From Longimicrobiales bacterium (GTDB taxonomy: Bacteria > Gemmatimonadota > Gemmatimonadetes > Longimicrobiales > Gaopeijiaceae), in assembly GCA_965203485.1 (NCBI GenBank), contig OZ241892.1, positions 1,888,001 through 1,952,000 of the forward strand: DNA of 64,000 bases. Reading direction: 5' to 3'. A program made the translations under genes and the position numbers. This document shows, piece by piece, positions 1-64,000 of this stretch; the stretch's first letter is position 1; each line of letters starts with the position of its first letter. The notes beneath the pieces are model-generated. The model did no database searches, was not told where the DNA came from, and saw nothing but the letters and a program-made list of their open reading frames with translations.

Positions 1-2220
1 AGCATCGATGATCTCGCCGACGAAGTACGGCGGCAGCGCCGCGCCTTGCTTCAACCCTTCCACAATGCGCCGCGTGCCGAGCGACGAATCCTGTTCCGAG
101 ACGAGAAGAACCTCCGCGACGCCCAGGTACAAGCCCGTTCGGGCCACCAACCGTCCGTCGTATTGTCCCGGACCGGCTCCGATGACCGCGTGCGCCTGCT
201 TGAAGCGCTCCGCGGCTTGGTCGTATTCTCGGCGGCACATGGCAAGCACCCCGAGGCAGTAGTGGCCGTGCGACGCGTAGCGAACATCGTCCTCAGCCGA
301 CTTGTCGAAGTGTTGGCGGCCCGCTTCCAGTTGATGCAGAAGCTTCTCCCGAGCCTCTGGCTCTCGGGGAAGCCGGACGTCGTTGAGTTCGCGGAATCCG
401 CCCTTCAGCAACCCCAAGTCGGCATGCGCCATGGCGCGGACTCTAGCCGTGGGATCGCGCTTGAGGAGGTTCTGAAGGATTCGACGCGCCTTGTCGGCCT
501 GCCCTAGATGGCGAAGGCAGTGAGCCTGCCTGCGCCTCGCGTCCAAGACCAACTGCTCCCGGTACGGCGAGTCGTTGACCGCACTGTCCGCAGGCGCCTG
601 CCTAAGGCGTTCGAAGACCGCCAGCCCGTTGGCCGCGTCGCCGTTGCGCAGCAACTCGGTGCCCGCGTCGAGCAGAGACTTGAAGAGCGAATCGGCCGAG
701 ACGGCAAGGGCACGCGGGCGCACGAATTCCGCCAAGTCGCGCAGCCGGCCTTCGGCGCGCAATGCCCGCACGACGTGCTCGACCCCCTCCGCCGAGGGCG
801 GCGAGCCGTCTCCCAGTCCCCGAACCAACTCGCGCCGGTCGAACTCGTCGACGATGCGGGCCCACGACGCCGAACGAGCCCAGCCTCGCACGACGCCAGC
901 CCAGTACCAGCGCGCGCGGCGGCGGCTGGTCTCGGCCCACTGCTCCACCAGCCGTCGCCCGAACAGAGCATCGCGGAAGCCGGCGTGCAGGTGCGACCGG
1001 TGCCTTCGCCCGTTCAGATGCACGTAGTCGTCCACCATGTCGTCGACTTCGTCCTCCGACAAGGCGTCCCTGATGCCGTCCCGGGCGTCCTCGACCGCCC
1101 TGAGCAGCACGAAGTCCAGCGTCGTCAGCGAGCCGCCCGGGCCAGCCTCTGCGCTGTCGGCCTGCGGCTTCGGCTCCGTCGCGAACGAATCCGCCCGGGC
1201 GGATTCGCCTGTCGGCGTCGGGCTCGCGGAACCGGGAGAGGCTGTGGACGCGGCCGGAGAAGGAGAGGCGCCAGGACGCGCGGATGCGGAGGACAGATGC
1301 CCCCCGGGGGCCACGGAGGTCTCCACGGGTACGGGGGCGGCGGCGGCAGGGGCCTCGGGCGGCGTAGGTGCGGCAACGGCCGCAGGAGGCTCGGAGGGCG
1401 CGGGCGGCACGGCGGCAATAGGAGACCCGGAGGACGCACCCGTCCCGGCAGTCGCAGGAGCCTCGGCCGCATCGAGGCGCGGGGGCGCGGCTGGAGTCTC
1501 GCTTCCATCGGAGGACGGGGAGGCGCCGGGGGCGACGGCGTCGTCGCGGACCGGGACGACGGGGGTGGCCGGCGTCGGCGCAACGGCCGCCCCCGTCGAG
1601 GGTGCAGGCGCGCCAGCGGCCGAGGTGGCCGGCGTTGCAGCCGGGTCCGGAGCCGCGGACGCATCCGGCGCCGGCCGCTGGGCTTGGTCGCGCAACCACG
1701 CCTTCAGGTGCTCCGAGACCGGCGAGCGCTTCCGGGAGACGAACAGCAGGTAGACCGCGGCGTCCCGAGGCCCAAACTCGCCAGCCAAGCTGGCCGCCCC
1801 CGCGCGGACTCTCTCGGAAGGGACATCCGCGCCTGGACCATGGACGGCGGCCGGATCCGCCAGCCCCAGGAGACCCGCGAAGCGATGCGCCGTCATCCTC
1901 CACTTCGGCACGTCGTCAAGCGCGCCCAGCAATTCGGCGGCGTGCTTGGCGTGCCGCAGCCGCACGTGCTTCATGGCCTCCGCGATCTTGGCGTCGGGCC
2001 ATCGGCCGACGGTCGCGGGCCTGAAGTTCCGGGCGGCGGCCACGGCACGGACCAAGTTGGTCCGATTGACCGGTCGTCCCCGCATGAACGCCTCCGCCAC
2101 CTCCTCTCTCTCGTTCACGTGGAGCAACGTCCAGAGCCGGAGCGCGGTCGCCCGTCCCGGGTCGGCCATGATGCGCCGAAGGCCTTCCGGCAGCGGTTGG
2201 CCGCTGGCGCCAGCGTGCAT
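1..2220 (-). CDS. Large hypothetical protein with Pro/Ala-rich linker and TPR-like helical C-terminal region; 3' end runs off the window
   Basis: Absent from the ORF track because it has no stop in the window. Manual translation of the ends from ATG 2220 (GGAG upstream) gives MHAGASGQPLPEGLRRIMADPGRATALRLWTLLH...AHCLRHLGQADKARRILQNLLKRDP...GHYCLGVLAMCRREYDQAAERFKQA. Track ORF 508..2337(+) is its same-frame antisense shadow. Confidence 0.75.
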   Translation of the reverse strand, partial: MHAGASGQPLPEGLRRIMADPGRATALRLWTLLHVNEREEVAEAFMRGRPVNRTNLVRAVAAARNFRPATVGRWPDAKIAEAMKHVRLRHAKHAAELLGALDDVPKWRMTAHRFAGLLGLADPAAVHGPGADVPSERVRAGAASLAGEFGPRDAAVYLLFVSRKRSPVSEHLKAWLRDQAQRPAPDASAAPDPAATPATSAAGAPAPSTGAAVAPTPATPVVPVRDDAVAPGASPSSDGSETPAAPPRLDAAEAPATAGTGASSGSPIAAVPPAPSEPPAAVAAPTPPEAPAAAAPVPVETSVAPGGHLSSASARPGASPSPAASTASPGSASPTPTGESARADSFATEPKPQADSAEAGPGGSLTTLDFVLLRAVEDARDGIRDALSEDEVDDMVDDYVHLNGRRHRSHLHAGFRDALFGRRLVEQWAETSRRRARWYWAGVVRGWARSASWARIVDEFDRRELVRGLGDGSPPSAEGVEHVVRALRAEGRLRDLAEFVRPRALAVSADSLFKSLLDAGTELLRNGDAANGLAVFERLRQAPADSAVNDSPYREQLVLDARRRQAHCLRHLGQADKARRILQNLLKRDPTARVRAMAHADLGLLKGGFRELNDVRLPREPEAREKLLHQLEAGRQHFDKSAEDDVRYASHGHYCLGVLAMCRREYDQAAERFKQAHAVIGAGPGQYDGRLVARTGLYLGVAEVLLVSEQDSSLGTRRIVEGLKQGAALPPYFVGEIIDA

Positions 2221-2383
2221 CTCTCGCGTCTCCTGTCCAAAGCGGCGGCTCGTCGCGTCGCGCGAACGGGGGTTCCTCGGGGGGTCCACTACTCGCCCAG
2301 TCGCATCGCCGCGTCAAGCAACCGCGACGTCCGATAGCTGTCGGGACCGCAACGCTTGGGCGCCGCGAGGGCGACATGCGGGG

Positions 2384-3583
2384 TCACCGAACGGGCGTCC
2401 GCTCCACCCTTCGCAACTGAACGAACTGCTCTCCAAGCTCAGCGGTCTCGCCCAAGAGCACCGCTACTTCGCCCGAACCGCCGAGCAACCGGAAGTCCTC
2501 CGGAACGGCGACGGTCGCGCGAACCGCGCCGACGACCGGATCCACGACGAGCCAGTCCCGTCCGCCCTCCAGGTCCGGCGAAAACGGCTGCAACCACACG
2601 TCGCGACCCATCGCCACGATCCGGCGAACGGGCGGCGCCAGCGGCGGCAGGTCGTCGAGCGTGCCGTCGAACCGCCGGCGAACCAGCGCGACATCCTCGC
2701 CGACTGCTCGCGACAACGCCTCCGCTCTCAATGCCCGGATCGCTTCGCGGCTGTACCGCGGCCGCCCAACCGGCAGAGCCACGCGCCGCTCGGGACCATC
2801 GACGCCGAAACGCCAGACTTCAAGCACGGGTTCTGCGACGGGCGCGACAACAGCCGCGCCGACGGCGGCCGCGACCTGCGCACCACCGAGAAAAGCCATG
2901 CTGTTCGACGCCACGCCACCCTCGATTTGAAGCACGTAGTCGTACCCCAAGCGCCGCATCCCCAAGGACTCCGTCCTTTGCCCGGCAACGTCGAAGAGAA
3001 AGACTTCGCGTTGCCGTTCCGTCAGGCCGCTCCCGGCGTCCAGGGACGCATAGGAACTCGCCTCGAGAACCCAAACGCCGGACGCGACAACCGCCAGCAA
3101 CCGCGTCGGCGCCCCATCCAGCTGGAGCGCCGGATGAATGTCCGGCTCATCCCCTCCCGGTCGCCAGACCGTCGTCCGCGCGAGTTGCGAGTCGTACGCC
3201 ACGATCGTGTCGTGCAAAGCGAAGACCCGCTGAAGCCACCCGAATTCTCCCGGTCCCTCTCCACGGCCGCCCAAGACGGCGAGCACCTCTCCAACCGGCG
3301 AGACCCGAAGTATCTGCCTCGGTCCTCGATCCGCAAGCAACACGCTTCCGTCGGCCATGACCGCCGCGTCCGCCACGAACTGGAGGTGGACGCCGTCCCC
3401 GATGCCGACGACGGCAACAGGACGCCCACCAAGGCTCCAGTGCTCCAGGGCCGGTGTCGGTTGCGCGTATGAAGGCGCGGCGAGCCCGAACGTGCACCCG
3501 ATCGCTGCGGCCAGGACATGAGTGCGCAACGCAGCATTGCGCAACGCATATGTCGTCTTCGTGAACATTCTGCGATTCTCCAT
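2384..3583 (-). CDS. Exported 6-bladed beta-propeller (NHL-like) protein
   Basis: Signal peptide ending APSYA; GGRGEGPGEF motif and DGSVLLAD blade; C-terminal VQLRRVE strand. Confidence 0.75.
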   Translation of the reverse strand: MENRRMFTKTTYALRNAALRTHVLAAAIGCTFGLAAPSYAQPTPALEHWSLGGRPVAVVGIGDGVHLQFVADAAVMADGSVLLADRGPRQILRVSPVGEVLAVLGGRGEGPGEFGWLQRVFALHDTIVAYDSQLARTTVWRPGGDEPDIHPALQLDGAPTRLLAVVASGVWVLEASSYASLDAGSGLTERQREVFLFDVAGQRTESLGMRRLGYDYVLQIEGGVASNSMAFLGGAQVAAAVGAAVVAPVAEPVLEVWRFGVDGPERRVALPVGRPRYSREAIRALRAEALSRAVGEDVALVRRRFDGTLDDLPPLAPPVRRIVAMGRDVWLQPFSPDLEGGRDWLVVDPVVGAVRATVAVPEDFRLLGGSGEVAVLLGETAELGEQFVQLRRVERTPVR

Positions 3584-3665
3584 GTGACCCCATCAGCGCC
3601 GACGCTGTCTGATTGTTCCTTTAGTTGTCGTTATTGAGTCATGCACTCGTGGCCCCCAGGGTCCG

Positions 3666-4604
3666 TCAGGCACGGAGGCCGATCTCCACCAGGAGGCCGT
3701 CGTGCGCGACGACCGACGCCGGGAAGACGCTCTTCGCTTGGGCTTCCAGTATCTTGGGCCTGTCGGAATAGCGGGCCGACACGTGGGTGAGAACCAGGCG
3801 CCCCGCCCCGGCCCGGGCGGCCACGTCGGCGGCTTCGGCGGCGGTCGAGTGCCGCGTCTCGCGGGCTCGGCGACCCTCGTCGGAGGCGAACGTGGCTTCG
3901 TGGATGAGAAGGTCGGCGCCGCGGGCGATCGAGACGGTCTCCCGGCAAGGCCGCGTGTCGCCTGCGTAGACGATCTTGCGTCCCGGGCGCGGCGGCCCGA
4001 CGAGATCGGACGGCGAGACGGCACGGCCGTCCACCTCCACGGTCTCGCCTCGGTGCAGCTGTCCGAAGAGAGGCCCCTCGGGCACGCCCAGGGCGCGGGC
4101 TCGCTCCGCGTCGAAGCGTCCTAGGCGGGCTTCTTCGACGAGCGCGTACCCCACGGCCGGCACCCCATGGTCGACGCGGAAGACGTGCATGGACCAGCCG
4201 TCGAAGGGCACCCGGTCGCCGGGCTCCACGCCCCGCACCTCGACGCGGAAGGCGGGCTTGCCGACCCCCATCCGGGCGGCCGCCCGCAACTCGTCCCGGG
4301 CGCGAGCCGGTCCGTAGACGGTCAAGTCGTCCTCCCTGCCCTGCAGACCCATGGTGCGCAACAGGCCCGGCAAGCCCAGGAAGTGATCGGCGTGCGCGTG
4401 CGTGACGAAGACGCGCGAGAACGAGAATCCCGCGCCGAACCGCATGAGCTGGCGTTGCGTGCCCTCGCCGCAGTCCCACAGGAAGGACTCGGCGTCGACG
4501 TTGGACCCTGCCGCCCGCCCCGTGCGGTGCACGGCGATTCCCGCGACGTTGCGCGCCACCGTCGGTCGGGCCGCGGCGGTGCCCAAGAACCGGACTCGAA
4601 TCAT
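3666..4604 (-). CDS. rnz: Ribonuclease Z
   Basis: Starts MIRVRFLGTAAARPT; motifs DCGEGTQRQ, THAHADH, GVPEGP exosite, GDTRP, HEATF, HST and LTHVSARY. Confidence 0.95.
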   Translation of the reverse strand: MIRVRFLGTAAARPTVARNVAGIAVHRTGRAAGSNVDAESFLWDCGEGTQRQLMRFGAGFSFSRVFVTHAHADHFLGLPGLLRTMGLQGREDDLTVYGPARARDELRAAARMGVGKPAFRVEVRGVEPGDRVPFDGWSMHVFRVDHGVPAVGYALVEEARLGRFDAERARALGVPEGPLFGQLHRGETVEVDGRAVSPSDLVGPPRPGRKIVYAGDTRPCRETVSIARGADLLIHEATFASDEGRRARETRHSTAAEAADVAARAGAGRLVLTHVSARYSDRPKILEAQAKSVFPASVVAHDGLLVEIGLRA

Positions 4605-4945
4605 CGGGGGCGGGTGGCGCCGGAGCTGCCGGAGCCGTGGGAGAGAAGGCGTGGCGGCGTCGGTGGGAGGCCGACGGCGGAGAAAGCTACCCTCTTCGTA
4701 CAAGCGGCGGCAACGCTCGCCCGGCTCGCCGGACCGCCTTTGCCGGATCGCCGGCGTTCAGCCCGCGCGTCGAAGCGGCCCCCGCCCGGGCGGCAAGGCG
4801 CGGCGCCGCGCCGCGGGACGGGCTCTCCAGGGGCCGAGAGACCTTGCGACGCCCGCCGACGCGACCCATGATGAAGCCGCACAGCGAGTTTGGGACTGCC
4901 AATGGCTGGACAGGGCCACCTCCGACATCGAGAGCAACCGATCTC

Positions 4946-6268
4946 ATGGCCAACACGACAAGCACGACCACGCGGCCCGCGAGCCGGCGGCGCTTTCTCG
5001 GCAAGGCGACTGCCGCGCTGGGCGCCTCCTGCCTTCCCGCGCTGAAGGCCGGGGCCGCCGAGATCGCGGCGGAACTCCGCGGCCAGGCGGGCGATCCGGC
5101 AACGATCGCCTCCGACGAGACCTATTGGGCCATGGTGGCGCGCGCCTTCACCGTGGACCGCACGCTCGTCAACCTCAACAACGGCGGCGTCAGCCCGTCG
5201 CCCGCCTTCGTGCAGGACGCGATGAAGCGCCACCTGGACTATTCCAACGAAGCGCCAACCTACACCATGTGGAAGATCCTGGAGCCGCAACGCGAGGGCG
5301 TGCGCGCCCGCATGGCTCGCGAGTGGGGCGTGGACGCCGAGGAAGTCGCCTTCACCCGCAACGCTTCCGAGGGACTTCAGACTTGCCAGTTCGGCTACGA
5401 CCTCGAACCGGGCGACGAGGTCCTGACCACGACCCAGGACTACGGCCGGATGCTCACCACCTTCCGCCAACGCGAGCGCCGCGAAGGCATCGTCATGCGG
5501 CAGATCAAGATTCCGGTGCCTGCCGAGGACCCGGCGGAGATCGCTCGGCTGTTCGAAGAGGCGATCACGCCGCGCACACGGCTCATTCTCATGTGCCACA
5601 TGATCAACCTGACCGGGCAGATTCTTCCCGTGCGCGAAGTCGTGCGCATGGCCCGCCGCCGCGGAGTCCCCGTCATCGTGGACGGCGCACACGCCATGGC
5701 CCACTTCAGCTTCAAGCTGCCGGACCTCGAGTGCGACAACTACTCGACCAGCCTTCACAAGTGGCTCTTTGCCCCCCACGGAACCGGCCTCCTCTACGTC
5801 CGGAAGGAACGGATCCCAACGATCTGGCCCCTGATGGCGGCCCCCGATCCCATGGACGACGACATCCGCAAGTACGAGGAGATCGGCACGCATCCCGCGG
5901 CCAACTACCTGGCCATCGGCGAAGCCCTCACCTTCCACCAGGGCATCGGAAGCGACCGCAAGACCGCCCGCCTGACCTACCTGCGCGACTACTGGGCCAA
6001 CCGGCTCCTGGAGAACGATCGCGTGACGCTCAACACCAGCCAGAAGCCCGGCTTCGCCTGCGGCATCGCCAACGTCCACGTGGACGGCCTGGACACGGCC
6101 CGGCTCGGCGCCTGGCTCTGGGCCGAGCACCGCATCATCAACGTCCCAATCGGCCACGAGGAGTGCGAGGGATTGCGGATCTCGCCCAGCGTGTACACGA
6201 CGCTGGAGGAGCTGGACCGCTTCGCCGAGGCGATGGAATGGGCGATGAAGCACGGGTTGCCGGCGTGA
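4946..6268 (+). CDS. Class V PLP-dependent aminotransferase-fold enzyme (isopenicillin-N-epimerase-like) with Tat signal
   Basis: SRRRFLG twin-arginine motif; NLNNGG, VDGAH and SLHKW (PLP lysine) motifs. Confidence 0.85.
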   Translation: MANTTSTTTRPASRRRFLGKATAALGASCLPALKAGAAEIAAELRGQAGDPATIASDETYWAMVARAFTVDRTLVNLNNGGVSPSPAFVQDAMKRHLDYSNEAPTYTMWKILEPQREGVRARMAREWGVDAEEVAFTRNASEGLQTCQFGYDLEPGDEVLTTTQDYGRMLTTFRQRERREGIVMRQIKIPVPAEDPAEIARLFEEAITPRTRLILMCHMINLTGQILPVREVVRMARRRGVPVIVDGAHAMAHFSFKLPDLECDNYSTSLHKWLFAPHGTGLLYVRKERIPTIWPLMAAPDPMDDDIRKYEEIGTHPAANYLAIGEALTFHQGIGSDRKTARLTYLRDYWANRLLENDRVTLNTSQKPGFACGIANVHVDGLDTARLGAWLWAEHRIINVPIGHEECEGLRISPSVYTTLEELDRFAEAMEWAMKHGLPA

Positions 6269-6396
6269 GCACAAGCTTGCGTTGCGCAAGAATCACACGA
6301 CGGATCCGCCCGGGCGCCGGAACGAGGCCGAAGGCGCCTGAGCGCGTCCGGCGCCGCGGACCACCCCAGACCCCGCCTCGCGATTCGGAGGAGTCC

Positions 6397-8508
6397 ATGA
6401 AGACCACGCTTGCACCGACCTTCGCCAACATGCCTCTGGCCGCTTTCGGCCTGGTTGCCGCCACCGCTGCGGGCATTGTTGCAACCCCGGCTCCGGGCTC
6501 CGCCCAAGAGACTCCGGCCGCCGACATGCTCACCGTGGGCCACTACCTGGACATGGAGCGCGTGTCCGACCCGCAGGTGTCGCCGGACGGAAGACAGGTC
6601 GTCTACACGCGGTCGTGGGTCGACAAGATGGACGACCGGTTCCGCTCGGCGATATGGATCATGGACGCCGACGGCGGGCGGAACCGCTTCCTCTTGGAGG
6701 GATCGAATCCGCGATGGTCGCCCGACGGGTCGCGGCTGGCTTTCGTCGCGCCCGGCGGGAACGGGGGTCCCGAGGGCCCGCAGATTCATGTCCGCTGGAT
6801 GGACGCGGAGGGCGCGACGAGCCAAGTCACCCGCGAGACGGAGGCGCCGTCCAACTTCAAGTGGTCGCCCGACGGGAAGCACATCTACTTCCAGCGCTTC
6901 GTCCCCCAGTCCGAGCCCTGGCCCATCGACCTGCCGGCAGCTCCGGAAGGCGCCGAGTGGACGGCGGCGCCCAGGATCGTGGACCGCATCCACTACCGCT
7001 TCGACCGCATCGGCTTCCTCGAAGAGGGCTTCACGCATCTCTTCCGCGTGCCCAGCGACGGCGGGACCGCCCAACAGCTGACCAGCGGCCGGTGGAACAC
7101 GGGCGCCACCTTCGTCTCCGGCGTCGGCAGCGTGGGCTACGACCTCGCACCCGACGGCGGCACGCTCGTCTTCGACGGCCTGATGGAGGACGCCGACAAC
7201 CGCTACCGGGAGTCCCACGTCTACGCCATGGACTTGGCCACCGGCGACATCCGCCAGCTGACGTCGGAGAAGGGACCGTGGGCCAATCCCAACGTGTCGC
7301 CCGACGGACGCACGATAGCGTACACGGGCTATCCTTGGACGTCGCAGACGTACAAGACCACCGACCTGTACGTGATGGACGCCGACGGCGGCGCCGCGCG
7401 TCGCCTTTCGGGCAGCCTCGACCGCGACGTGGGCGCCCTCCGCTGGGCCGGCAACTCCGACGGCGTCTACTTCACGGCCGGAGACCGGGGGACCATGAAC
7501 GTCCACTTCGCGACGCGCTCGGGCGAGGTGCGGCAGGTCACGGAGGGCGCGCACATGCTGTCGCTTTCCTCGGCGACGCCGGACGGGCAGGCCGTGGGCG
7601 TGCTCTCCGCGCCCCACCAGCCCGGCGACGTGGTGGCCTACGAACTGGACGGCTCGGGCGACCTCCGGCGCCTCACCGACGTCAACGCCGACGTGCTGGC
7701 GGGGAAGCGCCTTGGGGACGTCGAGGAGATCTGGTACGAGTCGACCGGCGGCACGCAGGTGCAGGGGTGGATCGTGAAGCCGCCCGACTTCGACCCCGGC
7801 CGCCGCTATCCGCTGATCCTGCACATCCACGGCGGCCCTCACGCGATGTACAACGTCGGCTTCAGCTACCCCTACCAGAACTTCGCCGCCAACGGATACG
7901 TGACTCTCTACACGAATCCCCGGGGCAGCACCGGCTACGGCACCGACTTCGGCAACGCCATCGACAACGGCTACCCGTCGGTGGACTACGACGACCTGAT
8001 GGCGGGCGTCGACGCGTTGCTCGAGCGGGGCTACGTCGCCGACGACCAGATGTACGTGACCGGATGCAGCGGCGGCGGAGTCCTCTCCAGCTGGGTGATC
8101 GGCCACACGACCCGGTTCGCCGCGGCCGGCGTGCGCTGTCCCGTGACCAACTGGATCAGCTTCGCGGGAAACGCCGACATCACCGTGTGGGGCTACTACC
8201 GCTACAACGGCTACCCCTGGGACAACCCCGACAAGTACCTCGAGCACTCGCCCCTGATGCACGTGCAGAACGTCACGACGCCGACGATCCTCATGACCGG
8301 CGAGCTGGACCTGCGAACCCCGATGGCCCAAACGGAGGAGTACTATCAAGCGTTGAAGCAGCTCGGCGTGCCCACCAAGATGATCCGCTTCCACGACGAG
8401 TACCACGGCACCGGCTCCAAGCCGTCGAACTTCATGCGAACCCAGCTGTACCTGATGAAGTGGTTCGAGGAGCACGGAGGGCAGGCGAAGCCGGCGACGG
8501 ACGAGTGA
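6397..8508 (+). CDS. Secreted S9-family (prolyl oligopeptidase / acylaminoacyl) peptidase
   Basis: GGAGGAG RBS before ATG 6397; signal peptide; WSPDG propeller repeats; HGGPH, NPRGS, GCSGGG nucleophile, GELDLR and EYHG motifs. Confidence 0.92.
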   Translation: MKTTLAPTFANMPLAAFGLVAATAAGIVATPAPGSAQETPAADMLTVGHYLDMERVSDPQVSPDGRQVVYTRSWVDKMDDRFRSAIWIMDADGGRNRFLLEGSNPRWSPDGSRLAFVAPGGNGGPEGPQIHVRWMDAEGATSQVTRETEAPSNFKWSPDGKHIYFQRFVPQSEPWPIDLPAAPEGAEWTAAPRIVDRIHYRFDRIGFLEEGFTHLFRVPSDGGTAQQLTSGRWNTGATFVSGVGSVGYDLAPDGGTLVFDGLMEDADNRYRESHVYAMDLATGDIRQLTSEKGPWANPNVSPDGRTIAYTGYPWTSQTYKTTDLYVMDADGGAARRLSGSLDRDVGALRWAGNSDGVYFTAGDRGTMNVHFATRSGEVRQVTEGAHMLSLSSATPDGQAVGVLSAPHQPGDVVAYELDGSGDLRRLTDVNADVLAGKRLGDVEEIWYESTGGTQVQGWIVKPPDFDPGRRYPLILHIHGGPHAMYNVGFSYPYQNFAANGYVTLYTNPRGSTGYGTDFGNAIDNGYPSVDYDDLMAGVDALLERGYVADDQMYVTGCSGGGVLSSWVIGHTTRFAAAGVRCPVTNWISFAGNADITVWGYYRYNGYPWDNPDKYLEHSPLMHVQNVTTPTILMTGELDLRTPMAQTEEYYQALKQLGVPTKMIRFHDEYHGTGSKPSNFMRTQLYLMKWFEEHGGQAKPATDE

Positions 8509-8737
8509 GGGGCGCGGACGCCGGAACGGCGAAGTTTCCGCGTTCCTCGGCGCCCCCGGTACAGTGTTTCGGGCTTGAACCCAATCTCGCCGCACGCGAG
8601 TGGCGAGAGTGATTGGCGTTTGCCTCGCTTAGAGCAATCCCAGCGGCGGGTTCTCGTACGTCGCGGTCTTGGGTTGGCGCGGATGTTGCGCTTGAGCCCG
8701 TGTCTCCCGTTTCTTCTCGACCCACAGGACATCTGCC

Positions 8738-9698
8738 GTGCCAGCCAATATGAACAAGCCGGAGCGCTGGAAGGCCGACATAGCCGAGTCGGTGCACGCC
8801 TTTAACCGTTGGTTCTTGGCGAGCGCTCCAACGGCCTTCAGGGCGGAACGAAAGCGGGCTGTGGCGGATGTCGACCAGGCCATCGTCAGGACCGCAAGCT
8901 TCACGATGATCGAGCCGGCAGTCTTACTGGGTACGCCCGGCATCCTTCCGACACTGAGAATGGCGTCGTGTCCTCCCTTGGCCCGGGATCGACTCTCAGG
9001 CCTCGCCGGTGTGCGTCGCGGCTTGATCTCGACGATGGAGAGGAGGTGCACGCTTCCTGCCGGAAAGGATGGCACGGACGTTTCGGAGGAGCTCGCGCGG
9101 TTTGCCAAGTCCTTGGTCGCATGATCGATCCGGACGTCTGCCCGTGGATTCCACAGAGGCGACAACCTCGGAAGTCCGAGAGCGCAATGGCTGCAAGCGT
9201 GATCGCCGATCGACTTTGCGGCGCCGTCGCTCATCCCGTCATTCGCAACGCCCAAGAGCGACGCCAGCTGGACAGGCTCAGCAACTGGCTCAACGAGCGA
9301 GGATACCGCGCCCTACAGGATCGCGACATTGAAGAGCCGGACGATATGCCGCCGGGAACGTTCGCGTTCCGCATGAACGTCAAGGGCTGGCTCGACGGCG
9401 ACGGGCTGAGGTCGATCAACATGCCGATAGATGCCGTGATCGGTGCCCTTCATGGAGATGCTGACCGGCCGGTCTTTGTCGAAGCCAAGTCGGCGGGAGA
9501 TTTCGCCAACGTCAACAAGCGCCGCAAGGAAAGGCAACCAAGGCTCGTCCTCTCCGCTACCGGTATGGGCCCGACACCTGCTTCGTGCTGTTTCTCGGCG
9601 GCTATTTCGACACGGGCTACCTGGGCTACGAAGCGGCGGAGGGCATCGACTGGGTTTGGGAACACCGCATCGACGACTTCGCAGAGTTGGGCCTTTGA
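8738..9698 (+). pseudogene. XamI-family Type II restriction endonuclease split by two apparent single-base deletions (~9100 and ~9531)
   Basis: Three consecutive frames join into one protein: NKPERWKADIAESV...FNRWF / CQVLGRMIDPDVCPW...ADRLCGAVAHPVIRNAQERRQL...VEAKSAGDFANVNKRRKE / (E)ATK...LFLGGYFDTGYLGYEAAEGIDWVWEHRIDDF, stop 9696-9698. True lesions and sequencing errors cannot be told apart here. Confidence 0.8.
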
Positions 9699-10915
9699 GC
9701 CATCTTGAACGACAACGCGAGCTTCTTCAAGCTCGCCTGGATGCCCAAAAGAGTCGGCAGGATAGAAACGTCTTGGGGCAGTTTGCCACGCCGGCGTCGT
9801 TGGCGCTGGAAATCGCCCGCTCGGCCCGCGCGGCGCTCGGGCAAAGACTGCCGATAGCGTTCCTCGATCCCGCTTTCGGGACCGGCGCCTTCTACTCGGC
9901 GCTACGTCGAGCGTTTGCTTCCGACGCGATCGCGTCAGCCCAGGGATACGAAGTCGACGCCTATTACGGAGATCCGGCTCGCCGCCTGTGGGCGCCAACA
10001 GGCTTCAATCTGGCTCTCCGCGACTTTACCGCGGCCAGGCCGTCCGACAATGGGGCATCCTGCGCCGACCTTCTAATCTGCAATCCGCCCTACGTCCGCC
10101 ATCACCATATTTCACGTTCCGCGAAGCGTCGCCTCGCGACCGACCTGAAGAAGGATCTGGGAATAGGCGTCTCCGGCCTTGCGGGCCTATATGTGTACTT
10201 CATGTTGTTGAGCCACAAGTGGCTTCGGCCCGAATGCCTCTCAATTTGGCTCGTCCCCAGCGAGTTCATGGATGTCAACTATGGATCTGTCCTACGGCGA
10301 TACCTTCTTGAGCAAGTCGACCTGGTCCGGATCCATCGTTTCGATCCTGCGGAAGTCCAGTTCGACGACGCCCTCGTGTCTTCGGCCGTCGTTTGGTTCA
10401 GCAATAGGCCTCCGAGCCCGGCCGGCGACCCCGAGTTCACTTTCGGCGGCTCCATCGCCACACCGAAGATTCGGCGCCGCATTGGTCGGGGTGCGTTACG
10501 CGATTCGCCCAAGTGGACCGGCCACATCGCCCATCAAGGTCGACAACTAAGCGCATCTCACTCGCTCAACCCATGGGCGCCAGCCGTTGGCCATTTCTTT
10601 TCGATACGCCGAGGCATCGTCACCGGCGCCAATCGCTTTTTCTTGCTGGATGCAAGCCGCGCCTCCAAGCTACCGATCCCATCCCGCATCCTGACCCCGA
10701 TTCTCCCGAGTCCGCGCAATCTTGGAACCGACGTGGTGAACGCCGACGCTGATGGACAACCCCTCTTGGACGGCCCCATTTTCTTGTTCGATTGTCGCCT
10801 TGCTCCGGCCGACTTGGCCCGCGTCGAGCCCGAAACCGCCGCCTACGTCGCCACCGGCGAGGCCGCCAACATTCACAAGGGCTACCTGACGCTGCGACGC
10901 GATCCCTGGACCTAG
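9695..10915 (+). CDS. N6-adenine DNA methyltransferase (gamma class, Eco57I/XamI-type), probably C-terminally truncated
   Basis: TTG start overlaps the endonuclease stop (TTGA); motifs GQFATP, FLDPAFGTGAF, ICNPPY and RRGIVTGAN; ends abruptly at YLTLRRDPWT. Confidence 0.85.
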   Translation: MSHLERQRELLQARLDAQKSRQDRNVLGQFATPASLALEIARSARAALGQRLPIAFLDPAFGTGAFYSALRRAFASDAIASAQGYEVDAYYGDPARRLWAPTGFNLALRDFTAARPSDNGASCADLLICNPPYVRHHHISRSAKRRLATDLKKDLGIGVSGLAGLYVYFMLLSHKWLRPECLSIWLVPSEFMDVNYGSVLRRYLLEQVDLVRIHRFDPAEVQFDDALVSSAVVWFSNRPPSPAGDPEFTFGGSIATPKIRRRIGRGALRDSPKWTGHIAHQGRQLSASHSLNPWAPAVGHFFSIRRGIVTGANRFFLLDASRASKLPIPSRILTPILPSPRNLGTDVVNADADGQPLLDGPIFLFDCRLAPADLARVEPETAAYVATGEAANIHKGYLTLRRDPWT

Positions 10916-10927
10916 ACCCATAGCGCT

Positions 10928-10945
10928 TGGACGGCGTGCCGTCCA
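10928..10945. terminator. Short perfect hairpin between convergent genes (possible terminator)
   Basis: TGGACGGC-GT-GCCGTCCA inverted repeat; no clear U-tract. Confidence 0.3.
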
Positions 10946-10959
10946 CGGTGTCGCAATCT

Positions 10960-12243
10960 TCATTCAGAGCCACCCCCTCTCGCGAAATCCGCCCCCGCCG
11001 GGTCTTGGAACACCTTCAGCCCGAACTCGGGTAGGACAGCGATCAGGTGGTCGAAGATGTCCGCCTGGAAGGCTTCGTAGGAAGCCCAGGCCGTGTCCGA
11101 GGAGAAGCAGTAGACCTCGATCGGGACGCCTTGAGGGCCGGGGGCGAGCTGGCGGACGATGAGGGTCATGTCCTGGTGGGTCTTGGGGTGGGCCGACAGG
11201 TATCTGTGGACGTAGGCCCGGAAGGTGCCCAGGTTGGTGAGGCGGCGGGCTTCGGGGGTGGATCCCGGTTCGGGAGCATCGGTGCGGGAGGCGTTGTGGC
11301 GCTCGATCTCGTCGCGCTTGTCCTGCATGTAGGCGCGGAGGAGGTCGCGTTGCGAAAGGGCTTCGATCTCGTCGTCGGTCAGGAAGCGTACGGAATTCTG
11401 GTCGATGCGGAGCGAGCGCTTGATTCGGCGGCCGCCGGCGTCCGCCATGCCGCGCCAGTTGCGGAAGGACTCGCTGATGAACTTGTAGGTGGGGATCGTC
11501 GAGATGGTCTTGTCCCAGTTCTGGACCTTGACGGTGTGCAGGGCCACGTCGATGACGTCGCCGTCGGCGCCGGCTTGGGGCATTTCCACCCAGTCGCCGA
11601 TTCGGACCATGTCGTTGGACATGATCTGCACGCTGGCGACGAGCGAAAGAATGGTGTCCTTGAAGACCAGCATCAGCACTGCGGCCAGCGCGCCCAGGCC
11701 AGACAGAAGGACGAATGGCGACACGCCCGCCACCATCGACACGACGACGATCGCCGCTGCCAAGTAGCCCAAGAGGCTCGCGACTTGCAGGTAGCCCTTG
11801 ATCGGGGCGGACTTGGCGTCGGCATAGGTGTCGTTGTAGATGTCGTTGACGGCATCCAGCGTTGCACTGAAGGTCCTGGAAAGCACCAGGACGGCGTAGG
11901 CCGCGGCGGCGGTGCGCACCACGGTCCACGTCCAGAAGAGAAAGGCGTCTCCCGGGTCGCTGCTCGCGGCGGCCGCTTCGAACTGGGCGCCGGTGAATCC
12001 GAGAGCGGGGCCGATCCCGGCGTACACGACGAGCGCGGGCACCGTGCGGGCGACGCGGGCCAAGACGTCTCGGTCGACGAGGCGGTCGTCCCATGTGGAG
12101 CGGGTGCGGGACGCGAGCGTGCGGGCGGCGCCGGTCAAGAGCCGGCCCGCGACCCACCTGGCGGCCACCGCAACGACGACGAGGACGCCGAGGCCGGCCA
12201 GCGCCCGAGGCCAGTCGTCAAAGAACGTCAGCAAGGATTCCAT
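10960..12243 (-). CDS. Small-conductance mechanosensitive channel (MscS family, YbdG-like)
   Basis: Several TM helices; LVFKDTILSLVASVQ, IGDWVEMP, DGDVIDVALHTVKVQNWDKT, NWRGM..GGRRIKRS and TNLGTFRAY motifs. Confidence 0.92.
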   Translation of the reverse strand: MESLLTFFDDWPRALAGLGVLVVVAVAARWVAGRLLTGAARTLASRTRSTWDDRLVDRDVLARVARTVPALVVYAGIGPALGFTGAQFEAAAASSDPGDAFLFWTWTVVRTAAAAYAVLVLSRTFSATLDAVNDIYNDTYADAKSAPIKGYLQVASLLGYLAAAIVVVSMVAGVSPFVLLSGLGALAAVLMLVFKDTILSLVASVQIMSNDMVRIGDWVEMPQAGADGDVIDVALHTVKVQNWDKTISTIPTYKFISESFRNWRGMADAGGRRIKRSLRIDQNSVRFLTDDEIEALSQRDLLRAYMQDKRDEIERHNASRTDAPEPGSTPEARRLTNLGTFRAYVHRYLSAHPKTHQDMTLIVRQLAPGPQGVPIEVYCFSSDTAWASYEAFQADIFDHLIAVLPEFGLKVFQDPAGADFARGGGSE

Positions 12244-12509
12244 TCGCGCTCTTCTGCCGTCGGAGGCGGGAGGCGTTGGCGGGCACCCGGCTCCGGGGAC
12301 GAGGCCGGTCGCCGGCGGCGAGAACCGGGTCACCAAGATAATCGCCAGGGCGCCGGGCGAGAACGCGGGCACGAGCGCGGGCAGAAGGGAGCCGCCTGCG
12401 CCGCGCCGCGCCCGCAACCGAGGTCCCGGCCGACCGCCGTCGGCAGTACATTGATGGGGCGTCCCCGCACCCCTTCGCGTCCCGCGTTCCCAGATGGGCT
12501 TGGTGGGTC

Positions 12510-15429
12510 ATGCCGGCCAACAGCGAAGCCACGATCAACGTCGAACTGGGCCGCGCGCTCCGCACGAGGCACCCGGACTGGCGGAGCGGGATCGGCGTCG
12601 AGCAGTCGCAGGTTCTTCGCCGGGCAAGCCACCGGCCCGACGTTGTGGTTCGGAGCGCCGGGGGCCAAGTCGTCGTCGTCGAGACCGAGTTCGCGCCCGG
12701 CCGGGACGTGGAGCGCGACGCCTGCGCCCGCTTGGGCCGGGTCGTGGACGCGAACGACGAGCCGGTGGAGCAGACCGTCGCGCTGCTGTTGCCGGAGGAG
12801 TTGAAAGAGGGACAAGAGGAACTGCCGGAACGCATGGCCGGCGCAACCCTTCGCTTCGCCGTCTTCGCGGGCACGGAGGAGGCGCCCGTCCGCTGGCCGA
12901 CGAAGGGATGGCTGTCGGGAGGCGTCGACGACTTGGCGGCATGCGTCGAGTTCGCGTCGTTGTCGGAGAGGCGCATCGCCCAGGGCGCCGAGGCGCTGGA
13001 GACGGGCGTGCGCCAAGCCGCGTTTCGGCTCCGGGAATTCGCCGCCCACCGAAAGTCGGACTCGCTGGAGCGAATCGCCCGCGTCCTTCGCCAAGAAGAG
13101 TCCGAGCAGACCACGCGCATGGCCATGGCGATTCTGGCCAACGCGGTCACCTTCCACCACAGCATCGCCGGCACGCACGGCATCCCCCGGCTGAACGAGC
13201 TTCACCTTTCCGTGCCGGGGCTGGACCAGACAAAGCTGCTGTACTGCTGGCGCGACATCCTGGAACGCGTCAACTACTGGCCGATCTTCAAGATCGCCAG
13301 CGACGTGCTCCGGTCGATCGCGGGCGTCGAGGCGGACCGCGTGCTCGACCGGCTGGAGAAGCTGGCGTCGGAGCTGGCGAGGACGGGCGCCACCGCGACG
13401 CACGACCTGTCCGGGCAGATGTTCCAGCGGCTGATCGTGGATCGGAAGTTCCTGGCCACGTTCTACACGTTGCCCGCGTCGGCAGCGCTGCTGGCGGAGC
13501 TGGCCGTGGCCCGGTTGGAGACGGACTGGGGCGACGGCGAGGCCGTGGGCCGGCTGCGCATCGCGGACTTGGCCTGCGGGACGGGGACGTTGCTGAACGC
13601 GGCCTACCAGGCCGTGCGAATGCGGCACCGGCACCGCGGCGGCAACGACGCGGAGCTTCATCCGGCGATGATGGAGCGCTCGCTGATTGCCGCCGACATC
13701 ATGCCCGCCGCCACGCACCTCACGGCGTCCATCTTGTCGGGCGCGCATCCCGCGGTGCCGTTCGAAGGGACGCGCATCGTGACGATGCCCTACGGCGAAC
13801 AGCCGTCCGCGACGGGCCATCCGCTGTCCATCGGGTCGCTGGACCTCCTGGCGGACGAGACGGCTCGCTCCGTGGTCGGCGTGCGCCCAGCCGTGCAGAT
13901 CGACGCCTTCGGCACCGGCCGAACGCAGGTGCGCGGCACGGGCGACGAACTCGATAGCGACGCATGCGCAGTCAGCCTGCCCCACGAGAACTGCGACCTC
14001 CTGATCATGAACCCGCCGTTCACGAGGCCCACGAACCACGAGTCGGCGACGATTCCGGTGCCGTCGTTCGCGGGCTTCGACACCTCCGACGACGAGCAAC
14101 GGGCCATGTCGGCAATGCTGAAGCGATTGCGGGAGCGGCTGGACGCGGCGGCGGGAGACGGCAACGCCGGTCTGGCGTCGTACTTCGTCGACTTGGCCGA
14201 CATGAAGACGAAGCCGGGCGGCGTGATCGCCCTAGTGTTGCCGGCGGCGTTCGTGCAAGGTGGATCGTGGACGGCGGCGAGGACGCTTGTCGCCCGGCGC
14301 TACGAGGACTTGACGGTCGTGTCGATAGCGGCCAGCGGCAACACGGAACGGGCGTTTTCCGCCGACACGGGCATGGCCGAGGCGCTCGTGGTGGGGACGA
14401 AGAAGCGCGACCCCGACGCTCCTTGCGGCGACACGCTGTTCGTGAACTTGCTTCGACGCCCTCGAAGCCGGGCGGAAGCGGCGGCCCTTGCGGGCGCCGC
14501 AAGACGAATTCCAGAAGAACAGCGAAGCGGCCGCATCTTCGTCGGCGAAGACGACGTGGGCACGTTCGTGCGGGCGCCCTTGGCCGAAGGAGGATGCGCG
14601 GCGCTCCGGGAACCGGCGCTGGCCGCCGCGATGCTCTCGTTGCGGGACAGCAAACTGGCGCTGCCGCGCACCAACCAGCGTCCGACCGTTCCAACCACCT
14701 GCCTGAACGAATTGGGAACGCGGGGCAAGGTCGACCGCGACATTGCGGGCCGCAACGCCGACGGCACGCCCCGAGGGCCGTTCGACATCGTGGCGTTGCG
14801 GGGCCGCCCGCTCTACCCCGTGCTCTGGCGGCACGCCGCCGAGAGAGAGCGCAACCTGATCGTAGAACCCGACCGCGAGGGCATTGTCCGCGAAGGTTGC
14901 CAAGCCCGCGCGAACGACCTCTGGCAGGCCACGGCTTCGCGCCTTCACTTCAGCCGCGACTTTCAGATCAACTCGCAGAGCTTGGCCGCCTGCCTTACCC
15001 CGAAAAAGACCATCGGAGGCAGGGGGTGGCCCAACTTCCTGGCTCAGCGCGAGGAATGGGAAGCACCGCTCGCAGTCTGGGCCAACAGCACGCTGGGCCT
15101 CATGTCGTTCTGGTGGGTCGGAACACGGCAGCAACAAGGCCGCGCCATGCTCACGATCAGCCGCCTGCCTTCCCTGATCGTGCTGGACCCCCGTTGCCTG
15201 TCGGCACCCAAGCTGGAAGCCGCTCGTCTGATTTTCGACAACTTCAAGGGTCGCGAACTGCTCCCCGCCAACGAAGCATACCGCGACGACGTGCGCCGAG
15301 CCCTCGACCGCGCGCTCTTCACCGACGTGCTGGGCCCTGCCCGAGGCCCTCCTGGAACCCCTGGACGCCCTTCGGCAAAGCTGGTGCGCCGAACCGACGG
15401 TGCACGGCGGCAAGGGGACGCGGCCGTAG
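12510..15429 (+). CDS. Type IIG-like restriction-modification fusion (nuclease-like N-terminus, N6-adenine MTase, specificity region) with an apparent +1 frameshift near 15335
   Basis: RPDVVV...VVVETEF nuclease-like motif; ATFYT, IADLACGTGTLL and IMNPPF motifs. Removing one C from GGGCCCTG gives a plausible C-terminus LGLPEALLEPLDALRQSWCAEPTVHGGKGTRP* (stop 15427-15429); as written the frame runs on to 15578. Confidence 0.8.
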
Positions 15430-15536
15430 AGCGGGGTGCGCGGGCCGCTCGACGCGCATCAACCGCCGCAGGGTCGATTCGCCCGCCAAGCCGTCGCCGT
15501 CGCACACGCACGGGAGCCCCTTGTTCGCCCGAACTC

Positions 15537-15564
15537 TTGGGAAGATTCCTCAAGGCTGTATTCT
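15537..15564 (+). promoter_or_regulatory. Possible sigma70-type promoter upstream of apaG
   Basis: TTGGGA-N16-TATTCT in an AT-rich patch of otherwise GC-rich intergenic DNA. Confidence 0.3.
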
Positions 15565-15750
15565 TGATGGACCGCTAACGAAGTTGCGGACGAGTCGGCG
15601 GGCCGGCCTGGACGACGACCGCGACGAGGTTGCCGGGTATCCCGCCACGCCGCGCACCGAGTTGCCAGCAACGAATCCAGCCCACCCGATCATGTCCGAG
15701 AGGAGCCGCGAAATGACGGCAACACCCAGGGACCGACGGCGTTCCGCAGC

Positions 15751-16233
15751 ATGACCAGTCCCTCGAAGCCCCGGGAGAGCGGCCAGCGCGGCGCGTCCCG
15801 TGCCCGCCCGCGGCGACGCCGTCCTCCGGTGCGGCCGGACTGCATGCGCGTAGACGTGGACCCGGTGTATTCGGCTCGTCATTCGGCCCCTCCCGATCAA
15901 TACGTGTTCACGTACTTCGTGCGCATCGAGAACATCGGCAAGGCGCCCGCGCAACTGTTCTGGCGCCAACTGTTGTTCCACGACTCGGTGGCAGGCGACC
16001 AAGAAGTCGAGGGCGAGGGCGTCGTGGGAGAGTCGCCGTGGCTGAAGCCGGGCGACGTGCACGAATACGAGAGCTTCTGCATGCTCGAGGACCAGAACGG
16101 CTACATGGAGGGCTACTACCACTTCCAGGAGGACGACGGATCCGTGTTCCGGGCCGAGATCCCGCGTTGCCTGTTGCGCACTCCGCCCGGCGCCCTGCCC
16201 CACCTGGGCGCGGAGGCGCAAGAACCGAGCTGA
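15751..16233 (+). CDS. apaG: ApaG / DUF525 protein
   Basis: YVFTYFVRIEN, VEGEGVVGESPWLKPG and YESFC..GYMEGYY motifs; the start could also be ATG 15844. Confidence 0.88.
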   Translation: MTSPSKPRESGQRGASRARPRRRRPPVRPDCMRVDVDPVYSARHSAPPDQYVFTYFVRIENIGKAPAQLFWRQLLFHDSVAGDQEVEGEGVVGESPWLKPGDVHEYESFCMLEDQNGYMEGYYHFQEDDGSVFRAEIPRCLLRTPPGALPHLGAEAQEPS

Positions 16234-16348
16234 GCGCGGCGAGCTGCTGTGGCCCTCGGGCAACCGCGGAGATTGGCGGGACCCGGCACCGGTTGCGGGG
16301 TTTGATCGCGCGTGCCCCCGGGGCCGCTCGGACCGGCTTGTCTTGGCT

Positions 16349-16882
16349 TTAGCGGATTCTCCGGTAGATGGCGCGCGTGACGCGCTCCGTGCCGTCGTCG
16401 AGCGTCCTGCGGTACTCGTTGTCGATCGTCTGGCCGTCCTCCGACAGCACGTTGACGATGACTTGGTAGACTTCGCCGTCGCGCTGGTTGAGTATGTGGT
16501 TCGTGCGCTCGTCAACGACCTCCACGGCAGTGGACGCACCTTCCTGCCCTTCCACCGGGCGAAAGACGCCGTCGAACATCGTCACGTAGCCCCACTCGGA
16601 CATCTCGCCGTCCGCGTTCGTGGTGGCGACGGTGATCTTCATGCCGCCCTCGCCGTAGGGCTCGTACGTCATGACGTTGCGGTACGGCGCGGGCCTGTCG
16701 GTCTCCAGCTCCCAAACGCCGAAGCGGGGATTCCGGCCGGCTTCCGCGACATCGGCGCCGTCGGCCTGCAACTCGGGCGCCCCGGTCGCGGCGTTTCCGC
16801 CGTCCTCCGGCACGGGTCCGCATCCGGCGACGGCCACCGCCAGCGCCGGCAACAGCATTCTCCTCGCGATCCGCATTCGCAT
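16349..16882 (-). CDS. Hypothetical lipoprotein (beta-rich)
   Basis: GGAGG RBS; MRMRIARRMLLPALAVAVAGC lipobox; FGVWEL...YRR beta-strand pattern. Confidence 0.75.
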   Translation of the reverse strand: MRMRIARRMLLPALAVAVAGCGPVPEDGGNAATGAPELQADGADVAEAGRNPRFGVWELETDRPAPYRNVMTYEPYGEGGMKITVATTNADGEMSEWGYVTMFDGVFRPVEGQEGASTAVEVVDERTNHILNQRDGEVYQVIVNVLSEDGQTIDNEYRRTLDDGTERVTRAIYRRIR

Positions 16883-17173
16883 GGTCCTCCGTTCTTCTTG
16901 GTCACGGGCCTCTGCGAGCCGGATCAGTGTACGCCCGAACGGGACGCGCGGCAAGGCGGAACCAGACGCGTTCCGGCCCGCATGGGACGCGGCCCAACGA
17001 CGCCAGCCGTCAGGCTGGCTGGCGCCCGAACGCGGCCGGCTCTGGTCCGTACCGGAGGCGACGAGCCGCCCACCAGGACTGGCGCCTTCGTGCCCATCGT
17101 GGCCAGATTGGACGTTGCTGGCGAGGCGCCTCCAGGTTCGCGCCGACCACTGGCAGGCCAGCAAGGAGGAGAG

Positions 17174-17640
17174 GTGAGCGCGAAGACAAGACCATCCAGA
17201 CGGCGGGCGGCGACTTTGGTCGCGGTGGCGGCGTTGTTGCCGCTGGGGGGCGCGTGCGATTCCCTCATCTTGCGCAGCGAGCCCGAGGCGGCCCGCATCC
17301 GGATCGGCAGCCCGGACGTGGAGACGGTCATTGTCGTCACTGCCAAGCGGTTCGCCTACGAACGGGACCCCGACTGCGCGGAGTGCCCGCCAGTCGTTAG
17401 GCCGGTCAACAGCGACACGCTGACGGCGTCGGTGCCGTTCGACCGGACCTACGCGCTGGACTCCCGACTCCAGTTCTTCGCGGAAACGTACGCCACCGGA
17501 ACCGAGCCGGTCACCTTGTCGATGACGGCGTACGTGGACGGCACCGAGTGGTCGCGCAGCACACGCGTCTTGCGGCCCCGGAACGAGAGCGGCGAGCCCG
17601 AGACGATTCAGTTCGTGTACGAGTACAGCCGGGCCAATCG

Positions 17641-17644
<4 letters not shown>
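17174..17644 (+). CDS. Hypothetical lipoprotein with a CxxC
   Basis: AGGAGG RBS before GTG 17174; LLPLGGAC lipobox; DPDCAECPP. Confidence 0.7.
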
Positions 17645-18834
<1,190 letters not shown>

Positions 18835-18975
18835 CCCATCGGCGATTCCGGGCATCAATCAAGACAAGGACGAACGCCCTCGTTCCCCGGAAAACGCGGA
18901 CTCGCCGGCGGCGCTTCGAGGGAGCGGAAACGTCGAGCGCGCCCCGCCGTCGCGCATGAAGCGACGCATACGCAC

Positions 18976-19013
18976 AAGAAGGGGTGGCCGCCCCACAGTA
19001 GGGCGACCACCCC
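18976..19013 (-). terminator. Intrinsic terminator downstream of the SusD-like gene
   Basis: On the minus strand GGGGTGGTCGCCC-7 nt-GGGCGGCCACCCC is followed by TTCTT, about 30 nt after the stop codon. Confidence 0.7.
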
Positions 19014-19044
19014 CGGGCCTCTTGCAACGCGATGCGCTACGACA

Positions 19045-20364
19045 TCATGCCCTGGGAATGCACCGGGCCGTCAGTTCGCTCTTGATGTTGTCGTTGTACA
19101 GAGCTTCCTGGTCGGACAACGTGAACTTCGTCGGCCGCCCTGTGCCCGGCCGCTCCGAATCGTTCAAGGCTTCGAAGACGCGCCGCGTCAAGCCGAAGCG
19201 ATGGAGGTCCACTGCCCGATGGCCTTCCATGAACAGCTCCGCGAAACGCTCGGTCATGAGGTACTCCATCGCCACGGCCGGGTCCGTCGGCGTCTCGAAC
19301 GGGGGCAACTGAACGGCAGCCCGCAACCGGTTCAGAATAGCCATGGCGCCAGCCAGGTCGCCCGACCCGATCAACGCCTCGGCCTGGATCAGCCGCATCC
19401 CGTCCGAGTGCACCATGGGAATCGGATCGGTTATGCCGTTGTACTTCCATTGGCTGTAGTGCGGCGTTTCGTTGTCGGTCGCGACCTCGCCGTCGAAGTA
19501 CACGGGCATCCGCTTGTCGAACTCCATCGTCCACGGATCCCGCATGTACCCCGCTTCTTTGCTTTCGTCGATCTGATCCCACCACTTGTACATCAGGCCG
19601 GCGGCCTCGTTGAAGTTCTTGGTCGTGAGCTGCACCACGGCGTTGTTGAGTTGCGCGTTGAAGATCGCGTTGTATGAAAAAGCGTCCGGCACCATCGCCG
19701 CGTCAACCGCCGCCCCGGTCACGTCTCCCTTGACCAGCTTGGCCTGAGCGCGGCCCGCCACCGCGGCCGTTGCGTAGTCCGTTGCCCCCGCCGTCTGCGC
19801 CGTCTGCAACGCGTTTGTGAACCGTTGCACGGCCACGTCCAGCATTTCCATGTCCGTGACCACGGCGCCCTTTGTCGGGTCGGCGGCGCCGCCCTCGCGA
19901 TCGGCCACGGACTCGCAGAACGTCATGCCCAGGTAGAGAGCCGCAAATGCGCCGCTCAGGCGAACCTGAGCAGTCAGTTCGCTGGACGCGGCCTCTGCTT
20001 CGCCCATCACCCGCACGAAGCGGTCTTCCGCGTCAATCGAGTACCATTGCGCCCGGTGCCACGCGTCCTGCGTGCCGTCCATCGGGCTCGTCGCGTACTG
20101 GAACCGGCCATGGTCGGTCTCGTCGTATCCGCTCCACGTGCCGGTGTGCTGGTACTCGTCCGCCAGGAGCGCCTGATAGATGACGTAGCTGTCCATGACG
20201 CCATGAACGTCTCCCTCGACGCCGTTGGCGACTGCCGGCAACGCCGTGTCCACGTCGTCGGACGTGTAGCGCTGCGGGTCGGATACTGTCAGCAGGTCGC
20301 ATCCCCCCAGAAAGAGAACGGAGGCCATGGCGGCCTTCCATCCCCTGAAGATTCTTCCGTTCAT
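19045..20364 (-). CDS. RagB/SusD-family surface lipoprotein
   Basis: LFLGGC lipobox; LIQAEA...LNRLR...ERFAELFMEGHRAVDLHRFG SusD signature; lies directly downstream of SusC. Confidence 0.92.
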   Translation of the reverse strand: MNGRIFRGWKAAMASVLFLGGCDLLTVSDPQRYTSDDVDTALPAVANGVEGDVHGVMDSYVIYQALLADEYQHTGTWSGYDETDHGRFQYATSPMDGTQDAWHRAQWYSIDAEDRFVRVMGEAEAASSELTAQVRLSGAFAALYLGMTFCESVADREGGAADPTKGAVVTDMEMLDVAVQRFTNALQTAQTAGATDYATAAVAGRAQAKLVKGDVTGAAVDAAMVPDAFSYNAIFNAQLNNAVVQLTTKNFNEAAGLMYKWWDQIDESKEAGYMRDPWTMEFDKRMPVYFDGEVATDNETPHYSQWKYNGITDPIPMVHSDGMRLIQAEALIGSGDLAGAMAILNRLRAAVQLPPFETPTDPAVAMEYLMTERFAELFMEGHRAVDLHRFGLTRRVFEALNDSERPGTGRPTKFTLSDQEALYNDNIKSELTARCIPRA

Positions 20365-20397
20365 TTGGCTTGTCCTTTCTCGCTCGTCGCGGGCGTA

Positions 20398-23379
20398 TCA
20401 GAACCTTGTCCGGAAGGACAAGAGGAAACGTCGCGGCTGCGGCAACGCCAGGAAGCTAGACGTTGCGAAGTCCCTTCCCCCCTGATACAGACCGTTGGGA
20501 TCCGTGCAGTTGCAATTGTCCCACCAGTGGAGGTTGTAGCCGGAGAGCGTCACCGTCGTGCGCTGAAGGCTGAGCACGCTCGTCATGGTTTCGGGCAGCG
20601 TGTACGAAATCGACACTTCCTGGAGGCGAATGTTGTCCCGAGAATCCACGGGATACGCCAAGCGATGCCGGTTCAGGACCGAGTCGCTGGCCGGAGTGTT
20701 CGATCCGTCGGGCGCCAAGTGCATCAGGTATTCGTCGTACGCCAGCTGGCGGACGCCGTATCCACGGTCCGAGTTGACGACCGACGAGCCCCACTCGCCG
20801 CGGAACTGCACCGAGACGTTCAGCGACTGCCCAATCGAGAAGTTGTTCGACAGGGACGCGGAATGCGTCGGCAGTCCCGCGTTGCCTTGGTAGAACGGAT
20901 ACGTCGAACGAATGTGCGTGCGCGTCTCCGGATCCCACCCGACCACTTGCGTGCGAATGATTTCAAGGATCGGGAATCCCTCCCAATAGCCTCCGAGGCG
21001 ATTGTGGTATGTCCACCCGGCTACTTCCGTGCCATTGTATATGGGCAGGGAGTCCGCGGTGGCTGTCGGGCCGAGGTCGAGAATCTCCTGATGCGTCCAC
21101 GAGAAGGTCGCGCCCGAGGACCACCGGAAGCTTCGCCTGTCGACGTTCGTCGAGTTGACGCCCAGCTCCACTCCGTGGTTAAGGATCTTGCCGACGTTGC
21201 GGAGCTGCGAGCCCGAGAAGCCCTGGCTCGGCGGCAACGGAATGCCGAGCAAGGCATTGGTCGTGGTGGCGTGGAAGTACGTGGCGTCGACGCCGATCCG
21301 GTCGTGCCACAAGCCGAGGTCCATGCCGGCCTCGTATTCCAGCTTGACCTCGGGCTCCAGAGCATCGTTGCCCGGGTTCGCAGGCCGGACGCCCGCTTCG
21401 TCGTCCAGAACCGTGCTGGGCTGGTAGGTCAGGAACTGGTCGTAGGCTCCCGGCGACTTTCCGGCCGTGCCCACCGCGGCGCGCAGCTTCGCGCTGCTGA
21501 TGAACGCGGGCAGGACGCTGGGGTCGAGGTTGTAGGCCACGTCGGCCTTCGGATACACCTGGAAGCCGTAGTTCTGGCCGAAGGCGCTGTTGCCGTCCAC
21601 GCGAACCGCGCCGGTGACGAAGAGATCCTCCGTGACGTCGAAGCGGTTTTGGACGAAGAAGCCCACGTTCACTTCCTCAGCTTCGGTCTCGGCGCCGAAG
21701 TTGCGCGCGGCCCCGCTGACGGTGGTTACGCCTTCGCCGGCGAAGTCCTTGCCGGTCGCCATCTGGAACGACTGGATCTGCCAGTATCCCTGCATCCCGA
21801 AGGCGAGCGTCCCGCCCAAGTCGCCGAGGACGGGCAACTCCCAGTCCAGGTTCGCCAAGTACTCGGCTGTGTAGCTTTCGTTGTGCCGGTAGCCGAGGTT
21901 CCGCTCGCCCAACCTGCCGATGTACGTGTAGTGGTGGCCGAAGGGCATTATCCGGCTCTTCTGGTCGGTGACGGCGTCCAGGCCGACCCTCGCCGTGTGC
22001 GTGAAGTTGGAACGCGGATTCCACTGAAGCGTGATGCCGCCGGTGTAGCGTCTGGCGTCCGAGAAGGTGGACAGCCTCTGGGCGTCCGCGACCGTCACGT
22101 CGAGGCCCCCGCCGTACGGTTCGTCAGCCGTGGTGTTGAGCGGATTGGCGAGCAGTGCGTTGGTGTAGATGCCCAGCCAGTTGTTGCCCGACTGCAACGA
22201 CCATATCCGGTTCCTGACGTAGCCCGAGACGATGCCGATGGTCAGGTTCTCCGCGGCCGTCCAGTTCAGGTTCACCCGCAAGTTGGCCTTCTTCTGGTCG
22301 TTGGGCTTGATCGACCCCTCTTCGTACGCGAAGCCGCCGGACACGAAGTAGGTAACGGCTTCCCCCCCCCCGTCCACGGTCATGTCGTACGAGTTGATGA
22401 GCCCGTTCTCGATGAGCGTCTCGTTGGGGTCCAGCGCCCGGGTGCCGTCCTTGCCCAAGAACCGGGGCCGCAACTTGGTCGGCCAGTTGGCGCGGTGCCG
22501 GTTGAGGCCGACGCTGGAGCTGAAGGTGAAGTTGGCCGGGCTGTTGTTGCGTCCGCGCTTGGTGAACACCTGGATCACTCCGCCCGACGCCTCCGATCCG
22601 TAGAGCGTGGCGGCCGCCGGCCCCTTCAGGACTTCGATGCGGTCGATCTCGTCCGGATTCAGGTCGGACAGGCGATCTTCGCCGGCTCCTCCGCTGAACG
22701 CGCAACAGGTCGTCGAGAAACCGGTCCCGGCAACCCCGCTGCCCCATTCGGAGCCCCGGCTGTCCACTCGAACCCCGTCGATGTAGATGACGGGCCGCTG
22801 GCTGAGCGAGAACGAGTCGTTGCCCCGGACGGTCAACGGCCTCGAAGAACCGACGCCGCCGACGGAGCCGACGGAGCGGACTCCGGCGATCTGCCCCTCC
22901 ATCAACTGGCTGAAGTCCGTGATGGGCACCCGGTTCTGCCGTTCCTCCGCGTCCAACGACCCGGCTGACGTGCCGAGCTTGCGACGCTCGACCGCGCCGG
23001 CGGTGCCCGTCACGATGACTTCGTCGAGCGCGACGGCCGAGATCGCCAACTCGAAGTCGAGCGCCGCGACCGCGCCGGCGGCGACGGTGACCTCCTGCGA
23101 GGCCGCGGCATAGCCGACATGGGCGGTCTGAACCGTGTAGGCGCCGGCGGGCACGCCCGGGATGAGGAAGCGGCCGTTGGCGTTGGAGAGCGTCCGCAAC
23201 TCCGTGTCCAGCAACCGAATCAGCGTGCCGTTGATCGGCAAACCCGTGGTCGCGTCCGTCACCGTCCCCGTGACCGAACCGCTCTGGGCGGCCGCTCCCG
23301 CCGGCAACAGGAGGGTCATCGCGACGGCGACGGGCCGCAACGGAACCCGCGGCAGAAGATGTTGTAGCGCTTGCTTCAT
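20398..23379 (-). CDS. SusC/RagA-family TonB-dependent receptor
   Basis: Signal peptide; carboxypeptidase-regulatory-like N-domain; LDEVIVTG; LNPDEIDRIEVLKGPAAATLYGSEASGGVIQVFTK plug; RVDGNSAFG; terminal Phe. Confidence 0.95.
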   Translation of the reverse strand: MKQALQHLLPRVPLRPVAVAMTLLLPAGAAAQSGSVTGTVTDATTGLPINGTLIRLLDTELRTLSNANGRFLIPGVPAGAYTVQTAHVGYAAASQEVTVAAGAVAALDFELAISAVALDEVIVTGTAGAVERRKLGTSAGSLDAEERQNRVPITDFSQLMEGQIAGVRSVGSVGGVGSSRPLTVRGNDSFSLSQRPVIYIDGVRVDSRGSEWGSGVAGTGFSTTCCAFSGGAGEDRLSDLNPDEIDRIEVLKGPAAATLYGSEASGGVIQVFTKRGRNNSPANFTFSSSVGLNRHRANWPTKLRPRFLGKDGTRALDPNETLIENGLINSYDMTVDGGGEAVTYFVSGGFAYEEGSIKPNDQKKANLRVNLNWTAAENLTIGIVSGYVRNRIWSLQSGNNWLGIYTNALLANPLNTTADEPYGGGLDVTVADAQRLSTFSDARRYTGGITLQWNPRSNFTHTARVGLDAVTDQKSRIMPFGHHYTYIGRLGERNLGYRHNESYTAEYLANLDWELPVLGDLGGTLAFGMQGYWQIQSFQMATGKDFAGEGVTTVSGAARNFGAETEAEEVNVGFFVQNRFDVTEDLFVTGAVRVDGNSAFGQNYGFQVYPKADVAYNLDPSVLPAFISSAKLRAAVGTAGKSPGAYDQFLTYQPSTVLDDEAGVRPANPGNDALEPEVKLEYEAGMDLGLWHDRIGVDATYFHATTTNALLGIPLPPSQGFSGSQLRNVGKILNHGVELGVNSTNVDRRSFRWSSGATFSWTHQEILDLGPTATADSLPIYNGTEVAGWTYHNRLGGYWEGFPILEIIRTQVVGWDPETRTHIRSTYPFYQGNAGLPTHSASLSNNFSIGQSLNVSVQFRGEWGSSVVNSDRGYGVRQLAYDEYLMHLAPDGSNTPASDSVLNRHRLAYPVDSRDNIRLQEVSISYTLPETMTSVLSLQRTTVTLSGYNLHWWDNCNCTDPNGLYQGGRDFATSSFLALPQPRRFLLSFRTRF

Positions 23380-23532
23380 GTCCTCTCCTCGTGGTGTTGA
23401 AGATCTTCCTCGGGCGAGCGCGCGTCCCTGGCGCAACCCCCCTCGCTACGAACCCAAACAGGTTACGGCGACGATGTCCGGTCGCGCAAGAGCGTGGGCG
23501 AGGCCGGGCTCCGGCTGGAGATCGAGCCGGAA

Positions 23533-24771
23533 CTAGAGCGACATCAGGAACCGGATCACTGCCCTGCGGCCGTCCGGAGGGAGGGCCGCGAAGGCGTCCC
23601 GGGCCGACGTCCCCTCGCCGGCGTGCGCCGCCACCGCTTCCGCGGGACTGCTCGCCCGCCCGTCGTGCAGCAACCGCGTGCGGTGGCGCAGGCCCCAAAG
23701 CGGCGCGGTGCGAAGCTCGCCCGGAGCCGCGTCGCTTCCGCACACGTCGGCGAGCGCCGGACCCATGTCGTGCAGGAGCATGTCCGAATACGGGAAGACC
23801 GCGCGCCCGGCCAAGGCGGCGGGCGCCGCGGCCGCGCCTGTCCGCAACTCCGGCCGGTGGCAAGAGGCGCAACCGATCTGGCGGAACAGGGCCGCACCGC
23901 GGGCGATGGTGTCGGCCGCTTGTCCGGAGCCGGGCGCCTCCGGAGCCGGCGGAGCCAGCAACCTTACGTAGTCCGCCAGCAGGCCCAGCGTTTCCCCGTC
24001 GATTTCGGGGTCGGGCATGGGATCGGCGGCGGCAGGCACGGGGACGCCGTTGCGGGGCTCCTCCGACGGGTGGCCGGGCGTCGTGAAGCCGAGTTCGAAG
24101 CGGAGGGCCGCGTCCACGAAGCCCTCGATGGCGGCGGCTTCGCCCTTGCGGCCGAAGCGGGCGGCGCGGCCCCTTGCCGGTCCACGGGCGACTCGCGGCA
24201 ACCGGCCCGAGATGCCGTCGGCGTCGGCGTCGTCCGGGTCCTCCCACTCTTGGAGAACGGAGTCGGGCACGGCTTCCAGCAATCCCAGCCCCAGCAGCGG
24301 CGGCGCGAGAACGAGGGACGTTGCGGTGGCGCTCTCGGGAACGACCTCCGGCGCCAGGCCAAGCTCCCGAGCCAGGTCGGTGACGCGGCGCTGCACGTTG
24401 TCGCCGCCTTGCGCTTCGAGCAGGTCGCACCGGCCGAGCGCGAACCGCGTCGCCTTGAGGACGGGAAGCCGGGCGCTGCCCCCGCCTACGACGGGCTCGT
24501 CGTGGCAGTCGCTGCACCGCTCGGCGTTGTAGAGAGGCCCCAGTCCCTCCTCGGCAGTCGCCAAGCGCTCGAAGAGGGCCCGGCCCAGGAGGAAGCGGCC
24601 GCGCTCGCGCGCCGTCAGGCCGGGGACGGGCTCGCCCGGGGCCGTGGGCGGCAGGGCGTTCGCCGGGTCGCCGTCCGCGTCGCACGTTGCCGGAAGAAGG
24701 ATTGCGAGGACGAGCACGCGCGACGCGGCGCGGCCGGCACGGTCTCGGGTCGCCGCCCCTCGCCGGCTCAC
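23533..24771 (-). CDS. Di-heme c oxidoreductase family (DUF1111-like) lipoprotein, copy 2
   Basis: GLGPLYNAERCSDCH and GCASCH heme motifs; DPDDADADGISGR, YSDMLLHDMG, RTAPLWG and LLHDGRA; GTG start overlaps the PPIase stop. Confidence 0.88.
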   Translation of the reverse strand: MSRRGAATRDRAGRAASRVLVLAILLPATCDADGDPANALPPTAPGEPVPGLTARERGRFLLGRALFERLATAEEGLGPLYNAERCSDCHDEPVVGGGSARLPVLKATRFALGRCDLLEAQGGDNVQRRVTDLARELGLAPEVVPESATATSLVLAPPLLGLGLLEAVPDSVLQEWEDPDDADADGISGRLPRVARGPARGRAARFGRKGEAAAIEGFVDAALRFELGFTTPGHPSEEPRNGVPVPAAADPMPDPEIDGETLGLLADYVRLLAPPAPEAPGSGQAADTIARGAALFRQIGCASCHRPELRTGAAAAPAALAGRAVFPYSDMLLHDMGPALADVCGSDAAPGELRTAPLWGLRHRTRLLHDGRASSPAEAVAAHAGEGTSARDAFAALPPDGRRAVIRFLMSL

Positions 24772-26258
24772 TTTCCCGCGTCCTCCAGCATGCGTCGCGC
24801 CTTGGCGATCGCGGCCTGGACGCCCCTCTCCCGGAGCTCAGCGCTCGCTCGCGCCATCAACCATGTCTCAAGCAGTGGAGACAGGGAGCGGCTCTGCCCA
24901 CGCCGGGCCACCAACGTCTCCATGTGGCGGGCGAGGGCGCCGCGCGCCGGGGCCGGCGGCGCGTCGAGCTCCAAGGCGCGGGTCCAGTACTCCATTTCGT
25001 CGGCGTGAGCGGCGGCCATGGCTTCTTCCAGGGCGGATTCCAGCGACACGCCCCTCGCGCGCAGATCCGCCAAGCGGAGTTCTCGGACAGCCAGCTCGCC
25101 GACCAAGTCCGCTTGCGCCCGGCCTTCGGCAGAGGCCAGCTCCGCCCGGGCCGCGGAGGACAGGAACAGGACGTAGCGCGCGACGACGCCCGCCACCAGG
25201 GTCCCGCCCTCCCATTCCACCATCGCCAGCTCCGAGTCGAGCCAATCAATGGGCCGGGCGGCGATCCGGGCCATCGCCTCCTCGGCTCCCCGGGCGACCG
25301 TCATCGCCCGTTCTTCCCGCGCCCGTTCGCCGGCCTCCGCGTCGGCGGCCGCCAGCCGCCGCTCCCGCAACCGGTCCGCGAAAAGGCGCCGCACCTCTTC
25401 CAACCGGGGACGGTAGAGGACGTGATAGCCGGCGCCGCTCTGGACCACCCCCGAGATCTGGCCCGGCTCCAGCCCGAAGGCGGCTCGGTCCAATCCGGAC
25501 GGCAACTCCCCCCTGGCCACGAGCCCAAGCAACCCGGAGGCGCCGCGGGAGTCCACGTCTTCGCTCTCGGCTACCGCGTCGGTCCACGATCCTCCGTCGA
25601 TCAGCGCCTGGACGATGCGCTCGGCCGTCCGTCGCTGCAGCACCTGCTCCGCGGACGAACTCGCGGAGCCCACTCGGCGCAGGACTTGCGCCACCAGCCG
25701 CAGCGAACCTTCGTGGAAGACGCTGTCCACGGCCGCCGGTCCGGAGAGCCTCGCTTGGGCTCCCAAACGCGCCTCGCGGTCGGCGGCAAGCAACGCCTCC
25801 CGCCGGTCCAGCCAAGAGGACGCCGCAAGAGCCTCGGACCCGAGAAGCGAGTCGCCGGCCGCAAAGCGCGCGGCCAGGGACGCCGCGCCTTGCCAGTGGC
25901 GAACCAGGGCCAGCGCCGGGGCCGAGTCCAGCGGGAACGGCTGCGCCAGAACCAGCAACTCGGCCAGCCGGTCCTCGGAAAGGGTCCAGTCCCCCGCCGT
26001 GGCCACCAGCCCGCGCCGCCCCAGCTCGTCGCACGCATGGATCGCGAGCAACGCGGCAACGAACGCCGTGGCCGCAACGCCAGGCCGGCGCGGCCGCCCA
26101 AGCCGCGAACCGCCCCCGACCGGCCGCCACGGCCTTGGCCGCAAGAATGAAGGTCGGCAAGCATGCGCATTCACGTGGGCTGCGTCGCGAACGGGCCGGC
26201 GCGCGGGCTTGCGCGTCGCGGCGCCGAGCGCGGTCCGCGTGGGACGCGACCGAACCAT
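24768..26258 (-). CDS. PpiC/parvulin-type peptidyl-prolyl isomerase lipoprotein (SurA/PrsA-like); start uncertain
   Basis: SEDVDSRGASGLLGLVARGEL...AAFGLEPGQISGVVQSGAGYHVL rotamase motif; AIHAC lipobox. Confidence 0.8.
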   Translation of the reverse strand: MVRSRPTRTALGAATRKPARRPVRDAAHVNAHACRPSFLRPRPWRPVGGGSRLGRPRRPGVAATAFVAALLAIHACDELGRRGLVATAGDWTLSEDRLAELLVLAQPFPLDSAPALALVRHWQGAASLAARFAAGDSLLGSEALAASSWLDRREALLAADREARLGAQARLSGPAAVDSVFHEGSLRLVAQVLRRVGSASSSAEQVLQRRTAERIVQALIDGGSWTDAVAESEDVDSRGASGLLGLVARGELPSGLDRAAFGLEPGQISGVVQSGAGYHVLYRPRLEEVRRLFADRLRERRLAAADAEAGERAREERAMTVARGAEEAMARIAARPIDWLDSELAMVEWEGGTLVAGVVARYVLFLSSAARAELASAEGRAQADLVGELAVRELRLADLRARGVSLESALEEAMAAAHADEMEYWTRALELDAPPAPARGALARHMETLVARRGQSRSLSPLLETWLMARASAELRERGVQAAIAKARRMLEDAGK

Positions 26259-26265
26259 GGCCGCT

Positions 26266-28460
26266 CTACCGCGACACCATGTACGTCGCCTTCACCACCA
26301 GCCGCCGTGTCATGCGCAGGTCCGGCGAAACGTCGTCGCGGCGAAGCTCGTCGTACGCCACGTAGACGTCGCTGCCCGCCGCGTACGTGTAGCGCAACCG
26401 GGCGCTCGCGCCCAACTGGCCGGTGAGCGAGTTGTACTGGGCGATCGAGCGCAGGGTCGTGGAGGGCGAGATCGCGAAGTCCAGCCGCAGCGACGCCAAG
26501 TCGACCTGAAACGCGCCGCCCGGAAGCGACACGTCGTTGCGCGAGTACCCGGCCTCGACGGAGAACTGGTCGGTCAGGCGCCCGCCCAAGCTGGCGCTCG
26601 CGTTGCTTCGCGTGCCGCCGAAGAACGTCTGCGGCTGGTAGGCCGCACCGTAGTAGACGCGCCGCGCCGGATTGCTGTCGAACGACACCCGCCACTGGCC
26701 GAAGTCGTAGTCGCCCGCCGGAATCTCCACGCCGTTCAAGACGAAGGGAACGGGGAGCCGCTCGAAGTAGTCGTTGTACCAGACGTTCAGATAAGCGCCG
26801 TTGTCGAAGCGCGTGCCGACCATGTAGTGCCAGCGCCGCGACAGGAGGCGCCCGTTCTGGTCGGTCGTGTTCGTCAGATTCACCATCGGCGACATGACGC
26901 GCACGCCCCAGCGGCCCGGCCTCGGGCTGCGCTCCAGGTGAAGCTTGGACACGCGGATGCCCGCCCGCGGCAGAAAGCCGACTTCGGGGTTGAAGTCGTC
27001 GCCGAAGCTGGCGAACTCGCCGTAGACTCGCCAACGGTCGTCCAGCCAGGTCGCGTTCAGGTAGCTGCCGGTCTCGCTCCGGGTCGCGCCGGGCGTCTGG
27101 GTGCGGGCCAGGAAGCCCGTGACGGCGAGCGCGGGGTGCGGAGCCAGCGCCACGTCGGCCGCGTAGGTGCGGTTGAAGCGCGGACCGCCCGTCTCCGCTC
27201 GATTCACGAAGAGGCCGCCCACGCGCGAGCGGGAGAAGACGCGGCGGCCGTAGCGGGCCACGAAGAAGTTCTCGCCCGGCCGGCCGCTCGCGTCGTCCGT
27301 CTGCACGTCCAGCAACGCCAAGTCGTGCCGGCCCAGCCTGCCCGTCAGGCGCGCCCCGCCGACGATGGGGACGGTCTCGCCCGTTTCGGAGATGCCGATC
27401 CGCCGCGTGAAGAACAGGTCCGCCAAGCGGTTGAACGGGGTGACGGAACCGACGTTGAACTGGCCGGCGTTTTCCAGGAAGAAGTCTCGCTTCTCGGGAA
27501 AGAAGAGCGGGAAGCGGGTGAGGTTGACCTGCTCGTCGTCCACCTCCGCTTGGGCGAAGTCGGTGTTCAGGGTGAGATCGAGGTTCACGCCGGGCGCGAT
27601 GCCGTACTTGACGTCGAGGCCGGCGTCGCGGTCGAAGGCGCCCTCGGTTCCGCCGCCGAGCGCCGACGCCTGGCTGGCGCCGCCCGTCACGAACGGCGTG
27701 ACTCGCAGGTCCAGTCCCCGGTTCAGCGATTCCAAGCCGCTCAGCGTCCCGGCCAAGCTCACGCGCGTGATGCCGTACGCCTTCGGCACCGGCGCCCAGA
27801 ACGACTGCTCGTTGATCGCCGCGACGTTGCGCATGACGTTGAAGCCCCAGTCCTGCGCGCCGGCGTCCGGAAAGCGCAGGGTCACCACGGGGATCGCGAT
27901 CTCGGCCGCCCATCCCTCGGGAACGATCGCCGCCGCCACGTGCCACACGCCGTCCCAGTCGCGGTTGATGTTGGACGTGGACAGGCCGAAGCGGCCGCCT
28001 TCCCCCTCGTTGAAGATTTGCTGGTCCAGCTTCGCCCCCAGCGGGTTGGTCGCGAACATGTACGCGGAGCGCGAGTCCTTGAAGGTGTCGAATACGATCT
28101 GGACGTTGTCCTCCTCGAGGATGCGCTCCGAGTCGCGCCGCATCTCCGTCGCCGTCGGAACGTTGGAATCGTAGGCCGTGATGCCCAGATAGATCGTCTC
28201 CGAGTCGTAGAGGACGCGCACCTCCGTGCGTTGCGTCGCCGGCTCCCCCTCGCGAGGCTCCTGTTGCACGAACGCGTCCATGCGGCCCGCGCGGCGCCAA
28301 GCTTCCTCGTCGAGCTTGGCGTCCAAGACCGGCGGAGAGTTCGCGAGCGCCGCGCCCGCTCGATACAGCCGCCAGCCTTCCTGCGGGGACTCGGCCGCCA
28401 GACCGGCCTCGCACGCGACGGACGCAAGAACGACGCTCGCCCAGAACCGGACCGCCCGCG
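26266..28460 (-). CDS. CBM9-like plus DUF5916-like outer-membrane protein; start codon not resolved
   Basis: PVLDAKLDEEAW, QQEPREGEPATQRTEV, WDGVW, LNTDFAQAEVDD and RFPLFFPEKRDFFLE motifs; beta-barrel-like C-terminus VVKATY. Confidence 0.8.
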
Positions 28461-28594
28461 ATCCGAGCCGCGCCAGCCGCTCGCGTTGCGTTCGCGCCGA
28501 CCTTTCCGCCGTCCCGGAATCCCCGTACCCTGTCCGTTCGCGGTTGCCTGTCCATCCCCCGCGCAAGCCCTGCCCGACCGGAGAAGTCGCCAAG

Positions 28595-30220
28595 ATGCCC
28601 GCCCCAGCGCTCCGTCGTTCCGCCCTCGCCCTAACGGCTCTCTGCACGTGCTTCGCCCCTCTCGCCGCGGCCCGCGGCCAGTCCATGTCCGCCGAAGACC
28701 TGGCGCCCCTGCTGGAACGAGTCGAGGCCGGCGTGAACGACCGCGCCAAGCTGGTCCAGGTCATGATCGACAAGATCTTCTCGTTCTCGGAACTCGGGCA
28801 ACAGGAAACCGAGACGTCGGCGTACGTCACCGGCGTCCTGGAAGAAAACGGATTCGAGGTGGACCGCGGCGCCGCGGGGATTCCGACGGCTTGGTTCGCG
28901 CGCTGGGGATCGGGCGCGCCGGTGATTTCGCTGGGCTCCGACATCGACGGCATTCCGAAGGCAAGCCAGAAGCCGGGAGTGGCCTACCACGATCCGCTGG
29001 TGCCGGGCGCGCCGGGGCATGGCGAAGGACACAACTCCGGCCAAGCCGTGAACGTGGTCGCCGCACTGGCGCTGAAGGACGTCATGGAGGCCGAAGGCTT
29101 CGGGGGGACGATCGTGCTGTGGCCGGGGGTGGCCGAGGAGCAGCTGGGCAGCAAGGCTTGGTTCGTGCGGGACGGGTACTTCGACGACGTGGACGTGACC
29201 ATCTTCACGCACGTCAGCAGCAACTTGTCCGTCGGCTGGGGCCAGGGCAACGGGACCGGCCTGGTGTCGGTCGAGTTCACGTTCGAGGGAGAGGCGGCCC
29301 ACGGGGCGGGCGCGCCGTGGCGGGGACGGAGCGCGCTGGACGCGGTGGAGCTCATGAACGTGGCTTGGAACTTCAAGCGCGAGCATCTACGGCCGGACCA
29401 GCGGTCGCACTACGTGATATCGGACGGCGGGGACCAGCCCAACGTGGTCCCGCCCAGCGCCTCCGTCTGGTACTTCATCCGCGAGATGGACTACGAGGAC
29501 ATACAGCGCAACTTCGAGACGGCGGTGCGGATCGCGGAAGGGGCCGCGCTCATGACCGACACCGAGATGTCGTACCGGATCATCGGCGCGGCGTGGCCCC
29601 GGCACTTCAACCGCGTGGTCGCCGAGACGATGCACGAGCACATACGGGAGGTCGGCCTGCCCGAGTGGACGGAGGACGACCACAGCTTCGCTCGGGCGGT
29701 GCAGCGGTCGGTGGGCGGCGAGGCCCGCGGCCTGCCGACGGAGCTGGCGCCTCTGGGGCAGCCCGGCGGCACGCGGCGCAGCGGGGGTTCCGACGACATC
29801 GGCGACATCTCGTGGACGATGCCCACCGTGACGCTCCGCTTCCCGTCCAACGTGCCGGGGTTGCCGGGCCACCACTGGTCCAGCGCCATGGCCATGGCGA
29901 CGCCGATCGCGCACAAGGGCGGAGTGGCGGGCGCTCGGGTCGTCGCACGCACGGCGCTTCAGCTGCTGGCCCAGCCGGAGCTGGTGGACCAAGCGTGGAC
30001 GTACTTCAACGACGTCCAGACCGCCGAGACGAGCTACACGCCGTTCATCGGCCCCGACGACCCTCCGCCGACCCATCTGAACAAGGAGATCATGGACCGG
30101 TATCGGCCGTTGCTCCGCCAGTACTACTACGACGAGACCCGGTTCGACACGTACTTGGAGCAACTGGGCATCGCATACCCGACGCTGGAGCGGCGCGCGC
30201 CGTCGCCGGAGCAGAGCTGA
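28595..30220 (+). CDS. Exported M20-family amidohydrolase (AbgB-like)
   Basis: Signal peptide; ELGQQE, GHGEGHN, GVAEE, GEAAH..PWRGRSALDA, GGDQPNVVP and GGSDDIGDISW motifs. Confidence 0.9.
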   Translation: MPAPALRRSALALTALCTCFAPLAAARGQSMSAEDLAPLLERVEAGVNDRAKLVQVMIDKIFSFSELGQQETETSAYVTGVLEENGFEVDRGAAGIPTAWFARWGSGAPVISLGSDIDGIPKASQKPGVAYHDPLVPGAPGHGEGHNSGQAVNVVAALALKDVMEAEGFGGTIVLWPGVAEEQLGSKAWFVRDGYFDDVDVTIFTHVSSNLSVGWGQGNGTGLVSVEFTFEGEAAHGAGAPWRGRSALDAVELMNVAWNFKREHLRPDQRSHYVISDGGDQPNVVPPSASVWYFIREMDYEDIQRNFETAVRIAEGAALMTDTEMSYRIIGAAWPRHFNRVVAETMHEHIREVGLPEWTEDDHSFARAVQRSVGGEARGLPTELAPLGQPGGTRRSGGSDDIGDISWTMPTVTLRFPSNVPGLPGHHWSSAMAMATPIAHKGGVAGARVVARTALQLLAQPELVDQAWTYFNDVQTAETSYTPFIGPDDPPPTHLNKEIMDRYRPLLRQYYYDETRFDTYLEQLGIAYPTLERRAPSPEQS

Positions 30221-30291
30221 CGAAGATGCACGACGACGACCCGCCGGGGGCCTTGGCGACGCAAGCGACCCTTTATGAGGAGGCGACCGCG

Positions 30292-31536
30292 ATGAAAACA
30301 ACATATCTCGTCGGTGCGGCCCGCTCGGCTTTCCTTGCGGGAGCGGCCTTCCTGGCGGCCGGTTGCGGAGATGCGCGCGACGCGGGAAGCTCCCCAGCCG
30401 ACGGCGGCTCGCTGGCGACGGTCGTGGACACCGCGGGCGCATGGGTTCGCGTCGCGAACTCCGGCGACCCGCCCGAGTGGAACTTGGTCTTGGTCGCGTC
30501 GATCGGCCCGGGAGCCGAAGCGGGCGAGGCGGCCCCAGGCGACTTCGGCGCCGCCGCTAGCGTCGCCTTCGGTCCCGGCGACCACGACGTGTACGTCGCC
30601 GACCGCATGAACTGCGAGATCAGGGTCTTCGGACTCGACGGGAGCCACCGCCGCACCTTCGGGCGATGCGGAGAGGGTCCGGGCGAGTTCACCCAATATC
30701 TGCACTCCATCGCGTGGGTCGGCGACAAGCTGCTGGCCTTCGACTTCGGCGGCAGCCGGATAGGCGAGCTGACGGGCGCCGGCGAGTGGCTGGGGCATCG
30801 CCGGGTTGCCGCCGCCGGGCGCGGCAACAGCTACACCGCCTTGTACCGCACGGGTCCCAACAAAGCGTACGCGCAGGCTCTCGCAACAAGCGGAACCGAG
30901 GTTGCCCAGCTGGGTTTGGTGTTGCTTGGGCACGACGCCGACGGCGCAACGGCCGACACGGTTTGGCCCCTTGACCCTCCTCCGGGGGCGAGCGTGATCT
31001 GCAGACGGGAGGACGAGGGTTCGATATTCGTCGATTTCTTCGAGAACCCCTATGCGCCGCGGCTCCTGCAACACCCGGGGCCCGGCGGCACGCTCTGGTC
31101 GGCCATGTCGAACGACTATCGAATCGTCGTCTCCCGGGGCGGCGACACGTTGCGGGCGATCGAGCGCGAGCTGGCTCCGGAGCCCATCGCCGACGAAGAG
31201 TGGGACGCGCTCTCGCGCCAGTTCGAGACTTGGCTGGAAGACAGGCCCGGGGCGTCGTGCGAGCCGCGAAGGCCGAGGAGGCCGCCTGCGCACCAACTCA
31301 TGGAACGCATCTTCCTCGACGCGGCAGGGCGCTTGTGGGTCGAAGTCGCGAGGACCGGCGGCCGGCGGTGGGAACTCTTCGACGCCGAGGGCAGGCTCCT
31401 GGCCCGCTTGCCGGCGGGCGACCGCAAGAAGCGCCTGATGCCCGCGTTCGGCGACCGCCACCTCGCGACGATCCGCGAGGACGGCCTGGGGCGCGACCAC
31501 GTGGACGTCTGGAGGATCGAGGAGCCGGCAAGGTAG
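30292..31536 (+). CDS. 6-bladed beta-propeller lipoprotein, paralog A
   Basis: GAGGAGG RBS; FLAAGC lipobox; VYVAD, FGRCGEGPGEF and DAAGRLWVE motifs. Confidence 0.85.
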   Translation: MKTTYLVGAARSAFLAGAAFLAAGCGDARDAGSSPADGGSLATVVDTAGAWVRVANSGDPPEWNLVLVASIGPGAEAGEAAPGDFGAAASVAFGPGDHDVYVADRMNCEIRVFGLDGSHRRTFGRCGEGPGEFTQYLHSIAWVGDKLLAFDFGGSRIGELTGAGEWLGHRRVAAAGRGNSYTALYRTGPNKAYAQALATSGTEVAQLGLVLLGHDADGATADTVWPLDPPPGASVICRREDEGSIFVDFFENPYAPRLLQHPGPGGTLWSAMSNDYRIVVSRGGDTLRAIERELAPEPIADEEWDALSRQFETWLEDRPGASCEPRRPRRPPAHQLMERIFLDAAGRLWVEVARTGGRRWELFDAEGRLLARLPAGDRKKRLMPAFGDRHLATIREDGLGRDHVDVWRIEEPAR

Positions 31537-31559
31537 GGCCTTCGCCCGCGGGAGCGCGC

Positions 31560-32486
31560 CTACAGGATGGTCTTGCCCAGCGCCGACGCCACTAGGTCGG
31601 CGGCGAGCGCCGCGGTGTCGTTGCGGTGATCCAGAACCGGATTGAGCTCGACCACGTCCATGCTGGTCATCAAGCCCGTGCGCGCCGCCTTCTCGCACAC
31701 CAAGTGCGCTTCGCGATTCGTGAGCCCGCCCGGCACGGGCGTCCCCACGCCGGGCGCGAAACGCGGGTCCAGCGCGTCGAGATCCAGGGAGAGGTGAAAG
31801 CCGGCGGTCCCGTCGCCGACGCGTTCCAGAGCCTCGTCCATGCAAGGGCCGGCGCCGCGGGCGTCGATCTCCGACATCGTGAACACGCGCACGTCGAGCT
31901 CGCCGATCAGCTGCCGCTCCCCCGGGTCGAGTTCGCGCGCCGCAAGCACGCAGACGTTGGCGGGATCGACGGCGGGAAACGGACCGGCCAGCCTGGTCGG
32001 GCCCTTGCCCATCAGCGTCGCAAGCGCCATTCCATGGATGTTGCCGCTGGGCGTGGTTTCGGGGCGGTTCATGTCGGCGTGCGCGTCCACCCAGAGCACG
32101 CCGATCTTCTTGCGCCGCTCGCGGAAGTGGTCGGCAACGCCCCCAACCGACCCGATCGAAAGGGAGTGGTCGCCGCCCAACGCCAGCGGCATCTGGCCCC
32201 GATCGAGCGTGCGCGCGACCAGGAATCTCGTGCGCGCCGCCACCCGCGCCACTTCGTCCGCGAAGCGCAACGAGGGGTCCCCGGGGTCGGTCGTCTCGAA
32301 TCCCCCGGCGGTCACAGCGCCTGCTTCCTGCACGGTGCAACCCGCCGACTCGACCCGTCCGGCGATGTCCGCGATTCGCAGGGCCGACGGCCCCATGTCC
32401 ACGCCCCGGCGCCCGGCGCCCAAATCGATGGAAACCGAGATCAGGGCGACGCAGCGAGAACCCTCTCTTTGCGCGAGACCGTCCAT
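31560..32486 (-). CDS. rocF: Arginase
   Basis: [47 protein letters not shown] and VELNP ureohydrolase motifs. Confidence 0.93.
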
Positions 32487-32551
32487 AGCGCCCAAATGTC
32501 GGTTGGTCGCCCGGCCAAGTCCACCGTACGGCGACCCTGTCGTGTCGCGCG

Positions 32552-32944
32552 GTGGCCCACGGGTTGCGGGGCCGCCTGTCGAACCGGGCTCACGCGCCTC
32601 AGGTGCGCGAGCAGGTGTTGGCACTGGCGGCGGAGCCACTCTACGCGGGCACCGACCCGCGCGACGCGCATCGTCCGTTGCCGCCGGGGATCGACCTCGA
32701 GGCGTTGTTCGCCGAGACGGAGACGCGGGTCGTCGGACGCGACTGCACGGTGCGCTGGAAGAACGGCTTCTGGCAGATTCCCGAAGCGCAGGCTCGGGCG
32801 GCTGGCGTGCGGCCCGGGCTGCGGATCGTCGTCGAGCAACGTCTGTCGGGCGACCCGCGCTTCCGCCGCGGAGGGGCCGAATGACCCCACGACCGGACTT
32901 TTCCACTGCGCTCCACCCCTGGACATTTCTATTGCGGTTTGACA
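32552..32944 (+). mobile_element. Remnant of an IS1202/ISNCY-like insertion sequence, internally deleted, with intact right end
   Basis: The ORF fuses an N-terminal transposase segment (HGLRGRLSNR...REQVLALA..LYAG) to a C-terminal one (DAHRPLP..DLEALF..ETRVVGRDCTVRWKNGFWQI...VVEQRLSG). It is followed by subterminal repeats GGACTTTTCCACTGCG / GGACATTTCTATTGCG and terminal TTGACA. Confidence 0.75.
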
Positions 32945-32996
32945 CTCCAGACCACCCGCTCTTGCGGGGCTTGCGTGGATGTATGATCATTGAACA

Positions 32997-33530
32997 ATGC
33001 GACATCGACACCAGAAGAGCTGGCACGACGCCGCCGACCACAAGCATTGGGAAACGGCCTACTTTACGGCGGGAGGGCCGGTCGCTCCGACGCGGGACGG
33101 GGGCCTTCTTTTCTCGGCCAAGGCGCCGTTCAGAATCACGCGGTACGCGGACCTGGACGGCACCGGAGCCCAGCTGGTCGTGGAAGACGAGCGCATCGTG
33201 TCGTCGTCGGAGCGGGACCGAGCCGTGACGTACGGCCCAGGGGCGAAAAAGATGTTCAGGCAGACGTGGAGCAGGTCCTCGTTCCTTCACGAGCTGGAGG
33301 ACGGCGCCATCCTCAATGTGGTGGAGTTGTTCCCCGAGGAGGGCAGTTCGTCCAGCTTGTGGATCGTCGTGTCTCCCGACGGCGCCATCTTGGCGCGCAC
33401 GCCCGTGGCCAAGCGGTACACGGTTTGGAACGCGACCCCGGACGGCCACTTCCTCGCGACCTACTGGGACAAGGCGTCGCTCCAGGACTTCGCGGCCAAG
33501 CTGAAGGTGGAGGTCTTGCAGTCGCGATGA
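32997..33530 (+). pseudogene. Probable 5'-truncated beta-propeller-type protein (C-terminal half only)
   Basis: GGPVAPTRDGGLLFSAKAPFRITRY and IVVSPDGAILA blade-like segments; no signal peptide; begins just after the IS end; stop overlaps the next gene (ATGA). Confidence 0.55.
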
Positions 33531-34795
33531 CCGTCCGGCCGTCGCAAGCGACCACGACGACGAGCACGAGCGCCACGAGGGTCCGCTGGACCTTGGTGGC
33601 GGCGGTCATGGCGGCCGGTTGCTACGGGCCGGACGAATCGGCGGCCCCGGCGGCTCGCCTCGCGACGGTCTTCGACACCGTGGGCACATGGGTTCGGGTC
33701 TCGAACTCGGGTGCGGCGCCGGAGTGGAACTTGACTTTGGTCGCGTCCATCGGCCCCGGGCCCGACATGGGCGAGGCCACGCCAGGCGACTTCGGCGAGG
33801 CTGTCAGCGTGGCGCTGGACCCCGGCGAAGACGAGGTGTACGTCGTCGACCGGCAGAACTGCCGGATCAGTGTCTTCGGAGTGGACGGAATCCACCGTCG
33901 CACCTTCGGCCGATGCGGGGAGGGTCCAGGAGAGTTCTCGCCTTTCTTCTACTCGATCGCATGGGCCGGCGACAAGCTGCTGGCCTTTGATTTCGGCGGA
34001 GGCCGCATCGGCGAGTTCACAGCGGACGGGGAATGGCTGGGGCAACGAAAGGTGTTGGGGATGATGGGCGGTGGATCGACGTTCGCGCTCTACCCGGCCG
34101 GGTCGGGGCACGTGTACGCCATGTCGCTCACCGGCGGCCACGACGACGAATCGAACCAGTTCGGCGGCAGAAGGCTCGCTTCCGCGTACTTGGGGCATGC
34201 CGCCGCGGGAGAGACTGCCGACACCGTCTTCCCGCTCTCGCCGCCGGAGACTTCGGGCAACGTGACATGCGAATGGGGCGAGGGATACCTCGGCTTCTTC
34301 GCCAATCCCTATGCGGCCGGCTTCCTTCAGCATCCCGCCGCCGGAGGCACGCTCTACTCGGCCATGTCCGACGAGTACCGCGTCGTCGTCACCCGCGGAA
34401 GCGACACGTTGCGAGTGATCGAGCGTGAACTGGCCCCCGAGCCCGTCTCCGACGAAGAATGGGACGCGCTCTCGGACCGGTTCGGCGCGTGGCTGGACGA
34501 CAAGCCCGGCGCCTCCTGCCAACCCCGCAGCCCGGGGCGGCCTTCGGCCAAGCCCTTCTTGGAAGGCGTCTTCTTCGACGTCGCGGGACGCCTGTGGGTC
34601 GAAGTGGCGCGCACAGGCGGCAACCGTTGGGAGCTGTTCGACGCCGAAGGCAGGCTGCTGGCCCAAATGCCCGCCGGCAAACGCAAGAAGGCCGCGTTGC
34701 CCGCCCTTGGCGCCGGCCATGTGGCGACCATCCGACAGGACAGCCTCGACTTGGATCACGTGGACATTTGGCGAATCGAGGCGCCGACGCGATAG
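33527..34795 (+). CDS. 6-bladed beta-propeller lipoprotein, paralog B
   Basis: VMAAGC lipobox; long near-identical blocks shared with 30292..31536 (EWNLxLVASIGPG, HRRTFGRCGEGPGEF, IERELAPEP, WELFDAEGRLLA). Confidence 0.85.
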   Translation: MTVRPSQATTTTSTSATRVRWTLVAAVMAAGCYGPDESAAPAARLATVFDTVGTWVRVSNSGAAPEWNLTLVASIGPGPDMGEATPGDFGEAVSVALDPGEDEVYVVDRQNCRISVFGVDGIHRRTFGRCGEGPGEFSPFFYSIAWAGDKLLAFDFGGGRIGEFTADGEWLGQRKVLGMMGGGSTFALYPAGSGHVYAMSLTGGHDDESNQFGGRRLASAYLGHAAAGETADTVFPLSPPETSGNVTCEWGEGYLGFFANPYAAGFLQHPAAGGTLYSAMSDEYRVVVTRGSDTLRVIERELAPEPVSDEEWDALSDRFGAWLDDKPGASCQPRSPGRPSAKPFLEGVFFDVAGRLWVEVARTGGNRWELFDAEGRLLAQMPAGKRKKAALPALGAGHVATIRQDSLDLDHVDIWRIEAPTR

Positions 34796-34802
34796 GGCGA
34801 AA

Positions 34803-34886
34803 TGCCGGGGGCGGGGCTCGAACCCGCAAGGGATTTCTCCCGGGGGATTTTAAGTCCCCTGTGTTTGCCGATTTCACCACCCCGGC
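34803..34886 (-). tRNA. tRNA-Leu (anticodon TAA), long variable arm, CCA not encoded
   Basis: GCCGGGGTGGTGAAATCGGCAAACACAGGGGACTTAAAATCCCCCGGGAGAAATCCCTTGCGGGTTCGAGCCCCGCCCCCGGCA folds as a cloverleaf with a TTCGA T-loop. Confidence 0.96.
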
Positions 34887-35426
34887 GGGCATCGCGAAGG
34901 TCCGGCGAGGCGGATCGGGCGTCGGCGAGGCCGCGACGGAGCTTGCCAGCATTGCAGGCAGGCCTCTTGAAGGGATTCGCGGGGTCGGCCGACGATCGCC
35001 CTCGCCTTTCTGCACAATAGCCCTTGTCCGACGCCAAAGCCACCACCGTCGGAGCGACGGCGGCCAACTTCACGCCCCGAAAACAGGCGCACGCAAGCAA
35101 CGGTCCACCCTCTGTGCCCCGCCACGCCGTGCTCCGGACTGTTCCGGACTGTCTCGGCCCCTGAAGACCCAGTGCCCAAGCTTCCCCTTGCGAAGCGAGG
35201 CACGCTTGCGATGCAGGGGCGGCCAGCCTCGCCTCCCAGGGACGGCTTCGCACAGCGCCATTCAGCGGCGCGCTGGGAACGGCCCGTAGCTTGAGCATGT
35301 GTCCGGTAGTAGTTTCTGTTGGTCGCGCCTTCCCCGCCGGGAATGCGGCAAACGGGCGATTTCGCCCTTCTCCGATCAGCCCGCCGGGCCGCGACAGCGT
35401 TTTCAGCCATCGAATGGAGTCGGTGC

Positions 35427-38400
35427 ATGCGTATTTTCGACCGCGGCCCACTGGCGGCCGCATTGCTCGCGCTTTCCCCCTTTGCCGCGACGGCGCAGGA
35501 CGAGGACCTCGATCCCGACCGCGGCCTTCCCCTGGAGCCGACGCGCTGGGCCCGGTTCACCACGAGCGAAGGAACGTGGATCTCCCTCGACGTGAGCCCC
35601 GACGGCGGCACGATCGCCTTCGACCTCTTGGGCGACCTGTACACAATGCCCGCGGAGGGCGGCGATGCGACCCGCCTGACGAGCGGCCTGCCCCACGACA
35701 TGCAGCCGCGCTTCAGTCCGGACGGCGGCACGATCGCCTTCGTGTCCGACCGCAGCGGCGACAACAACGTCTGGCTGATCCCGGCGGACGGCGGCGAGCC
35801 GCGCCAACTGAGCAAGGGCGTGGGCAGTCGCTTTCTGTCGCCCGAATGGATGCCCGACGGCAAGTACGTGGTCGTGTCGCGCGCCGCGCCGCGCGCCGGA
35901 CTCGAGAAGCTGTGGCTGTACCACGTGGACGGCGGCACCGGCTTGGAGATGGTCGGAGGAGCCGGCGCCCAGCGCCTCCTGGGGCCCGCCGTGGGTCCGG
36001 AGGGACGCTACGTCTGGTACGCGCAACGCCGGGGCACCTGGAGCTACAACGCCATTTTCCCGCAGTACCAGCTCTGGATGTACGACCGCCGCACGGGCAC
36101 CCGGACGCCCGCCACGAGCCGCTACGGCTCCGCGTTCCGGCCGGCTGTCTCGCCCGACGGCAAGTTGCTCGCCTACGGCAGCCGCGAGGACGCCGACACG
36201 GGCATCCGCCTGCGCGACTTGGCGTCGGGGGACGAGCGCTGGCTCGCCTATCCCGTGCAACGCGACGACAAGGAGTCCACCGCCAACATGGACGTTCTCC
36301 CGGGCTACGCGTTCACGCCGGAGTCGGACGCGCTGGTCTTGTCGTACGGGGGGGGCATCTGGAGAGTCCCGGTGGACGGCGGCGAGCCGACCGAGATCCC
36401 CTTCACCGTCGAGGCCGAGGTGGCCGTCGGCCCGGAAGTGGAGTTCGAGTATCCCATCGAGGACACGCCGACGTTCACCGTCAAGCAGATCCGCAACGCC
36501 CGGCCCTCGCCGGACGGAAGCCGCATCGCGTTCGTGGCGCTCGACAGACTCTACGCGGCGACGTTGCCGGACGGAACGCCGGAGCGCCTCACGAGCGACG
36601 AGACGGGCGAGTTCGAGCCCGCGTGGTCGCCCGACGGCCGCTGGGTGGCCTACGTCACCTGGGACGACGACGCGGGCGAGGGGCACGTCCGGCGCGTCTC
36701 GGCGGACGGCGGACGGGCCGCGACGCTGACGACCGCGCCCGCCTACTACCGGCAACTGGCATGGTCGCCGGACGGCGAGCGGATCGTGGCCGCGCGCTCG
36801 GCGCGCCGCAACCTGGAAGAAGCGATCGAGCCGTTCGGGTACGACCTGGACCCGTACTTCGTGTGGATTCCGGCTTCGGGCGGCGCGGCGACCGTCATCG
36901 GTCCCACCGCCGGCCGCCGCAATCCGCACTTCACCACCGATTCCGACCGCATCTACTACTACGGCGCCGGGCGAGCGGCGCCGGTGCCGGGCTCGCCGGT
37001 CGCGCCCCCTCCCACGCTGGCGCTGAGCTCGGCTCGCTGGGACGACACCGACGCCAAGCTTCACTTGCGCGTCACGGCGCGCATCGACGTGGACGCGGGC
37101 AGCGTGGCGCCGGGCTACAAGCTCTCGCCGGAGTCCGGGCTCGTCATGCCGGAGGAGTTCGGCGACGAGCAGCCGCGCGAACTGGTGCCGCGGCGCTCGG
37201 CGGGCCTCGTGACGATGGCGCCCTCCGGCGACCAAGCGCTGGCCCAGGTGGGCGCCAACCTCTACGCGGTGACCGTGCCGGACCTGGGCGCGACGTTGCC
37301 GGTGGTGGACGTGTTCAAGCCGGACTCCGCCGCCGTGCCGGTGCGCAAGCTGAACGAACTCGGCGTGGAGTTCCCCGCTTGGGGAGCCGACGGACGAACG
37401 ATCCACTGGTCGCTTGGCAACGCGCTGTTCACCTACGACTTGGACGCGGCGGCCGACGACGCGGACTACGAGGCCGCCGAGCAACGGATACATGTCGAGG
37501 CGCCTCGCGACGTGCCCGAGGGCGTAGTGGTCCTGCGCGGCGCCACGGCGATCACCATGAACGGCGACGAAGTCGTGCGCAACGCCGACGTCGTGGTCGA
37601 GAACAACCGCATCCGGTCCGTCTCGGCAGGCCCGGGCGGCGTGCCCGAGGGAGCGAGCGTGATCGACGTGTCCGGCAAGACGATCGTGCCCGGCTTCGTG
37701 GACACCCACGCGCACATGTGGAATCTGTGGGGGCTGCACTGGGCCCGGCCTTGGATCTACTTGGCCAACTTGGCCTACGGCGTGACCACGACCCGCGACC
37801 CGCAGACGGCCACGACCGACGTGCTGTCGTACGAGGACATGGTGCGGGCCGGGAAGATCACCGGCCCGCGAGTCTACCACACCGGGCCGGGCGTGTTTTC
37901 CAGCGACGCGGTGCGGAGCTACGAGCACGCGCTCGACGTGCTTCGCAAGTACAGCGACTACTACGACACCAAGACGTTCAAGATGTACATGTCGGGCAAC
38001 AGGCGGCAACGACAGTGGCTGATCATGGCGGCGCGCGAGCTGGAGCTGATGCCCACCACCGAGGGCGGACTGGACTACCGGCTGAACATGACCCACGCCA
38101 TGGACGGCTATCCGGGCATCGAGCACTCGTTGCCCATCGTGCCGGCCTACCGCGACGTGGTGGAGCTCTTCGCCGAATCGGGGACCGTCAACTCGCCCAC
38201 GTTGCTTGTGACCTACGGCGGCCCTTGGGCGGAGAACTACTTCTACACGCGCGAGGACGTGTTCGGGGACGAGAAGCTGCTCCACTTCACGCCCAAGCGG
38301 GAACTCGACTTCAAGGCGCGGCGGTTGCAGACGACGGGGCCGGGGCCGGCCGGCTGGTTCATGGAAGAGGAGTACGCGATCGAGAAGCACTCGGGATGGT

Positions 38401-38801
38401 TGGTCGAACTCGTGGAAGGCGGCGGAAAGACGGGCGTGGGGAGCCACGGCCAGCTTCAGGGACTGGGATATCACTGGGAGCTGTGGGCGCTCCAGAGCGG
38501 CGGAATGGACGAGCACGACGCGCTTCGGGCCGCCACGATCATGGGCGCCGAGGCGATCGGGCTGGGCCGCGACCTGGGATCGCTGGAACCCGGCAAGCTC
38601 GCGGACCTCGTGATTCTGGACGCGAGTCCGCTGGACGACATCCGCAACACGAACGCGATCGACAGAGTGATGATGAACGGACGCTTGTACGACGGCGACA
38701 CGCTGGACGAGCTGTGGCCGCGGCGGAGACCGGCGCCGGCGGAGCCGTGGAGGAACACGGCCCCCGACGTGCGGGCCGGCATCAGGGGAGACGACCGATG
38801 A
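35427..38801 (+). CDS. Exported PD40/TolB-repeat plus amidohydrolase protein, copy 1
   Basis: Signal peptide; EGTWISLDVSPDG and many SPDG repeats; GKTIVPGFVDTHAH, IEH, GSHGQLQG and GSLEPGKLADLVIL motifs. Confidence 0.9.
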   Translation: MRIFDRGPLAAALLALSPFAATAQDEDLDPDRGLPLEPTRWARFTTSEGTWISLDVSPDGGTIAFDLLGDLYTMPAEGGDATRLTSGLPHDMQPRFSPDGGTIAFVSDRSGDNNVWLIPADGGEPRQLSKGVGSRFLSPEWMPDGKYVVVSRAAPRAGLEKLWLYHVDGGTGLEMVGGAGAQRLLGPAVGPEGRYVWYAQRRGTWSYNAIFPQYQLWMYDRRTGTRTPATSRYGSAFRPAVSPDGKLLAYGSREDADTGIRLRDLASGDERWLAYPVQRDDKESTANMDVLPGYAFTPESDALVLSYGGGIWRVPVDGGEPTEIPFTVEAEVAVGPEVEFEYPIEDTPTFTVKQIRNARPSPDGSRIAFVALDRLYAATLPDGTPERLTSDETGEFEPAWSPDGRWVAYVTWDDDAGEGHVRRVSADGGRAATLTTAPAYYRQLAWSPDGERIVAARSARRNLEEAIEPFGYDLDPYFVWIPASGGAATVIGPTAGRRNPHFTTDSDRIYYYGAGRAAPVPGSPVAPPPTLALSSARWDDTDAKLHLRVTARIDVDAGSVAPGYKLSPESGLVMPEEFGDEQPRELVPRRSAGLVTMAPSGDQALAQVGANLYAVTVPDLGATLPVVDVFKPDSAAVPVRKLNELGVEFPAWGADGRTIHWSLGNALFTYDLDAAADDADYEAAEQRIHVEAPRDVPEGVVVLRGATAITMNGDEVVRNADVVVENNRIRSVSAGPGGVPEGASVIDVSGKTIVPGFVDTHAHMWNLWGLHWARPWIYLANLAYGVTTTRDPQTATTDVLSYEDMVRAGKITGPRVYHTGPGVFSSDAVRSYEHALDVLRKYSDYYDTKTFKMYMSGNRRQRQWLIMAARELELMPTTEGGLDYRLNMTHAMDGYPGIEHSLPIVPAYRDVVELFAESGTVNSPTLLVTYGGPWAENYFYTREDVFGDEKLLHFTPKRELDFKARRLQTTGPGPAGWFMEEEYAIEKHSGWLVELVEGGGKTGVGSHGQLQGLGYHWELWALQSGGMDEHDALRAATIMGAEAIGLGRDLGSLEPGKLADLVILDASPLDDIRNTNAIDRVMMNGRLYDGDTLDELWPRRRPAPAEPWRNTAPDVRAGIRGDDR

Positions 38802-41800
38802 GCGGCGGCGAAGGGCGCGCATGGACACGGAAGGCCGCGGCGCTGGCCGTTCTGGCGGCCGCGTGCTGGCCGGCGGCCGGCGAGGCCCAGGGCCCGCGGC
38901 GAAGCGAGAATCCGCTGCCGTTGCGAGCGGACCGCACCGCCGAATTCACGGCCACCGAGGGCACGTGGATATCGCTGGACGTGAGCCCGGACGGACAGAC
39001 GATCGTGTTCGACCTGCTGGGCGATCTCTACACCGTGCCGGTCGGCGGCGGCGAAGCGTCGCCGCTGCTCGTCGGCATGGCGTACGAGACGCAGCCCCGG
39101 TTCAGCCCGGACGGCGAGACGGTCGCGTTCGTGTCGGACCGCAGCGGCGGCGACAACCTCTGGACGATGCGGCTGGACAAAACGGACACCACCCAGGTGT
39201 CGCGCGGGAACGGCAATCTGTTCCTCTCGCCCGAGTGGGCGCCCGACGGCGACTACATCGCGGTCAGCCGCTCGCCGGGACTGGGCGGCTCGGCCAAGCT
39301 GTTCCTGTACCACGCGGAGCGCGGCTCTCCGCTCGCCGTGGGCAACCACGCGGGCACGGTCAAGATGATCGGCGCGGCATTCAGCCCGGACGGCCGCCAC
39401 GTCTGGTACGCGCGCTCCTTCGGCGACTGGGAGTACAACGCGGTGCTGCCGCGCTACCAGCTGGCCCGCTACGACCGCGAGACCGGCACGACCACCACGG
39501 CCACGAACCGCTACGGTTCCGCCATGCGTCCCGCCGTGTCGCCCGACGGGCGCTGGCTCGTCTACGCGACCCGCTACGATGCCGACACGGGACTGCGCAA
39601 GCGCGACCTGGAGAGCGGCGACGAGGAGTGGCTGGCCTACCCCGTCCAACGCGACGAGCAGGAGTCGCGCGCGCCGCTCGACGTGATGCCCGGCTACGCC
39701 TTCCTGCCGGACGGATCGGCGATCGTGGTCTCGTACGGCGGCAAGATCTGGAACGTGCCGATGGACGGCAGCGACCCGGCTGAAGTCGCGTTCGAGGCGC
39801 CGGTCGAGCTGGCCGTCGGCCCGGAGGTCAAGTTCGGCTACCAGTTCGACACAACCGCCATGGTGACGGCCAGCCAGATTCGCAACCCCGTGGCGTCGCC
39901 CGACGGGAGCAGAGTCGCCTTCACGGCCTTCGACCGCGTATGGACCAAGAGCATGGACGACGCGGACGCCGAGGCGCAGCGGCTCACGGAAGCCGACGTG
40001 GGCGAGTTTCACCCGCAGTGGTCTCCGGACGGCCGGTGGATCGCCTATGCGACGTGGGACGACTCCGACGGCGGCCACCTCATGAAGGCGCCCGCGGGAG
40101 GCGGCGCTCCAGTGCGGCTCACGGCGGCGGCGGCGCTGTATTACAACGTGGCGTGGTCGCCGGGCGGCGACCGCATCGTCGCGTCGCGGGGAGCGGCCCG
40201 GCAGCTCAAGGAGGCGTCGGGGGCGTTCTTCGGCCCCTTGGGCGGCGAGTTCGTGTGGGTTCCGTCCGAGGGAGCGGCGCCTGTCGAAGCCACGTTGATT
40301 TCTCCGACGGGCTTGCGCGACGCGGCCCATTTCGTCCAGGACGATCCCGACCGCATCTACGCCTACAGCCCCGTCGAGGGCCTAGTCTCGTTTCGGTGGG
40401 ACGGCACGGACGTGGAACGCCATTTGGTCGTGCGCGGCCGCCAAGGCCTCGCCGGGATCGGCGATCCTCACGGCGACGCGTGGGAGTATCTGCCGCGACG
40501 CGTCTTCCCGTGGCGCAAGCGGCCCGCGGGCACGGGCACACCCGCCGACGGAGACGTGGACCCGCCGGCCGAGCCCGGCGGCATCGCGCCGGCCGGACTG
40601 ATCATGGCGTCGCCCCAGGGCGGCCGCGCCTTCGTGCAGATCGGGCGCGACGTCTACGTCGTCGAGTTGGCCGAACTGGGCGAGAGTCCGCCGACGGTCA
40701 ACCTGGTTAACCTGGGCGCGTCCCCATTGCCGGTGCGCAAGCTGACCGGCATCGGCGGCGAGTTCCCCTCGTGGGCGGCGGACGGCGGCTCGGTCCATTG
40801 GGCGATGGGCGCCGTGCTCTTCAGCTACGATCTGCAGGAAGTGGAGGCCGAGGAAGCCGAGGAAGAGGAGACGGCGCACGCCCGCGCGCTGTTGCGGGTG
40901 AGGGCCGCCGCCGTGTCCGACACGCTCGAGGACAAGCGGGCCGAGGCGGACAGCCTGGAGAAGGCGGGCGAAGACGTGCCCGAGGAGCTTGAAGACGAGA
41001 TCCGCAGGCTGGCGGCGGATTCCGTGCAGGTGGGGGCGGACTCGCTGGCGGCGCGCGCGGACTCGATCCGCATGGCGGCCGAAGAGCTGGCCGAGAAGGC
41101 CGCAGCGGTGAGGGACGGCGACGACGAGGCGCTTGCCGATTCGACCGAGACCTACGAGGCGCGCGAACGAAAGATCGAAGCCAAGATGCCGAGGGACGTG
41201 CCGCGAGGCACGATCGCGTTGCGCGGAGGGCGCGTCGTCACGATGGCCTCGCCTCCCGAGGGCGACTCCACCGGCGAACCGCATGTGATCGAGAACGGCG
41301 TCGTCGTGGTCGAAGACAACCGCATCGTCGCCGTCGGCCCGGCCGACTCCGTGGAGATCCCCGACAGCGCGCAGGTCGTCGACGTGTCCGGAAAGACGCT
41401 GGCGCCCGGCTACGTGGACACGCACTACCACGCGCAGTGGCTGGTGCCGGAGATCCACCCGGAGGAAGTCTGGCAGTACCTGTCCACGCTGTCCTACGGC
41501 GTGACGACCACGCGCGATCCGCAGACCGCGTCCACCGACATCTTGAGCTACGCCGACCGGGTGAACACCGGAGGCATGACGGGGCCGCGCATCTACTCCA
41601 CCGGCCCCGGCGTCTTCCTTGGCGAGAACATTCGCGACGCCGACCACGCCAAGTCGGTCCTGCGCCGGTACGCGCAGTACTTCGACACGAAGACGATCAA
41701 GATGTACATGACGGGCAACCGGCAGCAGCGGCAGTGGATCATTCAAGCCGCCCGCGAACTCGAGCTGATGCCCACCACCGAGGGCGGACTCGACTTCAAG

Positions 41801-42523
41801 ATCGACATGACGCACGCCATCGACGGGTACCCGGGCATCGAGCACAACCTCCCGATCACGCCGATCTACTCGGACGTGGTGGAGCTGTTCAAGGCGTCGG
41901 GCACGACCAACTCGCCCACGTTGCTCGTGTCCTACGGCGGGCCGTTCGGCGAAAACTGGTTCTACGCCACCGAAGACGTGCACGACGATCCGAAGTTGAA
42001 CGTCTTCGTGCCGCGCGAAAACATCGACGCCCGGACCCGGAGACGCGGACCCGGCGCTGGAGGAAGTCCGGGAGGAGCGGGCTGGTTCCTCGAGGAGGAG
42101 CACGTCTTCCCCCGTCACGCCGAGTTCGTCAAGCAAATGCTCGAGGACAGCGCGCGGGTGGCGGTCGGCAGCCACGGCCAGCTTCAGGGGCTCGGGTATC
42201 ACTGGGAGCTCTGGGCGATGGCGGCCGGGGGCGCGTCGAATCACGACATGCTGCGAGCCGCCACGATCCTCGGCGCGGAAGCGATCGGCTTCGGCGACCA
42301 GATCGGGAGCATCGAGAAGGACAAGTTCGCCGACATCGTGGTGCTCAACGGCAACCCGCTGGACGACCTGCGCAACTCCGCCGACATCCGCTACGTCATG
42401 AAGGACGGACGCCTCTACGACGGCGCGACTCTGGACGAAGTGTACCCGGAGCCCCGGACGCTGGAGCGGCAACGCCCCCCGGAAGCGCACGCGACCGAGG
42501 TTTCGAGCGGCATCCGCCGATAG
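38798..42523 (+). CDS. Exported PD40/TolB-repeat plus amidohydrolase protein, copy 2, with acidic insertion
   Basis: ATGA overlap with copy 1; same architecture (PGYVDTHYH, GSHGQLQG, GSIEKDKFADIVVL). Confidence 0.9.
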   Translation: MSGGEGRAWTRKAAALAVLAAACWPAAGEAQGPRRSENPLPLRADRTAEFTATEGTWISLDVSPDGQTIVFDLLGDLYTVPVGGGEASPLLVGMAYETQPRFSPDGETVAFVSDRSGGDNLWTMRLDKTDTTQVSRGNGNLFLSPEWAPDGDYIAVSRSPGLGGSAKLFLYHAERGSPLAVGNHAGTVKMIGAAFSPDGRHVWYARSFGDWEYNAVLPRYQLARYDRETGTTTTATNRYGSAMRPAVSPDGRWLVYATRYDADTGLRKRDLESGDEEWLAYPVQRDEQESRAPLDVMPGYAFLPDGSAIVVSYGGKIWNVPMDGSDPAEVAFEAPVELAVGPEVKFGYQFDTTAMVTASQIRNPVASPDGSRVAFTAFDRVWTKSMDDADAEAQRLTEADVGEFHPQWSPDGRWIAYATWDDSDGGHLMKAPAGGGAPVRLTAAAALYYNVAWSPGGDRIVASRGAARQLKEASGAFFGPLGGEFVWVPSEGAAPVEATLISPTGLRDAAHFVQDDPDRIYAYSPVEGLVSFRWDGTDVERHLVVRGRQGLAGIGDPHGDAWEYLPRRVFPWRKRPAGTGTPADGDVDPPAEPGGIAPAGLIMASPQGGRAFVQIGRDVYVVELAELGESPPTVNLVNLGASPLPVRKLTGIGGEFPSWAADGGSVHWAMGAVLFSYDLQEVEAEEAEEEETAHARALLRVRAAAVSDTLEDKRAEADSLEKAGEDVPEELEDEIRRLAADSVQVGADSLAARADSIRMAAEELAEKAAAVRDGDDEALADSTETYEARERKIEAKMPRDVPRGTIALRGGRVVTMASPPEGDSTGEPHVIENGVVVVEDNRIVAVGPADSVEIPDSAQVVDVSGKTLAPGYVDTHYHAQWLVPEIHPEEVWQYLSTLSYGVTTTRDPQTASTDILSYADRVNTGGMTGPRIYSTGPGVFLGENIRDADHAKSVLRRYAQYFDTKTIKMYMTGNRQQRQWIIQAARELELMPTTEGGLDFKIDMTHAIDGYPGIEHNLPITPIYSDVVELFKASGTTNSPTLLVSYGGPFGENWFYATEDVHDDPKLNVFVPRENIDARTRRRGPGAGGSPGGAGWFLEEEHVFPRHAEFVKQMLEDSARVAVGSHGQLQGLGYHWELWAMAAGGASNHDMLRAATILGAEAIGFGDQIGSIEKDKFADIVVLNGNPLDDLRNSADIRYVMKDGRLYDGATLDEVYPEPRTLERQRPPEAHATEVSSGIRR

Positions 42524-42572
42524 GCTCGAAACCCGTGGCGGCCCGGCGCCGACGAGCGAGAGGACGAACACG

Positions 42573-43409
42573 GTGAACCTGCCCCAACCGCAGCCCGGCG
42601 AGAACGGAGGAATGCGCGGCAAGCGCGCAACGGGCTATCCCGTCTCGGAAGAGGCGTTGCCGCCCCACGACATGAGGTCGGGGAGATACCGGCTCACCTT
42701 CGCGCGCTCCATGGAGCAGGTGCGAGCCCTGCAGCGGCTTCGCTTCGAGGTCTTCAACCTGGAGCTCGGGGAGGGGCTGAAGGAGTCGTTCGCGTCCGGG
42801 CTGGACGAGGACGACCTCGACGAGGCGCTGCACCACATCCTCATCATGGACGACCGCGCCGGGGAAGCCGTGGGCACCTACCGGATGCAGACAGCGGCGA
42901 TGGCGGCGGCGAACTGCGGCTTCTACTCGGCGCGCGAGTTCGACATTTCGGGGTTCCCGCTGTCGGTCGTGGACGACGCCGTGGAAGTGGGCCGGGCCTG
43001 CATCGCCAAGGACCATCGCAACCGAAGGGTCCTGCACTTGCTGTGGCGCGGCTTGGCGCGCTATTTGACATGGACGCGCAAGCACCACCTGTTCGGCTGC
43101 TGTTCGCTCAACACGCAGGACGGCCACGTGGGCAACCTCGTCCATGCGCGGTTGGTCGAGGAGGGACACCTTCACCCGACGGCGCTCGCCTGGCCCTTGC
43201 CGGGCTTCGAATGCGGACTTCACGGCCACCGCACCGACATGGCGGAGGACGCGACCAAGATCCCGCCGCTGTTCGCGAGCTACCTCAACCTGGGCGCCAA
43301 GATCTGCGGGCCGCCCGCAGTGGACCGAGAGTTCGGCACGATCGACTTCCTGGTCGTGCTGGACATCCGCGAACTCGAGACGCATGTCCGGCGCAGCTTC
43401 TTCCGTTAG
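42573..43409 (+). CDS. GNAT-family N-acyltransferase, OlsB-like (acyl-ACP:amino acid N-acyltransferase)
   Basis: LQRLRFEVFNLELGEGL, GLDEDDLD, VGTYRM, FYSAREFD, EVGRACI..DHR, LFGCCS, IPPLFASYLNLGAKICGPPA.DREFGTIDF motifs; start is 42573 (GTG) or 42612 (ATG). Confidence 0.9.
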   Translation: MNLPQPQPGENGGMRGKRATGYPVSEEALPPHDMRSGRYRLTFARSMEQVRALQRLRFEVFNLELGEGLKESFASGLDEDDLDEALHHILIMDDRAGEAVGTYRMQTAAMAAANCGFYSAREFDISGFPLSVVDDAVEVGRACIAKDHRNRRVLHLLWRGLARYLTWTRKHHLFGCCSLNTQDGHVGNLVHARLVEEGHLHPTALAWPLPGFECGLHGHRTDMAEDATKIPPLFASYLNLGAKICGPPAVDREFGTIDFLVVLDIRELETHVRRSFFR

Positions 43410-44163
43410 GGCCGCGCTTCGAGTTCCGGCGCTCTTCGCGTGGACCGCCTCGGCGGCCGCGGCGCTTGCGGCCGCATGGTTTCCGACGCTGGCGGCGCGC
43501 TCCGGCCCAGCGAGGCGAGCGCGCGTCCGCCGGGCAGTGCATCGCGCGTGGGGACGCGGCGCGCTGGCCATCCTCGGCGTGCGGGTCGAGCGGTCGGGCA
43601 CGCCTCCGCCCGCTGGCCACTTGGTGGTGTCGAACCACTTGAGCTACCTGGACATCATCGTGCTGGGCTCGCTGCTGCCGGTCGTCTTCGTCTCGAAGTC
43701 GGAGGTGCGGAACTGGCCGTTCGTGGGACTGGTCGCCACGATGGCCGGGACGATCTACATCGACCGGAGCCGCAAGCGCGACGCCCTGCGCGTGCTGGCG
43801 AAGATGCAGACGGCGCTCGACCGGGGCGACGCCGTGGTGATCTTCCCCGAGGCCACCAGCACGGACGGCGCCACGATCCTGCCGTTCCGCTCTTCCCTGC
43901 TCGCCGGCGCGGCCCGGGCCGGCACGCCCGTGCGGTGGCTCACGCTGTCCTACCGAACCCCGCCCGGCGCCCCTGCCGCCCGCGACCGCGTGTGCTGGTG
44001 GGGAGACGCCGGCTTCACGGGGCACTTCCTGAGGCTGTGCGGGCTTCCGCGCATTGCCTGCACCGTGCACTTCGGCGAGTCGGCCGTTCGCGCCGACGAC
44101 CGCAAGGCGCTGGGCATGCGTCTTCGCGACGCCATGATGCGGAAGTTCCAGCCCGTTGCCTGA
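43384..44163 (+). CDS. PlsC/OlsA-like lysophospholipid (lyso-aminolipid) O-acyltransferase
   Basis: SNHLSYLD (HX4D), FVSKSEVRNWP, YIDR and IFPEATS motifs; overlaps the 3' end of the GNAT gene. Confidence 0.92.
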   Translation: MSGAASSVRAALRVPALFAWTASAAAALAAAWFPTLAARSGPARRARVRRAVHRAWGRGALAILGVRVERSGTPPPAGHLVVSNHLSYLDIIVLGSLLPVVFVSKSEVRNWPFVGLVATMAGTIYIDRSRKRDALRVLAKMQTALDRGDAVVIFPEATSTDGATILPFRSSLLAGAARAGTPVRWLTLSYRTPPGAPAARDRVCWWGDAGFTGHFLRLCGLPRIACTVHFGESAVRADDRKALGMRLRDAMMRKFQPVA

Positions 44164-44689
44164 CGGCCCCGGCGGGCAGATCGCATCGAATCTGGCCCTG
44201 CTCGACCAGGCGGAGGCCGCGATCGAGAGGCTGGCCGACGGCTTGGCCGCGCCCTCGGCGATCGGGCGGGCGACGGCGGGCGCTCACTTCCGCCACGTCT
44301 TCGACCATTACCGGTGCCTTCTCGTCGGTCTAGCGTCCGGCCGAGTCGACTACCACGAACGCCAGCGCGACCAAGGCGTCGAGTCCGATCCGGAGCGCGC
44401 GCTCGAGGCGTGCCGGGCTTGCCGCGAAGCGCTGTTGCGGGACGCGCCGAGCCGCCTGGACGACGCGATCCGGGTCCGCACCGGCGCCGATCCCGCGCGG
44501 AAGGACTGGGCAACCACCAGCGTCAGGCGGGAACTCGCGTTCTGCGCGAGCCACACGCTGCATCATCTTGCCATCGTCACGATGATCGCCCGCGAGAGAG
44601 GCGTGGACCTCGACGAGACGCTGGGGGTGGCGCCCTCCACGGCCGCGCATCGCAACGCAAGACCGGTCGCCGCGGCAACGGACCGCTGA
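44156..44689 (+). CDS. DinB-family protein
   Basis: GAHFRHVFDHY, VDYHERQRD and RELAFCASHTLHHLA His-rich four-helix-bundle motifs. Confidence 0.85.
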   Translation: MPDGPGGQIASNLALLDQAEAAIERLADGLAAPSAIGRATAGAHFRHVFDHYRCLLVGLASGRVDYHERQRDQGVESDPERALEACRACREALLRDAPSRLDDAIRVRTGADPARKDWATTSVRRELAFCASHTLHHLAIVTMIARERGVDLDETLGVAPSTAAHRNARPVAAATDR

Positions 44690-44690
44690 C

Positions 44691-45485
44691 TTGTGCACCA
44701 TCAGCTGGCTTCCCGCACCGGACGGCTACCGGGTGTGGATGAACCGAGACGAAGCGCGCACGCGGCCGCGGGCTCGGGCGCCGCGCGTCTTGCGGCTGCC
44801 CGCCGGCCCGGCCGTGGCGCCGCGCGACCCTCGCGGAGGCGGGTCCTGGATCGGGACGACCGCGGCGGGCATGACGCTGGCCCTGGCCAACGCCTATCCC
44901 GCGCCCGCGCCGCCCGCCCCGAAGGCGCCGGTGTCGCGGGGCCTCCTGCTGATGGAGGCGCTGGAGCGCGCGGGCGGCGCGGCGGTTCGGCGCTGGATGG
45001 GCGCGAAGGACCTCTCGCCTTACCCGCCCTTTAGCATCTCCGTCTTCGAGCCGGGTGCGCCAGCCGCGACCCTGGGCTGGGACGGCCGCCGGGTGTCGGA
45101 GAGGCGGACGGACGAAGCCGGCCTCGTCGCGACTTCGTCTTCTTGGCGCCCGGCCGAGGTGGCCCGGACGCGGGCGGCCGTCTTCAGGATGTGGGCGCAG
45201 GAGCACGGAGGGTTCTCCTCGGCCGCGCTGGACCGCCTGCACGCGAGCCGCGAGCCCGCGCCCGGCCCGCACGCCGTGTCGATGGAGCGGCGCGACGCGT
45301 GCACGGCCAGCTTGAGCGTCGTCGAGGTTTCCGCGTCGACCGTCCGGTTCTGGTACGTGGACGGGCCGCCGCACTGCACCGCGGCCGGGCCGCCGGGCTC
45401 GCTGCCGCGAAGGAGGGCCGCCGCAGACGGGCCGACGGCAACCATGCGAGCCAGCCGCCGCCCGGTCCTGGTCGGCCGTCGATAG
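44691..45485 (+). CDS. NRDE/TANGO2-family protein (Ntn-hydrolase-like fold)
   Basis: Starts MCT; NRDE motif; PRDPRGGGSWIG, SRGLL and YPPF; TTG start 1 nt after the DinB stop. Confidence 0.88.
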   Translation: MCTISWLPAPDGYRVWMNRDEARTRPRARAPRVLRLPAGPAVAPRDPRGGGSWIGTTAAGMTLALANAYPAPAPPAPKAPVSRGLLLMEALERAGGAAVRRWMGAKDLSPYPPFSISVFEPGAPAATLGWDGRRVSERRTDEAGLVATSSSWRPAEVARTRAAVFRMWAQEHGGFSSAALDRLHASREPAPGPHAVSMERRDACTASLSVVEVSASTVRFWYVDGPPHCTAAGPPGSLPRRRAAADGPTATMRASRRPVLVGRR

Positions 45486-45512
45486 CGCTCTCGGACGAAG
45501 CGCGCCAAGCCG

Positions 45513-48284
45513 ATGCGCAAGGACGGCGACGGGCACGCCGTGGCCCCGCCAAGCCGACGCCCCGCGACCGGCGCGCGAAGGCGCGCCAAGCGCTGCCTTC
45601 TGCTGGGCTACCTCGTGCTCTTGGGCGCGTCCCACGTCGTCCGCTGGCCCTCCGCCGAGCCCCAGCCGCGCCCAGACCAGCGGGTGCGGCAAGTGGAAGG
45701 GCATCCGGCCACCGGCTTGCCCGTCGACATCGCCTACCGGCAGTGGGCGCCGCCGGACTCGGCTTCGGCGGCAGGACGCCCGATTCTGCTCGTTCACGGC
45801 AGTCCCGGCTCGGGATCCGCCTTCGCGGCGCTGGGTCCGCTCCTCGGCGAGCGGCGGCGAACGCTGGCGCCGGACCTGCCCGGGTTCGGCGCGTCCACGC
45901 GGAGCGTGCCCGACTACTCGATCCGCGCGCACGCGGCCGTCGTCCTCCAATGGCTCGACTCGCTCGACGTCGGCCAAGTCCACGCCGTCGGCTTTTCCCT
46001 GGGCGGCGGCGTGGCCCTCGAGATGCACCGGGCCGATCCCGCGCGCATCGCCTCGCTCACGCTGCTCTCGGCCACCGCGGCCCAGGAGTTCGAGCTGCTC
46101 GGCGACTACTACCTCAACCACGCCGTGCACGGCCTCCAGCTCGCGGCCCTCTGGTCCCTTCGCGAGCTGCTGCCGCACTTCGGCGTCCTGGACGGCGGCT
46201 TCCTCACGCACGCCTACGCCCGCAACTTCTACGACACCGACCAGCGCCCGTTGCGCGACATCCTGTCCGGCTACCCCGGTCCCGTCCTCGTCGTCCACGG
46301 CGAACACGATCCGCTGGTTCCCGCCGAGGCCGCGCGCGAGCACCACCGCATCGCGCCTCAGTCCGAGCTGGTCATGTTGTTCGACGCGGATCACTTCATG
46401 GCCTTCCGGTCCCCCCGCCGCGTAGGACCTCCGATCCTGGACTTCGTCGACCGGGCCGAGGCCGGCGCTGCCGTCGCGCGGGCCGCGGCCGACCCCGAGC
46501 GCGTCCGCGCCGCCGAGGCGCCGATCGGTCCCCTGCCCGCCGTGTCGGGCTTGGCGCTGGCCACCACGCTTCTGCTGATCGCGCTGGCGACGTTCGTGTC
46601 CGAGGACTTGGCGTGCATCGGCGCGGGCCTGCTGGTGGCACGAGGTTCCCTGCCCTGGTTGCCCGGTGTCGGCGCGTGCTTCGTCGGCATCTTCCTGGGC
46701 GACCTGCTCCTGTACGCGGCGGGACGCCTCGCAGGCTCGACGGTCGTGAAGGCCGCGCCGCTCAAGTGGTTCGTGCACCCGGAAGACCTGGTGCGGTCGG
46801 GCCGCTGGTTCACCGAACGGGGGTCCGCGCTCGTGATGTGGGGGCGCTTCGTGCCGGGCACGCGGTTGCCGACGTACGTGGGCGCGGGCGTGCTGCGCGT
46901 CTCCTTGGCGCGATTCGCTTTGTGGGCGCTCGTCGCCGCCGCGCTGTGGACTCCGTTGCTCGTGGGCGCTTCCACCCTCTTCGGGACCGCCTCGGCCACT
47001 TGGTTCCAGGAGTTCCGCGAGAGGGCGTTCCCCTGGCTGGCGGTGACCGCCGTGGCAGCGCTGCTCGCGTTCCGGACGGTGGCGGCCCTCTCGAGCAAGG
47101 CGTCGCGCGCTCGTCTCGCCGCCCGCTGGGACCGCCTGCGCCGGTGGGAGTTCTGGCCCGCATGGGCGTTCTACGCGCCGCTGGCCGCTTGGGTGGCGTG
47201 GCTGATGCTTCGCCACCGGTCGCCGACGCTGTTCACCGCCGCCAATCCCGGGTTTCCGCACGGCGGACTGGTCGGCGAGTCCAAAGCCCAGATCCTGGCG
47301 TCGTTCGCCGCGCAGGAGCGCGTGGCCGAGACGTGGTTGCTGGACCCCCGCGACGGAACGCCCGCGCGTCTAGTGGCTGGAACCCCCGCGGCCGAAGCGG
47401 GGCGCACGGCGGCCACACCCCGTCTGGACGGGTTGGGCCAGCACATGGGTCTTCCCGCTGGCGAAGGTGCGAGCGCAACGCGGGCCGGCCCGGCGGACTC
47501 CGGCGAGGCGAGCGAACGCGCGGCGGACGGACCATGGACGTTCCCCTTGGTGGTCAAACCGGACGTGGGAGAGCGCGGCGCGGGCGTCTCCGTGGTGCGG
47601 AGCCAAGCCGAACTCGAACGCGACTTGGCGTCCAGGCGCTCGCGCGTCCTGCTGCAAGCGTACGTGCCGGGCGATGAACTCGGCATCTTCTACTACCGCA
47701 TGCCCGGCGAGACGCGCGGCCACGTCTTCGGGATCACCGAGAAGCGCCTTCCGGCCGTGACCGGCGACGGGCGCAGCGCCGTAGGCGATCTCATCTGCCG
47801 CGACCCCCGCCTCCGCTGCCAGGAGCGCACCCTTCGCCGCGGCCTGGGCGAGAGGGCGAACTACGTCCCCGCCGCAGGGGAGACCGTCGCGGTGGGCCAA
47901 CTGGGCAACCACTGCTTGGGTTGCGAGTTCCTCGACGGCGCTCGCCTGGGCACGCCCGCTCTCGCGGCCGCCGTCGACCAAGTCAGCCGCGGCGTGCCCG
48001 GCTTCCACATCGGACGCTACGACGTCCGAGGCGACCTGGACGACATGCGCGCCGGCCGCTTCCGCGTCATTGAACTCAACGGCGTATCGTCCGACGCCAC
48101 CAACGTGTACGACCCCCGCAACTCGCTGCGCACCGCCTACCGCACGCTGTCGCGCCAGTGGGCGATCGCCTTCCGCATCGCCGCCGCCAACCGCCGCCGG
48201 GGCCATCCGCCCTCCGGTCTCCTCGCCGTGCTCGCCTCCCTGGCCCGCCACTTCCGCCCGTCCGGCGCGAGGTGGGCGCCGTGA
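45513..48284 (+). CDS. Fusion: TM anchor, alpha/beta hydrolase, DedA/VTT membrane domain, ATP-grasp ligase
   Basis: Hydrolase: LVHGSPG, PDLPGFG, GFSLGG, HGEHDPLVP, DADH. DedA: TFVSEDL, GDLLLYAAGR, GRFVPGTR. ATP-grasp: VVKPDVGERGAGV, LLQAYV, VTGDG, GRYDVR, IELNG. Confidence 0.88.
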   Translation: MRKDGDGHAVAPPSRRPATGARRRAKRCLLLGYLVLLGASHVVRWPSAEPQPRPDQRVRQVEGHPATGLPVDIAYRQWAPPDSASAAGRPILLVHGSPGSGSAFAALGPLLGERRRTLAPDLPGFGASTRSVPDYSIRAHAAVVLQWLDSLDVGQVHAVGFSLGGGVALEMHRADPARIASLTLLSATAAQEFELLGDYYLNHAVHGLQLAALWSLRELLPHFGVLDGGFLTHAYARNFYDTDQRPLRDILSGYPGPVLVVHGEHDPLVPAEAAREHHRIAPQSELVMLFDADHFMAFRSPRRVGPPILDFVDRAEAGAAVARAAADPERVRAAEAPIGPLPAVSGLALATTLLLIALATFVSEDLACIGAGLLVARGSLPWLPGVGACFVGIFLGDLLLYAAGRLAGSTVVKAAPLKWFVHPEDLVRSGRWFTERGSALVMWGRFVPGTRLPTYVGAGVLRVSLARFALWALVAAALWTPLLVGASTLFGTASATWFQEFRERAFPWLAVTAVAALLAFRTVAALSSKASRARLAARWDRLRRWEFWPAWAFYAPLAAWVAWLMLRHRSPTLFTAANPGFPHGGLVGESKAQILASFAAQERVAETWLLDPRDGTPARLVAGTPAAEAGRTAATPRLDGLGQHMGLPAGEGASATRAGPADSGEASERAADGPWTFPLVVKPDVGERGAGVSVVRSQAELERDLASRRSRVLLQAYVPGDELGIFYYRMPGETRGHVFGITEKRLPAVTGDGRSAVGDLICRDPRLRCQERTLRRGLGERANYVPAAGETVAVGQLGNHCLGCEFLDGARLGTPALAAAVDQVSRGVPGFHIGRYDVRGDLDDMRAGRFRVIELNGVSSDATNVYDPRNSLRTAYRTLSRQWAIAFRIAAANRRRGHPPSGLLAVLASLARHFRPSGARWAP

Positions 48285-48590
48285 GGACGGCCGGCGGAGC
48301 GACAAGCGCGGCCGGTCCCACACCCACGCGCCGGCAGCCGATCTCTCCCCTAGGCTCCACTTGCCCGCTGGGCTCGACGCGGCCCTCACGTCCCGGTAGA
48401 CCGTCTTCCATGAGGCGGCACGGGTTGTGCGCGGGAGTGCTCGCACACCTCGCTTCGGCACCGGCGCCCGGCCGCGGGAACTTTCTCGCGGGCTCTGGTG
48501 CAGCAGGGGGTACGGGCGGAGATTGCGCCGGGGAATCTCTCGGCTCCGCCCGTGCGGCAATCCATCGATCAATCCAAGGAGAGCAGCAAC

Positions 48591-49724
48591 ATGAAGTACG
48601 CGAAGCTGAGCATTCTCGCGGCCGCCGTGCTGGCGGCGGCCTGCGACGAGGCCGCGCGCCCCGTCGCTCCGTACGACCCGGCCGAGCCCACGCTGGCGGA
48701 CGCCGACCTCCCCGAGCTGGCCTAGGCCGTCTCGAAGGGGCTGGCCGAGCCCGCCGCCCGCCGGAGCATCCTGGCGGCGATGCGCGCGTCGCGCGCCGTC
48801 GAGCACCGGCTGATCCTGGCCGACTACCTGCGCAGCCCCGAGGGCGCCGGCTTGCTGGCCGGAGCCTCGCAGGCGTTCGGCGGCGGCGGCGGCGAGTTGC
48901 TGGCGCGCGTGGACAGGCTCCGGCAGGTGGCTGAAGTGGTCATCGCCGTTCCTCTGCGCGAGCACCGGCTCAACTGGCGTGGCTCCGCCGACGTCGGCGT
49001 CGCTGGCGCGTGGGACTCGGACGCGCTGGGATTCGTCGTGCACGAGCCCGGCGGCGGCAAGCGGAAGGCCGGGACGGTGGAGGCGCTCGAGGGCTACGAC
49101 GCCTTCTTCCTGATCCGGCCGCAGGAGAGCTGGGGCACGCGGATCGGCCGCCAGCCGGAGGGTCCGGGCCCGGTGATTCAGGACCCTGGCGACGGCGAGC
49201 ACGCGGTCGTGTGGACCTACGAGGAGGAGGGCAAGCCGCCGGTGTCGGTGGACTACGGGCTGTACGACTCGGACGAAGCGCTGGAAGCGGCCATCGCGAC
49301 GGCCGCGGGCTTGCCTATGGTGGCGGCTTGCGATGGCCGAGCGGGCGGTTGCACGGGGGGTGGTGGCGGCAGGACTGATTCCCTGCCGGGCACGTACCTG
49401 AAGAGGCTTCAGTTGCTCGTCCCTGGCGACAACGTCGGAACTGCTGAGGTCGAGGTCACGGTCGGCTACCGTATCCCACGGGGATCCCATGTTCGCGGAA
49501 CAGTCCGCAAGACGGGGATAAGGATGGGGAGGATATACGAGTTCAACCAGTTCGTCCTCACCGATATTCCACGTCCCGGTGGGCTATTGTTCTATGCGAG
49601 AGCAGTGGAAACCGATCCTTGGTGGGCCGGCGGCGACGACGACCTCGGTTACGCTCGCTTCGGTCATGCAGAGGGAGGGGTCGACCTGCACCTCCGCAAG
49701 ATCAACATCTCGCTCAGCTGGTAG
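48591..49724 (+). pseudogene. Hypothetical lipoprotein interrupted by an in-frame TAG at 48723-48725
   Basis: AAGGAG RBS; MKYAKLSILAAAVLAAAC lipobox; the frame continues through the TAG (ELA*AVSKGLAEPAARRSILAAMR) into track ORF 48780..49724. Confidence 0.75.
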
Positions 49725-49735
49725 GAGGCGGAGCA

Positions 49736-52040
49736 ATGTTGCGTGCCGTGCGGATCCCGTTGGTCGTTGCCGCGGCGTTCGGCCTGTGGCCGGCCACCGG
49801 CGCGGAAGCGCGCGGCGCCCAGGTTCCCGGTTCGGGGGCCTGGGCGGTTCGCGCGGTCGACGACCGGTCCGGCAATCCGGTGCCGGGCGTGGTGCTCTTC
49901 TTTCCGGCCCTGTCGGCGAGCCGGCTCACCAACGACGGCGGGCTGGCGGAGTTGCCGGCGGCGGGCGATTCGCTCCGCGTCGTCGCGACCCGAATCGGGT
50001 ACGCCGAGCTGGACACGCTGTTGAGCTTGTCGGGGCGGGGCGCGGTCGTCGAGTTCCGGCTGGCGCGCGCGCCGGTCTCGCTGCAGCCGCTGACGGTCGA
50101 GGCGGACCGCCGCCTCACGTCGCGCGAGCTTCACCGCCTGCTGTTCGACCGCGAGGTCTCGATCGGCGCGTTCAGCATGACGCAGGCCGAGATCGAGGCG
50201 GTGCCGCCGATCGGGGAGCCGGACGTGTTCCGCAGCCTTGCAGGCGTTCGCCGGCGTGTCGAGCCTCAACGACTACAGCGGCCAGCTGTTCGTGAGGGGC
50301 GGAGCCGGCGACCAGACGCGGGTGCTGCTCGACGGCGCGCCCGTGTTCGCGCCCTATCACATGTTCGGGCTGTTCGGCGTGTTCAACTCGGGCGCGATCG
50401 AGGCGACCGAGTTCTACCGGGGCTCGATTCCCGCGCGCTACTGCGGAGCGTTGTCGGGCGTCGTGTCGGCGCGCAGCAGGACCGGCAACGCGCGGGGGAC
50501 CAGCGCGAGCGGCGGCGTCAGCTTTCTAGGCGCGCGCGTCGCGGCGAGCGGCGCGGCGCCGTGGGGAGGCGTCCGGTGGATGGCGGCGGGGCGCAAGGCG
50601 TCGGTCGACGTCGCGCGGGTCTCGATCCCGTATTCGTTCGAGGACCTGAACCTGGGACTCGAGGCGCATCCGGCGGAGCGGCACCGGCTGCGCGTCTCGC
50701 TGATGGCGTCGGGCGACGAGTTCGCTTGGCGGTTCGGGGACGACGCCAAGAGTTCTCTGCGCTCGGCGTGGGAGAACCTGGCGTCGTCGCTGTCGTGGTC
50801 GTGGGTTCGCGACGACCGGCTGGCCAGCGGCGTGACGGCGTACTACAGCCGGTACAGGGGCGACATCGGGGTCGACGACACCGGCGGCTCCGGGCCGGCC
50901 ACGGAGAATCGCGTCGCGGTGGCGGGACTGCGTGCCAACGTGACGCTGCGGGGCGAGACGGCCGGCTTGAGGGCGGGCGTCGCGTTCGAGGCGGGCCCGG
51001 TGGACCTTCGCGGCTTCCGTCCGGGCGCGTACATGGAAGGCGACGCTTCGCGGTCCTACCTGCACCTGTCGGCGTTCGCCGAGGCGGAGCGCTCGCTGGG
51101 CCCGGTGCGGCTGGCGCCGGGCGTGCGCGTGGGCGCGGAGCGGCGGGCGTCGCGGCGGTTCGTCGAGCCGCGCTTCTCGGTCCGCTGGCGCGCGGACGCG
51201 TTCGCGCTCAGCCTCAGCCTCGACCGCACGTACCAGTTCATGTCGCAGCTCGCGGACGCTCGCTTCGATCCGCCGGGCGCGCCCATGTGGTTCGTGCATC
51301 CGGGCGAGCATCCGGCGTCCTTGGCCGACGGCCTGAGCGTCTCGGCCGACGCTTGGCGCGGCGACGCCTGGACGGCGGCGGCGGCCGCGTGGACCCGGCG
51401 CTTCCGCAACAAGCCGTACTGGCGGCCCGGCCAGCCGAGAGACCTGGCGGCGCTCGAGTTCCACGACGGGACCGGACACGGCATCGAAGTCACGGTGCGC
51501 AGGCACTCGGGCCGGGTTCGGGGTTGGCTGTCGTACCAGTGGGCGCGCGTCGCGTTCCAGGACGGCGACGGCGCCGAGTACTTCCCCGCGTGGGACCGCC
51601 GGCACGAACTCGACGGCACCGTCACGACCCGCGTCGCGGGCCAACTCGACGTGTCCGTCAGGGCAACCGTGGGAACAGGCGCGCCGTTCTGGTTCCCGGC
51701 CGGCTTCCTCAGCCTGGTCCGGTACGACCCGAACCAGCGGTCGGTCTTCGGCCGCACCTTCTTCGAGCGACTTGTCACGGACCAAGCGGGCACCGTGACG
51801 TTTTGGTCGTCCGTCCAGGGCCGTGTTCCGCTGTACGCTCGCTACGACATATCCTTGCGGTACGCGTTGCGCTGGGGCTCCTGGGAAGTGATCCCCTACG
51901 CGTCGGTCGTCAATGTCGCCAACCGCGTTAACGTGCTTCGGTACTATGGCCACACGCGATCGCGGACGGGAGAAGACACGTTGCTCTCGGAACGTCAACT
52001 TCCAGTGGTCCCTTTCCTGGGGATCGACTTCCGCTTCTAA
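49736..52040 (+). pseudogene. TonB-dependent receptor with an apparent +1 frameshift at ~50238
   Basis: Signal peptide and N-domain to VPPIGEPDVFRSL, continuing in the next frame as QAFAGVS...LFVRGGAGDQTRVLLDG...IPARY.GALSGV; ends FLGIDFRF. Confidence 0.8.
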
Positions 52041-52064
52041 TCCCAACTGACCGAGGACAAGACG

Positions 52065-52919
52065 ATGCGTCATGGAATCCTGCTGGCCGTCGCAATCGCG
52101 ACCGGAGTTGCCGCCTGCAGCGATGTCGTCCATCCGACGCCACCCGACGAGATCCTCAGCGATCGCCTCTTCGTCTACGCGGCCCTCGACCCCGACGAGG
52201 TACACCAGTGGATCGCAGTCGCGCCAGTGGACGCGCGGTACCCACCGGTGGTCACCGTGGCCATCTACAGAAAGACAAGCAGCCAAGCAGGATCAGGCTG
52301 GACCCTGGTCGCGAGCGACAGCTCGGCCGGGCCCAAGGACCACGACCACAACCCGGATTGCGTGTCCAATCTCTTCAGCGGCGCCCATTGCTTGGTGCCG
52401 CACGCCAGTCTCGCACCGGGCGCAGTCTACATGGTCGAAGCCACCGCCGACGGCTTCCCTTCCGCCCGGGGCGCTACGCGCATCCCTGGCGACTTTCAGG
52501 TCGAGTCGGCGACGCTTTCCCGCAACGGGGGCACGCACGTCATCAGCGCCGAATGGACGGCCAGCGACCACGTCCACCGCTATCTCTTTGCCGCGAGGCG
52601 GCACTGGATCGAGTGCGTCAACTGCTTCCGGGCATGGAACGTGGATGTGGACAGCACGAGCTTCACTGGACCCTTGCCCCAAGTGGCCGTCGACAGTCTT
52701 GGACCAGACCCCACCGTGGAAGTCATGGCTGCCGACGAGCACCTCCATGCCTTTGTCACGTCGGGGCTGGGCGACCAGTTGCTGAGTATTCCGCCCGTGA
52801 TGAACGTGGAAGGCGGCTTCGGCGTCGTCGGGTCCGCCCGCTACCGAACCCGGTCCATCGCCATGCCGGACCAGTCGGCCGGCGGGAAGAGCGAACGCCG
52901 GGCGCCGACTGGGAATTAG
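52065..52919 (+). CDS. DUF4249-like lipoprotein, partner of the TonB-dependent receptor
   Basis: GVAAC lipobox; LFVYAALDP, PGAVY and NVEGGFGVVGS motifs; lies directly after the receptor. Confidence 0.7.
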   Translation: MRHGILLAVAIATGVAACSDVVHPTPPDEILSDRLFVYAALDPDEVHQWIAVAPVDARYPPVVTVAIYRKTSSQAGSGWTLVASDSSAGPKDHDHNPDCVSNLFSGAHCLVPHASLAPGAVYMVEATADGFPSARGATRIPGDFQVESATLSRNGGTHVISAEWTASDHVHRYLFAARRHWIECVNCFRAWNVDVDSTSFTGPLPQVAVDSLGPDPTVEVMAADEHLHAFVTSGLGDQLLSIPPVMNVEGGFGVVGSARYRTRSIAMPDQSAGGKSERRAPTGN

Positions 52920-54298
52920 GGCCGGTACTCGTCCATCTCGCGCTTGACGATGGGCGCCAGGAAGTAGAGGCCGGCCAAGTTCGGGATGGCGATGACGAAG
53001 ACCAGCGCGTCGGCGAAGTCCAGGAGGGCGGCCAGCTCAACGCTGGACCCGATCACGACGCACGCGCAGAAGAAGAGCTTGAAGCCGAGGTCGCGAAGGC
53101 GGCCCTGGCCGACCAGGTACGTGAACGCCTTGAGGCCGTAGTAGGACCACGCCAGCATGGTCGAGTAGGCGAAGAGCAGGGCGAACACTGCGAGCGCGGC
53201 GGGCGCCCACGGGACCACCGTGGCGAACGCGCTTGCGGTGAGTTCTATGCCGCTGGCCTCGCCGCCTGCCATCGAGGGGTCGTAGACGGTCGTGATGATC
53301 ACGATCGCCGTCATCGTGCAGATCACGACCGTGTCGATGAAGGGCTCGAGCAACGCCACGTAGCCTTCGCTCACGGGCTTGGGCGTCTGAGCTGTGGAAT
53401 GGGCGATCGCCGCGCTCCCGAGGCCTGCCTCGTTGGAGAAGAGAGCGCGCCGGAAGCCGAGGACGGCCACGCCCAACGCACCGCCCGCGATGCCTTCGGC
53501 TTGGAACGCACCGTCCCAGATCGCCGCAAGGGCCCACGGCACGCGCTCGGCGTTGATCGCAACCACGGCCAGGGCCGACCCCACGTACAGGAGCGCCATC
53601 GACGGCACCAGCTTCTCGGTGGTGTTGGCGATCGAGCGAATGCCGCCCACGATGACGACCCCGACCAGCGCCGCCAGGACAATCCCCAGCATCCACGGGC
53701 TTCCGGAAAGGAAGTCGCTGTCGAGCACGTCCAGCAGAATCACGGTCGCTTGGTTCGACTGGAACATGTTGCCGATGCCCAGGCAGCCCACCACGATGCT
53801 GACCGCGTAGAAGGTCCCGAGAGCGGCGCCGAGCCTCGGGAGACCGCGGTCCCGGAGTCCGCGCGACAAGTAGTGCATCGGGCCGCCCGAGACCGATCCG
53901 TCCGGATGCGTCCTGCGGTACAGCACGCCCAGCGTGCACTCGGCGAACTTCGTGGACATGCCCAGCAGGCCCGCCACGATCATCCAGAAGGTCGCGCCGG
54001 GGCCGCCCACCGTGATCGCCACGGCGACCGTCGCGATGTTGCCGATCCCGACCGTGCCCGACACGGCGGTCGCAAGCGCCTGGAACTGCGATATCTCGCC
54101 CGGGTCCCCCGGCTTGCGGTACTTGCCCGAGAGGATGCGGACGGCGAGAGCGAACCCGCGCACGTTGACGAACCGCAAGTACGTCGTGAAGAAGACGCCG
54201 CCCGCCACCAGCCAAAGGACGATGAGCGGCAACTGCGCACCCAGCGCCGATATCTCGAAGAAGATGAATCCCGAAAGAGCGTCCGCCAGGGGCCGCAT
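52916..54298 (-). CDS. Alanine/glycine:cation symporter (AGCS family)
   Basis: ISQFQALATAVSGTVGIGNIA, GGPGATFWM, GGPMHY, FSNEAGLGSA and EPFIDT motifs; TGATG overlap with the upstream gene. Confidence 0.93.
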   Translation of the reverse strand: MRPLADALSGFIFFEISALGAQLPLIVLWLVAGGVFFTTYLRFVNVRGFALAVRILSGKYRKPGDPGEISQFQALATAVSGTVGIGNIATVAVAITVGGPGATFWMIVAGLLGMSTKFAECTLGVLYRRTHPDGSVSGGPMHYLSRGLRDRGLPRLGAALGTFYAVSIVVGCLGIGNMFQSNQATVILLDVLDSDFLSGSPWMLGIVLAALVGVVIVGGIRSIANTTEKLVPSMALLYVGSALAVVAINAERVPWALAAIWDGAFQAEGIAGGALGVAVLGFRRALFSNEAGLGSAAIAHSTAQTPKPVSEGYVALLEPFIDTVVICTMTAIVIITTVYDPSMAGGEASGIELTASAFATVVPWAPAALAVFALLFAYSTMLAWSYYGLKAFTYLVGQGRLRDLGFKLFFCACVVIGSSVELAALLDFADALVFVIAIPNLAGLYFLAPIVKREMDEYRP

Positions 54299-54816
54299 CA
54301 CGCCGTCGATGCGATCAGTCTCCGGTTGGGTGGCCGCGCGCTCGGCAACCCCCGGTCCCGCTGGGGCAAACGCGCCCGCGCAAGCACGAGTTCCGCGGCG
54401 AACTCCTCGGCCAGCAGGCGGTCGGCGCGCCTGATGCGGAGCACGAGCTTGGCGGGATGCTTGAGGCGAAGCCCCTGGCCGCCCGCGATCCCGTCGAAGG
54501 CGACCAAGTCTGCCGCCGTCACGACCAGCCGCGGCCCTCGGAGAAAGCCCCAACGGCTTCTTGGGACCACCGCGCCGGCAACGTGTGCCAGCGGAATCGC
54601 AATCTCCCGCACCGGCTCGATCTCGTCCGTCGTGGCCCAGGTCCTGCCTACCGATTCGGTTCGCACGGCCACCCGCCATTGGACGACCAAGCGCTCCGGC
54701 TCCAACCGCAACAGCCCGTGCGCGGTCTCCGTGGTCGCAGTGTAGGAATCCGAGTCCCACGCCGAGAAGCTGCGCTTCAGCATGAAGGGCACCGCCGAGA
54801 CCGTCGGCACCGACAT
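54298..54816 (-). CDS. Hypothetical protein
   Basis: MSVPTVSAVPF...AHGLLRLEPERLVVQWR...LAEEFAAELVLA; translationally coupled to the symporter. Confidence 0.65.
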   Translation of the reverse strand: MSVPTVSAVPFMLKRSFSAWDSDSYTATTETAHGLLRLEPERLVVQWRVAVRTESVGRTWATTDEIEPVREIAIPLAHVAGAVVPRSRWGFLRGPRLVVTAADLVAFDGIAGGQGLRLKHPAKLVLRIRRADRLLAEEFAAELVLARARLPQRDRGLPSARPPNRRLIASTA

Positions 54817-54878
54817 CGACGCCGTTGCGGCTTCCGGCGCGCAGGCGGGGTTGGCGTCGGCCACGGGGCTGCGCTCGG

Positions 54879-54992
54879 CTAGTCTCGGGTCTTGCCCGAT
54901 TCCCTTCGGACGGCGGTGCGAAGCACGATCGCAAATCCGCCCCACGCGAACGCCATGACGGCGATCATCGTGATCCAGGCGGTCGTGGTCAT
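54879..54992 (-). CDS. Small membrane protein resembling MetS-family NSS-transporter small subunits (37 aa)
   Basis: Manual translation MTTTAWITMIAVMAFAWGGFAIVLRTAVRRESGKTRD*; single TM with WGG and a basic tail; alternative in-frame ATG at 55016; below the ORF-track cutoff. Confidence 0.75.
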   Translation of the reverse strand: MTTTAWITMIAVMAFAWGGFAIVLRTAVRRESGKTRD

Positions 54993-55170
54993 CAAGAACG
55001 GGCTCGGGGTGGGCATGGGGTCATGAGACTTTCGCCTCACGGACCGAGCGATCGGCCGAACCGGCCAAGCGACGTCTGGTCAAGATAATCGACAGCCACG
55101 GGGGCGAACAAGATGGCCGGCCAAGCGACGCGGATCGACCTTCGCTTCGCTCGGCCGTTGCCAAAGCGCG

Positions 55171-57171
55171 TCACCGGCGGCGCACCAGGCGGAAGCGGAA
55201 GCGCTTGTCAGGGCGGATGGTGGGAATCGTGGACGTGGTCAGCTCGTAGCCGGGCGGGTCCATCGCGAGTTCTGCCTCGTGGACGATCGTCGCGAAGTTG
55301 AGAACGATCTGCGCCTCCGCGAAGCCGGCCCCCAGGCAACGGTGCGACCCCAGGCCGAAGGGAACGAAGGCGTTGCGCTGGCGGTGTTCGGCGCGGCCGG
55401 GGAGGTAGCGGTCGATGTCGAACGCGTACGGCTCGGGAAAGAGCTCCGGCACGAAGTGGGAGACGGTGGCCGCCACGAGCATGACGACGCCCGCCGGGAC
55501 GCGGTGGCCGGCGAATTCGAAGCTGTTCGACACGTGGCGCGGAATGACGGGCACGATGGGATAGCGGCGGAGCGTCTCGAGCGCGACCCTGTGCGTCGTC
55601 TCGAGCTTGCGCAGGCCGCGGGCCGTCGGGGCGCCCGCCGCGAAGAGAGCGTCCGCCTCGGCCCTGACGCGCTCGAGCGCCTCGGGATGCTTGAAGAGCG
55701 AGTACAGCATGTAGGCGCAACTCACGCCGACCGTGTCCAGTCCCACCAAGTAGGGCGTCATCACGCCGAACTTGAGGTCCGTCTCGGGAAAGAACACCGG
55801 ATCCTGTTCGTGCAGCTCCAGCAGGTCGTTGACCATGTCGCCGGCATCCGCCCAGCGCCCTCCGGGCCGGTGCTCCTCGACGACTTGCGTCACGGCGTCC
55901 TCGATGCGGCGGCGCACCTTCCCGAACTTGCGCGCGTAGAGGAACATGGGCCGCTGGCGCGCGATGCGCGTGCTCAGCAGCGTGTCGAAGAAGAAGAGGA
56001 AGTCCTCCATGTACTCGGCGGGGCTCGAATGCGTGAGGATCGTGCCCAGCTGGCGCGAGATGATGCGCTGCATCGCGTGCACGCCCCCGACGGAGCGGCC
56101 GCCCCATTCGTCGATCTCGCTGCGCGCGATGTCGGCGGCCACGTCCATGTGGTCCTCGAAGCGGCCGCGGGAGTATAGCGCCGCGTTGAAGCGCCGGAAG
56201 CGGACGTGCTCGGGGCCGTCCATCGCCGTGAGGACCTTCGACAGGCCGAGTTCCTGGAAGAATCCGGCCCAGGGCTCGAACGAGCGCAGGTAGCGCTTGC
56301 CGTGCTTGTGCACCCACGTGTTGGCTTCCTGGCCGGCCAAGACGTACACCTCGTGGCCCAGGAACCGGACCTTGAAGAGAGGTCCCAGCTCCAGGTGCTT
56401 CGCGACGAGGAAGTCGGTGAGGTTCTTGCGGGCCTCCAGCGCGCAACCGAGCAGGGGCAGGCCCTTCGCGAACGGAATGGACTTGGCCGCGGGAGGCGCG
56501 GGCTTCGATTCCGCCTCGTCGACCAGCTCGCGCACGACCTGCGACACGGTGCGGCCGATCAGGTCCAGGCGGCGCACCACGCTCAGCCGCTCGGCCACGT
56601 CGCTCAGCTCGTCCTTGGCGAGGACGCCCTCGAAGAGACCACAGGCGTCGGCCAGCCCGATGATGGCCGCGTCGCGCGGATCGGGCACGTCGTCGTCGAA
56701 GAGCACCTGCATGACCCGCAACCGCACCTCCTGCTGGGCGCCTCCGTCGCCCGCGACGGGGTAGCGGCGAGCGCGGCGCACCTTCTGCGACAGGGCGATC
56801 AGGCCCTCCTCGGCGGACTCGAGGATGCCGGCTTCGACCAAGCGGCTCAGCGCGGCCTCGCGAACGGCCTCCCCGTCCTCGGCGACTTCCCGCAACCAGC
56901 GCTCGGCGTTGCGGGCCTGGCCGCTCGGAGACGCCTCGGCGCTTGCGGCGATGCGGGCCAGCACGGGGTCCAGCAGGCCGTCGCCCAGCGGCTCTGCGCT
57001 GACGAGCATCAGCTTCTCGAGGTCCGTGTCGATCCTGTCCTCGAACGCCAAGTCCATCAGGATCGCGCCGGCCAGCGCATGATGCAGGCGCGCGTCCCCG
57101 ACCTCGGCCAAGTCGCCGGACCGCTCGTCGAGGAGCAGCAGCAGGATTTCTTCCGCGAGGCGCAGCTTCAC
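55171..57171 (-). CDS. GPP34 (GOLPH3-like) domain fused to cytochrome P450
   Basis: N-terminus LRLAEEILLLLLD..SG...ALAGAILMDLAFEDRI...GDGLLD is GPP34-like. The P450 part has VGLDT (I-helix), ETLR, FDIDRY and PFGLGSHRCLG (heme Cys). Confidence 0.88.
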   Translation of the reverse strand: MKLRLAEEILLLLLDERSGDLAEVGDARLHHALAGAILMDLAFEDRIDTDLEKLMLVSAEPLGDGLLDPVLARIAASAEASPSGQARNAERWLREVAEDGEAVREAALSRLVEAGILESAEEGLIALSQKVRRARRYPVAGDGGAQQEVRLRVMQVLFDDDVPDPRDAAIIGLADACGLFEGVLAKDELSDVAERLSVVRRLDLIGRTVSQVVRELVDEAESKPAPPAAKSIPFAKGLPLLGCALEARKNLTDFLVAKHLELGPLFKVRFLGHEVYVLAGQEANTWVHKHGKRYLRSFEPWAGFFQELGLSKVLTAMDGPEHVRFRRFNAALYSRGRFEDHMDVAADIARSEIDEWGGRSVGGVHAMQRIISRQLGTILTHSSPAEYMEDFLFFFDTLLSTRIARQRPMFLYARKFGKVRRRIEDAVTQVVEEHRPGGRWADAGDMVNDLLELHEQDPVFFPETDLKFGVMTPYLVGLDTVGVSCAYMLYSLFKHPEALERVRAEADALFAAGAPTARGLRKLETTHRVALETLRRYPIVPVIPRHVSNSFEFAGHRVPAGVVMLVAATVSHFVPELFPEPYAFDIDRYLPGRAEHRQRNAFVPFGLGSHRCLGAGFAEAQIVLNFATIVHEAELAMDPPGYELTTSTIPTIRPDKRFRFRLVRRR

Positions 57172-57611
57172 TTGGAGTCTTCCCTTGCCGGGTCGTCGCG
57201 ATCCGCGTGCCGAGCGCGCATGTGTTCCTCGGCGGCCGCCAAGACGCGGGCCGCGCATTCGATGGCGGTGGCGGCCTGTCGGGCCGAAAACGCCTCGGCG
57301 GGCGTCCCTTCCTCCAACCCGTTCGGGTACCGGGCAGGCACATAGTACAGGTCGAGCGTCCGGGCCTCTTCCGTTACGGCGGCAAGGCGCGAAGCCGCTG
57401 GATCAAGGCGCGCGATCAGGGCGCGAACGCTGTGCCCGAGGACGGCGCGCGCACCCGCGGCGTAGTGGGCCGCCTTGACGGCCTTTTCCGCGGCTTGCTG
57501 GGCCGCGAAGCAGGACTGCGCATGATAACCTCCTTGCGTCGAGAACCGAGCAAAGCGGAGGTCGTCCTTGGCCGACGCCAGCCAGCGCAGAGCCTCCTGG
57601 GCGCTCGTCAC
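57168..57611 (-). CDS. HEPN-domain protein
   Basis: WLASAKDDL, CFAAQQAAEKAVKA, GHSV and LDLYYVPARYPN motifs; coupled to the MNT gene. Confidence 0.88.
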   Translation of the reverse strand: MTSAQEALRWLASAKDDLRFARFSTQGGYHAQSCFAAQQAAEKAVKAAHYAAGARAVLGHSVRALIARLDPAASRLAAVTEEARTLDLYYVPARYPNGLEEGTPAEAFSARQAATAIECAARVLAAAEEHMRARHADRDDPAREDSK

Positions 57612-57952
57612 GGCGACGGGTCAGCGCGATAGACTTCCATGCCCTCGCGGGCCAGCGCGTCGAACACGCCGAAGCCGGCTTTGCGGCCGGCGGCGAATTC
57701 TGCCGGCGTGTATACGACGAGATCGACGACGACCGGCAACGCATCGTCAAGCTCGGCCGCCAACGTCGCTGCTCGCTCCAGACGTGCAAGCCGCGTCTCC
57801 ATGACGACCGCCAAGTCCAAATCGGAGAAGCCGTCGGCCTCGCCACGGGCCCACGACCCGAAGGCCACGGCGCGGTGGACGCCCGCGGACTTCAATGCGG
57901 GACGCGCGCGCCGGCGCAACTCGCCGAAGGAGCACGGCGCGGGGAGACGCAA
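57608..57952 (-). CDS. Minimal nucleotidyltransferase (MNT)
   Basis: GGAGGAGG RBS before TTG 57952; FGSWARGEADGFSDLDL (GSx10DxD) and VDLVVYTPAEF motifs. Confidence 0.88.
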   Translation of the reverse strand: MRLPAPCSFGELRRRARPALKSAGVHRAVAFGSWARGEADGFSDLDLAVVMETRLARLERAATLAAELDDALPVVVDLVVYTPAEFAAGRKAGFGVFDALAREGMEVYRADPSP

Positions 57953-58085
57953 CGTTGCAACCTCCTCCGCGCCCGCAGCCGATGCCGTGGGCGCGGGCGA
58001 CGTCCGCGATGCCGAGACCGATGTCCGCGCGCGGGGTCCCGGGCGGGCGTGATCCATCTCGTTCGCGCCGCGCATCGCCCCGTCC

Positions 58086-58670
58086 CTACCGGCCGCGCCT
58101 TGCCGCCAGGTCGGCCGCTCGCACCTGCAGGACGTCGCCCACGCTTCGCATGCCGTCGATCACGTTCTGGATGTGGACCATCCGGTCCAGGCCGACGTAC
58201 TCGATGCCCCGGTGCACTGCCTCCCGGTGGACGCCGGCCGCGAACGCCTTGTCCTTGAGCTTCTTGACGACAGACTTCGGCCGGAGGTCGTCGATGCCGT
58301 TGGGGCGAACCAGGCAACAGGCGTACACCAAGCCGCTGAGCTCGTCGCATGCGTACAGGACCTTGTCCAGCGGCGCCCGCGGAGCCACGTCGGTCCGGTC
58401 GGGGTAGCCGTGAGCGAGGACGGCGCGCACCACGTCTTCGGGGTAATCGAGTTCGCGAAGCCGGGCGACGGCCCGGTGCGGATGCTCGTCGGGAAACCGC
58501 TCCCAGTCGAGGTCGTGGAGGAGTCCGGCGAAACCCCAAAGCTCCATGTCCTCGTCCATCAGGCGGGCGTAGTGGCGAACGGCGGCCTCCACGGCGTACA
58601 TATGCTTTCGGAGCGCGTCGCTCTCGACCCACTCGTTGAGGAGCGCGACTGCGTCGGACCGGGTTGGCAT
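58086..58670 (-). CDS. HD-superfamily (HDIG-like) phosphohydrolase
   Basis: LRKHMYAVE, GLLHDLDWE, AVLAH, ACDELSG and SVVKKLKDKAFAAGV motifs. Confidence 0.88.
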   Translation of the reverse strand: MPTRSDAVALLNEWVESDALRKHMYAVEAAVRHYARLMDEDMELWGFAGLLHDLDWERFPDEHPHRAVARLRELDYPEDVVRAVLAHGYPDRTDVAPRAPLDKVLYACDELSGLVYACCLVRPNGIDDLRPKSVVKKLKDKAFAAGVHREAVHRGIEYVGLDRMVHIQNVIDGMRSVGDVLQVRAADLAARRGR

Positions 58671-58713
58671 GGCGGTATTCGTTGGGCAGCGAGAGGCGGC
58701 AGCGAACGGCACG

Positions 58714-59364
58714 TCAAACGGCGCTCGACGGGCACAGGTGCGACACGGCGCACTCGTTGCAGCGGGGACGCCGGGCCGGACAGATCTGCCGCCCGTGGTA
58801 GATGAGCAGGTGGGCCAGCATCGTCCAAGCGCCGACCGGAAAGAGGTCCATCAAGTCGCGTTCGATCTTGTCCGGATTCGTCTCCGCCGAGAATCCGAGC
58901 CGGCCCGACAGGCGCTTGACGTGCGTGTCCACGACCACGCCCTCGTCGATGCCGAACGCGTTGCCGAGGATGACGTTGGCGGTCTTGCGGCCGACGCCCG
59001 GAAGCGCGGCCAGCTCCTTCATGGTGCGCGGCAACTCGCCGCCGTGCTCCTCGACGACCGCCGTCGCCATGCGCACCAAGCTGCGCGCCTTGTTTCGGAA
59101 GAACCCGGTGGAGCGGATCAGCTCCTCGACCTCCTCCTGCTCGGCGCCGGCCAGCGAGCCAGCGTCCGGAAACCGCTTGAACAGGCCGGGCGTCACCATG
59201 TTCACGCGGACGTCCGTGCACTGGGCGGACAGAATCGTGGCCACGGCCAGCTCGAACGGCGAGCGGTAGTCCAAGGCGCACTTGGCATCCGGATAATCGC
59301 CGGAGAGATGCTCGTAGATCTGGGCGGCCCGCAACCGTCTGGCCTTCTTCGATTCTCTGGGCAT
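58714..59364 (-). CDS. nth: Endonuclease III
   Basis: ILSAQCTD, LPGVGRKTANV (HhH), VDTH and C-x6-C-x2-C-x5-C Fe-S motif. Confidence 0.96.
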   Translation of the reverse strand: MPRESKKARRLRAAQIYEHLSGDYPDAKCALDYRSPFELAVATILSAQCTDVRVNMVTPGLFKRFPDAGSLAGAEQEEVEELIRSTGFFRNKARSLVRMATAVVEEHGGELPRTMKELAALPGVGRKTANVILGNAFGIDEGVVVDTHVKRLSGRLGFSAETNPDKIERDLMDLFPVGAWTMLAHLLIYHGRQICPARRPRCNECAVSHLCPSSAV

Positions 59365-59756
59365 GGATCCTGATCGAGATCCTGATCGAACCTTTGCGGC
59401 AACTTGCTCGACTGTCTCGCGCAACGTCACCGGACCCCAAAAAAGTGGGCGGACCGGCGCGGCGAGGCAAGCACGCGGCCGTGCCCGGCGCACGGAGGAG
59501 GGAGAGCGACGGGCCGCGCACCCCGGAACTATATCCGCGCCGGTACTCGGCCGGCCACTCGGTGGTCTTGCGCATCCGCTCCGCCCTGCCTCACGAGGCG
59601 CTGGGCCTCGGCGTCTTCGTGGGGGGGGCAGCCTTCCGGGCATGGACCCCCGGCGAGTTGCAGGACCGGGGCGCAAAGGAATTCGCGGGCACCTTCGGGG
59701 GCGGGCACGTCGCAGCGGGCCGGGCACGCCGCTACCGGGAGGAGCGCAGGCCCGAA

Positions 59757-60695
59757 TCAGAGGAAGACGTAGGGGAGGGTGGACGGGACCGGCGAATGCG
59801 CCTGCCGTGAAGCAGGCGAGGGCGGCGCGCACGACTGGGCGGCGGGCGAGCGAGCCGACTCGGGAAGGTGCGCCCATCGCTCCAGCGCGAGCGCGACGAG
59901 CTTGAGGATTTCGGCTGGCGTGCGAATGCCGACCAGGCCGTCCAGCTCCGCGCCGGGCAGGCCGGTGGAGAACTCGTCGCCGCCCTCCCTTGCGGGCGCA
60001 GTCGTCCACGACGACAGGGAGTCCAGGCGTTGCGGAGGAGCCGCAATTACTCCGTAGCCCGGCCGGCCTTGCCGCATGCCGGTGACGGCGGTCGCGTGGA
60101 AGGCGCCGTCCGGGGAGGCCGCCCAAAAGAAGCCGTCCACGGACTCGGGGCGTTCGGCGCCCGCCTCCTCGGCCCACACCATGTGTTGGGGCAACTGCAC
60201 GTAGCCGGCTCTGTCCCGAAGCGCGGATGCCCAACCGGGCTTCGGCGCGTCACCCGCGGGCCGATCGCCGGGAATCGAGCACGAACGGCCTCCACGCGTT
60301 CCCGGATCGTCGTCCGAAGTGCCGTCGGCCAGAAGGCTCCGCAATGTGCGCCGGGCGGCCAAGGCCACGACCGGGCTGTCATGCAAGCGCATCGTCCGCC
60401 ACATGCAAAAGGCGAAGAACAGGACCTCGGCATGCGCATGGGCATCCTCGAGCGGCGAAGCAGTCGGCGCGGCGCCTGCGGGCGCGACGGCGGCCGACTC
60501 GCCGTCGTCCGGGCGCAAGTCCGCCAGGACTCCCTGCACCGGCCCCGACATCGCGAAGGCCGCGGGGTTGTGCAAGTCCGTCCCCCGCGCCCCGGCTTCG
60601 GCTTCGATCGCGGGGAAGCGTTCGTCCGCGAAATCCGGGCGGGGCAAGAGCACTTCGTAAGGCGTCAGCCGGGCGAACGCGTCGTGAACCGCCAT
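59757..60695 (-). CDS. Hypothetical protein
   Basis: MAVHDAFARLTPYEVLL...GYVQLPQHMVW...PESVDGFFW...GAELDGLVGI; starts 16 nt after the NSS transporter stop. Confidence 0.7.
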   Translation of the reverse strand: MAVHDAFARLTPYEVLLPRPDFADERFPAIEAEAGARGTDLHNPAAFAMSGPVQGVLADLRPDDGESAAVAPAGAAPTASPLEDAHAHAEVLFFAFCMWRTMRLHDSPVVALAARRTLRSLLADGTSDDDPGTRGGRSCSIPGDRPAGDAPKPGWASALRDRAGYVQLPQHMVWAEEAGAERPESVDGFFWAASPDGAFHATAVTGMRQGRPGYGVIAAPPQRLDSLSSWTTAPAREGGDEFSTGLPGAELDGLVGIRTPAEILKLVALALERWAHLPESARSPAAQSCAPPSPASRQAHSPVPSTLPYVFL

Positions 60696-60711
60696 TTCGG
60701 GAACGCCGCGG

Positions 60712-62169
60712 TCACCCGTCCCCGGCGGCCTGGGCGCGCCGCGCCAGCCAGCGGTTGGCAACCAGGAGAACGGCGATCACGACGGCGAACTGGATCACCA
60801 CGGTGCCCACGTTGTAGCGCGACATCAGCGTCCACGTCTCCGCGAAGCCCTTGCCGCGGGAGGCTTCCCACAGCCACCATCCCAGGAGCGCCACGGCTTC
60901 GACGGCCACCAAGCGGATCGCCCAGTCCCACCAGCGTCCCACTCGAACGTCGGAATCCGCCGTGTCCACGAACGATTCGCGCCACTTCGTCACGCCGTAC
61001 TTGAGCACGGCGAAGGCGAAGAAGAGCCCCGTCAGCATGAGGCCCACGCCCCAGACCCAGTCCTGATTCTGGAAGACGCCCATCTGAAGCGCCGACGGAA
61101 TGCCCAACAGGAAACCGGCCGTGCCGACCGCCGCGACGGCGCGCTTCCGGGCCAGCCCCAAGTCCATGAGCACGCGCGTGGAAAGTTCGATCATCGCCAC
61201 CAAGCTGGACCACGCCGCGAAGACGAGCGCCAAGAAGAACAGAGCCATGAAGAACTGCCCGCCCGGGATCCGGGCGAAGAGTTGCGGCACCCATACGAAG
61301 GTCAGGCCCTCGTTGCCCGCTCCCACGATCTCGTCCGCCGCCTCGGGCATCACCGAGAAGATCGTGCACAGCACCATGATCCCGGCCAGGAGCGACATCG
61401 AGTTGTTGCCGAAGCCGATGACGAAGGCGTTGAGGGACGTGTCCTCCTTGGACCTCATGTAGATCGCGTAGGACAGAACCAAGCCCCATCCCGCGCCGGT
61501 GTCCCACGCGTTCTGGGTCAGCGCCTCCAGCCAGACCTTGGCGTCGCCGAGCGCGGAAAAGTCCGGCGTGAAGAGAAACGCGAGGCCGGCTTCGGCGCCG
61601 GGCAGCGTCACCGCCTTGACCGCAAGCACCAGAACAAGAATTACCAGCGACGGAATCAAGACCTTGGCCGCCTTTTCGATGCCGCGAACGCCCCTCAGCA
61701 CCACGAAGACGCCCATCGCCATGGCCAAGCCGTGGAACCCGACCGCCTGCCACGTCGAGTTGAAGGCGTCCCAGAACTGCGTCGGAGCGCCGGCGGGCGA
61801 CGGAATCTCGCCCGTCACCGTGGCGACGAAGAAGCGAATCGTCCAGCCCATGACGACCGTGTAGTAGAACAAGATGGCGGTGGCCACCCACGCCACCCAC
61901 GCGCCCATCCAAGCGAACTTCGGCCCGACCGTCTTGACGAAGGACCCGATCGCGCCCCGGCGCGTCGCCTTCGCCATCCCAAACTCGAGGACGAGCAACG
62001 GAACCGACCAAAGAAGCAAGAAAACCGCCCACGCCACGAGAAACTCCCCGCCGCCGTTCGACGCCGCGATCCGCGGAAACCGCCAAATGTTTCCGGTGCC
62101 GATCGCCATGCCCAGCATCGCCAGCAACATGCCCCAACGGGAAGAGAAGACTTGAGATCGGGTGGACAC
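60712..62169 (-). CDS. Sodium-dependent transporter (NSS/SNF family)
   Basis: FSSRWG, GMAIGTGNIWRFP, NGGGEF, FYYTVVMGW, GIEK and GLTFVWVPQLF motifs; many TM segments. Confidence 0.94.
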   Translation of the reverse strand: MSTRSQVFSSRWGMLLAMLGMAIGTGNIWRFPRIAASNGGGEFLVAWAVFLLLWSVPLLVLEFGMAKATRRGAIGSFVKTVGPKFAWMGAWVAWVATAILFYYTVVMGWTIRFFVATVTGEIPSPAGAPTQFWDAFNSTWQAVGFHGLAMAMGVFVVLRGVRGIEKAAKVLIPSLVILVLVLAVKAVTLPGAEAGLAFLFTPDFSALGDAKVWLEALTQNAWDTGAGWGLVLSYAIYMRSKEDTSLNAFVIGFGNNSMSLLAGIMVLCTIFSVMPEAADEIVGAGNEGLTFVWVPQLFARIPGGQFFMALFFLALVFAAWSSLVAMIELSTRVLMDLGLARKRAVAAVGTAGFLLGIPSALQMGVFQNQDWVWGVGLMLTGLFFAFAVLKYGVTKWRESFVDTADSDVRVGRWWDWAIRLVAVEAVALLGWWLWEASRGKGFAETWTLMSRYNVGTVVIQFAVVIAVLLVANRWLARRAQAAGDG

Positions 62170-62443
62170 GGCGAGAAGGCTCCTTTCGGGGGGGCGTGCG
62201 GAAACCACGAAACACCGGCCGGGCACGCTGAGACAGCGACCTCAACCGAGTCGCAGCGGTACCGAGCAACGAAGCCGCGGCCCGCCATCGTGGATCATAC
62301 GGCCGTGGGCCGCTCGCCGCCAGGTCGTCCGTCGCGCGGGGCGTCACTTCGGGCTCGCCGCGCCCCCGCCGTTCCGCTACGCCCCTTTGGGAAACCCAAG
62401 TGCGACAAAACCACCGTGTCCAGGACGCCGACGACGACGGTTC

Positions 62444-62478
62444 TTGATTCAGCCGCGATCTTCGGTAACGTTATCGGA
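62444..62478 (+). promoter_or_regulatory. Candidate promoter with overlapping imperfect palindrome upstream of the methyltransferase
   Basis: TTGATT-N16-TAACGT; TTCGGTAACGTTATCGGA (62461-62478) has a perfect TAACGTTA core. Confidence 0.4.
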
Positions 62479-62513
62479 CGCATGGTTCTCTTACCAGAAG
62501 ATGGAGGAAGATA

Positions 62514-64000
62514 ATGCCCAATGACCGAATCCTAACGTTGTCGGAGGCCGCAGACATGATCCGCGTCAGCACGCGAACCTTGGGCGACATGGCCCGTCGA
62601 CGCCGCGTCCCTGCTCGAAAGGTTGGCCGAGAATGGAGATTCCTTCAAAGCGCGTTGGAAGAATGGCTCGCAGACGCCACTGTAGCTCACCAGCACGATT
62701 CGCGTGTCGCAAAGGCGGCCGAACCCCAAATACAATACGAATTGCCGATCGCGGGTTTTGGAGATACCGCTTTTTCTGACAACCGCCAGCGGCGCTTGCA
62801 CCGATGGGTTCCCTGGGTCGCCGGCTTCTCGGGTTCCTTCGTCACCGGCGTCTTGAACAAGATTAGAACGAATGGCGAGTCTCTGCGGGTTCTCGATCCT
62901 TTCGCTGGCGTCGGCACCACTCTTGTCGAGGCAATGAAGGCCGGCGACGATGCGGTTGGCTTCGAAATCAATCCATACGCCGCGCTGGCTTGCAGGGTTA
63001 AGGCCAGCGTGGCCCTCTACGACGTCGAAAAGCTAACCGAAGCCATTGAGCGTTTCGACGACTATGCCGATGTCGCCTTGTGGAACAACATGCGTCCGGC
63101 GTCCCAGCCCCCTCCTGGATTCCGAAGCCGAGTCCCGTTCTTCAGTCCAAACGTCGAGCCGCAGGTCTTGGCCTGTCTTGATTTCATTGCGAATGAGCGT
63201 ACAGAATGGATTAGGGAGATATTTCAGCTGGCGCTGGGAGCTGTAATGGTAGGTTTTTCCAACTATTCGTACGAACCGAGCCTTGGTACACGCGCCGGTG
63301 CCGGCAAGCCCTGCGTAGACGATGCCGACGTTCCCGGCATCGTCAAGAGGAAACTCCGGGACATGTGCGAGGATATTGTGGACTACCAGCACCAGATCAC
63401 GCCTTCCGTGACGCCGAACGTTGCGGCGATTCATCCCCTATCGTACATGAAGCACGCCGATCGCATAGCGCCCGAGAGCGTTGATCTCATAATCACGTCT
63501 CCTCCGTATCTGAACAACTACCATTACATTCGTAATACTCGTCCACAGCTCTACTGGCTGGGACTTGTCGAGGGTGCTCCAGATCTCAAGTCCATTGAGC
63601 GCCATAGCTTTGGCCAGTTTTGGCAGACTGTGCGAACTGGACCGGAGGTGCACCTCAGACCACGTATTTCGCACTTGACCGACCAAATCAAAGAACTTCG
63701 AAACCGGAACATTGAGAAGGGCGCATATGGAGGGCCAGGGTGGGCCAACTACGCAACATCATATTTTAACGACTGTCAGAGTTTTTGCAGAATTACCAAG
63801 ACGCTCATGCGGCCGGGAGGAAGCGTAGTTGTCGTAATCGGAAACAACATTATACAGGGCATCGAATTCAAGACGGACAGGCTATTCGCAGAAATCGCGG
63901 AGAAAGAAGGATTTGAGATGGTCGACATCCATTTGGTGCGATCCAAGCGCACCGGAAACAGCGTCGTCAACTCGCCCGTGCGAGTCGGGAAGGTGTCCCA
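62514..64000 (+). CDS. Excisionase-like HTH fused to an amino-DNA methyltransferase (SPPY, likely N4-cytosine); 3' end beyond window
   Basis: Absent from the ORF track. GGAGG RBS; manual translation MPNDRILTLSEAADMIRVSTRTLGDMARRRRVPARKVGREWRFLQSALEEWL...HRWVPWVAGFS...VLDPFAGVGTTL...GFEINP...DLIITSPPYLNNY; visibly lower GC than the flanks. Confidence 0.9.
   Translation, partial: MPNDRILTLSEAADMIRVSTRTLGDMARRRRVPARKVGREWRFLQSALEEWLADATVAHQHDSRVAKAAEPQIQYELPIAGFGDTAFSDNRQRRLHRWVPWVAGFSGSFVTGVLNKIRTNGESLRVLDPFAGVGTTLVEAMKAGDDAVGFEINPYAALACRVKASVALYDVEKLTEAIERFDDYADVALWNNMRPASQPPPGFRSRVPFFSPNVEPQVLACLDFIANERTEWIREIFQLALGAVMVGFSNYSYEPSLGTRAGAGKPCVDDADVPGIVKRKLRDMCEDIVDYQHQITPSVTPNVAAIHPLSYMKHADRIAPESVDLIITSPPYLNNYHYIRNTRPQLYWLGLVEGAPDLKSIERHSFGQFWQTVRTGPEVHLRPRISHLTDQIKELRNRNIEKGAYGGPGWANYATSYFNDCQSFCRITKTLMRPGGSVVVVIGNNIIQGIEFKTDRLFAEIAEKEGFEMVDIHLVRSKRTGNSVVNSPVRVGKVS

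Follow-up and report, generated by a model that had tools for sequence, protein, structure and literature searches.

What does an operon make that opens with two genes of the ornithine-lipid synthesis type and continues with three genes of other families? Such a locus lies in a window of 64,000 nt, the whole stretch of DNA analysed here (contig OZ241892.1 of assembly GCA_965203485.1, positions 1,888,001 to 1,952,000), from a Longimicrobiales bacterium of the Gaopeijiaceae (Gemmatimonadota). ORF calls gave five co-oriented, intact genes on the + strand at 42573..48284, encoding in this order an OlsB-type GNAT, an OlsA/PlsC-type acyltransferase, a DinB protein, an NRDE/TANGO2 protein and a hydrolase–DedA–ATP-grasp fusion. 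The junctions measure -26, -8, +1 and +27 nt, exactly as claimed in an earlier note on this DNA, and from this spacing we infer that the five genes are co-transcribed. Third-codon-position GC is 0.85-0.91 for each gene. Contigs from two public runs showed zero letter differences or indels over the operon, a check of the sequence only since they are possibly the assembly's own source. A sequence scan of the operon found neither a promoter-like site nor a terminator-like site above chance level. Amidohydrolase genes, present upstream in two loci (L001 and L002) and absent from four more distant ones, were rejected as members of the system.

The first gene (42573..43409, +; 278 residues, GTG start, with a later ATG near 42612 as a possible alternative) encodes the GNAT N-acyltransferase, a single copy in the genome. 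It matches Acetyltransf_5 (PF13444) above the Pfam cut-off (E 7.6e-27), and a sequence search of the PDB gave no usable match, hence no solved relative by sequence. The second (43384..44163, +; 259 residues, ATG start) encodes the O-acyltransferase, with PF01553 above the Pfam cut-off (E 2e-22), the HX4D motif at H85/D90, and H85, D90 and E156 invariant in 14 of 14 aligned rows. The two genes overlap by 26 nt, giving the PF13444-beside-O-acyltransferase arrangement of OlsB. A PF13444 GNAT followed by a co-oriented, overlapping PlsC-type acyltransferase is a feature shared with the two-step OlsB/OlsA ornithine-lipid pathway, to which OlsF, GluB/OlsA and GlsB/GlsA are related. The OlsA models outscore the generic PlsC models on the second protein. 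However, the GNAT scored 116.7 and 114.7 bits against the NCBIfam OlsB equivalogs NF052554/NF052555 (cut-offs 350 and 320), and the acyltransferase 131 and 141 bits against the OlsA equivalogs NF052552/NF052553 (cut-off 300), that is about a third to half of the cut-offs, and three more genes follow downstream. With scores so far below the cut-offs, ornithine is a candidate amino acid only.

The last gene (45513..48284, +; 923 residues, ATG start) encodes three parts. The first (45513..46487, +) is an alpha/beta-hydrolase with an N-terminal membrane anchor (about residues 25-43), matching Abhydrolase_1 (PF00561) above the Pfam cut-off (E 2.3e-29). Its triad S162/D266/H294 is invariant in 19-21 aligned rows, esterases and non-haem haloperoxidases are its closest matches among solved sequences, and hydropathy and charge predict that it faces the periplasm. 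The second (46530..47105, +) is a DedA/VTT membrane domain (PF09335 above the Pfam cut-off, E 1.4e-14) with an acidic first tip (E364 and D365, in 42/42 members) and two arginines in the second (R445 and R451, in 43/43). By motif comparison rather than a reference tree, this is the COG0586-type pattern (acidic first re-entrant tip, R-x5-R in the second).

Since that pattern is given for undecaprenyl-phosphate flippases, the DedA-ligase could be thought to act on an undecaprenyl-linked or other phosphate-bearing envelope precursor, the aminolipid link being incidental. We consider this highly improbable: the UptA equivalog models score only 50.4 and 29 bits against cut-offs of 250 and 300, and no cell-wall or glycosyltransferase genes recur across the examined loci. 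Moreover, in the available part of PMC10193950, PetA, a phosphatidylethanolamine transporter, also clusters with UptA. The same text (PMC10193950) reports that DedA proteins encoded in lipid operons, or fused to lipid enzymes, transport the lipids concerned, and that DedA-MprF and DedA-phospholipase fusions exist; neither the DedA subfamily survey nor this PetA paper names, in the parts available, an ATP-grasp or hydrolase fusion of DedA.

The third part (47118..48284, +) is an ATP-grasp ligase of an unnamed family near CphA/GshF/RimK, predicted from the hydropathy of the fusion to be cytoplasmic. A WEFWP motif and a hydrophobic helix come before it, and it contains a disordered insertion of about 50 residues. 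In the window's protein this domain has no Pfam match, and a PDB sequence search with a stand-alone ligase gave no usable match; the family profile, searched against the PDB, best matched CphA2 (E 4e-10). The structural model (pLDDT 85.3) matched CphA2 by Foldseek (E 1.7e-10), and structural alignment gave LysX/ArgX (Z 16.2, rmsd 3.4, 220 aligned) and CphA2 (Z 14.6). K682, E722, R835, D837, E854 and N856 (domain numbers +535) are invariant in 44/44 members; from D-Ala-D-Ala ligase numbering and the alignment to CphA2, we take these K, E, R-x-D and E-x-N residues to bind ATP and metal. The domain calls of the earlier note therefore hold for all five genes, by Pfam for every domain but the ATP-grasp and by PDB profile, fold and invariant residues for the latter. 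With CphA2 and the CphA1 G domain, GshF and LysX/ArgX/RimK, the ligase shares the fold, these residues and the CphA/GshF-type lid insertion. Unlike them, it carries the family-specific WEFWP motif, the helix and the membrane-domain fusion, lacks the CphA M domain and the GshA part, and is about 20% identical or less. Two assignments were rejected: D-alanine-D-alanine ligase, the automatic name of many relatives (NF002378 matched 3/44 members, best E 0.0028), and cyanophycin synthetase/GshF (20-23 bits over about 85 residues, against cut-offs of 850-877). The family comprises 1,805 clusters at 50% identity (E<=1e-30), with some members in cultured strains.

Between the acyltransferase and the fusion lie two smaller genes. 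The DinB/YfiT-fold protein (44156..44689, +; 177 residues, TTG start) matches DinB_2 (PF12867) above the Pfam cut-off (E 1.6e-7). It has the four-helix bundle and three-histidine site (H47/H133/H137) of the DinB/YfiT S-transferase-like superfamily, and the histidines and several arginines are invariant in 59/59 members. A profile search of PDB sequences gave no usable match; the predicted structure (pLDDT 92.8) has B. subtilis YjoA (3dka, TM 0.63) as its top fold match. The NRDE/TANGO2-family protein (44691..45485, +; 264 residues, TTG start) matches PF05742 above the Pfam cut-off (E 2e-6). Cys2, immediately after the start codon, is conserved with R19, D20 and E21 in 53/53 members, and N18 in 49/53. 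This is the nucleophile position and N-R-D-E motif of human TANGO2 and of cysteine Ntn hydrolases such as bile-salt hydrolase, NAAA and acid ceramidase, and we predict from it a cysteine Ntn amidase or transacylase. The bacterial subfamily is nevertheless distant from human TANGO2 (family profile E 3.5e-6, aligned over residues 19-127 in the N-terminal half only, short of Asn157 and Lys166), and it is tied to DinB and the ligase. The available text of PMC13044924 proposes fatty-acid amide substrates for TANGO2 and names no established one. Alternatively, NRDE would chaperone heme for a neighbouring cytochrome b-type protein, as a Shewanella TANGO2 homologue is said to traffic heme (PMC10470608). 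We give this version of the envelope-precursor explanation equally little credence: NRDE tracks DinB (51/52 loci) and not a cytochrome, and TANGO2-heme contacts appeared non-specific in a crystal study, as far as its accessible part reports (PMC13044924).

A gene-neighbourhood check of the kind proposed in the earlier note found the module again in Gemmatimonadota, Pseudomonadota and Bacteroidota, which supports its conservation across phyla. Among 301 Gemmatimonadota genomes, 34 carry the ligase and all 34 also carry the GNAT, and in 30 the two lie within 6 kb of each other on one contig; the GNAT is present in 47 genomes overall. The dependence is one-way: every ligase carrier has the GNAT, and the GNAT occurs without the ligase. 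In addition, comparison of loci with a quick-version ligase tree showed that a lineage with OlsB and OlsA alone nests within the operon clade, as would be the case if the synthases can function by themselves and the fusion depends on what they make. In 87 well-flanked loci, a synthase gene adjoins 40 of the 51 DedA-bearing ligases and 1 of the 36 without DedA, a count for which L141 and L152 were moved into the DedA group and in which related genomes are not independent. The association is not chance, and the functional tie of the fusion to aminolipid synthases stands. Seven synthase neighbours of the DedA-fused group lie on the opposite strand.

In other phyla, OlsF-type fusions replace the OlsB and OlsA pair beside the ligase. 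Nine of 400 sampled Pseudomonadota genomes carry the ligase, seven with an OlsF neighbour (DedA-ligase-DinB-NRDE-YHS-(DoxX)-OlsF, co-oriented, in six, and OlsF-DedA::ligase in one) and two with no synthase nearby; plasmid loci of Azospirillum, Komagataeibacter, Paracoccus and Salinivibrio likewise show none. In Bacteroidota, OlsB and OlsA are co-oriented with the triple fusion in 11/11 fetched loci, nine of which are close kin. A lack of synthase enrichment in this phylum, indicated by the GlsB model (13/59 carriers, about 14 expected), was discarded because the model misses the OlsB-type genes present beside triple fusions.

The five genes had been taken as one fixed pathway, and this did not survive the comparison. 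Among 25 well-flanked triple-fusion loci, DinB and NRDE are both absent in six, and NRDE alone in 11 more; as a family search across the genome failed to pick up the NRDE gene of the window itself, absence in such a search is weak evidence. The conserved core is OlsB, OlsA and the fusion, with DinB and NRDE often lost. NRDE is fused to the ligase in nine loci, and NRDE-hydrolase-DedA-ligase proteins occur twice. There is also a stand-alone Bacteroidota form, DinB–NRDE–ligase with no adjoining synthase (9/9 fetched loci, 35/36 overall). Since only 5 of 23 such genomes have a PF13444 match, this form would need to make use of GH3/OlsH-type genes, found in 23/23. Neither family was seen in 3 of 50 carrier genomes. 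GH3/OlsH-type genes are common across Bacteroidota.

This widespread form could mean that two chemically separate modules are co-regulated: DinB-NRDE-ligase would handle a soluble amide (a small peptide or thiol) in envelope or redox stress, and the aminolipid synthases would adjoin it only through shared regulation. ECF sigma factors in 14 of the 87 loci, the DoxX, YHS-selenoprotein-type or ferric-reductase-Rieske genes of many, and the convergent, not co-oriented, OlsF of several Acidobacteriota and Planctomycetota loci would fit. We regard it as quite unlikely, however: DedA and a membrane-anchored esterase form one protein with the ligase, and lone ligases keep the hydrophobic helix (mean peak hydropathy 1.50, 118 proteins). 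In addition, the minimal kept set is OlsB, OlsA and the fusion without DinB, NRDE or redox genes, and synthases of two distinct architectures were taken up, in differing gene orders.

The redox neighbours (DoxX in 33 of the 87 loci, YHS in 32, ferric-reductase-Rieske in 17) accompany DinB, at 43/67 DinB-bearing loci against 5/20 without it, and the YHS partners pass the YHS (seleno)protein model. The ligase might then add cysteine or another sulfur amine to the aminolipid to give a membrane-anchored thiol, with DinB conjugating electrophiles, NRDE cleaving the conjugates, and DoxX, YHS and ferric-reductase-Rieske proteins keeping the thiol reduced. The near ATP-grasp relatives of the ligase include GshF glutathione synthetases, and bacillithiol and mycothiol S-transferases share the DinB fold. 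Yet these transferases, BstA and MST, rank low among the DinB fold matches (E 0.13-0.24), the operon in the window has no redox gene, DinB and NRDE are dispensable, and the aminolipid reviews, in the parts available, name no such lipid; we judge the proposal very unlikely. It is just as doubtful that the fusion acts, independently of tRNA, as a make-flip-trim machine for a membrane-anchored thiol buffer, the lipid counterpart of glutathione or mycothiol. Were the thiol-lipid proposal true, an enzyme of the TANGO2 family would thereby gain its first natural substrate.

LysE exporters stand beside 15 of 38 stand-alone ligases. Such ligases, with no adjoining synthase, would be explained by a salvage or repair cycle, as would two hydrolases inside a biosynthetic operon: the esterase and NRDE would degrade aminolipids, DedA would import the lyso form, and the ligase would re-form the N-acyl bond by joining free fatty acid and amino acid, giving an ordinary aminolipid or N-acyl amino acid. 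An ATP-grasp enzyme that joins a fatty acid to histidine is on record in the accessible part of a review (PMC11631085), and an alpha/beta-hydrolase, OlsI, is the O-acyltransferase of a third ornithine-lipid route (PMC12493201). But the same review text assigns the histidine enzyme to PF13535, which no scanned member of the ligase family matches (PMC11631085). Furthermore, the nearest structures of the ligase ligate onto peptide or amino-acid carboxylates, and a ligase that made N-acyl amino acids would need no OlsB, yet OlsB is in every one of the 34 Gemmatimonadota carriers. We therefore think a salvage cycle unlikely.

Our best reading, whose chances we put at about even, is that the operon builds an acyloxyacyl amino-acid lipid and that the fusion amidates its carboxylate, flips it and trims it. 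Judging from their families, the GNAT would N-acylate an amino acid and the PlsC-type enzyme would add the ester-linked chain. The ligase, held at the inner membrane face by DedA and its own hydrophobic helix, would then phosphorylate the head-group carboxylate with ATP and form an amide with an amine or amino acid; addition of an amino acid is the likeliest reading. Its fold and catalytic residues are in place for this step, and the substrate is suggested by its nearest solved relatives, which are amide-forming and activate peptide or amino-acid carboxylates. DedA would move the lipid across the membrane, its two arginines suiting an anionic head group, and the serine hydrolase, with its triad and predicted topology, may remove or exchange the ester-linked chain in the periplasm. 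NRDE would cleave the lipid amide for turnover, and DinB, as a metal enzyme, would supply or process a small-molecule partner; both would be dispensable accessories, NRDE depending on DinB as their co-occurrence indicates. The conservation of all catalytic motifs argues for this reading. Against it count the stand-alone ligases and plasmid loci without a nearby synthase, and the DoxX, YHS and ferric-reductase-Rieske neighbours, which it leaves unexplained.

The known extended lipids are not distributed as the ligase is, which also counts against amidation by the fusion. The ligase was rejected as the missing synthase of flavolipin (Gly-Ser) or Gly-Ser-Orn lipid on its mismatched distribution: it occurs in 1 of 14 genomes with GlsB over the cut-off, and in 7 of 81 Chitinophaga genomes, while 23 of 25 strains had lipid 430, genomes and strains being different sets. 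The product therefore probably differs from these lipids. The reviewed modifications of ornithine lipids (hydroxylation, N-methylation, taurine transfer) include none with a known DedA- or ATP-grasp-type gene in the available text of PMC12971839. This text describes for cerilipin, the taurine-ornithine lipid of Gluconobacter cerinus, an ATP-dependent transfer to the ornithine-lipid carboxyl, an activity without an assigned gene (PMC12971839). That reaction is of the type proposed for our ligase, an ATP-dependent amide on an aminolipid carboxyl, but in Acetobacteraceae copies of the ligase were seen only on Komagataeibacter plasmids, and no ols gene lay near them. The fusion itself can be likened to MprF, a synthase-flippase fusion that modifies phosphatidylglycerol with aminoacyl-tRNA, with ATP-grasp here instead of aminoacyl-tRNA and an aminolipid instead of phosphatidylglycerol; in both, a single membrane protein would alter the head group on the inner side and flip the lipid.

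The product of the operon is thus likely an undescribed head-group-modified lipid, and a literature search found no published description of this system. The patchy distribution, together with the ECF and redox neighbours, suggests a conditional envelope-stress modification of the membrane. A large fraction of bacteria make aminolipids, and the available parts of the aminolipid reviews give no gene for extension of the head group at the carboxyl and nothing on flipping or degradation. The operon offers candidate genes for all three, from a family that counts about 1,800 clusters at 50% identity. Through it, a relative of TANGO2 also gains a defined lipid setting. Deficiency of TANGO2 itself is a disease in humans, and the role of the protein is disputed in the accessible literature, as a lipid amidase (PMC13044924) or a heme chaperone (PMC10470608); a substrate for the bacterial NRDE protein would make this question testable.

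The earlier note had described five co-oriented genes at 42573-48284 of the window, encoding an OlsB-type GNAT, an OlsA/PlsC-type acyltransferase, DinB, NRDE/TANGO2 and a hydrolase-DedA-ATP-grasp fusion (hereafter triple fusion). Their positions on the forward strand were borne out, with junctions of -26, -8, +1 and +27 nt. Pfam cut-offs were passed by four of the five proteins and, within the fusion, by two domains out of three. The ATP-grasp domain had no Pfam match. When an alignment of its family (44 sequences) was compared with the PDB, cyanophycin synthetase 2 (E 4e-10), CphA1 and GshF were matched; Foldseek returned the same three proteins for the predicted structure (pLDDT 85.3), and this predicted model aligned with LysX/ArgX, CphA2, VanA and RimK at Z 14-16. 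The domain and its stand-alone relatives are called the ligase below. In the window's ligase, some 50 aa of low-complexity sequence are inserted at about 47376-47528 (pLDDT under 50); the related locus L002 has a shorter insertion there, and the other relatives shown in the alignment have none.

By tblastn, all five genes are single-copy in their own genome, and the nearest named relatives are Longimicrobiales (Gemmatimonadota) genomes with 75-77% identity. The operon sequence is identical letter for letter in contigs of two public runs, possibly the assembly's own source data. Tandem PD40/amidohydrolase genes (35319-38801 and 38798-42523, forward strand) stop 49 nt upstream of the GNAT gene on the same strand; such genes also lie upstream in L001 and L002 but not in L117-L119 and L124, and are thus lineage-specific neighbours. 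The two downstream genes (48591-49724 and 49724-52040, forward strand) appear broken, the first by an in-frame TAG at 48723-48725 and the second, a TonB-plug gene, by a frame change near 50240. Elsewhere in the genome a second DedA domain (G000:C1:1321240-1321596, reverse strand) is part of an open frame of 836 codons, which may encode a further fusion.

In family alignments, every domain of the operon proteins keeps its catalytic motif: HX4D of the acyltransferase (14/14), H47/H133/H137 of DinB with R46, R69, R71 and R125 (59/59), Cys2 and R-D-E of NRDE (53/53), the hydrolase triad S162/D266/H294, and E364/D365 with R445/R451 of DedA. Hydropathy analysis of the fusion gave a weak N-terminal anchor (residues 25-43), with nine basic residues ahead of it. 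The DedA region shows five hydrophobic segments, and the stretch leading into the ligase is basic. This pattern fits a predicted periplasmic hydrolase and cytoplasmic ligase. An N-terminal hydrophobic segment was found in 37 of 44 full-length fusion relatives. Stand-alone ligases carry a WE[F/Y]W motif (118/120 proteins) followed by a hydrophobic helix (mean peak 1.50); the retention of this helix points to a substrate that would lie in the membrane even where there is no DedA.

We then considered the linkage of the ligase to aminolipid synthases. Among 301 Gemmatimonadota genomes, the ligase was present in 34 and the GNAT in 47, and all 34 ligase carriers were within the 47. Both genes lie within 6 kb on one contig in 30 carriers, the remaining four being split across contigs. 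The 13 GNAT-only genomes comprise one operon cut by a contig end, three weak matches and nine members of one genus; the three of these that were fetched (L111-L113) have OlsB and OlsA alone, on a long branch nested inside the operon clade. Two matches were each in two pieces, a GNAT (G229:C4:3570193-3571009) and a ligase (G231:C5:142378-143430), which suggests frameshifts or assembly errors.

Nine carriers were found among 400 sampled Pseudomonadota genomes. In six, DedA, ligase, DinB, NRDE, YHS and sometimes DoxX are followed by an OlsF-type gene, all co-oriented; in one, OlsF is immediately 5' of a DedA-ligase fusion, and in two no synthase was seen near the ligase. The ligase was detected in 59 of 251 Bacteroidota genomes, 32 of them in frames over 780 codons. 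At the loci of the 20 carriers fetched, co-oriented OlsB and OlsA accompany 11/11 triple fusions, nine of which share flanking synteny and are counted as one lineage, and 0/9 stand-alone ligases.

Of 128 ligase loci, 87 had enough flanking sequence to be scored for synthase adjacency (5.5 kb or more on the upstream side, 3 kb or more on the downstream side), and the other 41 were set aside. A synthase adjoins 23/25 triple fusions, 8/14 DedA fusions, 8/10 ligases with DedA encoded in its own frame and 2/38 first scored without DedA. Pfam or annotation identifies two of these 38 as DedA fusions, so that the comparison becomes 40/51 with DedA against 1/36 without, counted over loci that are not independent of one another. 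As two synthase architectures are involved, in several gene orders and phyla, hitch-hiking alone is hard to credit.

The gene families do recur together across several phyla, as the earlier note had proposed to check, but the full five-gene set with the triple fusion occurs in only 10 of 128 loci, nine from Gemmatimonadota and one from Bacteroidota with a different order; one Planctomycetota locus has the window gene order and lacks the hydrolase. Eighty loci fetched with the fusion protein contained DinB (58), NRDE (53), DedA (42), hydrolase (20), GNAT (16) and acyltransferase (14), and came from Gemmatimonadota, Acidobacteriota, Planctomycetota, Verrucomicrobiota, Bacteroidota, Pseudomonadota and three smaller groups. 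At E<=1e-30 the ligase family comprises 1,805 clusters (50%-identity representatives). An NRDE-ligase fusion was seen in nine Bacteroidota loci, and two of the best 150 representatives are single proteins that join NRDE, hydrolase, DedA and ligase.

The claim of a five-gene pathway stands for the linkage of its parts to synthases but not for a fixed unit, as DinB and NRDE are often missing from triple-fusion loci (both in 6 of 25, NRDE alone in 11). NRDE is accompanied by DinB in 51/52 loci, and DinB occurs without NRDE in 16. The stand-alone ligase clade retains DinB, NRDE, YHS and DoxX, frequently together with LysE, and no synthase adjoins the ligase there. Among 50 carriers without a synthase at the locus, 23 have a PF13444 match elsewhere, 30 a GH3/OlsH-type match and three neither, in searches that may overlook distant members, as they did the window's own NRDE; GH3 was present in all 23 Bacteroidota tested, so its matches are weak support.

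Several ligase loci differ more widely. In a long-branch Bacteroidota subclade (L073:5977-9058; L077:5950-9367, the latter with a tandem pair of ligase copies), YqcI/YcgG and DUF1989 replace DinB/NRDE, possibly with a different substrate. One Komagataeibacter plasmid (L142:4079-7011) has a stand-alone ligase whose gene runs divergently from those of a methyltransferase and a heme-oxygenase-like iron redox enzyme, with an arsenic-resistance operon nearby; the ligase was seen on six plasmids of Komagataeibacter. In a Gracilibacteria genome of about 1 Mb, the ligase has stops under table 11 (L062:746-1693), and the family search gave no PF13444 or GH3 match there. Cultured carriers of the ligase include Paludibaculum fermentans, which has OlsF close by, Salinivibrio kushneri, with DedA, ligase, DinB and NRDE, Chitinophaga filiformis DSM 527, whose NRDE-ligase fusion adjoins no synthase, and Azospirillum lipoferum.

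Redox genes are frequent neighbours: the 87 loci include DoxX (33), YHS (32), ferric-reductase-Rieske (17) and ECF sigma (14). In many relatives the ferric-reductase-Rieske pair immediately precedes the operon; in the window's genome the two lie about 1 Mb apart. The Rieske fusion and its partner, a membrane protein that has a Cys/His motif and matches nothing in Pfam or NCBIfam, were located at G000:C1:873868-875637, L064:3631-4407 and L125:6023-6814. DoxX and thiol transferases have roles in thiol buffering. Such neighbours would suit a ligase attaching cysteine or another sulfur amine to the aminolipid, which we consider highly improbable; the DinB fold best matched uncharacterised DinB proteins, and thiol transferases only weakly. 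They would also suit synthases and a DinB-NRDE-ligase set that are chemically separate and merely regulated in common, which seems to us very unlikely. NRDE/TANGO2 reportedly binds acyl-CoA. From a crystal study, TANGO2 is proposed to be a cysteine Ntn hydrolase acting on fatty-acid derivatives (PMC13044924), and another report describes heme trafficking by a Shewanella homologue (PMC10470608).

The reading we prefer, to which we give about an even chance, is that the operon extends, flips and trims an aminolipid head group. It draws on observed genes, folds, motifs and linkage. We infer all its substrates and the order of its steps: a lipid carboxylate would be amidated by the ligase, and the product flipped by DedA and trimmed by the hydrolase. 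MprF-type synthase-flippases offer a parallel for the fusion protein. Alternatively, the ligase might salvage an ordinary product by re-forming the N-acyl bond from free fatty acid and amino acid. This we judge unlikely; its precedents are an ATP-grasp enzyme joining fatty acids to histidine, described in a review (PMC11631085), and OlsI, a hydrolase-fold O-acyltransferase (PMC12493201).

Regarding the lipid in head-group extension, scores of the window GNAT and acyltransferase fall far short of the cut-offs for OlsB and OlsA, and OlsF-type neighbours reach 365-432 bits against a cut-off of 620; with all scores under the model cut-offs, these labels assign no amino acid. Among aminolipids, carboxyl extension is known for cerilipin, made by an ATP-dependent enzyme to which no gene has been assigned according to the accessible text (PMC12971839), and for the Gly-Ser and Gly-Ser-Orn lipids (PMC8433624). 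GlsB exceeds its cut-off in 14 genomes, only one with the ligase, and 7 of 81 Chitinophaga genomes have the ligase, whereas lipid 430 is present in 23 of 25 Chitinophaga strains, which differ from our genome set (PMC8433624). The ligase distribution thus follows neither Gly-Ser nor Gly-Ser-Orn lipids.

A full-text literature search, with most subscription papers outside its reach, returned no description of an aminolipid-DedA-ATP-grasp system, in agreement with the earlier note, which knew of no characterised pathway with such a gene set. Other DedA fusions are named in the main text of a DedA subfamily survey (bioRxiv 10.1101/2023.01.04.522824) and in the accessible part of the PetA paper (PMC10193950). 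We conclude that the system, undescribed in the literature searched, is a real and widespread extension of a known lipid pathway, and that the Gemmatimonadota genus of L111-L113 is a natural drop-out for comparing lipids.
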